From Neoechinorhynchus agilis (Eukaryota; Animalia; Acanthocephala), in assembly GCA_051530055.1 (NCBI GenBank), contig CM121341.1, forward strand, positions 11,076,784 through 11,140,783: DNA of 64,000 nucleotides. The letters run 5' to 3'. The position numbers and the translations under genes are program-made. Shown piece after piece: positions 1 through 64,000 of this stretch. Each line of letters begins with the position of its first letter. Position 1 is the first letter of the stretch. The notes beneath the pieces were generated by a model. It was not told the origin of the DNA. It worked only from the letters and a program-made list of their open reading frames with translations, and made no database searches.

Positions 1-1470
1 TATCGAAAGAAAAAAATCTCTCTCTAACCTATCAAACTCCGATCTCCTAGTTACATTAAACTCTATCAATGCGCAACTTTGTGTTCCAGAACTACACCGC
101 CGTACTTAGCTTTTACGACTTAACCTCTCATGATTTCGACGTATGTTATTCTCATGCTTCTTGGTAGACGATCCACTGAGCCATATAATCAACCAAAATT
201 TCATGACCGGAATCTTCCCTAATTGCCTTAAAACAGCTCGGGTAACCCTGCTCCCGAAGGCAGGTAAACTTATACCCACCTCAAGTTTTCTACCCATCTC
301 TATCTTACCTTCCTTCTCTAAAATCTTAGAGAGATGCTTTAAATCACAGCTTCTGCCAATCTTCAATCGAAAAATTTCACCCATTCAATTCGGTTTCCAG
401 CCTAGCTTTTATTGTACGGATGACCTTCGTTACATCAACGATTCTCTTCTTCATAATCTCGACGTACATACTTCATTTATATCTCGATTCATCCAAATCG
501 ACATTCATAAAGCTTCACCTTGAAAATCAAATGGTTGAAATCCTTCTAAAACAATCGATTACAATTTACCGAAATAGGGAGCATCGCCTCGAACACCTTA
601 GCAATCAACAAGGGAGTCCCCCATGGAGTTGTTCTCTCCCCCATTCTTTTCAACATTTTCTTGAACGATCTTATTCCACCTTTTTTTATTCTAAATACTT
701 CTTGTATGCTGATGATCTTGTCACTCTCAATTACTTCTAACGAGATTTCTCAAGTTCAATCATTTTACTCCTCTAAATGTCTTACCTTTAACTTAGACAA
801 GTGCTTCGAAATCATCCCTTCAATCTCAAATAGTCCTTCCGATCAGCCACTTTTCCTTCCTTATAAACCGTGTCTCTTCAGTTCGTATCCTTGGTCTCCA
901 TTTTCAGGAAAATCTAAAATTGGACAAGTACCTATCAATTTCGTTGCATAAAGGTTCTATTAAACTATATCTTCTTAAGCGCATCCGATTTCTTGGAATG
1001 TCATCCAAAGATATTAAGTACCTTTATATTTCCTTTATACTACCAACGCTCACCCAACTTTTTGCAATTTTTCTTCTTATCAATTCTAAAAACTTAACGC
1101 CTTTCACAAGAGGTTCCCTCCAATCATCTGCTTCTCCGAATTCATGCCATTAGAAAAACACCTTGCTCTTATATTTCAAAAGTACATCAGAGTGCCTTCA
1201 GTGTGGCTTTTTCACGGCTGATAATTTTCCTTAGGCAAGACGCGCACAAAATAACTTAATATCCTGAACCATACGCTGTTATGAGTTTGTACATCCCTCC
1301 GGATTCTCAGGTACCTCCAGGAGGCGGGACTCATCGGTAAGTTTCCTCCTTTCAGCGGTATTTCGTTCCTCCTCTACTTTTAACAATGAAACGTGTTATC
1401 CTTATACTGCCCAATCTTCTCGGACATCATTACCTGAAATGAACCGGAGGAAAGTACCAACCAGGTAACG
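1..1470 (+). mobile_element. Decayed non-LTR retrotransposon (Jockey/CR1/L2-like) RT region and 3' end
   Basis: Frameshifted RT motifs in order: FPNCLKTARVTLLPK, PISILPSFSKILER, QFGF, IDIHKA, GVP.G..LSPILF, YADDL. ORF-end motif ILRYLQEAGLIGKF at ~1303-1344. Confidence 0.85.
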
Positions 1471-1559
1471 TCTCCTACACCACTAACAAATAACTTTCAC
1501 ACCGGACCCATAATCCACTCAAAAATCATATTATTCACATCGAGTAAATTTGGTGTGAA

Positions 1560-1915
1560 AAATCGACGTGTTCATAGTTTTGGCTAGTTTTGCATCTATC
1601 TATTCGTCGTATGCATCTCGACACCAAATTGTTTTTATCGCATATAAAATTTGTATAAAGATCGGCATCTTCATCGTTTTGGCTAGTGTTGTCCCATCGA
1701 AATATGCATCTTCATACTAAATCGCATTCATCTCGAATGAAATAGGTTTAAATATCGACGCCTTCGCCGTTTGGTTTGTCGTCGCCTCTTCGGAGTATCC
1801 ATCTTTTCATAAAATCGCATTCATTATAAATATAAACTCGTTTATAAATCTACGTGTTTTTCGTTTCGTTTGTGTTGTCGCATTCTGATCAAAGTATCCA
1901 TCTTTTCACCTAATC
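1560..1915. repeat. Degenerate tandem repeat, ~4 units of ~95 bp
   Basis: Recurrent blocks aa(a/t)atcg(a/g)c...gtttt(g)gctag/gtttgt...(g)tat(g/c)catct at ~95-bp spacing. Confidence 0.55.
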
Positions 1916-1959
1916 ATGTAATTATATGCGTAATTTGCGGATTGGACGTTATGTTGGTG

Positions 1960-2650
1960 CTAAATTAGCCTTTGTTCGAGCTATTGAAAATAAACCTCAG
2001 GAAAATACAGTATCTCACAAGAGATCGCAAAGTGAGGGGCACACTCATGATCAACCACATCGACCTACCACGCGTCGACCACTTCAAATATCTCCGATGT
2101 GTAATCTCAGCCGACAGCGATTTAAGATGGGAAATCACAAATCGAATCAACTCGACTTGAATAAAATGGCTTTCAGCAAGTGGCATCATCCGTGATCGGC
2201 GTATAAAAAGGCACATGAAATCGATGCTATACAGATCAGTAGTTCACCCGTGGCTCTTTATGGAGCTGAATGTTGGTCAATCCGTGATGAACAACGTCTC
2301 GCCGTCATGGAGACGAAAATGTTGTTGTGGATAAATGGGAGGATTACCTTGTTTGACCGCATAAGGAACGACGATATACGGTACAGATATGATGTAGCCT
2401 CGATGGGGGGATCAAAATACGAGATACCTTCATAAGGTGGTATGGCTGCGCATTACGAGCGAGCCATCCCCGGTGAAGAAAGGGCTGAAAGTCGAGGCAG
2501 AGGGAAACTGTCCGAGAGGCTAACCGAAAAAAAGATATGGTTCGATATGCTACATGCAAACTTCCGACCTCCAGGCTGCATTCAAAGCGAGCATTCGATC
2601 GGGAAAAAAGGGGAAGAGATTCCATACGGGATAAAGCCTGAAGAAGAATG
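1960..2650 (+). mobile_element. RTE-clade non-LTR retrotransposon, 3' fragment
   Basis: VDHFKYLRCVIS, EITNRIN, LYGAECW, RLAVMETKMLLWING, DRIRNDDIR. Ends in tgaagaagaa as typical of RTE tails. Contains stops and frameshifts. Confidence 0.85.
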
Positions 2651-2712
2651 TGTAGCAACAGAAAAGCCTCACATAAATTCAAAGTCACTTTTTTGCATAA
2701 AAACAAATATTT

Positions 2713-5657
2713 TTAAGGGATATAATGAAATGTGTCCGGATCTTCTGGATCTCTTTTCAAAAAGTCCATATCAATTAGGTTTCTGATGCGTTCATTCAGT
2801 AAATCCAATTGAAGGTTGCTGTCATGAATTGCTTTTGCAACCTTAGCATGTAGCTCACTAAGATTCAATTTCCTTTCCGATTTCATTACACGTGCAATAG
2901 CGTATTCAACTACCGTATCTCGACTTAAGCACTTCTCAACTAGTAAAGCTTCTGCGGACGACGGCTGAAGTCCGGGCCTGCATTTAAAATGGCGAATAAG
3001 GATAGGATGATCGCCTCCACCAGGTTTTAATCCATCGCCGATAGCTCTAAAGTTCGGCTCATACCTAAAGGTGCAATTTACAATTTCATCGGTAATGACT
3101 GGGTTTCTTGTAGAAAGAATATCTTTTGGATCAGACACCAGTATACCACAATTCGTCAAAGAGAGCAATGCATCATACATTGAGACGTCCGATAATCCAG
3201 TTAGGGATCTAAGATTCTCAAAAGTAAGTGCGTCATTCGTGTTGAACGAAAGCAACACTACTGCCAAAGATGGATGCATTGAGAGTGTGAATGAGTCTCC
3301 TGTGGTCGGATTTACGTCTATCTGGCACATTCCAATTGAAGGTAAGAATTTAAGAGTTTTTTTGTTTCCATGAGTGGCGTAAACGTCTTCGTATTTGTTC
3401 ATTAGAGCTTGAATTTCATCAGGGACTTTGATTGTGTCGCCCATCCATGCCTTGTCGATGGTTATTGAAGGAAGGGCAAATACACAAAGCTTAGTCGGTC
3501 CCTAGAAGACAGGCTCATTGTTTTTACTCCGTAAAACTTGACTTTGGGTTGATCAAAAGAATTCAGACATTTTGGCATTCACGATCTATTAGAAATGCCT
3601 TCTACGAACAAGAATGTTCACTACGATTCAATTGCTGCGCATTCTGAATATCTTCAAATCAACTATTATGGCGTACAAAATGCGATAGGCAAATGTGCCC
3701 TTTCTATTTCTTCAGTATAAATAATTAGTATGAAATTACCTTTTCTTGAAATGACATATCTATAACTTCAGATTGAAAAAATCCCTCGAGCATCATTGTG
3801 ATGTTGTGCGTATAAGCATTTCCGTATTCTTTTACAAATGTTTTTAAATGGACGAAGCGTATTAAAAAAGAAACGAACCATGACTTAGCATTTTGGCCAT
3901 CACGTGTTCGTAATCAATCGAACACTGTCCTGAAATAACTCGCTCAAGAAGGGATTTCCTGTACTTAACCTCAAAAATGTCGCGTTCGTGAACATGACGT
4001 AGAAATAAGATTATATTCTGTAAAGCGGCAATAAATTCCTCACTGGGTTCCGTGGGTCGGTTTTCCTTTTTCTCGAGCAAGGCATCAGTATAGTGTACTA
4101 AAAAATAAAAAACACAGAATGAAATGGTACCAATTTAGCGCATTACCAAGAGCAAGTGCAATCTTCACTCCACTTGTGCAGACAGCTTCTGTGAAAGCAT
4201 CGTTAACACAATGATGCATATCCGTGTCTGAATCAAAGAGTTCGTCTACATAAGCCCGATGCTCAAACTCAAGAGCAAGAAGGTCACATATGAGTTCAAA
4301 GTAATCCGATGGCCTCTGAATCTTCTGAATGAGTTGAATCGCCATCTTGGCTAGACATTTTCTGTAGTGATTTCGAAACATTATCGGGCCTTCTTCACAA
4401 GCCTTCATGTGGGTGTAAAGAACGCTGAGACCTTCCTTATTTTGGTTGGCTAATAATACTTTCACGGCTGAATTTTCCATGGACAAAATTTAAATTGCAG
4501 CTGGAAAGGAAATTACTAACCCTTCCCGAGTTGCTGGGCCCGATTACGGATCATGCTCGTTTCAATGGTGTTCAGTAATCGGACTCTATAAGATTCATCA
4601 AAGTATTTTGTTACCAATTCGTTTTCCACCATAAGCATTTCTTTCACCTAAATCGAACGCAAAAAATTAGGAATAATGAAATATATGACCAAAAGACGAT
4701 GTTAGCCTTGAAGAGATTTCCAAGCTGTTAATTAAACACACGAACAAGACTAAAAATGGAATTTTACGCTTAACAGAATCGACATTGAGATTTAAAACTG
4801 GATTCACTCACCATGTTTAAATATTCTATGGGATGGGACTCAATCGCACCTTCCTCTGAACACTTATCGGCAATCGCTCTCGTGAAAGCAACATATAGAT
4901 CCATAAATACTTGCATTTTCCCTGACTGTTTGACCAACAAAAGCAGCATTGTTATCATTTCCTCCTGAAAGTTCGTATTCCCTTTTGCGTGCTTCAGTAG
5001 TTGAAGCAACGAGTATAGAAACCATTCTTCATAGTATTTGCGATCAAATCTCTTTATAAGCTGAGCGTAGAACATGCGCGGTGCAAGTTCAGAAAGAGCA
5101 TCTTCATTGAACTTCCGCATTGCCTCTCGCTCCAAACGATCAAATGTCCTTTTAAGCGTTATAACTGACTTCGAAAATTCTTTAAACACGCTCGTTATCC
5201 TCGTTAAACCATCTATAGATTCATCACCATCGAAACTGCATTTTGATTCATCGCAAGTGGCTGGAAACATATTCCCGATTGCCCAAGCGGCTGCCTCATC
5301 CAATAGCTTCTTGAGCAACGAATATGCGTCGTAAATTACATTCGGCCTGTAATACTCGCAAATCTTGTCCACTAAGTTTTGCGCGTCATCGACTCTAACA
5401 GCTTCCGATAGCTTCAATTTCTTAATGACGTTTTCTATGTCCCCACGTTCCTCGGTCAGTACACTTTTAGGGTTCGACAATGGTGACAAAGATTGATAAA
5501 TCGCGTTTATGAGTTTCATTTGGTCATCACTACTGATTGTTGATACATCCACATCAATGTCTTGTTCATCGAGACTGGCGTCAACGACCGTATACCCAAG
5601 TGGAGATTGCTGCACGGCGCGAAATGTTGGGTGGAAACGTGAAGACGTCATCTGCAA
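2713..5657 (-). CDS. Divergent cullin family protein, multi-exon; subtype not assignable
   Basis: C-terminal neddylation winged-helix (VVEYAIARVMKSERKL...IRNLIDMDFLKRDPEDPDTFHYIP*), cullin homology motifs (DIFEVKYRKSLLERVI; KKTLKFLPSIG). Short GT-AG introns rejoin the ORF pieces, e.g. 4648-4689 (42 nt). Exact start uncertain. Confidence 0.88.
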
Positions 5658-5739
5658 ACGAATCGTAGAAAACTTACAAGAAACCTTGAAAGAGATTTTA
5701 CCCCTGAAATATTGAATTTAACCAAAAAAATTTACTCTT

Positions 5740-6530
5740 ATAGACCCATTCCTGACAGCGAGAATTCGTAACTCTTTAATTTCAGATTCTCGTGATCTGG
5801 TACACCGAACTCGATTGGCGCCAGTCTCTAAAAGAGAATCGAGTGCTTGGCTCAACCCTATCCCAATCGCTTCTGTGGGTACCCTTCTCTCCGACGTGAC
5901 AGTAACGATTGTAGTGTCCCCGATACTTGGAGTGCCGATGTACACATCCCATCGCTCCCGTTGCGGAGCGACTGCGGAACCATCGGGACGCCATGGTCTC
6001 GTCTGTCAGAAATCAGATGGAAGGTACTCACGACACGCCGAAGTGAATGCAATTCTTAGCCGTGCCCTGAATACTGTGAATGCGCCCAACATTCTAGAGC
6101 CGAGCAATCTTTGCCGATTCGATGGCCGCCGTAGACCGGACGGTGTCACAGTATTCCCGTGGCGAGAATGAAAATGCCTTCTCTGGGTCGCCGCGTTCGT
6201 GGACACGCTCGCAGCCAGCAACATAAAATTCGCCACTGATAAACCGGAGGGGGGGCGCAACCGCGGCCGAGGACCGCAAAAGGACAAAATACAGGGACCT
6301 GAATCGAAATCATTATTTTATTCGCGGCGCAGGACCTGATCAAGCAATTGTCGAAGAGATTGAGACGATTCACTGGCGACCCGAGGGCAGGAGCATTCTC
6401 CTACAAAACATAAGTCTGCCCCTTCAACAAGGGAATGCTGCATCCGTCCTTTCGAACATTACACCAGGAAAGAAGCTGAGTGATCCAGAGCGGTGGTGCG
6501 AATGATCTAACGTGTTATATAAATTTCAAT
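5740..6530 (+). mobile_element. CRE-clade (restriction-like endonuclease) non-LTR retrotransposon, 3' fragment
   Basis: CHC zinc finger (CGA...GRHGLVC), RHAEVN, LEPSNL.RFDGRRRPDGVTVFPW (PD-type nuclease), QRGNAAS terminus. Frameshifted. Confidence 0.8.
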
Positions 6531-6599
6531 CTACTATAAACAAACATCAGAATAATTGAATCTTCAAACAAATATAAAAAACACGAAAACACAGGTGCA

Positions 6600-6700
6600 G
6601 ATGATGAATGCAGACGCACAGGATTACACGCCCGAGTGGTTTGCGCGTTCATAATGTGCTTGATATGTCGATGGTCCAACGCCACTGGTCGCTGGGTTCC
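6600..6700 (+). mobile_element. Possible Ty3/gypsy integrase C-terminal remnant
   Basis: THRITRPSGLRVHNVLDMSMV resembles the YRL.LP..L.RIHNVFHVSML motif. Short, so weak. Confidence 0.35.
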
Positions 6701-7428
6701 ACGGGTGTGCGAGGCTGCTGGAAGGGCGGGGGTCCGGTTTTGAGATCGCCCATCGGCCCCAAAAAAAGTGGGTTGGCCCTGTCCCTTCGAGTGCGGCTAA
6801 GCGCATCCGATGTGTGCAAGTCAGCCGAAAGGCTCCCAAAGTAATGTAGATGAGAGGCCCAAAAGAAGATGTCGTAAGACCCCGACTGAATGCGAACTGA
6901 AAAACTGTATGAGGCTATGTGGAAAATAAATTACACGCAGATGAATATAACGTCACTATTTGATGTTTTGCGTAGATTTGTGACGAATCGACAATTCATG
7001 CGTATGATTTCAGTATTTCCAATCGCGTCAAACTCTTTGTCACATTAAATCATAGAGACGGTGCTAATAGCAATCTCATAATATATACAAGAAATGTTGG
7101 GTCAAAGATCAGTTTCGGGGGATTGTCAATAAAACCCAGAAATATGGTGACTTTCGTACTCACGAAAACCTGCTTTGGTTGGCATTTTTCAAGTGATCGT
7201 CATAGTCCCAGTTCTACAAATAGTAAACCTCTTCCAAAGGCACTTTACAAAGAAAATTCTTAGTCTCACTACAATGCAACGGAGCTACCCTAGGAAAAAT
7301 CAGTATAGCGAGAATTTCGACGATTTAAATGAAAATGTTTTTAATTGAAAACGCGGCAACACGGTTGCGTAGTACTTAGCCACGCAAATATTTTTTCACG
7401 TCCATAGATAACGGTGGGGATGCTAAAT

Positions 7429-7863
7429 TCGTCCTTTCGGCCATTACACCAATACGACAGCCGAATGATCCAGAAAGACAGTGGCGTGTATGTTTTTCGA
7501 ACTCTTTTGTCGAATATAAGGAATTCTTAAATGTTATGGGCAAGCCGATTTTATTGATTCAGATTTAGGACATACCTTCCTCAGTTCATGTTAAAAAGGG
7601 AAAAACCTAAAAGCCGAGGAAGGGATGTCCTAAATCTGAATCAATAGAACCCGCTTGCCAGTAACATTTAAGAAGTGATTCTTTATATTCGGCAAAAGAA
7701 TTCGAAAAACATCCACACCACCGCTCTGAATCATTCAGCTGCCGTCCTGATGTAATGGTCTAAAGGACGGATGCAGCGTTTCCCGTTGCACAGCCAGGCT
7801 TATGTTTTGTAACAATAATGCTCCTGCCCTCTGATGGCCAGTGATTCGTTTCAGTCTTTACGG
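7429..7863. repeat. Foldback of two CRE 3' ends, tail to tail (arms ~7429-7584 and 7614-7771, ~29-nt spacer)
   Basis: Long imperfect inverted repeat, e.g. ttattgattcagatttaggaca vs tgtcctaaatctgaatcaata. The right arm continues as minus-strand CRE sequence to ~7863. Confidence 0.85.
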
Positions 7864-7865
7864 TA

Positions 7866-8150
7866 ACTCAAAAAGACAAAATACAGGGACCTGAATCGAA
7901 ATCACTATTTCGTTCCCTTTGGCGTCGAGACACTCGGGTCGTTTGGACGCAAGACCTGGTCAAGCAATTGCCCAAGAGATTGAGACGATTCACTGGCGAT
8001 ACGAGATCAGGAGCATTCCTCCTACAATACATAAGTCTAACTCTGCAACGGGGGGACACTGCATCCGTCCTTTCGACCGTTACACCAGGACGGCAGCTGA
8101 GTGATCCAGAGCGGTGGTGTGAATGGCCTAACGTGTTATATAATCTGAAT
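7866..8150 (+). mobile_element. CRE-clade 3' fragment
   Basis: Closely similar to 6280-6520 (aagacaaaatacagggacctgaatcgaaatca...gagtgatccagagcggtggtg...ctaacgtgttatataa). Confidence 0.85.
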
Positions 8151-8209
8151 AAAAAATTACCGATGAAAAAACTCATCAGTACATTAGATCAAATTTAGAA
8201 GTCTAAGAT

Positions 8210-8692
8210 TTATTCAATATTGCTGGACTTTTCAGGTAATTGTTCCTCCATCTGCATCTCTTTTTCCTTGACTTCTGTGTTCATTTCACCATCAATCGCG
8301 CACTCTTCGGGCTTCTTCTTTGGGTTCAATGGTTCTTCGTTACGGCATTTCGCCAAAGTTACCATTTCCTCATCTTCTGAAGACGAAGATACGCTTGAGT
8401 ATTCTGGCATGCAGCAGAATTGATGCATGAGACATGTTGTGAATCCATCAGACGGGACACCGGTCGAAGCAGCATTAGTCTGTCTAACTGCATTGGCGTA
8501 ACGAAGTCGTTGTGATCGACTCGGTTTCTTCAGGAGAACTTCGAGAGCAATATTGATTGGGGAATCGTCGTCGTCCTGTTCGCTCGGTCTGGTGCTGCAG
8601 AACATTGGGCACGCCTTCATTGTTGAAGTGGCGCGGTTGCGTTTTTGTCTCTTTTTCATGTTAGATTCAGTTCCAGTCGAAAAAATGTTCAT
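8210..8692 (-). CDS. Hypothetical 160-aa low-complexity charged protein
   Basis: ATG-initiated uninterrupted ORF with basic patches and acidic tracts. GC/G-rich upstream region. No recognisable domain. Confidence 0.5.
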   Translation of the reverse strand: MNIFSTGTESNMKKRQKRNRATSTMKACPMFCSTRPSEQDDDDSPINIALEVLLKKPSRSQRLRYANAVRQTNAASTGVPSDGFTTCLMHQFCCMPEYSSVSSSSEDEEMVTLAKCRNEEPLNPKKKPEECAIDGEMNTEVKEKEMQMEEQLPEKSSNIE

Positions 8693-10319
8693 ACTATGTG
8701 AGTTTGCGTATAATTGTGTCGATTTGGAGACGCACTAGTGAGGAAGCACTTCAATCTAAAATAGTCGGGGGAGTGGGAGGCAAGAGTTAGGGGGGGCGGG
8801 AAACACGCATTAAACTGGCGAAAAGTACCGTGAATTTCATCAAACAGTGCTATCTGCTCGAGTGTAAGGATCCATCTAATTTATATTTTATATGCAGTTT
8901 GTACGAACAAATCATTAGAAAATCCCAAATTTGTGCAATATTTGAAATAAAACCGATTAGGCGAACGACAAAAAAAGACTTTAGATATTATTCTTTAAAA
9001 ATGCACGTCTTTGTAATAGGCATAACAAAATACGAATGAACATTGTTGCTATTTTTAAGCATAACCACAATAGGCGATGCAGCATAAAAAATATCGATTC
9101 TTTTTATAAATCCTAAGAAGCAATGATGAACGTGAGACAAAATCTACTCAAATGCAAAGATGAGAAAGTGAATCAATGCGTAAGAAATTAAATTTTGAGC
9201 CTTTTCGAGCTTTGGACTAACGAGGTCCGTGGGCATAAAGTCGAACCTTCTAGGAAATATAGAGCTCCTGAAGGATGAACTTTAATATGAGATAGAAATT
9301 GCTATGTAGAAAATGCTTTTTGAATCTTCAAAGCAGTAGGAGATTGTGTTAGTATGCTTGGGACGCTTCACTTTGAAAGGCGAATACTCGGTTGCGTCAA
9401 TCTTACAATACGAGATTACCGTTACTGGTAGAAGACAAGAGCAATGAGAATGAAGCCGAAGTGTAAGGACCATATAGTGACCAAAAGGAAGGTTAGTTAT
9501 CAGATTCATTTATGAAGTACAGGAGACATTAATCACATTAAAAGTGGCTTTTCTGTTGAAATATGGGCTTTATTAAAGGTGGCCAACTAAAATCACCTAA
9601 TGAATGGTACAATATTCATACTAAAAGGTGGAATTTAAACGACACCTTCGACGAATCATTTTAAGGCGAGTTGAAGTTGTGACGAAAATACACCATGATA
9701 GCCTTTGGTCGTTTATGTTCATTTAAAATCAAACACAGTGAATATTTTTGTGATTATGCAGTTGTTGGTTTTGCGTTATTGTGATACTTGTATGCTTTGA
9801 GATAAGGACAAACGTTTGAATTAAAATTTACTAGAGATTAACAATCGCACATTGAAGATCATGAACGAAAAAAATGGTTTAAATGAAAGCTAAAGTCTGC
9901 CAGATTACTAAATCGGATAAATTGGTCCTATTTGAGAGCATTTAGCACTTACTGTATGGAATATTTTTACAAAAAAGGATGCGTTATCAAATATTTAAAG
10001 AAAAAGATTGGTGTATGTCATTTTACCGTTGAACATTCTTGATGCCAACGATTTTCGCTCATATATTTCCTCTCGTTTCTCAAGAAGCTCTCTCAAAGAG
10101 ACTGTTCCTTCGTAGGCAAGATGCTCGACACTTTTCTACGCAAACGGAAATCAGCGAACTCGGTGTTTCTATTTAGGAAAGCTAAAAGATCACGACCTAT
10201 CTAAAAAACGTTGCATTGTGATTGGATGAATGGTACTTTTCTACCATTCATATCAACTGTAAGGACTTTCCCAATTCACATGTTTAAAGACCATGTGACA
10301 TCGAAGATGGTTCAAATGC

Positions 10320-10407
10320 GTCACGTGACTTCTTTTAATGAACATCAATATCTAAATGCTCAATTTTCTGATGAAAGGCCGTCACGAGGCAGAAATGCGT
10401 TGAGTCA
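10320..10407. promoter_or_regulatory. Palindromic E-box GTCACGTGAC (10320-10329) and AP-1 site TGAGTCA (10401-10407)
   Basis: Exact motifs seen in an otherwise AT-rich intergenic region. Function untested. Confidence 0.35.
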
Positions 10408-10569
10408 CTCGTAAAATCATTACCACTATCGTGGAAAAATGTGACTTGGAAAATAACAAATAAATGTCACAATGTGGAATCGCGTTTTAAAGAAAAACTG
10501 CGTTCCAGCAACTCACGTAAAACAATCCCGTTAAAAATGCTGAACCAAACTTGTGAGTACTTTTTATGT

Positions 10570-11400
10570 AGCATAAAATGAATTGTTTTAATCCCGCGAG
10601 CGTGGATTTCTTTGTATTTCCTTATTTAAATTTAGAAGTCTTTAATTGTTCTGAATTTAACAAAGTGTTCGATTGAATTCGAAAGTTACAGAAAATGAGT
10701 TGTTTTAATCCCACTGAATTTAACAGTGTTTTTATTTACTGGGAAAATTGAAGTAATTTATCGATTGAGTTCGAAAGTTATAAAAAATGAGTGGTTTTAA
10801 TTCCACGAGCGGGAATTTCTTAATTTTTATATTAAAAACTTCTGCAAGCCTTGTGGGATTCATTATCAGTTTGTACACTTGAAAATCTTACAAGAAAACT
10901 GACTCACATATCGACGTTCCTTATTTAAATTTAGAAGTCTTTAATTATTCTGAATTTAACGAAGTGTTTTTATATGCCGGGAAAATTGAAGTAATTTATC
11001 AATCGAATTCGAAAGTTACACAAAATGAGTGAATTTAATGCCACGAGCGGGAATTTCTTAATTTTTATATTAGAAACTTTTACAGGCCTCGTGGGATTCA
11101 TTATCAGTTTGTACACTTGAAAAACTTACAAAAACTGATGATGAAGTCGGCAAGGTACGTAGAACGCTTTTAATACAAAAATTCTTTACCGGGTAAAGAC
11201 TTCTAAAGATACTTCCTCACATATCCACGTTCCTCGTTTAAATTTAGAAGTCTTTAATTGTTCTGAATTTAACAAAGTGTTTTTATATGCATGGAAAATT
11301 AAGTAATTTATCGATTGAATTCGAAAGTTACAGAAAATGAGTTGTTTTAATCCCACGAGCGAGGATTTCTTTGTATTTCGTTATTTTTAGAAAACTGTTC
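10570..11400. repeat. Degenerate tandem repeat, ~300-310 bp unit with sub-repeats
   Basis: tttaaatttagaagtctttaatt(g/a)ttctgaatttaac recurs near 10625, 10924 and 11237; tcgaaagtta..aaaatgagt also recurs. Confidence 0.8.
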
Positions 11401-11626
11401 TTTAGAAGTCTTTATCCGATAAATATTTTTTATCAAAAACGTTCTGAGAGCCTCGTCGTTTTCATTATAAGTTCGCTAGCCATATAAAAAGACGAACAAT
11501 TAAATCTTAAAAAATTTAACAGTCCATCATCTCAAATCCCGCATTTTCTTCGCCTTTCGCTCTACAAAGACGTTATTCGATCAAATGAATTTTAGCTAAG
11601 TGTGAATTAACTAAGAAGATCTCAAA

Positions 11627-11644
11627 ATATATATATATATATAT
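11627..11644. repeat. (AT)9 microsatellite
   Basis: Direct sequence. Confidence 0.9.
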
Positions 11645-11865
11645 CATTTTTTAATATTGCACCAGGATACGAAAAACGCAAAGCCTAAAAACCAGCTATA
11701 GCTTCAAATAAATCTTAATCGATACGTATCCTAGAAGCGAACCGACAAATGATTTATGATTTTTAGAAAACAAAATTTCAAGGTTGATTTAGTTCTCGTC
11801 AACACGAAAGAATTTTTAAACAATACACGCGTCTGATCTGTTCATCTTAAATAGTTCCAAAGAAT

Positions 11866-13129
11866 ATGGAAGACCTCAACGTCCCGTCGACGCAAAGATC
11901 CGTTCATGGTCGTTTATACTATCGCTATCCTTTGCCTACAGACAAAGGCGAGGTAAAACGACTATGTGAACAGTGGTTTCCCGTTTTGTACCACGATATT
12001 TGGTACACTGAAATCGTGCAGCCGGATTCGCACTTCTTTTCGCTATGCTCGTGCGTTCAAACTGAAAATGACGGTGAACGAATAATCGGCCTTATAGTGG
12101 CAGAACTGAAATATCTGCGCAATTGCAATTCAGAAGATCGATATGAAATCTTGGACGAAGAAATCTTTGATCCGCAAACGACTTGTGTTTGCTATATTCT
12201 TACTCTTGGCGTTTGTGAAGATTTTCGGCGGCTAGGCGTGGCTAGCGGACTAGGCTAAGGTGAATAAGCTGGCCGAATCGGCCTTATTGGAACGGCATAG
12301 AAAATCGTTCGACGTCGAATAAGAATTTATCAATACCATTTGGGCGTTTTTGCTTCAGACAAATTGTGAGTGGCTAATTTCGTATAGAGAAATCCTAAAT
12401 TAGTGCCATGATTGGTTTTTTACAAACACTACAACCTTTTCTTCATTCCCCCCCCGAACTCCGATGAAAAAAACATTGTAAAACAATTGTTCATCTTTAT
12501 ATATTTCATTTGGTGGTATAGAGATTGATTTATTAATTCCTTTTTTGACAATATTTCATCAATTTCGTAGGACTTCTTCAGGTTGTAAAAGGTAGGTCAG
12601 GTTGGCTTTATTCTAAGGAAATCAGTGAATTATTCTCTATTTCTTATCATCAAACAAGAACATTGTTTTAAACGAAACTCTGTGAAATTCTGAAATCGTT
12701 TCAAAAATTCATCAAAAGATTTCAAAGCTTTATTTCGCCAGCTTGATCACAGCCATACTCGACCAACTTTTCACGTTGTACATAAAAAGGAGCTGTGAAC
12801 CTTGCCGAGCTGTTTATCTTCACGTACTCGACACAAACGATGCAGCTATTAATTTCTATGAAAGGTCGGGATTTAACCGACGTACTCATCTTCAAAACTA
12901 TTACAAAATCGACTGTGAATACAGAGCTGCGTTTTGCTATGTTCTTTATATAAACGAAGGACAACCGCCTCAAAGATGCACATCGACAACAAATTCACGC
13001 CGGTTCCCTTGGTCATCTTTACTTTGCCTGTTAACTCGTTGGCTAATGAATTTGTTCTCGAAACTCAAAACAAAGGTGAGTCCGAACCAGGACAACGCAG
13101 TGTCCATTGCAAGCAGCTTACAGGGATAA
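11866..13129 (+). CDS. NAA60: N-alpha-acetyltransferase 60 (NatF), two coding blocks separated by ~480 bp
   Basis: LCEQWFPV.Y...WY..I, IIGLIVAE, YILTLGV.EDFRRLGVA (acetyl-CoA motif), RAVYLHVLDTNDAAINFYERSGF, YY.I...AFCYVLYINEGQPP. Splice sites ambiguous. Confidence 0.85.
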
Positions 13130-13499
13130 GTGAATTGGAGTTTTGGTTCCCCATCACGGTTTATCATCAGGTAGTTTAGCTTTAATTAAACGAGACAGCG
13201 ACTAATTACAAATCGACAACAACGTTTTTTGTAAAATTATAATTAAACGATTACGAAGTCTACTATGGTTGGTGGAATCAATTGCGTACTTTAGAGCTAT
13301 TTAACCAATCCAATAATTTGAGGTTTCAATTCTGCGCTCTTGTAGTAATCAGAGATTATGATAAGAAACTCTATCCTACCTCATTGAATACGTACTTCGC
13401 AATCTCGCCTGATGTATAATAATCTTTAGGGCGGTCGGAATTTGACCATATCTAATTTTATAAGTTATTAAGAAATGTTTTGAGCCGATAACTGATATC

Positions 13500-16290
13500 C
13501 ATAAAGTTGATCGCCAGTAGATTGATTATTTGGTGTACTTTTGTCATGCTTTATACAATTTAGATTCAATGCTGAAAAACCTACCCATCGAAATTGTTTA
13601 TTATTGTTATTTTGTTTCTAATTTACAAGGTAACCTTTGTTGAACTTCTTTTGCTCACTTGGTATGTCATCTAGATTACAAAGTATTTTAAAAATATCTA
13701 TATTTTTATGTCAAAGCGATCGTTTTCTCATGGCGCTTAAAAGCATAATATCCTATTAAACGATACGAGTGGTAGTTGTTTACTGGGACGCTTTGGTATC
13801 TCCTATGTATAAAGTTGATCTCGATTATTTTGTGTGATTTTGTCATGCTTTATACAATTTGGATTCAATGCTGAAAAACCTACCCATCGAAATTGTTTAT
13901 TATTGTTATTTTGTTTCTAATTTACAAGGTAACCTTTGTTGAACTTCTTTTGCTCACTTGGTATGTCATCTAGATTACAAAGTATTTTAAAAATATCTAT
14001 ATTTTTAGTGGTCAAAGCGATCGTTTTCTCATGGCGCTTAAAAGCATAATATCCTATTAAACGATACGAGTGGTAGTTGTTTACTGGGACGCTTTGGTAT
14101 CTCCTATGTATAAAGTTGATCTCGATTATTTTGTGTGATTTTGTCATGCTTTATACAATTTGGATTCAATGCTGAAAAACCTACCCATCGAAATTGTTTA
14201 TTATTGTTATTTTGTTTCTAATTTACAAGGTAACCTTTGTTGAACTTCTTTTGCTCACTTGGTATGTCATCTAGATTACAAAGTATTTTAAAAATATCTA
14301 TATTTTTAGTGGTCAAAGCGATCGTTTTCTCATGGCGCTTAAAAGCATAATATCCTATTAAACGATACGAGTGGTAGTTGTTTACTGGGACGCTTTGGTA
14401 TCTCCTATGTATAAAGTTGATCTCGATTATTTTGTGTGATTTTGTCATGCTTTATACAATTTGGATTCAATGCTGAAAAACCTACCAGGCGAAATTGTTT
14501 ATTATTGTTATTTTGTTTCTAATTTACAAGGTAACCTTTGTTGAACTTCTTTTGCTCACTTGGTATGTCATCTAGATTACAAAGTATTTTAAAAATATCT
14601 ATATTTTTATGTCAAAGCGATCGTTTTCTCATGGCGCTTAAAAGCATAATATCCTATTAAACGATACGAGTGGTAGTTGTTTACTGGGACGCTTTGGTAT
14701 CTCCTATGTATAAAGTTGATCTCGATTATTTTGTGTGATTTTGTCATGCTTTATACAATTTGGATTCAATGCTGAAAAACCTACCCATCGAAATTGTTTA
14801 TTATTGTTATTTTGTTTCTAATTTACAAGGTAACCTTTGTTGAACTTCTTTTGCTCACTTGGTATGTCATCTAGATTACAAAGTATTTTAAAAATATCTA
14901 TTTTTAGTGGTCAAAGCGATCGTTTTCTCATGCGCTTAAAAGCATAATATCCTATTAAACGATACGAGTGGTAGTTGTTTACTGGGACGCTTTGGTATCT
15001 CCTATGTATAAAGTTGATCTCGATTATTTTGTGTGATTTTGTCATGCTTTATACAATTTGGATTCAATGCTGAAAAACCTACCCATCGAAATTGTTTATT
15101 ATTGTTATTTTGTTTCTAATTTACAAGGTAACCTTTGTTGAACTTCTTTTGCTCACTTGGTATGTCATCTAGATTACAAAGTATTTTAAAAATATCTATA
15201 TTTTTATGTCAAAGCGATCGTTTTCTCATGGCGCTTAAAAGCATAATATCCTATTAAACGATACGAGTGGTAGTTGTTTACTGGGACGCTTTGGTATCTC
15301 ATGTATAAAGTTGATCTCGATTATTTGTGTGATTTTGTCATGCTTTATACAATTTGGATTCAATGCTGAAAAACCTACCCATCGAAATTGTTTATTATTG
15401 TTATTTTGTTTCTAATTTACAAGGTAACCTTTGTTGAACTTCTTTTGCTCACTTGGTATGTCATCTAGATTACAAAGTATTTTAAAAATATCTATATTTT
15501 TAGTGGTCAAAGCGATCGTTTTCTCATGGCGCTTAAAAGCATAATATCCTATTAAACGATACGAGTGGTAGTTGTTTACTGGGACGCTTTGGTATCTCCT
15601 ATGTATAAAGTTGATCTCGATTATTTTGTGTGATTTTGTCATGCTTTATACAATTTGGATTCAATGCTGAAAAACCTACCCATCGAAATTGTTTATTATT
15701 GTTATTTTGTTTCTAATTTACAAGGTAACCTTTGTTGAACTTCTTTTGCTCACTTGGTATGTCATCTAGATTACAAAGTATTTTAAAAATATCTATATTT
15801 TTAGTGGTCAAAGCGATCGTTTTCTCATGGCGCTTAAAAGCATAATATCCTATTAAACGATACGAGTGGTAGTTGTTTACTGGGACGCTTTGGTATCTCC
15901 TATGTATAAAGTTGATCTCGATTATTTTGTGTGATTTTGTCATGCTTTATACAATTTGGATTCAATGCTGAAAAACCTACCCATCGAAATTGTTTATTAT
16001 TGTTATTTTGTTTCTAATTTACAAGGTAACCTTTGTTGAACTTCTTTTGCTCACTTGGTATGTCATCTAGATTACAAAGTATTTAAAAAATATCTATATT
16101 TTATATGTCCAAGCGATCGTTTTCTCATGGCGCTTAAAAGTATAATCTCCTATTAAACGATACGAGTGGTAGTTGTATATTGGGACGCTTTGGTATCTCC
16201 TATGTATAAAGTTGATCTGGATTTTTTTGTGTGATTTTGTCATGCTTTATACAATCTGGATTAAATGCTGAAAAAACTACCAGGCGAAAT
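13500..16290. repeat. Homogeneous ~300-bp tandem satellite, ~9 units
   Basis: tttacaaggtaacc recurs at ~13622, 13921, 14222, 14522, 14822, 15121, 15416, 15717 and 16018. Units are nearly identical; terminal units are diverged. Confidence 0.97.
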
Positions 16291-16854
16291 TGTTTACTAT
16301 ACTTAGAAAGCATATTAAAAATACATGGCGCATTTCTAACGTATCGGTCAGAATTGTTTCACTATTCGATCATATGCTTGGTTTTCTCAATTTCTTCGAC
16401 GGAATCCCGAAAGACTGCTAGACTTCTGGCGAGCGAAATTTCTTGAGTCCATCTGCTATTCGACTGACGATGCACCAATGTCGTTGTATTTTTGATATGG
16501 AGTGATTACTGTGGCCTTCCGATTTATAATTAGAAGTTTATTTCCTCCTCACCATAGAAATAGCATCTTAATTGCAGTGCATTATTTGCGCTGCAGGCTG
16601 TGGTTAGTAATTTTTATTTCTTAAGTTTTCGCTTTGAACCGAATACGTACTCAACCGCTGAAGTTTTGCCATGAAAATTGGAATTTCGCAGTTGGTATAA
16701 CTTCATGCTGGCAGTGGGAGACGGGTGACTGAGAATGAGTAAGTTCGGAGACTTATAAAGGAAACGCACGCGCAGAAATGCCGATTGATCTTTTTTGTTG
16801 AACTTCGAAAAGACTGTGTCGCTTTGACTCTTTATTTTAGACACTTGATCGATA

Positions 16855-17463
16855 ATGAAATTTCAATATTTTGGCGTGAGAGGTAGAGGTGAAATTACAC
16901 GTTTGATTGCTGCCGCTGCCAATGTTAAATATGAAAACGCCGTCGTCAATCTTAAGGAGTGGTCTGAATTGAAATCATCGACGCCTCTTGGGCAACTTCC
17001 ACTTCTAACATTGGACGACGGAACGGTACTTCCTCAGAGTTTGAGCATCGCTCGTTACCTTGCAACAGAACATGGACTCGCTGGCGGTAGTTGTTTTGAA
17101 AGCGCAAAAATTGACGCAGTCGTGGACACGGCATTGGACGGGAACATCGTTTATGGAGAAGTCAAATATGATTTCAAAGGTGAAGAACAAGAACGCGAAA
17201 TTGCCAAATTTAAAAACAACACAATTCCTCTTGTTCTTAAACGACTAGAGAAATTGAAGAGTATGTATGGTAGCTCAAAGTATATGGTCGGCACCAAACT
17301 CTCCTGGGCTGATCTTTATGTTTTTGATACCCTAGAGAACTTTGAGGAATATGATAAGGAGGAAGTTGCAAAACATGAAAAACTGTTGGCGGTCCGGGAA
17401 GCGGTGAAGGAAAATGAGGGAATTTCAGCATATCTGGCCACCCGCAAACCTGATGAAATTTAA
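16855..17463 (+). CDS. Glutathione S-transferase, sigma-like, intronless, 202 aa
   Basis: QYFGVRGRGEITRL (catalytic Tyr), TPLGQLPLL, LPQSLSIARYLA, LSWADLYVF, YLATRK. TATAAA at ~16755. Confidence 0.93.
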   Translation: MKFQYFGVRGRGEITRLIAAAANVKYENAVVNLKEWSELKSSTPLGQLPLLTLDDGTVLPQSLSIARYLATEHGLAGGSCFESAKIDAVVDTALDGNIVYGEVKYDFKGEEQEREIAKFKNNTIPLVLKRLEKLKSMYGSSKYMVGTKLSWADLYVFDTLENFEEYDKEEVAKHEKLLAVREAVKENEGISAYLATRKPDEI

Positions 17464-17519
17464 CATTTTATTTTATGGAAAAATTAAAGTGGCGGTTTTG
17501 TGAACCAAGGGAGTTGTAG

Positions 17520-18280
17520 CGCTCACAACATGGCGCAGGCAAGAGAAATTTCATAGTATTGCCATAAAAACCGATTTCCAGGGGCCTCAAACAAATGCTC
17601 CTTTTGTGTTCTTAACGTTTTTCCAATCCCGTCGATTTGCGCTAAAATTGATGACCGCTCCTTTGGTATGGCTTGAGCACTATGGATTTGCGTGAAGTCT
17701 TTCCTTGATTTCGTTTGCCGTCTAAACAAGAATGTTGCCTTCGAAAACATGGCAGGCACTTCATAGATATCAAATTCTCGGCCGACATAAACGTGTCCCT
17801 GTTCAATTTTAAAAGACCCAAACATTGATAACACAGAGAACGAGATAGTTTTGCATCACTTAAACGAACATCATCGATCCCTGCAACCTCGATATCATCT
17901 TCTCGCTCCGTTCCTTGCATAAGAAGGAAGTTTATCCCCTTTTGGATCTCATTTCTGGACAAAGCACAGTGGCGAATCGTGATTGCGACGGGTTCTCCGT
18001 CAGCACCGTGGACAGAACTTTGATTGTCGGATTGTTTCTCGCTTCGTATTCGGACAATAGACCGGCAATATTCCCACGAAGTATCGCAAGACCTTAAATG
18101 GATGATAATTCGCAGTCGACAGAGAATTTTACTTGCTCGTTCCGTTCCACGAGACTAATCCCATCTCCCATTCATCAACTTTCTAGCTTTGTTGCACCGA
18201 TTTTCCTCTATCGATTTCATTACTTCTCGTTTCTTTGCAAGGCTCAGTGCTGATGTTTTAAATTTTACTGGGACGTAAAT
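17520..18280 (-). mobile_element. Possible decayed pogo/Tigger-like transposase
   Basis: Minus-strand LSLAKKREVMKSIEENRCNKARK resembles the CENP-B/psq HTH start. AENLISMKCLP...GKTSRKSIVLKP loosely resembles the DDE region. Heavily disrupted. Confidence 0.35.
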
Positions 18281-18824
18281 GTTAATCCGTTTGTGGAAAT
18301 TCGATTTGACATCGATACACTGAAATCTTTTATTTTCACAATAAATGAGGTCTTAAATTCACGCGCGCAATGGCGTGGAAATGTAAGCAAGATTTTTTTA
18401 ATGATTAATGATCGATGGAGCCTTACTGATTTGATGACGTTAAACGAAGAATTATTTAAGCCCGGCGATTATTTCGATTTCAAGTCGAGAAGCGCTCAAT
18501 TCTCCCAAAATTCGATCATTTCTATAGAAAATTAATTCAAAAAACGTTCAGCCCTCCTTAGTTTGTTGACTTCGATAAATCGATTTCTTAGATTTAACGT
18601 TTTCTAATCAGCAGAACTAAAGTTCTAAATCATATTTTTAATTCAAGTTCGATGACGAGACAAATCCGCTTAAGCAAAATGCGAGAATGCAAAAATTTAA
18701 AACGTAAGTTACGGGAAATATATTTTATTTCGTCACAAGATATAACGGAATTCCTGCCGCCATAAAACAAAAGATTGAATGATTTGTCTTTTTTCGTGAT
18801 CCCGATCGCCAATGATGCACAACC

Positions 18825-18900
18825 AAAAGGGGACGAAATACCGCTGAAGGGAGGAAACTCACTGATGAGTCCCGCATCTTGGAGGTATCTGAGGATCCGG
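18825..18900 (-). mobile_element. Isolated LINE ORF 3'-end remnant, same family as ~1300
   Basis: Minus strand reads RILRYLQDAGLISEFPPFSGIS, matching ILRYLQEAGLIGKFPPFSGIS at 1303. Confidence 0.75.
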
Positions 18901-19116
18901 CGGCAGTACTTCGAGTAATTGAATTACTACTCTGAACCAGGTCGGTGGGCTGTGTGCCCAAAATTTAACAGCCGTGTGTAATAGGCTACAAATCGATATA
19001 AGTTACCGGCCGGCCAATCTTCATAAAAATTTGTCTTTTTTGTCTTCAACGCAAAAAAAACACTCCCATAATCGATATCATACGCAACGCGTTGATCAAA
19101 ACGCAAATGTCAATCG

Positions 19117-19130
19117 TTGACGTCACCATC
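19117..19130 (+). promoter_or_regulatory. TTGACGTCACCATC (CRE/ATF palindrome plus flank) upstream of the homeobox-like gene
   Basis: The identical 14-mer lies at the equivalent position (24761-24774, minus strand) upstream of the paralog. Confidence 0.55.
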
Positions 19131-19370
19131 GCAGTTCTAATTTAGATTTTGAGCATTTTAGTCAATTTTTTGATGACGTAAAGATCGCTGAACTCCATAT
19201 CAATAAATAAATCTCAAGAATTGATATACCAACAATAAATATATTTTACGAACAATTAACCGAATATTTGTGACTGCTTGAGATGATGTTAAGCTGAACG
19301 GCGGTATCCTTGTTAAACCAAGAAACTCACGAAACGAAATACCGATTTAAAATATTCTCAAACCGAAAAT

Positions 19371-19787
19371 ATGGCTCAAAACGGACACAGTCAATCTTTT
19401 GGTACTGATCAATTCTCGGAAATGGACCAGGCATATTTAGAAATGACATATCAGGAAAATCCGATGCCGAACCAGGAGAGGATTAATAGAATCGCGCAGT
19501 TCATTGGAAATGATCCCGGATCGGTTCAAATGTGGTATTATTTGAGAAGGCGTCGAATGGTGAATCCGAGTACGTCACTTAGACTACTTTTGAATTGCCT
19601 CATCAGTTTAAGAATTGCTCAACGATTAGCAATTCATCGGCAATTCGCGCCTCAATTCCTTGTGGATTCGTATTTGCCTCGAAGACCGCCCGAGAATGGA
19701 TTAATAGAAGCCGGTGATCTGTTTCGGCAATACGAGAGGACAATACAAATAGAAAGCGATTCTGAGAGCGACAGTTCAGAAGAGTAA
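19371..19787 (+). CDS. Atypical homeodomain-like protein, 138 aa
   Basis: QFSEMDQAYLEMTYQENPMPNQERINRIAQFIGNDPGSVQMWYYLRRRR follows homeodomain spacing (F8, L16, P26, W48, R52/R53), but WFQN is replaced by WYYL. Acidic C-terminus. Confidence 0.7.
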   Translation: MAQNGHSQSFGTDQFSEMDQAYLEMTYQENPMPNQERINRIAQFIGNDPGSVQMWYYLRRRRMVNPSTSLRLLLNCLISLRIAQRLAIHRQFAPQFLVDSYLPRRPPENGLIEAGDLFRQYERTIQIESDSESDSSEE

Positions 19788-19852
19788 CGAATAAGGATTG
19801 CACTTTATTTATAAGACTATTTATTATTTGCGAAAAACAATCTACTTTATTC

Positions 19853-20720
19853 TTATAGGTATTCTTTTAAATGGTCATCTAAACTTTCTGTACCGCTAGA
19901 ACTACATTGATCGCCCTGCGTTTTGTCTATTAATTGATTTGTATCCACCAATGATTGGTTTTCAAATTCTCCATCATCTTTACTTCTAACAGAAGTTATG
20001 CGAGTTACGCTGGATTTTTCATCATATCGCAAGTACGCATCAGCATCGTAAAATGAAGTGAAACCTTCGATATCCGATGATGAGGGATAAATACCCTTTG
20101 TGTTAGTATCATGGCTGGAAACCAGTGAACCTATAGCCGATTGACAGAGACCAAATCTCTTAGCCGTGAGTACAACGGATGAAACGTCCGTTTTCGCTGA
20201 ATCGGCGGCTTGTTCAATAGCACGTTCAAGATCGTGTTCAATACAATCCATCTTAAAGTGTGCGCTTAGAAGCTCATCGTTGGTACCAATAATATTATCG
20301 CTGATCCGTAGCGTTTTCGCTGAAGTCTTTAAATCAACCATCTCATTCTAATTGCAACCCTCTGAGATTGTTGACACTTACTAACAAATCTTCTAATGCA
20401 ATCTGATCATTGCACAGTGTAATTGCAGCACAGTATTCATCGACAGCCTTTTGAAAAGCGCTAAATGTATCCATCTTCCCCTCTTTGGTTTTTTGATTCA
20501 TCGTTTCAGCACACAGAATTTCGTCAATAAGTAATCTCATCCGGCCAACTGCATCTAACATCATTTCGCGCGAGGAAATACAATTCGCATTCTTTAATCT
20601 TTCTAATAAATCTTGAAGTTCCGTATTGATATCACCCATTCTTATTGGTTCTGAAAAAGAAATCGATTCCATTGAATATCCATAAATATAGAGAAGAAAG
20701 TGTATTAGGAATTTTCGCAT
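19853..20720 (-). CDS. Hypothetical helical protein split into two adjacent ORFs (frameshift, pseudogene or sequence error)
   Basis: ORFs 20343-20720 and 19853-20341 abut with a 1-nt offset at gaa tga g atg gtt. Removing one base gives ...LQLEEMVDLK... Confidence 0.5.
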
Positions 20721-20914
20721 TGTTTGAACATTGCTACATAATAAATGAAAGGCTCGAAAACATTTCCTTTAAAAATTGGTTATTGAATTCTAGAGTACTT
20801 TAAAAAGAAACGTCAAATCGACATTTCTATTTCGGAATTTCTCAATCGTCACTGAACGCTGTGAATATCATTTTATTATGATAATTTTTAACATACTATA
20901 TTGTCACTGGTTTC

Positions 20915-21180
20915 AATTTGCCGCATCAGCAGCTGAGCTTCGTAAGGTTGCAAAATACGCCGATTTTACAAATTCTTATCATTTTGTCCCCTTCGCAGTG
21001 GAAACCTTAGGAGCTTTCGGACGTGCGGCGAGGAGTTTTGTTCTCGAACTGGGGCATCGCCTGATCAACTCGACCAATGACAGGAGGGCTCGCTCGTTCC
21101 TAGTACAGAACATATCCTTGGCTATCCAGCGAGGAAACGCAGCGAGTGTCGTGGGGACGGTGAAGGACAATTCAGAATAA
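20915..21180 (+). mobile_element. CRE-clade 3' fragment of a different subfamily, followed by A-rich sequence
   Basis: AASAAELRKVAKY...FVPFAVETLGAFG...SLAIQRGNAASVVGT*. Confidence 0.85.
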
Positions 21181-21609
21181 TATAAGTTAACTTTTTAAAA
21201 AAAAAGCTTATTATAATAGAAAAAAAAATTTTAAAATGCTTTTAATTAAAACCGTAAGTCTTCCTTCAACACTAAAATTTCTGATCCAGCATTGTGGAAA
21301 TTCTATAGTTTCACGATATGTGTTCGATGTTCCGTGATTAGGCTCCATAGAAAATCTATAAATTATTTATGAGCATCAAAAACAAGGTTACTGCGGTATT
21401 GTTATTCGCCAAAATATCCAAAGTTGTTTAGCCATTGAAAATAATATTTCAATTGTCAAAAGGTTATAAGTTTCTAGATCGTTTTTATTCACGAGGAAAA
21501 AAGCAAAAAAAGCGATAACGTGAAATAGTTGATTTTAAATTTTTTTCTATTATTAATAGTGCATACCGCTGTCGGGATGAACTTCAGGTAGTCAAAAAAT
21601 TTCAGTATT

Positions 21610-22320
21610 CTAATTTTTGCACTTTATCTGGCTTAATAAAACTTGATACTGCCACTCTATTACGCCTGAAGCAACAATTAACATTAAAAATTTAAATTTT
21701 ATTTTCCATGATAACTTTAGAAACAGTTTACAGAGGTCACTGCTCGCAATCGTTAAGCCGTCCTTTATGTGCAAATCTAGGCATGGTAAAATCGAACTTA
21801 GTAAAGTATTCATCATTTACGATAAACGGTATTGATGCTCATGCAGTTGGCGTTGATTGGTCGGTATTAAAAGGCCGGTTTGTTAATCTTCGAAAGGAGA
21901 TACAGAAACGCAGTGGTGGTCGATGATGATCTCGTCGTATTGTGGAATTGTGGCCTTATTAGAAGCCAGTTTAATAGGTTCTTAAGGAATATGTTAAACT
22001 TAGACTCTCTATTTCGGGTGGAATTTTTGGCAAGTTTCTCAAATTTGTCCGTTTTCAGAAGTTTCAAACCGCGTTGTTATAATCGAATGTCTAATAATTT
22101 TTAGAATTTTTAGGACAATCAAAACCTACCAATAAATATACGATAAAAATTACAATCCAACGGTGAAGTATTTACAGTGTCGACAGTGATTAGATATGGA
22201 AATCCTTTGATGAAAACGTCTATCTGATTGAAGAGATTTAATGTTCCTATGACATTTGAGTACTCACCGATTGCAGCTCTAGCTTGGGAACAGAAAATGT
22301 TGCTGACAGCTACGAGCAAA
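21610..22320 (-). other. Possible multi-exon gene of unknown product
   Basis: Three closely spaced minus-strand ORFs with protein-like composition. No motif recognised. Confidence 0.25.
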
Positions 22321-24114
22321 TTATATTGCTCAATTTTTTAACTTTTATTTTCTCTTCGCTTAATTTAAGAACGTCTCACTTTTCCAACAGTGCTTAAGAC
22401 GGTTGTCTTTAAACATTTTTCTCAGGGAAGTCTTTGATTTAAACAGCAACGAAATTTCATATAATTATTTTTGTGGATGCAAAATCTCGTGAAATTGAAA
22501 ATTTCTAAGTTGAACCATAACGCAGAAATCGAAAATGTATTGTTCGAATATAATAGTTACAATAAAGCATTTTAAAATAAAACCATAATTATTAAAATTA
22601 ATATAAATATTTAAGTGGGCCTACAGGGACATGAAAGTCTCTATCGGTCGTAAGATTTAATCAACTTTTAAATTACCTGCGCTGTTTACCAGTTCATTTT
22701 TACTTATTGCAACTGTTTATACACTTTATCAGAAACGAGTGAAATAAATAGGAAAAACCGTGTCCAAATAAATGTAATAAGCAAAACATCTAAGTGTGAT
22801 TAATAATTAAATTCCGAAGAGCCTCTAAAGAATATCCTCTAAAAATTTGAACAGTTGATATTGTCCCGCTCAGCAAATGCATTTATAAAATTATCAAGAA
22901 ACAATCAAAACGCCAATCAACCCCACCACGACAATTTGTACAACATTTTATTCCCCTTTTTACATGAGCACAACACTCGCAATCGCAATTCCTTTCATCC
23001 TTCTACACTCTGAACCTCTATCTACCAGCGGTAAAATACTGGCGATATCTTTCAGTTAATTTGGAGACTGATTATTTTCATTTTGACACTTTGACTAAGA
23101 ATATCAGCACAGAGTGTATTTTTACTCTTAATTTGAGCTGCAACATTTAAAACGAACAGGATTCATAGAAGCGTAAACATATGAGTAAAATACATAAAAT
23201 TCCTTGTTCGCAATGCGAGAGTTTTACACTGTGCAGACATTTTAATAGATCAAAAAGAGAGTTTCTCAACATAGACAGCCTTGTCGTACTTTCTACTGAT
23301 CCTCGGCGATTGTGAATTATCAGGAAAAGACATTGCTCATTCGTGGCTTTAATAATACGTCTTTTACTTGCGTGGAACCTCTCCTTGCAAGAAAATTAGT
23401 ACTTGAAACCATGCAGATAGGATCCAGCCCATGAATTTTTCACCGGGAGTACAGGAATAAACATAAAATATGAAACTGAAGGTTAGTAGTTATTGCTTTC
23501 AAACTATAGTAGTAAATACTCATAAAACTGAGGTCACCAATCATGATGATTATCATTTCCCACGATGTTCGACTTGCGATAAACAAGTATCTTTAATGCG
23601 GATTTCATTTTAAAATGCCGTTAAATTGATTATTCATTTTTTGTTATGCAAGGATCGGTTGAAATTAAAGGGAAACGCCGCTTAATATTTTACTAGGCAA
23701 ACAACGTTGAGTAACTCAGATAACTTAAAGAATTGATTATTATGCGTTTTTCGAATTCATAGAGAGCGCTCGAAAACTTCTGGTATGAATCTCAGCTCTT
23801 CCTCATTTACATCGACATTCCTCGCTACATGGCGGCAATTTAACATGAAGATATTTTAAATCTCATTTTTTGAATTTTACGTTATATATTGTCGTAAATT
23901 TGACGCCATATTCATTCTAAAATTATCAATAAATATTCATGGAATAGTTTCTTTGGTAGAATCAATAATATATTTTTGTTCAATTCAAAAGGAATTATCC
24001 TAAACGAATTTAAACATCTACATAAAAGCCTCTTCTTTTATTTATAAATCAACATCAAGACAATTCTTTTGAATAAAGTGTGATTTTAAGTTCACATGCC
24101 TTTATTCTCTGCTT

Positions 24115-24513
24115 CACTTCTGGGTTCTCGCTTTCAGAATCGTTTTCGATTTGTAGCCGTGGCTCCTTGTATTGCCGAAACAACTAACCGGGAAATCCAT
24201 TATCGGACGGCGACAAACACAAATTTACAAAAAACTGAGGCACGAATTATTGATGAATTTCAGGAGCAATTCTAGCATTGAGGACATAGTTCGATTTCTG
24301 CTTACTTTCCGCGCTGAAATCCATCATTCGACGTCTTCTGGAACAGTACCACATTTGAACGGATCTGGGATCTTCTCCAAAGAACTCCGCAATTCTGTTC
24401 ATTCTTTCCTGATTTGGCATCGAATATTCTCTGAAGCTGATCTCCAGAAGTGCCTCTTCCATCTTTGAGAATTGGTCACAACCAAAACATTAACGTTGTC
24501 CGTTTTGAAAGAT
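24115..24513 (-). pseudogene. Paralog of the 19371 homeobox-like gene; ATG lost and 3 in-frame stops, leaving an internal 71-aa ORF at 24247-24462
   Basis: Alignable over the whole CDS and the proximal upstream region (attctcaaaccgaaaatat shared). atg is now atc; TAA, TAA and TAG lie in frame. Confidence 0.75.
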
Positions 24514-24849
24514 ATTTTCGGTTTGAGAATGATTGAATCATGAATTTGGTGGGTCAGTGTCTTGATTGAACGAAGACATCGTCTTTCCGCTTAACCTCAT
24601 TCGGATGATCCGCAAATCTTCTAATATACAAAGCAGAATTGCGCCGTGCGCGTTTGTCCGTTTTTGTTTGAAGATTTTTATATAAAAGCGCGCGTCCGTC
24701 CGCGAGCATCTGAAACACGCTGACAGCGAGAAATACGATTTGCGCACAAAACATGATTAGGATGGTGACGTCAAAGGGGAGCTGAACGTCTAGAAGAGTG
24801 GCAGGCGTACGATTGCAAAACGAGAGAGAGATCGGAATTGGATGTATGG

Positions 24850-27310
24850 ATCAAGAAGGACTTTGAAACTCCATATGAGCGAGAGACGTACGATGGCTGC
24901 ATTTACGACGAGTAAAGCACCAGAGCATCAGGGAATGCAACGTGCGAGTGAAACATCTACTGAACAACGGAGCGGCAGGTTGCCTACGAGCAGATGGCGA
25001 ACTGCCATGTTCGTTGGTGCACAATGAAAGTGTGATCTACAAAACGTCGGTTTCGCATATAATCCACACATTCTCGAAAAATGAAGATGGTCGCGTCGTT
25101 ATTGGTAGCTTGGACGAGATGGGTCGTTATTGTGGAGCTCTGAGGTGCAGGAGAGAATCACCCGGGTTATTCGAATGGGAATGTCATGCCGCTCCCTTTG
25201 CGTCTTCCGATCGAACCTCCACATTCGTTACTGTTTGCAGCGACACCACGTTCTAAATACTTTATAGAAAAAATATTTTTGGAAACATAATTCGTTTTTT
25301 CAAATGGCGTCGTTCGAGAATAAGCGAGTGATCCCAAGATGAAAAAATGATCTGTGAAAATCGCACGAAATCGTGTGCACAGACGTTCCTGGACATGGCG
25401 TCTCCTGCGTGCTTAAGCTTCCCTGAACGGTACTGTATCTCGTATATGAATTCAGAGAGATCGGGTCGCCATCGCACCACATTTTCGCTTTTAATATTGA
25501 TCTTGTGATCATCTCGGAAAATGAACGGTACCGATTGTTTGTCCGTTATTTTAGTAAACTTTCTGCCGCACAAGTAATGTCGCCAATATTTTGCCGCTTC
25601 AATTATCGCGACGGCTTCCTTCTGCATGGACGAAAATCGCACTTCGGATTTGTTGAGAGTGCGAGAAAAAAATGCGACGGGACGTCCAGCTTGAGTCACA
25701 ACACCTCCAATAGCATAGCAGGATGCGTCGGTGGTTATAGTCTATGGCGGAGAGCGTAGATTCCATTATTAGTTTCCTAACGACCTCGAATGATTTGACG
25801 GCAGTCGCACTCAGTGGGAACAACGACGAATTGTTGAGGTCATGTACGAGTTCCGAAAAATGCTTGACCCATTTCGTGTAGTGAGCGAAGAGTCCGAGAA
25901 CTCGCTGAAGTTCATTAGCGTTCTCAGGAACTTTTATTTTGGCTAGAGACTTTATACCTGAGTTCATTGACGATCTCGTAACCAAGAACTTTTCTTTCTC
26001 TTATGCCGATCATTAAGAGTTATAGCATATTTTGGGACAGCTTGCTTGATTCGACTGAGATTCTGGTCATGCTCTTTTCGGTCTATCACGCCAATGATAA
26101 CATCGTCGAGATAAGCCACAGAACCTTCCAACTTCTCATTGTCTACTATAGTATTGATTATTCGTTGGAAGGTACCCACTCCGTTTGTTATATCGAACTG
26201 ATACGATCGGTTGTTTGCCTCGAATGCAGTATACGGTCGATCCTTTTCCTTCAGCGGAATCTGGTGGTAGCCGGACTTCAGGTCGATTTTACTAAACACT
26301 TCGTATGTTGCCACTTTTTCCACGATTTCGTTGATTCTTGGGAGCGGATATGCATCCAGTTTAGCGTACCGATTGACCTTTTGGCTGTACTCTACAACCA
26401 TTCTAGGTTTACTCTTCTTGGTAACCACGAGAACTTGTGCCCTCCAAGGTGAGTTGCTGATCTCGATAACGTCATCTTCAAGGAGGCGCGCGATTTCCTT
26501 TATGAAATTCTGCATATCGCGCCGAGACTTGATCGTTAGAATCTCTTCGCTTGTTTCATCGCTCATGTTGAAGACCACTTGAGAATGTAAGCGCAGGAAC
26601 GGCAGTCCCAGTGTGATAGGGAAACACAGGTTCTCCATTACAAAAAATATGTCTTGGTAGGACCTTTCATTTACCTTGAAAGTTAGCGAGCATTGCTTCC
26701 GACACCTGATACTTCTATTTGTATCTGCTAATTCCACTTTAGCTCTGCACGGTTTGGTTTTGATTTTTGCTGCTTTCACTATGGATGCAGACACGAAATT
26801 AGGAGTGCTGCCGCTGTTATTGTGGAGCTCTGAGGTGGAGGAGAGAATCGCCCGGGTTGTTCGAATGGCAATGGAGGCAGTGGGTTCACGCTGACGTTCA
26901 AAGCCCAAGAAGAGGTTAACCACACTATCGGATCATTGCTCCTATCGCCTGATCGAACGGGATGCAGTGGGTTCACGCTGACGTTCAAAGCCCAAGAAGA
27001 GGTTAACCACACTATCGGGTCATTACTCCTATCGCCTGATCGAACGGGAGGCAGTGGGTTCACGCCACGTTCAAAGTCCATGAAGAGATTAACCACACTA
27101 TCGGGTCATTGCTCCTATCGCCTGATCGAACGGGAGGCAGTGGGTTCATGCCGACGTTCAAAGTCCATGAAGAGGTTAACCACACTATCGGGTCATTACT
27201 CCTATCGCCTGATCGAACAAGAGATAGTCGGTTCACCCCGACGTTTAGAGGCCGATTGTAGGTTTATCATACTATCTGGTCATTACTCCTATCGCCTGAT
27301 CGAACGGCTG
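24850..27310 (-). mobile_element. Deleted Ty3/gypsy LTR retrotransposon (PR-RT-RNaseH-partial INT)
   Basis: NSGSTPNFV (protease site, D to N), SPWRAQVLVV, KPRMVVEY, DAYPLP, FSKIDLKSGYHQIPL, YLDDVII, RPVAFFSR, FT.ITD, DAMSR, YLERGVA. Confidence 0.9.
26876..27306. repeat. Five ~87-bp tandem repeats at the 5' side of the gypsy pol
   Basis: Unit gcagtgggttcacgctgacgttcaaag...ggttaaccacactatcgggtcatt.ctcctatcgcctgatcgaacggga. Divergence increases rightwards. Confidence 0.92.
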
Positions 27311-27369
27311 AATTTCTGCAGATTTATTTCATGGGTGATGTGTCCACTACAACGAATCATAGACAGAGT

Positions 27370-27905
27370 TTCATAGTGAACGTGTGACTCGATATAGTAA
27401 CGGAACTCGAACAGTTGCTGAAAGAGTGACACTTTTCAAGACAGCACTCGAACGCATCCTACTGATAAATATAAATTGGTTATCCGGGCTGATAAAACGC
27501 CAGAGGAGAGCATCAATGATGACGCTTCAATGCTCCAACTATTGAAGAAGTTGCGATTGTCATGGCAAACGCGACATTATGCTTAAAAACAGGAGTAATT
27601 GTCTTCAACGTGTCGCGCACACGCATAGGTCGTACGACGCATTTCGATATTCTCTAATATTCTGGGAACGTGGCGGCGGCTATTTACTTTGGTATTGCAC
27701 AATCAGATCCTGCTACCGAGAATCCAGTATGAGAGGAGGAAATTGAGTGCGATGTCTTTTTATGTGGATCGACTGTTTCCTAGACGTTCACAAAAGAGAA
27801 TCACATCGTGCAATGCAGGCAACTGTTCCATCAATACGTTGTGGATATGTACGCGTTGAACGTTTACTTTTATTAGACTCAATCAGAAGAAGCTCCGAGC
27901 GGAAT
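27370..27905 (+). mobile_element. Helitron Rep/helicase N-terminal fragment
   Basis: Across frameshifts: FKTALE, YKLVIRADK.P, RFNAPTIEEVAIVM, LQRV..THRSYDA..Y.LIFW, CRQLFHQYVVDMYA, RLNQKKLRAE. Confidence 0.85.
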
Positions 27906-27909
27906 CAAC

Positions 27910-29615
27910 GACGAAACCTCACGAACTATTCGTCTCAAACATCCCAGTGACGGCGGTGGACAGTATTTCGAAGAATCCTCGTGATGACAATCTCATTATT
28001 TGCTAACGGATCAGCTCACGATCTTGACGGACTCCGGCCCCAACACCTAAAGGATATGAATTCCTTTTGAGTAGGTGACGCTGCTCAATTCCTTCAAGAT
28101 GCATTGGCACATCTAGTCGATTAATTTGCAATGGGAGAGTTAATTCCTAGGGGACTTCACCTCCGTTGTTGTTCAATAACCACGTTTTGTGGTCAGAAAC
28201 AGGAGTTCAACAAGATTATCCTTTAAGCCCAATAGCCTTCTCACTCACTCAGGTAACCCTTCTGTAGTACTGCTCGATTTGGAGACACTCATGAAGAAGA
28301 CGACGAGAATTGACATTGAATTGAATGTTGCGAGATGCGAGATTTCAGTGATGCAAACTATCGTGAACGATTTTCAGGACCTGGCCGCTGGGGTAGAATT
28401 GATCATTCTGAACCGGTTGAGTCTTCTAGACAGCTATATTTTTGGTTCTAATGTTCAAGCAGATTTTGCTAATCTTCAACCGCAACTTTCAGTGCTGTTC
28501 GAACGAGTTGATTATTTATCCTCACGTGAGGCTCTGTTCCTGATCAAGAACACCTTTTTCATTCCAAAATTGCTCTTTAAGCTGCGCACGCACACAAGAC
28601 GGTGAAAGCCTCTATCGAAAAATTTTAAATGCTCATTTGTTGGACGAGGCCTTACGTAAAGCGTCCTTGCCTGTGTCGTCTGGTGGTTTGGGTATCCAAA
28701 AAGCAGCCGATATTTCTGTCAGCTTATGTGGAATCGTATGAATCAAATCGCAAAATAGTTCAGTCATTTCTTAGCGTTGATTACAGGTTGGATGGAGATT
28801 TCGTGGAGGCTATTAATCTTTGGAGTGAATATAATTTGGATAGTAGATACCCGTCAATGGCCGCAAACAACCAGTTTGGGCTCACCCCTGGTAGCCACAA
28901 GTGATAACTCTTTAATTTCAAATTCTCGTGGCCCGGTGAACTGAACTCGATTGACGGTAGTCTCGACTAGAGTATAGGGTGCTTGGCTCAACGCTCTCCC
29001 AATCGGTTCTGTGGTTACCCTTCTCTCCGACGAGACAGTAAGGATTGCAGTGTCCCTCAGACTTCAGGTACCGATGTGCATATCTCATCGCCGCCGTTGC
29101 GGAGCGACCGTGGAACCTTCGGGACACCATGGTCTCGTCTGTCAGAAACCAGATGCGTCGAAGTTCTAAGTAGTTCCCTGAATACTGTGGATGCGCAGAA
29201 CATCCTAGAGCCGAGCAATCTTTGCCAACTCGATGACCTCAGACCGGACGGTGTCACAGTATTCCCGTGGCGAGAAGGCAAATGCCTTGTCTCGGGTGGA
29301 CACGCTCGCAGCCATCAACATACAATTCGGCATCATTAAACCAGGGGGAGCAGTAACCTCGGCTGAGAACCGCGAAAAGACAAAATACCGCGGCCTTGGT
29401 TGAAATCATTATTTTGTTTCCTTTGGCATCGATGCACTTGGGTCGTTTAATATCTCGGCGCAGAACCTGGTCAAGCAATTGTCGAAAAGACTGAGACGAT
29501 TCACTGGCGATCCGAGGGCAGGAGCATTTCTGCTGCAAAAACTAAGTCTAACTGTCTTTTCTTTCAACCAGGACGGCAGCTGAGTGATCCAGAGCGGTGG
29601 CGTGAATGATTTATT
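27910..29615 (+). mobile_element. CRE-clade non-LTR retrotransposon, RT to 3' end, internally deleted
   Basis: DGLRPQHLKDM, AWLNALP, LEPSNL...DDLRPDGVTVFPWREGKCL. 3' end ctgagtgatccagagcggtgg is shared with the 6480 and 8100 copies. Confidence 0.85.
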
Positions 29616-30417
29616 GTCCTAAAAAAAGGGTCTCTTCTTCCAGAACTATTCTGTTGTTTGTTTATGGCGTAAAATTAAAAGAATTGTTTAAATCCGGTAT
29701 TTCGGCATAATCTGGTACGCGTTTATCAAGGTTGCTTGTAAGCGCTTAAATATGTAAAAAAAGAGCTCACAGGCACAAGATTGTGCCGAAATATCGTATA
29801 AACAAACATAATTTATCATTGTTGTTTTCTCATAAAGAGAATCAAAAAATCATTTCTGTCTAGTATTCGATCCCAAAGTGATCTAAATAGGGCGACTGGT
29901 TTCGTTAATTACTTATTGACCAATCAGATGTCGGGCTGCGCTAAGCTGCTTCTCGGTCCAAGATATGCAATTTTTCTTATCAACGACAGTCTGTTAGGTA
30001 AAATCTTTCCCTAAAATCAGTTCTCCCAGCATACTCCCCCTAATAAATAAAATACATCAATTGTAAATAGTAATTATCCCGATGGATTTTATCAAAAAAC
30101 CGATTTAGGTATTACGTCACGAAAAGTGACATTCTTCCGTAATTTGGATATCTAATTATTTGTGACGTCAATGATCGACTTTATTGAGATCAAATTTAAA
30201 GAACGTATTTGAGGACAAAGCAGACGAGATCTCTCATTATGTTCATGCTAGAATAATTGCCTGTTTGAGAAATCGACTGCTTTCAATTTTCAATCATAAA
30301 ACTGGACAATGCACAAACCTTCATTCTACGTCACTGTTAACATACGCATTATTCAAAGAAACGAAAGAACACTTTCTACTTTGCGCCCGTTTTACATTTG
30401 GCTATTTATTTTGAAGA

Positions 30418-33387
30418 ATGACATTCGGACTTTTGGAGTTGTTCGTCATTGGGTTTACGTTCGTAAGTGCGAAATGGGCACCGTTCCACATGCCGGGATT
30501 TATTCCAATAAAATCGACATGGGATTTGTATTATCAATTGCGCACCGCTGAAATTGTCGGAAAATTCGCACCGAAAGAGGTTTCTGCTTTATTTTGCTTT
30601 ATATTTTCTCTTATGAATATATCGAAAGTATAGATTGATTGTGCACTATTGGAATCTCAACTGGAATCAATTGATTCCGACCATGAAAGGTTCTATTTAA
30701 TTGAACAATTCAAAAGTTTAAGTAAATGCGAGGTATGTAGCCTTTTATTTAATTTTTTATTAATCTCTAAAAGATTAAACTCGACCAAGAAGCGAATGAT
30801 GACTTGCTAAGGACTGCAACGACTAGTGAAGAAGTCTTTTATGCGCTTTCATTGAACAATTATGAAATGAACGACGCTAAGGATGCTGTAATGCAGAAAC
30901 CGCTGGAATCTGTTGACCAAATATCATTCACACTTCTGTCTTTAACTTATATTAAAGCTTATAGTGAACTTGATCGAGTGTTCAAAAAGGCCGACGATTG
31001 GTTCGAACGAACTTACGATCTTGATGACCTAACGGTGTTAAGATTTTTTGATTCTTATATCGAAGCAGCAAAACATGTTTCGAGCGGTTATCTCAGTGAT
31101 TCACGAACAAGAATGATCGTCGATCGGATACTTCAGATTCCCACTGAGTCACAAGAACTACTGTTTCTTCAGTTACGCATTTTGTCTGAGCTCAACGAGG
31201 GAAACATTAGTAAGGTTAGTTGTGATCTTTAAACAGTATTGATTCGGAAACAAATCGAACTTAGATTCCAATAGTACTCGATCTGGCGTCTGACATTACA
31301 TATTCGAAGTAGTTGCACTGCGACCAATCAGTCTAAAGAATCTCTCACTCATTTTAATATGCTCTTTTCTCATAAGAACATTAATGACCACGTTCCGGTT
31401 CATAATCCCGAATTTCAAGTATTGAATTGAGTTATTCCGCAAAGACGTCTCGCTTCATCTGCCATTCAAAAGGTTTTAATTATTATATGGGTAAAAACGA
31501 ATCATTTTTCCGGCTCGGGGACGCGGGATCGCATATAAAATAACTAAACGCTTTTAGATGACTGATGAAGCGAGGCCTCGCGCAATTTTACAGGAATATT
31601 TTCTATTCGGAGGAATCACCCCGAAGGATTTTCTCTTGATACTTTCGATTATGCCTTTAAAGAGTGAGAAGTACACTTGTAGGCTGTAATTCTCAAAAAG
31701 ATATTCGTAATTTGACTTTTTTTCGCACAATTAAACGAGTACACCCAAGTCGTAAATCATGGCGTTCGCTCCTTTCAATGCAACTCTTATTTAAATGAAA
31801 AATATAATGTTAGTTTCTTGGAGAGATTGACTTTTTCTCAAAATTGGATTTAAATCGATCGACTGTGTTTACATACACCTATGCCTTCAACATTGACTAT
31901 TTGTGATTTTATTCAGCTCAACTTTACGAAGAATTCTTTCACTAACCACCAATTCCAAATTACTCTTTTTTTTCGGTAAATTCTGCCCAAATTAATACAC
32001 GAGAAAATTTAAGAAAATCATATTTAAACCTAGAAGCAATACTTTCAAATATAAAAATGCAATTTTTTTTTAAATTTTGCTAAAATTTTAGGTTTTTTGT
32101 TTATACTTCCTGATCAAACAAATTTCTGCATAATTTCATCTCAATGTCGCAATGATAAATACTTTATATGTTGCTTATTAGCAAAAAGTTATTGGATGCA
32201 ATTTAGTTTCTTTGGCAAATAGAATTTCTGGCAATTTTTTAATACAGAAACTCAATAATGTGTTTAAGATAAAAAATTCGTTTAAATTGAATTGTTAATG
32301 ATGAAGCAGTGAGTAGGCGTTCATTCCTAGCAACAAAACAACTTAGATTTAAACTTCTTCGAATCATAAACTTTCGACAGCGAACCAGAATGTCGAATTG
32401 TCTCTGATTCAAGTCAAGGACGGAAAGCCATCCCCGACTCCAACACCGACTGAGGTTGTTGCTCGATTTTACGCTTCCAAAATGCTTGTAGCGGTTACCT
32501 CTGATGGAGTGTTTGTTAATGATGTCTTTAGACAAATGAGAGGAATTGACCGCGCTGTTTTAAGCTTAAGTTTTCAAAGTAAGCGATTTATAAGTGAAAA
32601 GGATCAGTTGGTGAGTACTAGAGTTAGAATGTTATTTTCGTTATAAAATTTATATAGTCATTTGAAGTGTTTGCTGAAAGAAAACCCGATTTAAAGCGTA
32701 TAATAATAAAGGTGACTAATTCCAACGACGGAACAAAAGTATACGAGTTGGTATTATTTCTCGTCTGACTAATCTTACCATGAACACAGGAATAAAATTC
32801 CAGATAAAGTAGTTGCTGAAAAAGAACTCAAGATAACTTTGGAAGCAGAAGCCACAAAACATAAACAAGTTCTTGTTTTGGTCCGAAAGGATTGTCATGC
32901 TCCACAAGACGTATACAGACAAGTACCAAAGGATGGGACGTTTTCGATAAACCTCAGTCAAATTCGATCAGGGAAATACGATGTCCTTTTACTCATCTAT
33001 GGATCTTCAGTTGAACCTGAACGACGATCACTCGGTAACGTCATGGTTATCGGTGCGTCAGGCAACGAAACTAACAAGCCTAAACCGGAAATTGTTCACA
33101 AATTCAGAGATCCAGATCCAGAACCTGCATTCACAATCACAATCGTGTTCACATTAGCAGCCTTAATGCCTCCTGTGGCTCTTTTCGTTTTGTATACAAT
33201 CGGCGGCCAATTCAAAGTGTCCTGTGCGTCGTTATCTACACTTCCACTCATGTTCCTTCTGTTGCAAGTTGCATTCATATTGGCTCTTTGCTACTCATGG
33301 GTAAAATTGAACATGTTCCAGACGATGCAACTCGTTGTTCCGATCTATTGTCTCACGCATTTTGTAGGCAATGGACTTTTGTCTTAA
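30418..33387 (+). CDS. RPN2: Oligosaccharyltransferase subunit ribophorin II, multi-exon
   Basis: N-terminal signal-like segment; HKQVLVL; SGKYDVLLLI; KPKPEIVHKFRDPDPEP followed by three TM helices and YSWVKLNMFQT...VGNGLLS*. Short GT-AG introns at ~30580-30632, 30733-30773 and 31215-31264. Confidence 0.88.
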
Positions 33388-33705
33388 ATTTGATGGAATT
33401 AAAAGAAAAGTCATGTGCGCAAGTTCATCGAGTCTTTAATGGCCCGGCAAACTTTTTGTTCAATATTATACCCATTTTTCAGCTAAGGAGCAACGAAATT
33501 TGATATCGCTGTAATAATATTTTCCTTATGAATTCTGTACATTAGTGAATAAATTTAAATATTTACTTATTAGTTTTTTAAAGATTCATCATTTTCTTTG
33601 ACTATAGCTTCCACTAATTTGCTCTTGGTAAAGAATTCCGTGTGCTTTTAAACAAGAACTTCATGATTTTAAAACACGGATAGGGCAAAATGAGTTTTTA
33701 GATTT

Positions 33706-33868
33706 AAAATCTGTTTCATTGTATGAATCCTTGATTGCAGCGCAAATCCACATTGGAATTTGGTGGTGGCGTTCTTTTTTCTAAAAGGAAGTGAGGAATC
33801 GACGCAACCTCTAAATTCCAATGTGGATTTGCGCTACAGTCAAATATCCATACAATGAAACATATTTT
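33706..33868. repeat. Inverted repeat: ~56-bp arms, 23-bp perfect core, 51-nt spacer (MITE-like or hairpin RNA)
   Basis: agcgcaaatccacattggaattt (33739-33761) vs aaattccaatgtggatttgcgct (33813-33835); the outer arm tgtttcattgtatg also pairs. Confidence 0.88.
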
Positions 33869-35070
33869 TAGTAATCACTCATTGAGCAATTCTCACGATT
33901 TTATCTCTAATTATGTACGAGAAGCTGAATTCCTATTTTGCTATATGAAACAGCTCCTCATAGATCCTTTTATTGATTTGTTTAAAAAATGATAAGTTTA
34001 GTAAAAAAAGAAAGGTCGTGCAACGTAATTTGCCATTTTTTTTCGATTATTACAATTTCGAATGAAACCGAATTTCATGCGAACAACAATGAATCGAAGA
34101 TAATTTTATGGTCATAAGCTTTATCGAATATAAAAACTGAAGTATTCAAAATAAAAATGCAATACAAAAAATATCTTTAGATCACACAGAAAATAGTTCC
34201 GCGTTCGAAGAAACCCATAAATAATCCGAATTGTAGAATCTTATCAGGTTTTTTTAGTTTCAGTAAAAGGTTATAAATGATCAATGATAGACCTCATCAA
34301 ATCAGTACAAACCCATCAGCGAAGCATGAACACATAGCGACGCACATACGAATATATCAAATTTCACGGAACACAGTTCGCTGTTATTGGACACATGAAT
34401 ACAAGAGCTTCTATTCACAACATTTGGCGACCTTGGGAAAACTGGACGGCAAATTGAGGTCGCATGTGTATTTAAAATCACTATTTTTGATACAGCACGG
34501 ATCGTATAACTCTTCCTTCCCAGAATTCCTCTATTCATTGGATAGTACAAAAAAGATACGGAACAAGATAACAGGCCAGCAGGATGCGTCACCATGTGAT
34601 TGGTTTAAACGGAGTATGTCGGAATGGCTTTCTAAAACTGGACAAAAAAGCTAGGCATCCATAATATCCTCTAGTCCGGGTATCTATTCCGCTCAAAAGC
34701 GAGCGACGGGATGGAACGACACGTCTTTTTAACGCAATTTAATACTATAACGACAAATCGCTGTTCACTCATTATCAAAATGGGTTCAGCCAAAACATTA
34801 ACAGTTTCAGGAATGCGAGACCGATCGTATTCCTCTGCTGCAGATAATAATGAAGGTCAAAATTGAAAAAGATATAATCACTTATTTCGCTAAGCTGGTT
34901 TCCCATAGGGCATTTAAATAACTAATTATAAGATAGTAAAGGAAATGAGTAGTTATTAACATCAAAGTAACTAATTATCGGTCCGTTGAATCATTGTGAA
35001 AGTTCTAATTTTTTTCTAATTAACAACAATAAGGGTGCATATTTATTAGATTGCCACCAATATAGATGAC

Positions 35071-35128
35071 CACGTGGTCACGTGTATCGAAGAAACGCAC
35101 GATCGAATTCCCCTCCTTCAAATATAAA
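35071..35128 (+). promoter_or_regulatory. Twin CACGTG E-boxes plus TATAAA upstream of the 35173 ORF
   Basis: CACGTG at 35071 and 35079, TATAAA at 35123-35128, ATG at 35173. Confidence 0.5.
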
Positions 35129-35172
35129 GACTATCGATAACAACTTTCAAACCCTACGTCTTAAAGAGAGAG

Positions 35173-35850
35173 ATGCAACGACGAATCAGTGATCACTCAC
35201 CAATCTTCAAGAGATCGAAACGGTCTTGGTCACGTTTAAATCGATTCGAAACTAATCGAAAATCAAGGAAATATCATCGATCACGCAAAAGTCACGACAG
35301 AGACCGAAATCAAATGCCAGTTTTCGAGCGTCGAGGTGATCATTCAACATGGCACACACGAAATGCTAGTCGACGACGGAAAGACGATGAAAGTAAATTT
35401 TATCCACCTCAATGGCGAGCCAATCCGAATTACAATTATCGACCGCCATCTTACAACCGAAATTACCGAAGATATCGTAATTACTGGCGGGAAACAAGAC
35501 CGTACAATCGCCAAGAGCTTCAAGCAAGACCGTGGTCGCCAGAATTATATAGAAGGCAGCAATTTCGAAAAAGAGAGTCACGGCCGGAAAAGACTAGACG
35601 GTACAATCGCCGAGGGCGTGAAACAAGACCACAGTCGCCAAAGTTATATAGAAGGCAGCAAGTTCGAGAAAGAGAGCCACGGCCGCAAAACGATCGCAAT
35701 ATCAGAAAACGTCCCCAAGTGACATTGGAGTTTCTTGATAAACAATTAGATGACTACATGGCAAAATGTGCAATTGAGCGAATGGCCAAGAGACTTGCAT
35801 CAGAGACCACCCAATCAAATCATTGTGAATCGAAAAACGAAAAACTGTAG
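35173..35850 (+). CDS. Intronless Arg-rich protein with a FoP/ALYREF/CHTOP-type C-terminal motif
   Basis: VTLEFLDKQLDDYMAK matches the LD.ELD.YM UAP56-binding motif. The rest is R/S/Y-rich with a 33-aa internal duplication. No RRM seen. Confidence 0.7.
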   Translation: MQRRISDHSPIFKRSKRSWSRLNRFETNRKSRKYHRSRKSHDRDRNQMPVFERRGDHSTWHTRNASRRRKDDESKFYPPQWRANPNYNYRPPSYNRNYRRYRNYWRETRPYNRQELQARPWSPELYRRQQFRKRESRPEKTRRYNRRGRETRPQSPKLYRRQQVREREPRPQNDRNIRKRPQVTLEFLDKQLDDYMAKCAIERMAKRLASETTQSNHCESKNEKL

Positions 35851-36149
35851 ACATTATATAATTCAAAGATATATACCAGCACCAGCTTTAAAGTTTGTCG
35901 AATAAAATTCATAATCTTAACAATGGATGATCGTGAAATACTGTAAAAATAAAATAACTTACCAGAATATCAAAAGACGTCCTAAAAAATCATAACAGAC
36001 CATTGAAATAACATAGAGCAAAGAATTCCAAGCAGTAATTGAAGTTTACGGAATGATTCTCTTGAATTCGATAAAAAAATTATTATTTGATTTCAAAGTA
36101 AACTGCCACGACTAAAGAAATCGCTGTTTAGTCGAAAATACATTTAAGA

Positions 36150-37266
36150 ATTGTCGATGGGATCCAATAAATAAGCGGTACAGTTTATTGCGTTTTGACT
36201 AGAAATTAAGAGAATTTTTGCAAAAACAGAAGCAATTTTGCCTTTTCCAGACGCTTTTATAGAATTCGTTTTTGTTGTGAACTTTTGCTTCACCATAAAG
36301 AAATAAAAATATCGCCTAATTGATTATCCTTTGTTTTTGCAGCAGAGTTTATTTGTTTAGCAGTTCAATGTCGGATGCAGGATGAGCGTCCAGTTTTAAA
36401 AATCCGAAAGCTCAGCATTGCACCCTATGATTTTGCTCCCGAAAACGATGCAACCGAAGTTATTAAGAGCTTAAGGCAGAGAAGACGTTTAGAACAAAAT
36501 ACAGGAATTGTCGATGGGTTTTAATGAATATTCGAAAGATTTACAAGCGTTTTGCTTATAAATGGCGAGAATTTCCATAAGAACGAATCATTTTTCCTTT
36601 TGCTTAACGCTTTTATAGAATTCGTTTTTGTTGTGAACTTTTGCTTCACCACAAAGAAATAAAAATATCGCCTAAATGATTATCCTTTGTTCTTGCAGCG
36701 GAGTTTATTTGTTCAGCAGTTCAATGTTGGATGCCGGATGAGCGACCAGTTTAAAAAATCTGAAAGCTCAGCATTGCATCCAATGATTTTCCGCCCGAAA
36801 ACGATGCAACCGTGAGAAACCACGAGACGCCAAGGTATTAAGAGCTTAAGGCAGAGAAAAATTTTTGAACAAAATACAGGAATTGTAAAGGAATTTAATG
36901 AAAATACGAAAGATTTGCAGGCGAATTGATTGGAAATGCAGAGAATTTTCAGAAAAAACGAATCCATTTTGCTTTTTCCTAATGCTTTTATAGAATTCGT
37001 TTTTGTTGTGACCTTTTGCATCACCATAAAGAAATATAAATATCGCAAAATTGATTATCCTTTGTTTTTGCAGCGGATTTTATTTGTTTAGCGGTTCAAT
37101 GTTGGATGGAGGATGAGCGACCAGTCTAAAAGATCCGAAAGCTCTGCATTGCGCCCTATGATTTTGCTCCCGAAAACGACGCAAAAGCGAGAAACTACGA
37201 GACGCCAAATTTTAAAAAGCTTAAGGCAGAGAAGACGTTAAGAACAAAATACAGGAATTGTCGATT
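36150..37266 (+). repeat. ~375-bp satellite array 1 (~3 units)
   Basis: Unit markers ttgctcccgaaaacga, agagcttaaggcagagaa, ttagaacaaaatacaggaattg and gaattcgtttttgttgtga. Confidence 0.92.
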
Positions 37267-38339
37267 GTAACAAATGCACGAAGAACTTGTATTGACCTTA
37301 TTAATTTAAGATTATGTGCTGTTTGTTTATTTTAAAACGCTGAGGTGTCGATTAATACTCAGTGAATAGCTGTCTATAAGTCAAATCTCGTTTTCAATTC
37401 GTGTAAATTCCTCCATAATTTAAAATTGCAATGTTTTCTTTATGACCCTATGGAAGTTGCACGCCTATTCACTGCCGCAACTACATATTCCGGCGGTTTT
37501 TCTTATTGCTTTACCAATTCGGTAGTTGAATAATAAAATCAATGACCGCTCCTCAGGTTTCGCTTTGGCACTACGCTCATTCGTTGTTTGATCAGACGGT
37601 GCGATACGCAAGTTCGGTGCCAAGATCGAGACAGCACAGGAATCCACGAACTCGATTGCCCAAAGACTATAACCGGGCACAATCGCCACTGCCTGGTAAA
37701 TACTCTAAAACGTAGGGTTTTGGTAACGACATTCCATCTCTCTTCGAGGAGATCAGTTTTAGAAGAGACAGTGGGAAAAGACTTTGCGGCGCATTAACAG
37801 TTCCGGGGGGCCCAAAAACGATTGCTAATAGCGAATTGTAGCTTGGAGTCTCCGGAGTGAATTGGTGAAAACGGTAAAAGTTCAATAAAAGAGAATTACG
37901 AATTTTTCGATTCGTCGTGTGACAATTAGTCGTTCGCATCAGCGATTTTGAAAGGGATACTGAATGTATCATCGAGGCAATGCAGGATAAAGATCTTCCT
38001 CCATTCTTATCGGAACCTTTATAAATTGGATATAAAAAAATTTCTCTCAAAAAGTTGAAATCGATTTCGAAAAATTTACCATAATATAGCATTGTGTAAA
38101 CCACAAAATCCTGGTTTCGATTTCTAACTTGTACCTTAAAATTTTTTTAAATTCGATTCATAAGCCCCATAAACTTATGTTTATTTTACTCTAATGAATT
38201 GCTGTTCATCATCTTCGTTAGAAAGGCATTTTGTTAGTCGAAATGTTCAAAATGTTTTAATTGTATATGGATTTTGGACGGAAATACGAGGAAGTCAGTT
38301 TTATTTCTATGGGCGCTCTTTTTAAAAATGATATTGGAC
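37267..38339 (+). repeat. Conserved ~1.07-kb tail following the satellite (copy 1)
   Basis: Collinear and highly similar to 47989-49102. Its reverse complement is partly present at 56322-56925 and 60518-60786. Confidence 0.9.
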
Positions 38340-38929
38340 CCTCCGTTTTTAACCCTAGGGCTTCGGTAGTCATCGATGGACAGTGAGCAAACACGATGCA
38401 ATGATTGAATTGTGTACGATCGAGAGATACTTTGTCCGAATCTCTAACTATGATTTGATCCCATAATTTCGTCGGCGCGGTATATTAAAAATTGACGTTA
38501 GTACTCTTATGATGGCAAGAACCGGAATGTTAGTTTTAGGAAGGGCCTTAGGAGGACAGGCTTCTTCAGAAGCTGGGTCCGTAATGGCGAAAACCTTTCT
38601 TAGGATTATCTCCCTCCTAGTTTATCCAATACCTCATTTATCATTAGTGGGCGGTTCAGCATCGCCATATGTTCATTTCCTTACTTAGCGGCCCGCTGCG
38701 GCATGCCTGGGTTGTAAATTAATAGCCAGGAGACGATCGATTTGCTCCGTGTCAGAGAGTTTAGTATCTGTGTGCTGGATGGTGCTCGGCCCACCGTAAA
38801 TTTGGCAGAAGCCCGGTTTTCTCTCCTGGACCATTCCCTGAATTCTCTCAAATTCAGAACAGAGGACTCTTCAAGCGCACACGCAGCTGCCGTCACTCCA
38901 GTCTTTTATTTTTATTATATAAGATGATT

Positions 38930-40180
38930 ACAAACAATAAATAATGTGAAACAGTCAGTCTAATCCATCGTATCTTAATTCATTTAGCCTTCTCGCCCGC
39001 TTTATTTCCTTCCCGACATCTTATGAAGGCTGATCTCCGAGCCATGAAATTAGAAAGAAAATAACAAAATGTTATTGGAGAACAAAAGGATTATCCGGCA
39101 GGGCATCGCTTTTTAAGGTAGCAAGAATCCCTTCCTTGCTCCTAGGCGAATAAATTTGTACATCCAACTAAATAAAATATATAGTTAGTAAATAACGTAA
39201 ACAATAAAATAACAAGTGGCCCACTAACTCTTTTGCTTTGAGTCCGTCTTCTTTATTAATAGTAGAAGTCTTGGGATATCCTTCGGCACGAGACGTTTTT
39301 CGATCATATATTTGAATTGATTTAATCGTGTCATATTTAAGCTTTTCGGATATAACCTTTGCAAAGAATGTTTTCCATAGGAACGAGATGAGGGTAGTGA
39401 TGGAGCTATTGTAAAATTTGCTAAATATTTTCATTGATTTTTTTAATAAAAAAATTGGCAAAATCGTCCTTGAGCTCTAACAAAATGCACGGAAGCGGTT
39501 AGTACAAATCAGTTCCTAATTTTAACATTCTGTGGTCTAGACTTTTAACTTTAGATAAAAAAGGGCTAAGTCTCGTATTTAATAAAATTCGTCTTTTTGG
39601 TGCGAGAAAGTCAATACCCAAGATTCTAGAACTTGTGTGTATTTTCAATTCCAAGAGATCATAATCAAGCGATAACTCTTTTTTAACTTTTGATCTAGAA
39701 GGCATTGAATTGGTAAGGGGGATTAAAATCGTATTGTTCCTGTTTATAGATAAATTCGCTTTACCTAAAATTGAGTTTTAACTAGTCGAAAAAATGCACT
39801 TTCAACATTCATCTATTCTTATGATATATAAAAACAAATATATCATCCGCGTATATGAAATTGTGATTATTTTTGTTATTGGGCATTAACTTCATTATCT
39901 TTATCATACCAATTAAGAAAAGGGAAGAAGGCAAGGGTGAACCTTGAGGAACACCATATTTTGAATAGAATTTATTTTTTTCGAGATCAATATCCAGCAT
40001 AAAAGATTTGGATTCCATAAGGAATTGAATTGGTCTAAGACTTTTCAGAGGTAAATGTAGATCTTTAAAAACATTATAGATAAAAAATGGTCTACCGAGT
40101 CAAACGCTTTATTTACATCAATTTGCATTAACATTTTATTTACATTATTTACAGATTTATTTAAAAACATCAACTCGTTA
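38930..40180 (-). mobile_element. Decayed non-LTR retrotransposon RT region
   Basis: LMQIDVNKAFDSVDH, YGVPQGSPL...LF, IYADDIF. Confidence 0.8.
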
Positions 40181-40880
40181 AGCAATGAGATAACTCCCCT
40201 TAAAGGGATGAACCCGTGGACTGAACCACTCACGAGTAGAGAGCAACACCTCGGACTGAGGCAGAAAGGGAAAATGACCCAATTATCTGCAAATTGGCGA
40301 TAGCCGCCACTCGCAGCATCCACGCAAGACTACCAATAGAAAGACTTTGAGCAAGCAGACTACATGGCTACTTTTTACAAATTAATCAATTTCTATTAAA
40401 AATGACGACTAATATTTAAATGCCCGCCAAAGCCTTAAACAGATTAGAATTCTGTCGTTTTTTGGCACCTTCCAAATCGCCGTCCGTTTTCTATCTTTGC
40501 TTGCTCGTTTCTCCCATCGCTCTGTTTTGTTCTCCGATGATTCGAGCGACTTTGGGGCTGATGGTTGATCCGTTTTGTCTTCCTACAGAATACGAAAGAT
40601 AGCGTCTCAGTGCACGTGAGTAATATTTTGAAATCATTGGAAACGTCGTTTTCCGATTAATGTTCTGCATTGGAGTCATAATTAGTGAAATCAATTGACT
40701 CTCAGTTGTAAGAGAATTTATCGCGAGAATTATGCTGCCAAGTAGTTGAAATCAAACTCCCCTGTGTCAAACCTTAAATTGTTTTGGATTTTAGCCATAA
40801 GTTATTATATCGCATTTATTTTAAGCAAGGGTGTAAGTTTGCAGGTAAAAGCTGTGCAGTGTGCGAATTCGAAGTGACGG

Positions 40881-41719
40881 CTACGTCTTGTAGCTTGTGC
40901 CACCGTTCACGATTTCAATATGCACCCTGAACGTGACCGCTAAATACCTGCTAGTTTTTAGTCGGCTACGTTCGTTTTTGGCGCCTATGGATTTAGAATT
41001 CAAGCAGCCACTTCGCCTAAGGATGGCCAAGTCCGTGGACTTTCTATGTCGGTTGGAATCTCCGTACAAAGAACCAATGAGATCGATATCGATTTAACGC
41101 AGCCAATATTGCTCGTACAAATGAAAACCGCGCGGACGTGAGTAAGCATGAGAATTGGAAACATAAGGAACAGCCAATGAATGTAATCAATATACGATCG
41201 GATCCACAAAAAGCCCCTTCCGAAGCCGGATCCGCGCCCAAAACGAAGAACACTTAGGTCTCCAAAGGCAGGTAGATTTATATGCGATGTTTTGAGCTCG
41301 ACCGATGATAGTTGAACTAATTGCTCTCTCACTACGGTGCGTCCGATTCCCATTTCGACTAAAGCCTTGACTCCATACCGCCAATAAAAGTTTCCAGTCG
41401 CCTGCCGACGGTGTAGCACTGGCATATAGTTTCGCGGTCCAGTCCGCCAAGTTCGAAAGAATGTCGGGCGCCGCTCAATTGATTGATATGGCACAGGGAG
41501 GCATACGTTGGAGGTCATTACTGACGCTGTTCCGAATTTGAGTGAAGACTCGTTGTTGAACTTGTTGTGCACATCGAAAACAGCTCTCTTCGCCCGACGA
41601 AGTCCGACTACTGTCTGGTCAAGATTTGCCTGTTGCGCAGAACGCAATGCACCACGACGCTGATTTTCGACCACAGTTTGTTCAACAGGCTGTTGTTCAG
41701 TTTCTTCCATTGTTGGCAA
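40881..41719 (-). CDS. Possible highly divergent COE/EBF-type DNA-binding-domain protein; splicing unresolved
   Basis: Collinear weak matches to EBF as I recall it: VGLRRAKRAVFD vs GVGLARAHFE; PV...SIERRPTF vs PVEIERTAF; GIGRT vs GIRT; SGCLNSKSIGAKNE vs SRCCDKKSCGNRNE. The 239-aa ORF is real-looking; the family call is tentative. Confidence 0.4.
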
Positions 41720-41855
41720 AGAAGGTGCTGCAGGAGCTGGAGCAACCGTTCAAGTGTTCATATTGCCGTTAACGGGCAAACTATAAGTCGGATGTACAAA
41801 AGCACATCAGAAATAGAAAAAGTATGAAGCACATGACGGCGTTCAGATTTTTCCC

Positions 41856-42072
41856 GAAGTTGAAGCACGAGCAACAATCGATGATTATATATTGGAAAGA
41901 CATCGCCAGTCAAGTCAGAGGAGACGAAAACAAGTGCAAATTCAATCGATTTCATCATCATTGGCCATATTATCGCAAACAACATCACGAGGTATGGTTT
42001 CCCGCTCCTCTGACTTGACTGACGATGTCTTTCCAATATATAATCATCGATTATTGCTCGTGTGTCAACTTC
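41856..42072. repeat. Inverted repeat: ~68-bp near-perfect arms, 81-nt spacer
   Basis: 41856-41923 (...acgagcaacaatcgatgattatatattggaaagacatcgccagtcaagtcagaggag) vs the reverse complement of 42005-42072. Confidence 0.92.
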
Positions 42073-42589
42073 AGGCAAACTAAAGTAGCCGTCAATGTTC
42101 TCAATGCAGTGAATATCGCAAAATCTTCTCCGGAATCTTCGAATGATCACAATGTTCATGCCAGCAGATGCTTACTTGACTTTCTCGAAGTGTATACTGC
42201 AAACGATCTAGATAGAAGTGACAAGATCAAAGAAGTTAGCCAAGCAATTCAAGAAAATGCAAGTACAATTAAAATTGAAAGTTGTGATACTGCAAAGAAG
42301 GTATCTGTCTTGTCGAAACACATTTTATTGTAACAACCGAGAAACCCAACAACACACGCGTAACAAAATCAGGTGTAAGCGAGTGATCTGGAAGTATCTA
42401 CATAACAGTAGCATATAGTTACTCATCTTGTGTGAGGTTCAGTAAGTTCAACGAAGTGAAAGTTGCGACTCATTTGTTTGTGCACTTACAAAATGGAGGA
42501 ATTCACTGCTCAAAATGTAATCATTCGTGCCAATTCTACAATCTAGCGATTGTTCAACAACCACATTTCTTTGAACTTTTCTCTCACTT

Positions 42590-44945
42590 GATAGGTCGTT
42601 CTTTTCAGCATTGTCGGCTTTCGTCTTTGTTCCTCTCCTTTCCCGGCGTCTCGAAATCTCCGCTCACTTTCCTTCCGCCTCTTCTTGGGCCTACCTCTTC
42701 TCCTTTTCCCCTCGAGAACAGCTTTCGCACCTCCTAATTGGGCACTCGATCCTTACGTGTCATTCCTGCGGACCATCTCAGCATCCGCATTTCGTTGACG
42801 GCTAATCCTTGAACGTCTTCCTTCGTAGTCCATGTCTCTGCTCCGCAGAGCATGCGGGTCGCACTACTGCCTTGTACACACGCCCTTTGAGCTTGTTCGA
42901 AAGACGCTTATCCCGAAGGATGCCTATTGTCTTCCTCCAGTTGTTCCACCTGCATTGAACTCTTTGTCCGATCTCTGGTTCGAGCTCACATTGCATGTTC
43001 AATAGGCTGCCCAAATATTTGAGGGTGTCCATCTTTTCGATCTGAGTTCCTTGCATATCGAGGTTAACCGGTCCCATGTATTTCGTTTTGCACCTGCTCA
43101 CTCTCAATCCGTTGCTCTCTAATCGCTGTCGCCAACTCCAGCAAATTCCTGAGCGTGTCCACGTCCCTAGCTGTGAGCACTAAATCGTCCGCGAATAGTA
43201 TCGTCTATGGTGCTTTAATTTCTCTTTCCGTATTTCCTAGGACGTCTATCACGATCGTGAACAAGAACGGGCTTAGGGCCGAACCCTGTTGCAGACCCAC
43301 GGAGACTCAGAAATAGTCGGTGGTTCTGCTTTGACATCGCACGCAGGTGTAGCATTCTCGATACATCGCTTGGATCGCGGCGACATAGTGTTCGGGACAA
43401 TTCCTTTTCCTGAGGCATGATCACACCAGATCTCGAGCGACCGTGTCGACGAACACACTGTGCAACAGGCACTGAACTTCTCATACAGCTGCCTTAGCAA
43501 GAATATTGCGTCGATTGTACTTATGCAGGACATGAATCCTCGTTAGTCCTCACTGATTCGGATCTCATCTCTAATCCTGTGATCGATCATTCGTTCCCAC
43601 AGTTTCATTGTGTGAGACATGAGTTTAATGGTGCAGTAGTTCCTACACTGCAAAACTTTGCCTTTGAAGATCGGTATCAAAATGCTTCCCTGCCATTCCG
43701 ACTGGATCTTTTCCTCCAAATCTATCTTCTGAAATAGCCTCGTGAGCAACTTTATTCCGAAGACTCCCAGGGATTGTCACAGCTCGATCGGAATGTTATC
43801 TGGACCGGCGTTAATACCAGTGTTCATTTTCCTGAGCAGTGCAGCAACCTCATCGTACGACTACGGCCTCGTCATATTGACATTCGGGTGTACGTCCTCT
43901 AGAGGCAGTTTGTCATTCTCAGTGTTCAGTAGAGTGCTGAAATATTCCTTCCACCTATCCAAAATGTCCTTGCATTGGTCCAGCGTCTTTCCGTGGCTAT
44001 TACTGATCATTTTGAGATGCACAATATCCCGCGATTTTTTATCCCTGACTTTGATCAACCTGAACACTATATCTCTACAACTCCCTCGCTGTAATTGCTC
44101 GTACAGGTCGTTTCGGCTTCCCTCTTGATTTTGGCGCATTTTCGTGCCGCCTTCCTTTTTGCCTGTTTGTAAGCGTCTGCATTCGAGGCCGAAGCGTCAA
44201 AATCCAATCTTTTCCTGGCTGACTTTTTCAAACTGATTGCGTCCTTGACGGCTGGATTCCACCACCATGCCTCTTTGTTTTGGGGTGGAGGTTTCCCCGA
44301 TGTCATTCCTAGGATGTTCTTTGTTTCACTACAGATCGCTTCGGCTGTCTCATTCCACTAGCTTTCCAGTTCAGCCACATTCTCGCCCAATTTCTGGGTA
44401 AGCACCATTTTAATCTTTTCCCTGAGTATAGGATCCTTTAACCTCCACCACATGATTTTAGGTGCAATGCTCGTTGTCGGCCGTTTGGCTTTCCCTCGAA
44501 TATTGAGGACCATCACGAGCACTCTATGTTGCGTGGTGCACTCACCTAGTATTATCTTGCCATTCTGGACTTCACCCCATCTACCTATCGGATTCAAAAT
44601 GAAATCGATTGGGCTTGATTTTCACCGCTTAAGTATGTGTAAAGGTGCCGTGGGTCTTTTGAGGTATGTATTGGAGATACACAGCTCCATCGCTGCTGCG
44701 TAATCCAATAGTCTTACACCCCTCGGCGTTGCTTGATTCTACACTGTGCCCTCCATGAATTCGTTCCTATCCATCTCTCGGCCCCACGTGTCCGTTGAAA
44801 TCGCCGGTTATCACGCATCGACCTTCCCTAGGCCTTGTCACTTCCGATAAATCCAGTCAAATTCCTTCTTATTTTCACTACAACCGACTAGTGGGGCGTA
44901 CGCAGAAACTACTGTCGTGCCTTCGCCGTTAACGCTTAATCTTAA
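42590..44945 (-). mobile_element. RTE-clade non-LTR retrotransposon (APE endonuclease + RT), 5' end abutting satellite
   Basis: VVSAYAP, GDFNGHVG, QIDFI, TQHRVLV, WWWN, NYCTIKLMSHTMKLWERMI, STIDAIF, FADDL, FKYLGS-like LKYLGS, GKRRRG-like terminus. Several stops and frameshifts. Confidence 0.92.
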
Positions 44946-47900
44946 GCGTCAGAGAATTTTCAGAAAAAAGCGAAGCGATTTAGCGTTTTCCTAACGCTTT
45001 TATACAATTGATTTTTGTTGCGAACTTTTGCATCACCATAAAGAAATAGAAATACCGCAAAATTGATAAAAAAAATCAATTTTGCGCTTTCGTAACGCTT
45101 TTATAGAATTCGTTTTTGTTGTTAACTTTTGCATGACTATAAAGAAATAAAAATGTCGCCTAATTGATTTTAATTTGTTTTTGCAGCATATCTTGTTTGT
45201 TTAGTGGCTCAATGTTGCATGCAGGACGAGCGATTACTTAAAAAAATTCGAAAGCGCTGCATTGCACCCTATGATTTTGCTCCCGAAAACGACACCGCCG
45301 CGGGTAACCACGAGACGAAAAAATTATAAAGAGCTTAAGGCAGAAAAGACGTTTAGAAAAAAATACAGGAATTGTAGACGGGTTTTAATGAATATACGAA
45401 AGATTTACAAGCGTTTTGCTTAGAAATGGAGTGAATTTTCAGAAAAAAACGAACCAATTTTGTGTATTCCTAGCGCTTTTATAGAATTGGTTTTTGTTGT
45501 GAACTTTTGCATTACCATAAAGAAATAAAAATATCGCAAAATTGATTATAATTATTTTTTGCAGCGGATTTGATTTGTTTAGCGGTTATATGTTGGATGC
45601 CGAATGAGCGACTAGTTTAAAAATCTGAAAGATCAGCATTGCACCCAACGATTTTGCTCCCGAAAACGACACCCCCGCGAGAAACCACGAGACGCCAAAT
45701 TTTAAAGAGCTTAAGGCAGAGAAGACGTTTAGAACAAAATACAGGAATTGTCGATGGGTTTTAATGAATATTCGAAAGATTTACAAGCGTTTTGCTTAGA
45801 AATGGATAGAATTTTTAGAAAAAAGCGAAGCAATTTACCTTTTACCTAACGCTTTTATGGAAGTCGTTTTTGTTGTGAACATTTGCCTTACCATAAAGAA
45901 ATAAAAATATCGCCTAACTAATTATCCTTTTTTTGCAGCAGATTTTATTTGTTTAGCAGTTCAAAGTTGAATGCATGATGAGCGACCAGTTTAAAAACAC
46001 TGAGAGCACAGCATTGCACCCTATGATTTGGCTCTCGAAAACGACGCCGCGGCGAGAAACCACGAGACGCCAAATTATAAAGAGCCTAAGGCAGAGAAGA
46101 CGCTTAGAACAAAATACAGGAATTGCAGATGGGATTTTATGAATATACGAAAGATTTGCAAGCGAATTCCTTTGAAATGGAGAGAATTTTCAGAAAAAAT
46201 GAATAAACTTGCTTTTTCCTAACGCTTTCATGGAATTCGTTTTTGTTGTGAACTTTTGCATGACCATAAAGAAATAAAAATGTCGCCTAAATGATTTTAA
46301 TTTGTTTTTGCAGCGTAGTTTATTTGTTTGGCGGTTCAATGTTGGATGCAGGATGAGCGACCAGTTTGAAAAATCCGAAAGCTCAGTATTGCACCCTATG
46401 ATTTCGCTCCCGAAAACGAAGCAGCCGCGAGAAACTACGAGCCGCCAAATTTTAAAGAGCTTAAGGCAGAGAAAAATTTAGAACAAAATACAGGAATTGT
46501 CGATTGAGTTTAAAGAGAATACGGACGATTTTCAGGCGAATTGGTTAGAAGTGGAGAGAATTTTTAGAAAAAAGCGAAGCAATTTACCTTTTTCCTAACG
46601 CTTTTATGGAATTCGTTTTTGTTGTGAACATTTGCATCACCACAAAGAAATAAAAATATCGCCTAATTGATTATCCTTTGTTTTGCAGCGGAGTTTATTT
46701 GTTCAGCAGTTCAATGTTGGATGCCGGATGAGCGACCAGTTTAAAAAATCTGAAAGCTGAGCATTGCACCCAATGATTTTGCTCCCGAAAACGACGCAAC
46801 CGCGAGAAACCACGAGACGCCAAATTATTAAGAGCTTAAGGCAGAGAAAAATTTAGAACAAAATACAGGAATAGTAAAGGAATTTAATGAAAATACGAAA
46901 GATTTAAAGGCGAATTGATTAGAAATGGAGAGAATTTTCTGAAAAAAGCAAAGCAATTTTGCTTTTTCCTAATGCTTTTATAGAATTCGTTTTTGTTGTG
47001 AACTTTTGCATTACCGTAAAGAAATAAAAATATCGCAAAATTTATTATAATTTGTTTTTGCAGCGGATTTTATTTGTTTAGCGGTTCAATGTTGGATGAA
47101 GGATGAGCGACCAGTTTAAAAGATCCGAATGCTCTGCATTGCGCCCTATGATTTCGCTCCCGAAAACGAAGCAGCCGCAAGAAACCACGAGCCGCCAAAA
47201 GGCAGAGAAAAATTTAGAACAAAATACAGGAATTGTCGATTGAGTTTAAAGAGAATACGGACGATTTTCAGGCGAATTGATTAGAAGTGGAGAATTTTTA
47301 GAAAAAAGCGAAGCAATTTACCTTTTTCCTAACGCTTTTATGGAATTCGTTTTTGTTGTGAACATTTGCATCACCACAAAGAAATAAAAATATCGCCTAA
47401 TTGATTATCCTTTGCTTTGCAGCGGATTTTATTTATTCAGCAGTTCAATGTTGGATGCCGGATGAGCTATCAGTTTAAAAAATCTGAAAGCTCAGCATTG
47501 CACCCAATGATTTTGCTCCCGAAAACGACGCAACCGCGAGAAACCTCGAGACGCCAAATTATTAGGAGCTCAAGGCAGAGAAAAATTTAGAACAAAATAC
47601 AGGAATTGTAAAGGAATTTAATGAAAATACGAAAGATTTGCAGGCGAATTGATTAGAAATGCAGAGAATTTTCTGAAAAAGCGAAGCAATTTAGCTGTTT
47701 CCTAATGCTTTTATAGAATTCGTTTTTGTTGTGACCTTTTGCATCACCATAAAGAAATATAAATATCGCAAAATTGATTATCCTTTGTTTTTGCAGCGGA
47801 TTTTATTTGTTTAGCGGTTCAATGTTGGATGAAGGATGAGCGACCAGTCTAAAAGATCCGAAAGCTCTGCATTGCGCCCTATGATTTTGCTCCCGAAAAC

Positions 47901-47988
47901 GACGCCGCCGCGAGAAACCACGAGACGCCATATTTTAAAGAGCTTAAGGCAGAGAAGACGTTAAGAACAAAATACAGGAATTGTCGAT
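44946..47988 (+). repeat. ~375-bp satellite array 2 (~8 units)
   Basis: cccgaaaacga (or a one-base variant) at ~45281, 45659, 46033, 46409, 46783, 47159, 47518 and 47892. Confidence 0.96.
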
Positions 47989-49102
47989 TGTAACAAATGC
48001 ACGAAGAACTTGTATTAAGCTTATTAATTTAGGATTATGTGCTGTTTGTTTATTTTAAAACGCTGAGGTGTCGATTAATACTCGGTGAATAGCTGTCTAT
48101 AAGTCAAATCTCGTTTTCAATTCGTGTAAATTCCTCCATAATTTAAAATTGCAATGTTTTCTTTATGACCCCAAGGTGCCGCAACTAAATATTCCGGCAG
48201 TTTTTCTTATTGCTTTACCAATTCGGTAGTTGAATAATAAAATCAATGACCGCTCCTCAGGTTTCGCTTTGGCACTACGCTCATTCGTGGTTTGATCAGA
48301 CGGTGCAATGTGCAAGCTCCGTGCCAAGATCGAGACAGCACAGGAATCCACGAACTCGATTGCCCAAAACTATTTATGGGCACAATGGTCACAGCATGGT
48401 GAATCCTCTGAAACGTAGGGATTTGGTTACGACATTCCATCTCTCTTCGAGGAGATCAGTTTTAGAAGAGATAAGGAAAAGATCTAGCAGCGCATCAACA
48501 GTTCCGTGGGGCCCGAAAACGATTGATAATAGCGAATTGTCCCTTGGAGTCTCCGGAGTGAATTTTCGAAAATGGTGGAAGTCCAATAAAAGAGAATTAC
48601 GAATTTGTCGATTCGTCGTTGTACATTTTCCAAACTCTCGCCATTGTGACAATTGGTCTTTGAAGTTTTAGCCAAGATTTTAAAATGGTTGATCGCATCA
48701 GCGATTTTGAAAGGGATACTGAATGTATCATCGAGGCAATGCAGGATAAAGATCTTCCTCCATTCTTATCGGAACCTTTATAAATTGGATATTAAAAAAT
48801 TTCTCTCAAAAAATTGAAATCGATTTCGAAAAATTTACCATAATATAGCATTGCGTAAAGCACAAAATCCTGGTTTAAATTTCTAACTTGTACCTTAAAT
48901 TTTTTAAAATTCGATTCATAGGCTCCATAAACTTCTATTTATCTTGCTCTAATGAATTGCTGTTCATCATTTTCGTCAGAAAGGCATTTTGTTAAAGTCG
49001 AAATTTTTAAAACTTTTCGAATTGTATATGGATTCTTGACGGAAATACGATGAAATCAGTTTCATTTCTATAGTTGCCTTTTTTTAAAAAATGATATTGG
49101 AC
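47989..49102 (+). repeat. Conserved tail following the satellite (copy 2)
   Basis: Same junction gtcgattgtaacaaatgcacgaagaacttgtatt and same end aaaaatgatattggac as copy 1. Confidence 0.9.
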
Positions 49103-49414
49103 AACAAATACGTGATTTCATCCATGAAGGTAATACGAAAACTTGTTTCTGAGAAGGTAACAAATCTGCGTATTTTACTAACCATCAAAATTCACTTCGC
49201 TCAAAAATATAATTCGACGCACAATAAAGAAAAAGATTAGAGTGACAAAGTGATTCCACGTGAAAAATGTGCAAATCCCTATTTTTGTGTCAATGTCTCC
49301 AAAAATCGTCTCTGAAGAAAAAGAACACCGATCAATTTACGAGCTATAATTCGCATTGAATTTCATTTGTTGTACATTCAGTATTTCACCGAATCACGAT
49401 GCCCTTGATCGGTA

Positions 49415-49924
49415 TTAGAGATCCGTCCTTAAAACGTCATGAACGTGGCTCAACGAATGACCTGCACTAAAAACATGTCAGGTATTTAAAACTGTCAAAA
49501 GAAGATTACCTCTGTGTTCCTGGATTCGTATGGGATAAGGACAGTTCATTATGTATCCACCACATGAACTTGGTGGTCCGTAACGATCTCTCCACTGCCG
49601 CTGCCGCTGCCGATCTGTATTCCTGCATCTGTACGATTCGAAGCATGGTCGACTGACCGAAGTGTGATCACTTGTGGAGCAACGTGCGACGGATGATTCC
49701 GCTTCAGAATGAGGAGATGGATATCGGTGGACAAAATCGGTTGAACAATCACTGCATGGTGGTAAAGATCTTTGTGCGCAATCATACGATCTATACATTG
49801 GTTCTTGTGGGTAATGCATACAAAACTGCGAGTATGGAGGTTGGTATACCGCCCCAGTCATTGGCCAATGCTGCGCCGGATAATAGAAAGCAGCACCAAA
49901 CGGTTGTGCTGCGTTGGATGCCAT
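49415..49924 (-). CDS. Hypothetical Pro/Tyr/Gln-rich then Ser/Arg-rich protein, probably 2 exons
   Basis: 148-aa ATG ORF. A candidate 48-nt GT-AG intron at 49462-49509 joins in frame to ...RGHSLSHVHDVLRTDL*. Confidence 0.55.
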
Positions 49925-50413
49925 GCTCGATCGGTATTTTCGTCGGCCTTTGGATTTTATTATACCTTCTCATTTAAGCGAATATAGCGTGTTCCGAAGG
50001 GCGTACACACTACTTACCCATTCTGTGAGTGAGCAAATACAATGTTTTTTTTTGTAATTTTATCCAAACAATACCAAAAACACTTTTGAACTATATGCAC
50101 ACATGGTTGCGTCAGATTCGAATGAACCATTGGGCGTCGTATGTGATAAGGATCAAGCGTTTTGTTGGCAAAAAAAAGAATTGCAACTTCAAATGGTATT
50201 GATGAAGACTATGAAAATTTTCTTCAAGCAAAAACATTGATTCTGAATTCTTGTTCTGTTGCGGACTATTTAAAAATTGTCAAATATAACGATGAAAGGT
50301 AGAAGAAAATCTAAAAGAAACGGCTTATAAAGATTCACTTGAAAACTAAAGTACTTCTAAATACCAAAGAAACAAACCAGATTCGCCCCGCTCGATACAT
50401 CAAATTACCCCTT

Positions 50414-52291
50414 TTATAAAGTAAATCCAGTTAACAGATAGAGGATATCAGAGACGTACGACGGGACAGAATTCTCTTCTTCATCTTTCGATTCAAAATA
50501 TACAAACGAAGTCAAATCGCATATCCGCGCTTCAACAGCGTCCACGCTAATGGCTTCGCGTACAAAGTCTAAAACTTGATTAAGATCGTCTTCACCAATT
50601 CCAAGAACAAGCCTCAAGTTTTTAGATGAGATATTTCTGTGCATTCGACTTATACATGAGAGATTGTGGAATCTCAGAACGCGTTGAAGCTCTTCTTTGG
50701 GAACCGATAATGTTTTATCATCAATGTAGTTAGAAGTATTTTCCCAGAACCGGTACATGATCTCGATATGGTCAAATGGAATCAATCGTGGAACGAAGAA
50801 GTTCTTTAGAAGACCGTAGCATTCCTTATCCAATTTATCCGCAAATCCCTTCTCAAATATCTTCAAAAATAAATTTTGTCTTTCTGTGAGATATATTGGA
50901 CTCAATAGAGCACAACGAATTAGCTGGTTTCCTACTAATTCAGCGCATTCATCTCATTGCTCGTTTGTCTTTTTGAGGAGCGAAGAGTCATTTAATAGAA
51001 TGGACAAAAATCGTTAAAATATAGCTAATTAAAACAGTATTTAAAGCTGATGATTTCGAATGCTAATTACTACAATGCAGGTCGTTAAATCTAACAATTT
51101 TTCCAGAACGTGCTTAAAAACGCGATGATTTCACTAATTAAATATCAAATGTTTGCTGACCAATATTTCGGATTAATAGCTATTAAGAAGCAAATTGCAA
51201 TTCTGGTAAATAGATTAAAGCTCGCAATGCAAAGGCCCAAGAGATATTTCTAAAAAATTACAAAAGTACTAATTGGCTTCTGCTAGCTTAAGCATCCTTA
51301 GAGACGACAAATATTTTTATATCATAAAGAAGATCGATATTAAATGGCAGTTCGTACTATACAGCCAAAACATTGAATGATGTCGATAAATATTTTGATT
51401 TTCCAGTGGCAAATAGAACAGACGAATCAATTAATAATCCGAATAAGTTCTTTTAAATTTTGAGTTGATTTTCCTTCTTGGAAATACCACGTTCACTTTT
51501 AAGTCAACAAGACAAACGACACTGTTCCGCTGCGCGAGTTCTAAATACTCCATTCCAGCTCGAATGTAAAATTGTTCATTATAGAAAAATCGCGCTGTTA
51601 GGTCAACATAGCAATCAAATAGAAACGGGTGTTCTTCTATTAATCTGGTATTATTCTCAAAGGCCATTTTTATGACTTTAAGAGCAGTTTCAGCAGACTT
51701 GCTGTCGTTTCGAAAAATAGCAATCTTGGCTGAGATTAAGAAAGCTCGTAATTCATCAACGAACGTTCGGTAGCTAAACGCGTGAAACACAGCAATGGTC
51801 TTTCCGGCATCTTCTATCTGACCCAATCTTAAAAGAATTGATGAAAAAATAATACAGGCTTTAGGAAGAAGCCCTTGATGTGTTTTTTGACCGAATTTGC
51901 CTAAACGAACGAAAATAAAGTATACGAGCACTGCGAAGTCATGGGAAGAGAGTCGGGATAGGTCAATGGACAAATTTGTCGTCTTAAAAGGTACTCTGTC
52001 GAACACACCGATTGGGAAATGTTGTATCAGATTGAAGTCCATGAGTGAGCAGAGAATTGAGTTTGCTTGTTCGGTCTTTGTTGAGTATGACGACGATTCA
52101 GGGCCGATTGCATGGTAGACGATTACAAGCAGGGAGTGAAGGCAATTATCCGAAGATTGAATGTACGACAAAGCATCGTCGAATTCCGGAAGGGATCGTG
52201 CGTCCAGTTGGTTAATGAGGTCCGATATTTGTGGAGAAGATCGCAGAAGATGATTGTATTTCAACAGAATGGATTCCAACTCTTGTAACAT
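50414..52291 (-). CDS. COPS4: PCI-domain protein, most like COP9 signalosome subunit 4
   Basis: ELRAFLISAKIAIFRNDSKSAET, FYIRAGMEYLELA and FHNLSCISRMHRNIS...ARICDLTSFVYFES align with CSN4 motifs. Rpn5/PSMD12 is not excluded. Intron between ~51495 and ~50940. Confidence 0.6.
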
Positions 52292-53249
52292 GACTGATCT
52301 TGAAGACGCAAAAAAAGATGATCTGGGTTAAGATGGAAAAAACATTAATGGTCTTTTGTTTTAGAAAACCGCTACCATTTGGACAATAATATTTGAGATG
52401 GTGACATTTTTATACGCGAAAAATTAAGGGCAAACATATATAATAGATTTTCAGTCAGTTTTAAAAGCAAAAAACATACTAACTTTTGCTCATCAGTAGC
52501 AAGATACAGGTCGTTCATCTATGAGATCAATGTGAAAATCTATGATGGTATTCTCCCAAGAACTTACCCATTCAATATCTTTCTTTATTTTTCGTCTAAA
52601 AACTTCGGGCCGTTGCAATGACAAAGAAACCCTTTATTTTCGAACTTTCGCCATGTTACGGCTTGCTCAGAAATCTACAAAGGCGCGTAAAGATGTGAAG
52701 TAACAGATCGATTTAAAAATTATCACTTAACGAATAAAGAGACGTTGAAAACGAAGTCCCTCAATTTATTCACGGTTCGTAAATGACGGATTAATACTGT
52801 TTCGGAGACATCACTTCAAGAATAGAATCCTTCAACCTCTCCAACATCGCCATGTAGTTCATGAAAGCACGAATTTTTAAGTAAAAACAACAACATTAAA
52901 GGGTCGAAATCCAAAATGTATTTTACTTTGTGCAAATCTCGTCAGATTGATGGAAAATTTGGTGGTGTATTTATAACAATAAAGATTAAAACGCAATCAA
53001 ATTTCTAAAAATGACGATTAGGGATAAAAGGTTCAAATGTCTTAGAAAAAATGAATCAAAAATTTCAAACAGGTGACAGAGATTGGGTCAAAAGAATAAA
53101 ATCCCCGTGGTCCGAAAAAAATATCGTAGCTCGCCTTCTGTATTTCCGTCTTGTTGATTTCACCTCTTAAAGCCGCTTAGCAGAAAATTAAAGTGGTGTC
53201 GGAACATCCCTTCTACGGCTTTTTCTTTTTTGGAACATAACCAACCGGT

Positions 53250-53680
53250 GATCAGGGAAGCGCGTAAAATAACTTAATACCCTGAAGCATACGATTGTGA
53301 GTTTTGTGCATCCCCGTTCGGACCCTCAGATACCCCCCAATGAGGCGAGACTCGTCATTGAGTTTGTTCCATTCAACAGGGCATTTTGTTTCCTTTCCTT
53401 GTGAGCCATTGATGATTGTGGATGGATTATGTCCACTAAACCACCTCGGCACAACTATGGAATGTGCAAATTCTGCCAGTTTTATACCGTCTAGTGAACT
53501 TTTGCCCCGAATCCAAGTTTCATGATCAAAGGGTTCAAATCCACAATCGCCAATGACTCACTAGGAAAGGAAACGAAATACATCGTTGAAGGAAGAAGGA
53601 AACTCGCTGATGAGTCTCGCTTTCTCGGAAGTTATTTGAGAACCCAGACAGAGATGTACAAACTCTTAACCGTATTATTA
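53250..53680. mobile_element. Two inverted LINE 3'-end remnants (53250-53400 +, 53565-53670 -)
   Basis: aaaataacttaata.cctgaa.catacg matches 1248-1275. Translations EARLVIEF and ARLISEF match the family C-terminus. Confidence 0.7.
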
Positions 53681-53854
53681 TAATTTTGGTGAACATACTC
53701 CCGGTCATAACCTATTTGATTTTGATTTATTGTATCGCGAAATATTTCCAATAAATCAAAATCAAATACGCTATTAGAAAATTAACAATTGAAAAATCTC
53801 AATTTATTTTATTGTGCGTTTGTCATGACCTCTTGCTCTTCCCATTACCCTCTT

Positions 53855-55772
53855 TCAATTTTCCTTCTTTTTCGTTTCTAGGCCATCCTTGAACTGACCG
53901 AATCTCAAGCGACGTATTGTAATGATCGTTAAGAATAAACACAAAAATCCAGCAAACACAAGTACCGGTTGAATCAAAACTGCGTACCAGGGAACTAAGA
54001 AAGTGATCTTTAGGAGAAGCAGTCAGCAAGTTTTTGTAAACAAATATACGCATGTACCTCAATGAACTTGGTCGAATGCACATTAACAAGGTTTGACTTT
54101 GAAAGAACAATAGTTGGTTTTCCCCGGATAATATCCAAATATCCATAAGTGACGTCATTGGGCAATCGATCAAATCTGTACGGAGTATTAATATCTACGA
54201 TTCTGAATAACAAGAAAAAAAGATAGCGAAAAGTCCACTTGAGCTAACTTTGATTCCCTTGGAAGGGCTATTCTGAGTTCGAGGTGCTCTACGTTCTGAT
54301 TATCCATCAAACTATCCATTATTCTAACTCTCAGTTTGTACTCGTTGCCTTTTCAGAAAAGAAAAATGAAATAGGACAAATAAAAATATAAACGCAACTC
54401 ACCTTTACGCCTTAGGATGAGATTGCGCCTCAACGTGTAGCCAACAGTGTAACTAGTCCTCCAGCCACCGAACAACGGAAACCTCGGTCGAAGGTCCAAT
54501 ACCATCTCTTTTCCACTGAATCGAACAGTACTGGTCGATATATTTCCAAGATGATCTCTATAAAAGACATGCCTCGACTTCTGAGGCAGTCTCATTTCAA
54601 ATACTTCTACAGCACTGTCCGATTGTCCTGATGCGAATTTTATCGATCGAAACATATGAGTTTGTCGCGAAAACCCAGATGAAAGCTTCGCCCCGCAATG
54701 AAAGAGATCGTTCACCTGATTTCTAAAGATCACATCGCCAAAACTGGTAACTTCAACGTATCGAACGACGTCTCTGACTTTAAGAAACGGCGCATTGTTC
54801 TCATAATGAACACTAAATTTGTCGTAGGATAAAGGCGGTCGTTCATTTGGAAACGAGTATGAAATGGACGTCTTGTCTGGTCGATTGTGCGGCTGTGGGT
54901 TTGCTTCGATAACATTCGGTGACCAAAGATTGTATTGGGTTTCTTCGTGTATTGCGAAAGATCGATCATTTAAAGAATTAATGTTCGTATTTAAAAGATT
55001 TCGGTATGAACTAAGAATCGAAGAAAAATCTCAAACAATACGCATCGAAAATTAGTCAAAATGAGAGCTTCTGAACTGTTGACTATAGTGGTCGATAAGC
55101 GCAATTTTCCTATAAGAACGATTATAAAGCAGTCGTGCCGATAAGTAGAATCCACCTTTCCGCTAATAAAGTTCTAAATTAATTTTCGGAGTAGAGGTAT
55201 TATTCCAACATTGGTAGTCTTCAATGTAGGACTCCAAACGCACGTAAATGCTCCACAAATCAAAACTTTTAACGATTATAGAACTACCAAGAGAAAATCG
55301 ACAACGAATTGATCGTTCGCTTTAGCGTTTTATAAGGCGAGTAAAAATAAAGATTTCCTTCGTATCGGACGAACTGTGATTCAGTCTGAACGATTTTTTC
55401 AGGTAAAATTTGGTATAAATCGGTATAAATGGCATCAACTACAATCTTTACATAATCACTTCCGTTGAGCTTTAAAGCAACAGAGCATTTAACGTTTGAT
55501 TGACAGCTAGAAAAATCTTCAATAATCTCAGCTGGCCCGTTATCCACTGAGGCAGCTAAATAAGCAATCTTACCAATCAACCGCGGTTCTATCAGGTATT
55601 CGTAATCCGTTTCGGAGTTCGCATTTCCGGCTATGATTGTAGTTCTCGAGCGAACAAGCTGCGACGAGAGATCGAATTCACGCGATACCCTCTTGTTTAT
55701 GAAACTATTTGCTTCGATGGCCAAACTTAGAAACGTGAGAAACGAGAAGAGAGAAAATGAGCAGAAATCCAT
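53855..55772 (-). CDS. RPN1: Oligosaccharyltransferase subunit ribophorin I, multi-exon
   Basis: Signal peptide MDFCSFSLFSFLTFLSLAIEA; QFVRYEGNLYFYSPY; VHYENNAPFL; LRPRFPLFGGWRTSYTVGY; YGYLDI.RGKPTIV; TM IQPVLVFAGFLCLFLTIITIRRL; stop TGA at 53855. Confidence 0.92.
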
Positions 55773-56039
55773 CAAAGCGCTTATGTATACCACGGAATTC
55801 TGCTTAGTTTTTAATAAAATGAAGACTTTGAAACGTCACATGAACGAAGTTTTGGTTTTTCAGATCGATAGCGCGTTTTTAAAATTATTGGAAATAAGAA
55901 TGGTCACTCGGAAGGTCATAACAAAAAGCAAAAAGAAAAATGCTACGATTTATCCTTATTACATTCTCATTATTTCCAAAACAAAACACAGAATCGTCAT
56001 TTCTTAGCAAAGAGGAGTTGATTCTTTCGTTTAGTCGTT

Positions 56040-56925
56040 ACTTGCCATCGACATGCCCGCAATTTTGTTATAGACATCGTCGCTTCTGTCCTAAGCTCTC
56101 TATAAAAAGCACGCCCCGTGGTTTTCTGCGGTGGTGTCGTTAGAGGGAGCGAAATTATGGGGTGCAATGGTGAGCTTTCAGATTTGTAAGCTGTATGCTC
56201 AATCCTGCATCCAACATTGAACCGCTGCGCAAACCGAGTTGGGGATTGTTACGCCATTTCTGAATCTTTGCTGAAACTTCTGCGATGCTTGGTCGAACGG
56301 CATCAATTTTCCCGCACTTTTCACTCCGGAGACTCCAAGGGACAATTTGCTCTTAGCAATCGGTTTCGGGCAAATGAAGTCCAAAGGAGACTGCTCCTTT
56401 CCCACGGAACTGTTGCTGCGCCGCCAGGTCTTTTCCCACCATCTCTTCTAAAACTGATCTCCTCGAAGAGAGATGGAATGTCGCTACCAAAACCCTACGC
56501 TTTAGAGTATTCACCAGGCAGTGGCGATTGTGCCCGGTTATAGTTTTTGGGCAATCGAGTTCGTGGATTCCTGTGCTCTCTCGGTCTTGGCACCGAACTT
56601 GCATATCGCACCGTCTTATCAAACCACGAATGAGCGTAGTGCCAAAGCGAAACCTGAGGAGCGGTCATTGATTTTATAATTCAACTGCCCAATTGGTAAA
56701 GCAATAAGAAAAACTGCCGGAATATTTAGTTGCGGCACCTTGGGGTCATAAAGAAAACATTGCAATTTTAAATTATGGAGGAATTTACACGAATTGAAAA
56801 CGAGATTTGACTTATAGACAGCTATTCACCGAGTATTAATCGACACCTCAGCGTTTTAAAATAAACAAACAGCACATAATCTTAAATTAATAAGCTTAAT
56901 ACAAGTTCTTCGTGAATTTGTTACA
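56040..56925 (-). repeat. Reverse-orientation tail (56322-56925) plus one diverged satellite unit (56040-56240)
   Basis: Reverse complement of 37267-37860. gcagcggttcaatgttggatgcagga...gaaagctcaccattgcacc matches the satellite unit. Confidence 0.85.
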
Positions 56926-59485
56926 ATCGACAATTCCTGTATTTTGTTCTTAGCGTCTTCTCTGCCTTAAGCTCTTTAATATATGGCGTCTCGTGGTTTC
57001 TCGCGGCGGCGGCGTTTTCGGGAGCAAAATCATAGGGTGCAATGCTGAGCTTTCGGATCTTTTAAACTGGTCGCTCATCCTTCATCCAACATTGAACCGC
57101 TAAACAAATAAAATCCGCTGCAAAAACAAAGGATAATCAATTTTGCGATATTTATATTGCTTTATGGTGATGCAAAAGGTCACAACAAAAACGAAGTCTA
57201 TAAAAGCATTAGGAAAAAGCAAAATGGATTCGTTTTTTTCTGAAAATTCTCTGCATTTCCAATCAATTCGCTTGCAAATCTTTCGTATTTTCATTAAATT
57301 CCTTTACAATTCCTGTATTTTGTTCTAAATTTTTCTCTGCCTTGAGCTCCTAATAATTTGGCGTCTCGTGGTTTCTCGCGGTTGCGTCGTTTTCGGGAGC
57401 AAAATCATAGGGTGCAATGCAGAGCTTTCGGATCTTTTAAACTGGTCGCTCATCCTTCATCCAACATTGAAGCGCTAAACAAATAAAATCCGCTGCAAAA
57501 ACAAAGGATAATCAATTTTGCGATATTTATATTTCTTTATGGTGATGCAAAAGGTCACAACAAAAACGAATTCTATAAAAGCATTAGGAAAAAGCAAAAT
57601 GGATTCGTTTTTTTCTGAAAATTCTCTCCATTTCCAATCAATTCGCCTGCAAATCTTTCGTATTTTCATTAAATTCCATCGACAATTCCTGTATTTTGTT
57701 CTAAATTTTTCTCTGCCCCAAGCTCTTTATAATTTGGCGTCTCGTGGTTTCTCTCGGTTGCGTCGTTTTCGGGAGCAAAATCATTGGGTGCAATGCTGAG
57801 CTTTCAGATTTTTTAAACTGGTCGCTCATCCGGCATCCAACATTGAACTGCTGAACAAATAAACTCCGCTGACAAAACAAAACATAATCAATTAGACGAC
57901 ATTTTTGTTCTTTACGGTGATGAAATGTTCACAGCAAAAACGAATTCCATAAAAGCGTTAGGAAAAAGAGCAAAATTGCTTCTCTTTTTTCTTAAAAATT
58001 CTCGCCATTTCGAATCAATTCGCCTGTATATCTTTCGTATTTTCATTAAATTCCATCGACAATCCCTGTATTTTGTTCTAAACTTCTCTGCCTTAAACTC
58101 TTTAAAATTTGGCGTCTCGTGGTTTTTCGCGGCGGCGTCGTTTTCGGGAACGAAATCATAGGGTGCAATGCTGAGCTGTCAGAATTTTAAACTGGTCGTT
58201 CATCCTGTATCCAACATTGAACTGCTAAACAAATAAAATCTGCTGCAAAAAAAGGATAATCAGTTAGGCGATATTTTTATTTCTTTACGGTGATGAAATG
58301 TTCACAACAAAAACGAATTCCATAAAAGCGTTAGGAAAAAGGTAAATTGCTTCGCTTTTTCAGAAAATTCTCTGCATTTCTAATCAATTCGCCTGCAAAT
58401 CTTTCGTATTTTCATTAAATTCCTTTACAATTCCTGTATTTTGTTCTAAATTTTTCTCTGCCTTGAGCTCCTAATAATTTGGCGTCTCGTGGTTTCTCGC
58501 GGTTGCGTCGTTTTCGGGAGCAAAATCATTGGGTGCAATGCTGAGCTTTCAGATTTTTTAAACTGATAGCTCATCCGGCATCCAACATTGAACTGCTGAA
58601 CAAATAAACTCCGCTGCAAAGCAAAGGATAATCAATTAGGCGATATTTTTATTTCTTTGTGGTGATACAAATGTTCACAAAAAAAACGAATTCCATAAGA
58701 GCGTTAAGCAAAAGGAATAATGATTCGTTTTTTATGGAAATTCTCGCCATTTATAAGCAAAACGCTTGTAAATCTTTCGAATATTCATTAAAACCCATCG
58801 GCAATTCCTGTATTTTGTTCTAAACGTCTTCTCTGCCTTAAGTTCCTAATAATTTGGCGTCTCGTGGTTTCTCGCGGTTGCGTCGTTTTCGGGAGCAAAA
58901 TCATTGGGTGCAATGCTGAGCTTTCAGATTTTTTAAACTGATAGCTCATCCGGCATCCGACATTGAACTGCTGAACAAATAAACTCCGCTGCAAAGCAAA
59001 GGATAATCAATTAGGCGATATTTTTATTTCTTTGTGGTGATACAAATGTTCACAACAAAAACGAATTCCATAAAAGCGTTAGGAAAAAGAGCAAAATTGC
59101 TTCTCTTTTTTTCTTAAAAATTCTCGCCATTTCGAATCAATTCGCCTGCAAATCTTTCGTATTTTCATTAAATTCCATCGACAATTCCTGTATTTTGTTA
59201 TAAAATTTTTCTCTGCCCCAAGCTCTTTATAATTTGGCGTCTCGTGGTTTCTCGCGGTTGCGTCGTTTTCGGGAGCAAAATCATTGGGTGCAATGCTGAG
59301 CTTTCAGATTTTTTAAACTGGTCGCTCATCCGGCATCCAACATTGAACTGCTAAACAATTAAAATCTGCTGCAAAAAAAAGGATAATCAGTTAGGCGATA
59401 TTTTTATTTCTTTACGGTGATGAAATGTTCACAACAAAAACGAATTCCATAAAAGCGTTAGGAAAAAGGTAAATTGCTTCGCTTA
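56926..59485 (-). repeat. ~375-bp satellite array 3, inverted relative to arrays 1 and 2 (~7 units)
   Basis: tcgttttcggga(g/a)c recurs at ~57015, 57387, 57763, 58138, 58507, 58883 and 59263. Confidence 0.95.
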
Positions 59486-59512
59486 AGAGAAAATCGACAA
59501 CGAATTGAACGT

Positions 59513-59968
59513 TCACTTTAGCGTTTTATAAGGCGAGTAAAAATAAAGATTTCCTTCGTATCGGACGAACTGTGATTCAGTCTGAACGATTTTTTCAGGT
59601 AAAATTTGGTATAAATCGGTATAAATGGCATCAACTACAATCTTTACATAATCACTTCCGTTGAGCTTTAAAGCAACAGAGCATTTAACGTTTGATTGAC
59701 AGCTAGAAAAATCTTCAATAATCTCAGCTGGCCCGTTATCCACTGAGGCAGCTAAATAAGCAATCTTACCAATCAACCGCGGTTCTATCAGGTATTCGTA
59801 ATCCGTTTCGGAGTTCGCATTTCCGGCTATGATTGTAGTTCTCGAGCGAACAAGCTGCGACGAGAGATCGAATTCACGCGATACCCTCTTGTTTATGAAA
59901 CTATTTGCTTCGATGGCCAAACTTAGAAACGTGAGAAACGAGAAGAGAGAAAATGAGCAGAAATCCAT
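59513..59968 (-). CDS. RPN1: Duplicated RPN1 exon 1 with its promoter: alternative first exon, truncated 151-aa product or pseudo-exon
   Basis: 59486-60596 is a near-identical copy of 55290-56400 (offset 4196 bp). It reads MDFCSF...YSPYKTLK then TGA. Confidence 0.9.
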   Translation of the reverse strand: MDFCSFSLFSFLTFLSLAIEANSFINKRVSREFDLSSQLVRSRTTIIAGNANSETDYEYLIEPRLIGKIAYLAASVDNGPAEIIEDFSSCQSNVKCSVALKLNGSDYVKIVVDAIYTDLYQILPEKIVQTESQFVRYEGNLYFYSPYKTLK

Positions 59969-61827
59969 CAAAGCGCTTATGTATACCACGGAATTCTGCT
60001 TAGTTTTTAATAAAATGAAGACTTTGAAACGTCACATGAACGAAGTTTTGGTTTTTCAGATCGATAGCGCGTTTTTAAAATTATTGGAAATAAGAATGGT
60101 CACTCGGAAGGTCATAACAAAAAGCAAAAAGAAAAATGCTACGATTTATCCTTATTACATTCTCATTATTTCCAAAACAAAACACAGAATCGTCATTTCT
60201 TAGCAAAGAGGAGTTGATTCTTTCGTTTAGTCGTTACTTGCCATCGACATGCCCGCAATTTTGTTATAGACGTCGTCGCTTCTGTCCTAAGCTCTCTATA
60301 AAAAGCACGCCCCGTGGTTTTCTGCGGTGGTGTCGTTAGAGGGAGCGAAATTATGGGGTGCAATGGTGAGCTTTCAGATTTGTAAGCTGTATGCTCAATC
60401 CTGCATCCAACATTGAACCGCTGCGCAAACCGAGTTGGGGATTGTTACGCCATTTCTGAATCTTTGCTGAAACTTCTGCGATGCTTGGTCGAACGGCATC
60501 AATTTTCCCGCACTTTTCACTCCGGAGACTCCAAGGGACAATTTGCTCTTAGCAATCGGTTTCTGGCAAATGAAGTCCAAAGGAGACTGCTCCTTTCCCA
60601 CGGAACTGTTGATGCGCTGCTAGATCTTTTCCTTATCTCTTCTAAAACTGATCTCCTCGAAGAGAGATGGAATGTCGCTACCAAAACCCTACGTTTCAGA
60701 GGATTCACCATGCTGTGACCATTGTGCCCATTAATAGTTTTGGGCAATCGAATTCGTGGGTTCCTGTGCTCTCTCGGTCTTGGCAAGTTATTAAACTAAG
60801 GGATTGAAAAGCAATGAGAAAAACCAAAGGAGCATTTGGTTGCGGTAGCGAACCAAGGCAGTTTAGGAATTCTATCTAAAATCAAGGGTCTGACCAACGT
60901 TTTTTTTGTATTGTGATAGTTTGAGTACTTCATTTTTCTAATCGAAGTCGATAAGATTAGTCGTTAATTTAAGATTGCTAGGAATGGCTGCCTTGCGATT
61001 TTGGCGCTGAGCAACGTTCGAGTGAGCTGGCCAAGTGGTTTTATCAAGCGTAGCTGCACAACTCGACGTTGCTAGTGGTCGTTTATTCCGCTAGAAAAAG
61101 TCGATGGGAACGAGGAGCTCGAAGCATTTCGATAATTTGTTGGTCCGGCCGAAGGAGTTTATCCATGCAAGCAGTCAAATAGCACCGCGGATGCTACCGT
61201 CCTCTAATTTTTCAGATCTTCGTCTTCCGAACGCTTAGTTCGAGGACTCTTGGACACTACAATTGACAGAATAGTGTAGGAAGTACTTGCAGCGTTAATC
61301 GGGTGGCTTAAAGAGGTTGTAGGTTGTACTCACGGGACACGCAATGAAGTTTTAGCGAACCCGAGAAGGAGTGTCCACAGGATTTCGCCTGGAGGCTCTT
61401 CATTAACCGCCTCGATCAAGTCTCCGAGTTTCACCACTATCATAAATCTCGCTGACGAAGAATACATCGGATTAAGCGAGCGTTCTATGCTGGGAGGTTT
61501 CGTAGCGCAGCCAAATCCTCATTGATTTGATCGATTGTGGGTGTAACATTTTCCTGGCACACCTCATTGATTGCAGGAAGGGTACTCGAATGTGGCTTAT
61601 GGGAGCCGGAACATTTGGATCCTCGACGGTGACCGAACACTGTTATTGGCCGTTGTTTCGTGATTATCGGTTGTCCCACGTCGACCTTCCTTTTCCCGTT
61701 TTCTTTGCGCATTGTTCCCAACATCATCAAGCGAAAATCCTTCGGGATGATAGAATTGCTGTGATAATAATCCCTGTTTCATCCGGGAACCACAACTACA
61801 CTCAATATTTATTCTCAAAAATTCACT

Positions 61828-62658
61828 TTATTCGACGTCCAAATTATCCATACCGCGCGGATCGTCCGATCGCTCACACTCTTCGCACATTATCTTTCCC
61901 TTTTCCGTTCCATAAACTCGGAGCTGCGTACTCATTGTTCTGTTACAAAACCCGCATACAAAACACTCGGGACAATAGGATTGAGCGCGACATACGATTC
62001 GAAGGTCTTTCAGTTTCAACTTTTTGCCACATTGAACGCATTCATCGACCATTGCGTCCTGACATTTTAAACAAAACACTTGACTTCCTACTCTTAAAAT
62101 ATCCATTTCCTCAATCTTTTTATTACAATGCTCACAAAAAAAGCAGTCTGCATGGAAGAGTGTCGAATCGTTCATCAAAACAACTTCTCCTTCTTCAATA
62201 AGTTTCTTACATTGGAAACAATCCTTTTCAGTGATCATATCAGCCGCACCGAACACACGAACTGAACAACAATCTGAACAATTCAAATCATTGTTGTCTC
62301 GTACAAAGTCTGTATTTTCCAACCGCTTCTCGCATTTTTTGCACTTTAGACAATCATAATGAACAAAATCATTGCGACCAATTACTAGCGTTTGTTGTTC
62401 TCCTTCAAAAAGCAGTTGATTGCATACTACGCATTTCAGATTCGAACTACACTGTGAACAATAAATAAGAAATTCGTCATTCGAGGACGTGGATATGCAC
62501 TTCATTAAATATCGACTTTGTTTCATGTTTTCACCGCAATCAGCGCATTTTAGACAATCCGCATGAATACGAGTATCGTTCACTAAAACGTGATCTTTTA
62601 AATCGCGGATTTCTAATTTGCAAATTGGACATCTAAATGAGTACTTGGAGGACAGCAT
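61828..62658 (-). CDS. Multi-LIM-domain protein (about four LIM domains)
   Basis: Repeated CxxC...HxxCxxCxxC...CxxC units (HADCLKCADC, HYDCLKCKKC, FHADCFFCEHC, YCPECFVCGFC). C-terminal exon structure uncertain. Confidence 0.88.
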   Translation of the reverse strand: MLSSKYSFRCPICKLEIRDLKDHVLVNDTRIHADCLKCADCGENMKQSRYLMKCISTSSNDEFLIYCSQCSSNLKCVVCNQLLFEGEQQTLVIGRNDFVHYDCLKCKKCEKRLENTDFVRDNNDLNCSDCCSVRVFGAADMITEKDCFQCKKLIEEGEVVLMNDSTLFHADCFFCEHCNKKIEEMDILRVGSQVFCLKCQDAMVDECVQCGKKLKLKDLRIVCRAQSYCPECFVCGFCNRTMSTQLRVYGTEKGKIMCEECERSDDPRGMDNLDVE

Positions 62659-62809
62659 GTTTAAATAAATCGAGTAAAATTTACTTGCAACTAAAATGAT
62701 TCTATGGTGATAGTTATAAACGATTTAGTGGGAAAAAGAATCGCAAACAAGATAGGAGGCGAAATAGTCAGACGATGTGACTGCATCATTTGTACTTTGT
62801 TTGATGATT

Positions 62810-63785
62810 GAGGAAATAGAGATTCATTTATTAATTCCCTTTGTGGCAATATTTAGTCCGTATCGTTGGACTTTTTCAGGTTGTAAAAGTGTTTAATGCG
62901 CACTTGAACGTCAGTTCAGAATTTTGATTTTTTAGTAAACAGATAAACCAAGGATCTGTTTGGTTGTTGTAAAGAATTTGTTTCATGGATGTATTTTGTT
63001 CGGTGTGATATAGAGATTTATTAATTCCTTTGTGACAATATTTCGTCCGTTTCGTTGAACTTTTTCATGTTGCAAAAGTGTTTAATCCACACTTGAAATC
63101 TCAGTCCACAATTTTGATTTTTTAAAAAACGGATTAACCAAGGATCTGTTTTGTTCCTGTAAAGAATTTGTTCATTCATGTATTTTGTTTGATGTGATAT
63201 AGAAATTTATTAATTCCTTTTTTGACAATATTTCATGAGTTTCGTAGGACTTCTTCAGGTTGTAAAAATGTTTAATCCGCATTGGAAATCTCAGTCCAGA
63301 ATTTTGATCTTTTTTTAATAAACAGGTAAACCAAGAATCTGTTTGGTTGTTGTAAAGAATTTGTTTCATGGATGTATATTGTTTGGTGATATAGAGATTA
63401 ATTAATTCCTTTTTTGACAATATTTCATCAGTTCCGTAGGAATTCTTCAGGTTGCAAAAGTGTTTCATTTTCAAGCGCCGATTAAACACTTTTACAACCT
63501 GACGATACGGACGAAATATTGTCAAAAAAGGAATTATTAAATCTCTAAATCAGACGAAATAAAATTCATCCATGAACAAATTCTTTAAAACAATTAAACA
63601 GATCCTTGGTTTTTCTGTTTACTAAAAAAATCAAAATTATGGATTGATGTTCAAGTGCGGATTAAACACTTTTACAATTTGAAGAAGTCCCACGAAACGG
63701 ACGAAATATTGTCACAAAGGGAAATAATCAATCTCTATATCACCAAACAAAATATATCCATAAACAACTTCTTTACAACCACCAC
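62810..63785. repeat. ~190-bp tandem units arranged as a foldback about ~63473
   Basis: tagagatt..ttaattcc...gacaatatttc...caggtt(g)caaaagtgttt runs forward at ~62815, 63012, 63200 and 63392. The reverse complement runs at 63481-63660 and 63661-63785. Confidence 0.9.
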
Positions 63786-63789
63786 TTGT

Positions 63790-63970
63790 GAATTTTCGTG
63801 ATGGCTCAATAATTCGGAGGTGTCCAGCCCACAGTTTTTGATCCACAATCCAGCGGCCAATCGCCAAGGGCGGAAAGATTTGCACGAGATCGTCTTCCAC
63901 CACAATGAGGAGTACGATTCTCATTTTATTCTGACTAAGCTGTCCGACATGACCAATTTAGCCAAATGAA
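63790..63970 (+). mobile_element. Possible Polinton/Maverick-type DNA polymerase B fragment
   Basis: G...RRCPAH.. followed, after a frameshift, by IVFHHNEEYDSHFILTKL, resembling the RG.AH..CNL...PV.FHNL.GYDSH.I motif. Confidence 0.35.
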
Positions 63971-64000
63971 GTTCTTTATCGTATAAGTAAAGCAACTTAG

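Follow-up and report, generated by a model that had tools for sequence, protein, structure and literature searches.

Two copies of the RPN1 upstream region and first exon around a satellite-bearing dispersed repeat in Neoechinorhynchus agilis

The RPN1 gene and its duplicated 5′ end

The window analyzed here is a stretch of 64,000 nucleotides from the thorny-headed worm Neoechinorhynchus agilis (Acanthocephala), with no N gaps over its whole length. The assembly was made from pooled worms using a pipeline of MaSuRCA hybrid mega-reads and Flye, purge_dups, and Hi-C scaffolding, and the deposited annotation was produced with RNA-seq-guided BRAKER (PMC12690905). The gene for RPN1/OST1 (ribophorin I) lies on the minus strand, spanning 53855–55772 from the proximal ATG to the stop codon, and was modeled with five exons (55772–55321, 55010–54403, 54348–54249, 54202–54058, and 54007–53855; 485 a.a.). 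The best match to this model was N. agilis ACOME3_002603 (PF04597), the deposited gene covering the same range. A total of 557 matches were obtained at E ≤ 0.001, with PF04597 in all 120 listed; outside N. agilis, the matches listed reached E = 4.9e-75. Orthologues were 30–36% identical to the model, and 61 columns of the homologue alignment were invariant. Judged on its predicted protein, the gene belongs to the ribophorin I/OST1 family (PF04597), displaying both the homology over the luminal domain and the single C-terminal transmembrane segment by which the family is recognized. The upstream neighbor of RPN1, a single-exon LIM-domain gene (PF00412; 61828–62658, minus strand), bounds the region on the distal side.

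Exon 1 of RPN1 (55321–55772, minus strand), as modeled, runs from a signal-peptide-like N-terminus to a conserved end, ...QFVRYEGNLYFYSPYKTL, which is kept in all ten aligned homologues. The exon 1 product aligned to human RPN1 (PDB 6s7o, chain E, residues 25–168; E = 4e-13, with the distal copy, identical to the proximal one, as the query). The best-conserved stretch was the peptide QFVRYEGNLYFYSPYKT, matching human RPN1 in 6s7o, and the donor of intron 1 must therefore sit at or past this peptide. The acceptor of intron 1, ttcgattcttag|T at 55011 (AG at 55012–55011, exon 2 from 55010), is the one used in the deposited model.

The RPN1 promoter and first exon occur as two copies spaced 4.2 kb apart; between them lie a repeat element and the satellite array belonging to it. 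Such a tandem duplication, with a near-identical core at 55290–56400, had been reported in the first-pass annotation, and BLASTN bore it out, aligning 55289–56592 to 59485–60785 (1304 bp, 98.1% identity). The near-identical core itself (55289–56415 proximal, 59485–60611 distal) carries four substitutions in 1127 bp, a divergence of 0.35% (proximal position, proximal/distal: 55313 T/A, 55319 G/A, 56076 A/G, and 56368 G/T). It contains the first 32 nt of intron 1 (55289–55320), exon 1, ~550 bp of upstream sequence, and the first 96 bp of the repeat head, H. The duplicated segment was also recovered among repeat families D6, D12, and D14.

The coding sequence of the distal exon 1 (59517–59968, minus strand) is identical to that of the proximal copy; in the deposited annotation the gene begins at the proximal ATG, and the distal copy carries none. 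Because exon 1 is identical in both, spliced reads cannot separate the copies, and spliced mRNAs from the two would be identical. The earlier proposal to tell junction reads apart by diagnostic SNPs near the donor thus fails, as the SNPs are either intronic or upstream. Two of the four core substitutions fall within the 32-nt intron stub (p = 0.005), a concentration at the donor that hints at a non-random cause. Alternatively, older copies kept alike by ongoing gene conversion could account for the high identity.

A composite dispersed repeat between the copies

The satellite previously noted between the copies was recovered by TRF with a 375-bp period (6.8 copies, 88% matches, 56926–59481), and the array of fixed-length, head-to-tail monomers, as expected of satellite DNA, occupies 56926–59484 on the plus strand. 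This "satellite" belongs to a composite dispersed repeat in which a ~600-bp head (H) is joined to an array of the 375-bp monomers. The head beside the proximal copy (56320–56925, plus strand) was delimited by alignment, with 87–89% identity to 47989–48562 and 37266–37861, and is cut at 56320 relative to these longer copies. Two further copies of the composite element lie in the opposite orientation (minus strand), one at 44951–49102 (array at 44951–47999, then the head and ~550 bp more) and another at 36127–38339 (~3 monomers at 36127–37276, then the head and ~550 bp more), such that the junction between H and the satellite is conserved at three loci within 64 kb. The H and satellite sequence between the RPN1 copies shares 87–99% identity with these other two element copies, but no exact donor was identified. 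A 375-bp array with the same junction to a ~600-bp non-repeated head resembles satellites associated with transposable elements; unlike those, the N. agilis element yielded no sign of coding capacity, of terminal repeats, or of target-site duplications. One 21-kb sample of another chromosome held no copy of it.

The two RPN1 copies are flanked by different subfamilies of H. The proximal segment (56416–56592) is of the type seen in the 37-kb copy, while the distal segment, H′ (60612–60785, plus strand), is 95.4% identical to the 48-kb copy and 89.7% identical to the proximal H. Across 21 differing columns, H′ matches the 48-kb copy at 19, and at 14 of those 19 the proximal H agrees with the 37-kb type. 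A 29-bp indel within the first 96 bp of H is common to the two RPN1-linked copies only. Beyond H′ lies a degenerate H remnant (60787–60847, plus strand; 70–75% identity), placed after an 83-bp gap relative to intact H. The duplicated upstream region also contains an old, diverged partial satellite monomer (56023–56233, plus strand; ~75% identity), with its twin at 60219–60429.

Candidate donor sites and the proposed working first exon

Three candidate donors for intron 1, all in phase 2, were noted on the minus strand of the proximal copy. The first, ACA|GTTCGT (donor (a), 55373–55374), is the choice of the deposited BRAKER model and is also present in the distal copy at 59569–59570; its use deletes 18 conserved residues, the deposited protein reading ...QTES|HSYRN. 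The second (donor (b), 55319–55320) reads AAA|GCGAAC, with GC in place of GT, giving an intron of 310 nt (55011–55320). The GT versus GC difference described earlier at this position was confirmed on the minus strand, where the proximal copy has TATAAAACGCTAAA|GCGAACGA and the distal copy TATAAAACGCTAAA|GTGAACGT. The distal counterpart (donor (b′), 59513–59516, minus strand; AAA|GTGAAC, GT at 59516–59515) overlaps a read-through TGA stop codon at 59515–59513, with the distal-specific intron variants being T at 59515 and T at 59509 on this strand. The reported 151 a.a. unspliced distal product was likewise reproduced, as a 151-codon ORF from the ATG at 59968 that reads through CTA AAG TGA.

The single T/C site toggles a stop codon as well as donor (b). 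With C, the proximal read-through is AAG CGA and the frame stays open, extending 11 codons to an in-phase GT donor, TTG|GTAGTT (donor (c), 55286–55287), 33 nt downstream of (b). Donor (c) starts 1 nt outside the duplicated segment and so exists only in the proximal copy; if it were used, 12 residues (KRTINSLSIFSC) would stand in place of a single N, making the protein 11 residues longer. The predicted exon junctions are ...TCTCTTG|TTCATACC for donor (c) and ...AATCACA|TTCATACC for donor (a). This in-phase donor, the stop toggle, and the breakpoint at the H end described below were points missing from the first-pass annotation, which had also pointed to the same donor context in the CSN4-like gene; the shared 11-mer AAAGTGAACGT is indeed found there at 51499–51489, but in the deposited CSN4-like model the donor is GTG|GTATTT, lying 9 nt beyond it.

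GC-AG introns are the commonest non-canonical class of U2-type introns, and their donors normally need G at both −1 and +5, typically compensating by a near-perfect match to the rest of the consensus (−1 G, +3 to +6 AAGT). The proximal RPN1 site is similar in having GC at +1/+2, homologous to GT in the distal copy, and in being followed by a normal AG acceptor of matching phase. It differs in that AAA|GCGAAC lacks the strong compensating consensus and in the presence of the alternative in-phase GT donor 33 nt downstream. The −1 position is G in eight of the nine annotated donors of the window, and both the proximal AAA|GCGAAC and the distal AAA|GTGAAC score below all nine, which form a very small training set. 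We infer that the proximal intron 1 donor is weak under every reading and that the conserved peptide can be kept only through the GC site at 55320 or the GT site at 55287.

Given that the GC context lacks G at −1 and +5, the proximal copy could be crippled and the distal GT copy the one used. A turnover of first exons would have the distal copy functional, or becoming so, and splicing across a 4.5-kb repeat-filled intron, while the proximal copy, having lost its donor through a T-to-C change, decays. Besides the GT/GC difference, the poor context of the proximal GC, and the clustering of differences at the donor, this is favored by the ~640 bp of identical upstream sequence on the distal copy, which likely includes the promoter, and by neighboring genes whose annotated models have introns of 164–627 nt, so that introns in the window are not all tiny. 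However, the distal donor is itself weak, and on the minus strand, the sense strand of RPN1, an acceptor-like TTTTTGCAG recurs in every satellite monomer, placing seven such sites between the distal donor and exon 2. The first lies at 59369, only 147 nt past the distal donor, and clean splicing across 4.5 kb is accordingly doubtful. The proximal copy, moreover, retains the GT donor at 55287 with an open frame up to it, its ATG is where the RNA-seq-guided annotation begins the gene, and neither copy of exon 1 shows decay. We consider such a turnover unlikely.

A more specific version takes intron 1 to be a young, lineage-specific intron at an insertion in an ancestrally continuous exon, with its donor in flux; the duplication would then have captured both T/C states, and the upstream GT copy would be displacing the proximal one as the first exon in use. 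An intron at this position was absent in a beetle, a tardigrade, and a chiton, and 22 extra residues flank intron 1 in N. agilis. If true, first-exon and donor turnover would have been caught in progress, but we regard this scenario as a long shot.

The locus invites comparison with variable-first-exon loci such as UGT1A and the clustered protocadherins, given that the RPN1 upstream region and first exon are tandemly repeated before a shared exon 2 and both copies have a donor-like site in the same phase (55320 and 55287 proximal, 59516 distal, each in phase 2 with respect to the acceptor at 55011), as in tandem first exons. In contrast to those loci, RPN1 has only two copies, separated by a satellite array with many competing acceptor-like sites, and the identical coding sequences mean that no protein diversity arises from them.

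The unspliced distal transcript, stopping at GTGA, was also proposed to yield a secreted 151 a.a. N-terminal ribophorin fragment. The ORF is intact, with a signal-peptide-like N-terminus and no transmembrane segment, and its stop is made by the same T as the donor. Nevertheless, the product would end in the middle of a conserved luminal region that is uninterrupted in homologues, it is unannotated despite the RNA-seq guidance, there are no substitutions that would show selection, and such truncations are expected by default of any partial duplicate. No record of the 151 a.a. product was found, and lookups for exact products in other assemblies were empty. We view a secreted fragment as highly improbable.

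We instead prefer a reading in which the proximal copy would remain the working first exon, with three in-phase donors on offer, and the distal copy would be an orphan first exon with its own upstream region. If transcribed, this copy could be joined through its GT donor to exon 2, and the mRNA would then be indistinguishable from the usual one; the more probable outcome is splicing to the first acceptor-like site of the satellite (AA|C AGA TTT TAA), with a stop after three codons. By either splice route, no new protein isoform would be expected from the distal copy.

Breakpoints and proposed origin

The link to repeats suggested earlier stands, with one breakpoint inside head H and the other into the satellite array. 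Differences between the copies number 21 in 56416–56592 versus four in 55289–56415 (Fisher p = 1.6e-15), and this divergent tail belongs to a different H subfamily in each copy, which places one breakpoint inside a repeat. The subfamily switch falls at 56369–56415 and implies homology-driven recombination or a template switch in the H part of the event. Evidence of homologous crossover, as in NAHR, is thus seen at the H end and not at the satellite/intron end. The latter, 59484|59485, is a blunt join between satellite and intron 1 (cgctt|aag) with zero shared bases. The AGAAAAT microhomology claimed for it can be seen in both partners, set back from the junction by 3 nt in the duplicate and by 4 nt in the satellite, and is hence neither in register nor at the breakpoint. 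A nearby 7-mer of this sort is rare by chance (0.36% in simulation); microhomology at the junction itself, as in MMBIR/FoSTeS, is absent.

This junction also bears on the reality of the structure. Two haplotypes or individuals in the pool may differ upstream of RPN1, one with a type I H-plus-satellite and the other with the degenerate type II head, and may have been stitched in tandem, the genome having only one exon 1. The pooled worms, the hybrid assembly of error-prone long reads, and the repeat-rich region all speak for such an artefact, as do a core divergence within the allelic range and the different H subfamilies on the two copies, as alleles or paralogues might have. On the other hand, the window contains no Ns, purge_dups had been run, and a merge of haplotypes would be expected at shared sequence, whereas this join has no homology. 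We infer that such a junction is not an assembler product of haplotype collapse or merging, which favors a real structure, and an artefact is rather improbable.

Our leading interpretation, to which we give even credence, is a recent repeat-mediated partial tandem duplication of the 5′ end of N. agilis RPN1, in which the proximal exon 1 stays the working copy. The duplicated unit would run from the upstream region through exon 1 and 32 nt into intron 1. Read along the RPN1 strand, the LIM gene comes first, then the degenerate H remnant and H′ (type II), and after these the distal unit of upstream region, exon 1′, and 32 nt of intron; next are the satellite array and H (type I), and last the proximal upstream region and exon 1 with the full intron 1 and the exons from exon 2 on. 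At one end, the new DNA may have been joined by homology within the dispersed repeat head; at the other, intron sequence meets a satellite monomer without homology, the 7-nt match lying 3–4 nt away. A replicative template switch or break-induced copying through a neighboring H-plus-satellite copy would fit, and unequal recombination in H followed by deletion would fit equally well. As to the order of events, duplication followed by conversion of H and H recombination during the duplication are both possible. As in known NAHR, FoSTeS, and MMBIR variants, one RPN1 breakpoint lies inside a dispersed repeat at a subfamily change, the second is a non-homologous junction with short homology nearby, and a repeat-derived segment separates the duplicated copies; unlike MMBIR/FoSTeS events, the microhomology is not at the junction itself.

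The duplication is of an ordinary kind among partial gene duplications and involves no new biological principle. Two models in the deposited annotation are likely in error, with ACOME3_002603 losing the 18 conserved residues and ACOME3_002602 skipping a conserved block, and the RPN1 locus is a place to check in this pooled-worm assembly. If real, the locus would offer a clean, small example of satellite-carrying dispersed repeats remodeling the 5′ end of an essential housekeeping gene, in which one nucleotide would couple donor strength and the closure of the reading frame.

The RPN1 gene and its duplicated 5′ end

The minus-strand gene at this locus is RPN1, a member of the ribophorin I family, with a spliced model of 485 a.a. 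(exons 55772-55321, 55010-54403, 54348-54249, 54202-54058, and 54007-53855). This assignment follows from a homology search with the model, in which the best match was the 'hypothetical protein ACOME3_002603 [Neoechinorhynchus agilis]' (P0001, PF04597), located on CM121341.1 of GCA_051530055.1 and coinciding with the window gene, followed by several hundred ribophorin I/OST subunit 1 proteins at 30-36% identity. ACOME3_002603 was the single deposited N. agilis protein, with no close relatives among the matches listed. These results also identify the window as acanthocephalan nuclear DNA. In the deposited annotation, the gene begins at the proximal ATG (55772), with no further feature before a LIM-domain gene (61828-62658). 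At the other end of the protein, the C-terminus (...KDGLETKKKEN; 53855-54007) lies ~20 residues past the transmembrane segment; the ~140-residue cytosolic tail of vertebrate and mollusc RPN1 is missing in the N. agilis, insect, and tardigrade orthologues.

By BLASTN, 55289-56592 aligns to 59485-60785 over 1304 bp (98.1%), and exon 1 (452 nt) is identical between the proximal, gene-side copy and the distal copy 4.2 kb upstream. Non-tandem sequence (333 bp, 56593-56925) and 6.8 monomers of a 375-bp satellite (56926-59481) separate the two. Differences are very unevenly distributed, with four substitutions in the core (55289-56415) and 21 differences in 56416-56592 (Fisher p = 1.6e-15). Base-by-base comparison placed the core substitutions at 55313/59509, 55319/59515, 56076/60272, and 56368/60564 (proximal/distal), the second of which is the second base of putative intron 1. 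The homologous donor is AAA/GCGAACGA in the proximal copy and AAA/GTGAACGT in the distal one (slash, splice boundary). Near-identical copies of the RPN1 promoter and exon 1 across a satellite, with a GT versus GC donor, had been described in the first-pass annotation, and both observations were borne out.

The outer flanks are natural, with intron 1 running on past the proximal copy and the LIM-gene side past the distal copy. The added DNA amounts to the equivalent of 4196 bp (the array, the repeat head adjoining it, the upstream region, and exon 1 with 32 nt of intron). The assembly was built from ONT, sparse HiFi, and Illumina data using MaSuRCA/Flye, duplicate purging, and Hi-C scaffolding (PMC12690905), and there are no N runs in the 64-kb window. 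False duplications are a real risk with such data, given the pooled DNA, but the homology-free left junction is atypical of haplotype merging, and we consider it unlikely that the duplication is an assembly artefact. No independent assembly or transcript of the locus was found via homology search and exact-product lookups.

Candidate donors of intron 1

Gene calling in the deposited annotation used BRAKER2 with RNA-seq (PMC12690905). The resulting RPN1 model splices at ACA/GTTCGT (donor a, 55374), losing exactly the conserved stretch QFVRYEGNLYFYSPYKT; ACOME3_002603 is thus without 18 residues (QFVRYEGNLYFYSPYKTL plus one; 55321-55374), where conservation within the N-terminal half is highest. 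QFVRYEGNLYFYSPYKT matches human RPN1 in 6s7o and 10/10 aligned orthologues, and this conservation fixes where exon 1 must end. The hexamer GTTCGT is a genuine donor type in N. agilis (cullin intron 4), and its use in RPN1 is probably an annotation error caused by a non-GT or weak donor. With donor a rejected, the donors left in the proximal copy are the GC site at 55320 (donor b) and TTG/GTAGTT at 55287 (donor c). All three are in phase 2 and could pair with the acceptor at 55011. The GT of donor c starts 1 nt outside the duplicated segment, and the distal copy therefore lacks it, its own candidate being the GT at 59516 (donor b′).

The substitution at 55319/59515 affects both splicing potential and reading frame. 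With T at 59515, the distal copy has a GT donor and, on read-through, AAG TGA, a stop giving 151 a.a. With C at 55319, the proximal copy has no GT donor and reads AAG CGA, the frame staying open for 11 more complete codons, exactly to the next in-phase GT. Compared with known GC-AG introns, the proximal donor lacks the sequence context usually required.

As a splice reference, we used the nine donors of deposited models in the window (cullin, five; RPN1, three; CSN4-like, one), mapping the deposited cullin (P0121) and CSN4-like (P0123) proteins back to the window to recover trusted introns; ab initio intron discovery for a species splice model gave mostly false positives and was discarded. Donor and acceptor scores are only rough with a training set of nine introns, and against this tiny set, all candidate intron-1 donors are weak. 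Position -1 is G in 8/9 reference donors and, among the candidates, only in donor c. The exon-exon junctions would read CGCTAAA/TTCATACC for donors b and b′, TCTCTTG/TTCATACC for donor c, and AATCACA/TTCATACC for the deposited model.

The first-pass annotation had also proposed the same donor for the CSN4-like gene (ACOME3_002602, 50414-52291); the 11-mer AAAGTGAACGT is indeed present there, but the deposited model uses GTG/GTATTT 9 nt downstream, and the example does not count as support for the donor. That model joins ...LVDLKVNV to IFEKGF... (intron 51487-50861) and omits an open COPS4-like block, DECAELVGNQLIRCALLSPIYLTERQNLFLK, at 50953-50861, for the inclusion of which no phase-compatible GT/AG pairs were found. 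A single-intron CSN4 model of the annotated length was rejected, there being no GT at the implied site.

The intron-1 position is empty in Tribolium (an intronless single-exon gene), the tardigrade Paramacrobiotus, and the chiton Liolophura (L003, L004, and L005), so these homologues cannot identify the ancestral donor. Intron 1 (55011-55320) adjoins a 22-residue insertion, NSYRNLLNTNINSLNDRSFAIHE, absent from all aligned orthologues (alignment A2, columns 306-327). Given the absence of the intron at this position in those three species and the lineage-specific insertion alongside, intron 1 may be of recent origin, its donors not yet settled, and may have arisen by insertion into an exon. An alternative acceptor removing the 22 residues was rejected, as the sole other AG (54947) is out of phase.

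A composite repeat and the breakpoints

Arrays of the 375-bp family also occur at 36127-37276 and 44951-47999, in the orientation opposite to the RPN1-linked array. The sequence adjoining the latter (56320-56925) is 87-89% identical to array-adjoining 37266-37861 and 47989-48562, and this ~600-bp head (H) meets the first monomer at an identical junction in 3/3 copies (alignment A1), indicating that the array belongs to a composite dispersed repeat. The RPN1-linked repeat is truncated at 56320, and the other two elements (36127-38339 and 44951-49102) share ~550 bp more, up to 38339 and 49102, ending ...AAAATGATATTGGAC. Head identity among the copies is mosaic (87-99%), which suggests gene conversion among them. 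No RNA gene (5S, SL RNA, snRNA, or tRNA-derived) was detected in 53500-62000 (Rfam E <= 1; ARAGORN), and the element had no match in one 21-kb sample of another chromosome, an outcome that says little about its genome-wide spread.

An older monomer fragment (~75% identity) lies nearer to RPN1, inside the duplicated segment (56023-56233). Within it, the motif TATAAAAAG occurs on the plus strand (56095-56105 and 60291-60301), facing the repeat head and array rather than RPN1, and satellite monomers carry a degenerate TATAAAAAG at the equivalent position.

The window holds several other repeats. These include a very homogeneous tandem array at 13516-16300 (period ~300 bp, ~9 copies, 96-98% identity), a 190-bp satellite at 62826-63465 (3.4 copies) with the same family inverted directly after it (63502-63764), together forming long imperfect palindrome arms (81-93% complementary), and ~79% identical repeats at 5769-6319 and 28905-29415. 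ORFs resembling retrotransposon pol by eye (reverse transcriptase/RNase H motifs; 25262-26923, minus strand) adjoin an 87-bp tandem repeat at 26873-27307.

Over its first 96 bp (56320-56415), H is 99% identical between the two RPN1-linked copies, which have in common a 29-bp indel absent in the other two elements. There are 21 differing columns from 56416 on; at 19/21 the distal copy agrees with the 48-kb element, and at 14/19 of those the proximal copy agrees with the 37-kb element. Judged by these column states, the divergent tail of the duplication represents two subfamily versions of H rather than an older portion of the duplication itself. The distal head is without 83 bp, after which only a 70-75% remnant follows (60787-60847). 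The near-identical core ends within the repeat, in the interval 56369-56415, which is the pattern left by homologous recombination, by gene conversion, or by template switching guided by homology.

At the left junction, a monomer breaks off after ...gcttcgctt (59484), and intron-1 aagagaaaatcgac follows from 59485; the sequence of the last partial monomer recurs exactly at 58247-58357, where the monomer goes on as tttcagaaaatt. The three arrays stop at different phases of the monomer, so 59484 is not an element terminus. Among the sequence statements of the first-pass annotation, only the register given for AGAAAAT at this breakpoint was incorrect: the satellite has the motif at 4 nt from the break, the intron at 3 nt, and the bases flanking the junction are mismatched. 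AGAAAAT is not classical junctional microhomology. A shared 7-mer this near the break arises in 0.36% of random pairings, and its proximity is probably meaningful, e.g., as priming from an imperfectly annealed end.

Two routes could produce this arrangement. A single complex replicative event would switch from intron to array, copy through H, and return by homology in H; alternatively, a larger piece would first be duplicated by unequal recombination in H, and a deletion reaching from intron 1 into the array would come second. The identity of the core could also be maintained by ongoing gene conversion, in which case the copies would be older. Measured against MMBIR, the locus resembles the pattern of a duplication with an inserted templated segment, although its left junction departs from the strict definition of junctional microhomology.

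Prospects of the distal exon

Transcription of the distal exon is plausible, as it is preceded by ~640 bp of identical upstream DNA. Every satellite monomer has an acceptor-like site on the sense strand, either TTTTTGCAG (59369, 58989, 58614, 58243, 57493, and 57118) or the closely similar TTTTGTCAG (57869). The one nearest to the distal donor lies 147 nt past it, and splicing there would add three codons and a stop (junction CGCTAAA/CAGATTTT). Introns of 46-54 nt make up 3/4 of those in RPN1 and likewise 3/5 in cullin, so a nearby acceptor should be favoured. Were the distal donor instead joined to exon 2, the predicted mRNA would match the normal one exactly. Spliced reads are thus no guide to the copy of origin; only the intronic or upstream variants (55313/55319, 56076, and 56368) can tell the copies apart, those at 56076/60272 and 56368/60564 being informative only if transcribed. 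Exact-product lookups with the distal (151 and 158 a.a.) and proximal (162 and 169 a.a.) exon-1 ORFs returned no match in other assemblies.

The locus resembles tandem alternative first exons in layout only, the distal exon being a candidate. We read the rearrangement as a partial duplication of the 5′ end of the gene, with a dispersed repeat as its probable mediator; overall, it is an ordinary, well-documented structural variant with a single-base toggle acting on both donor and stop.
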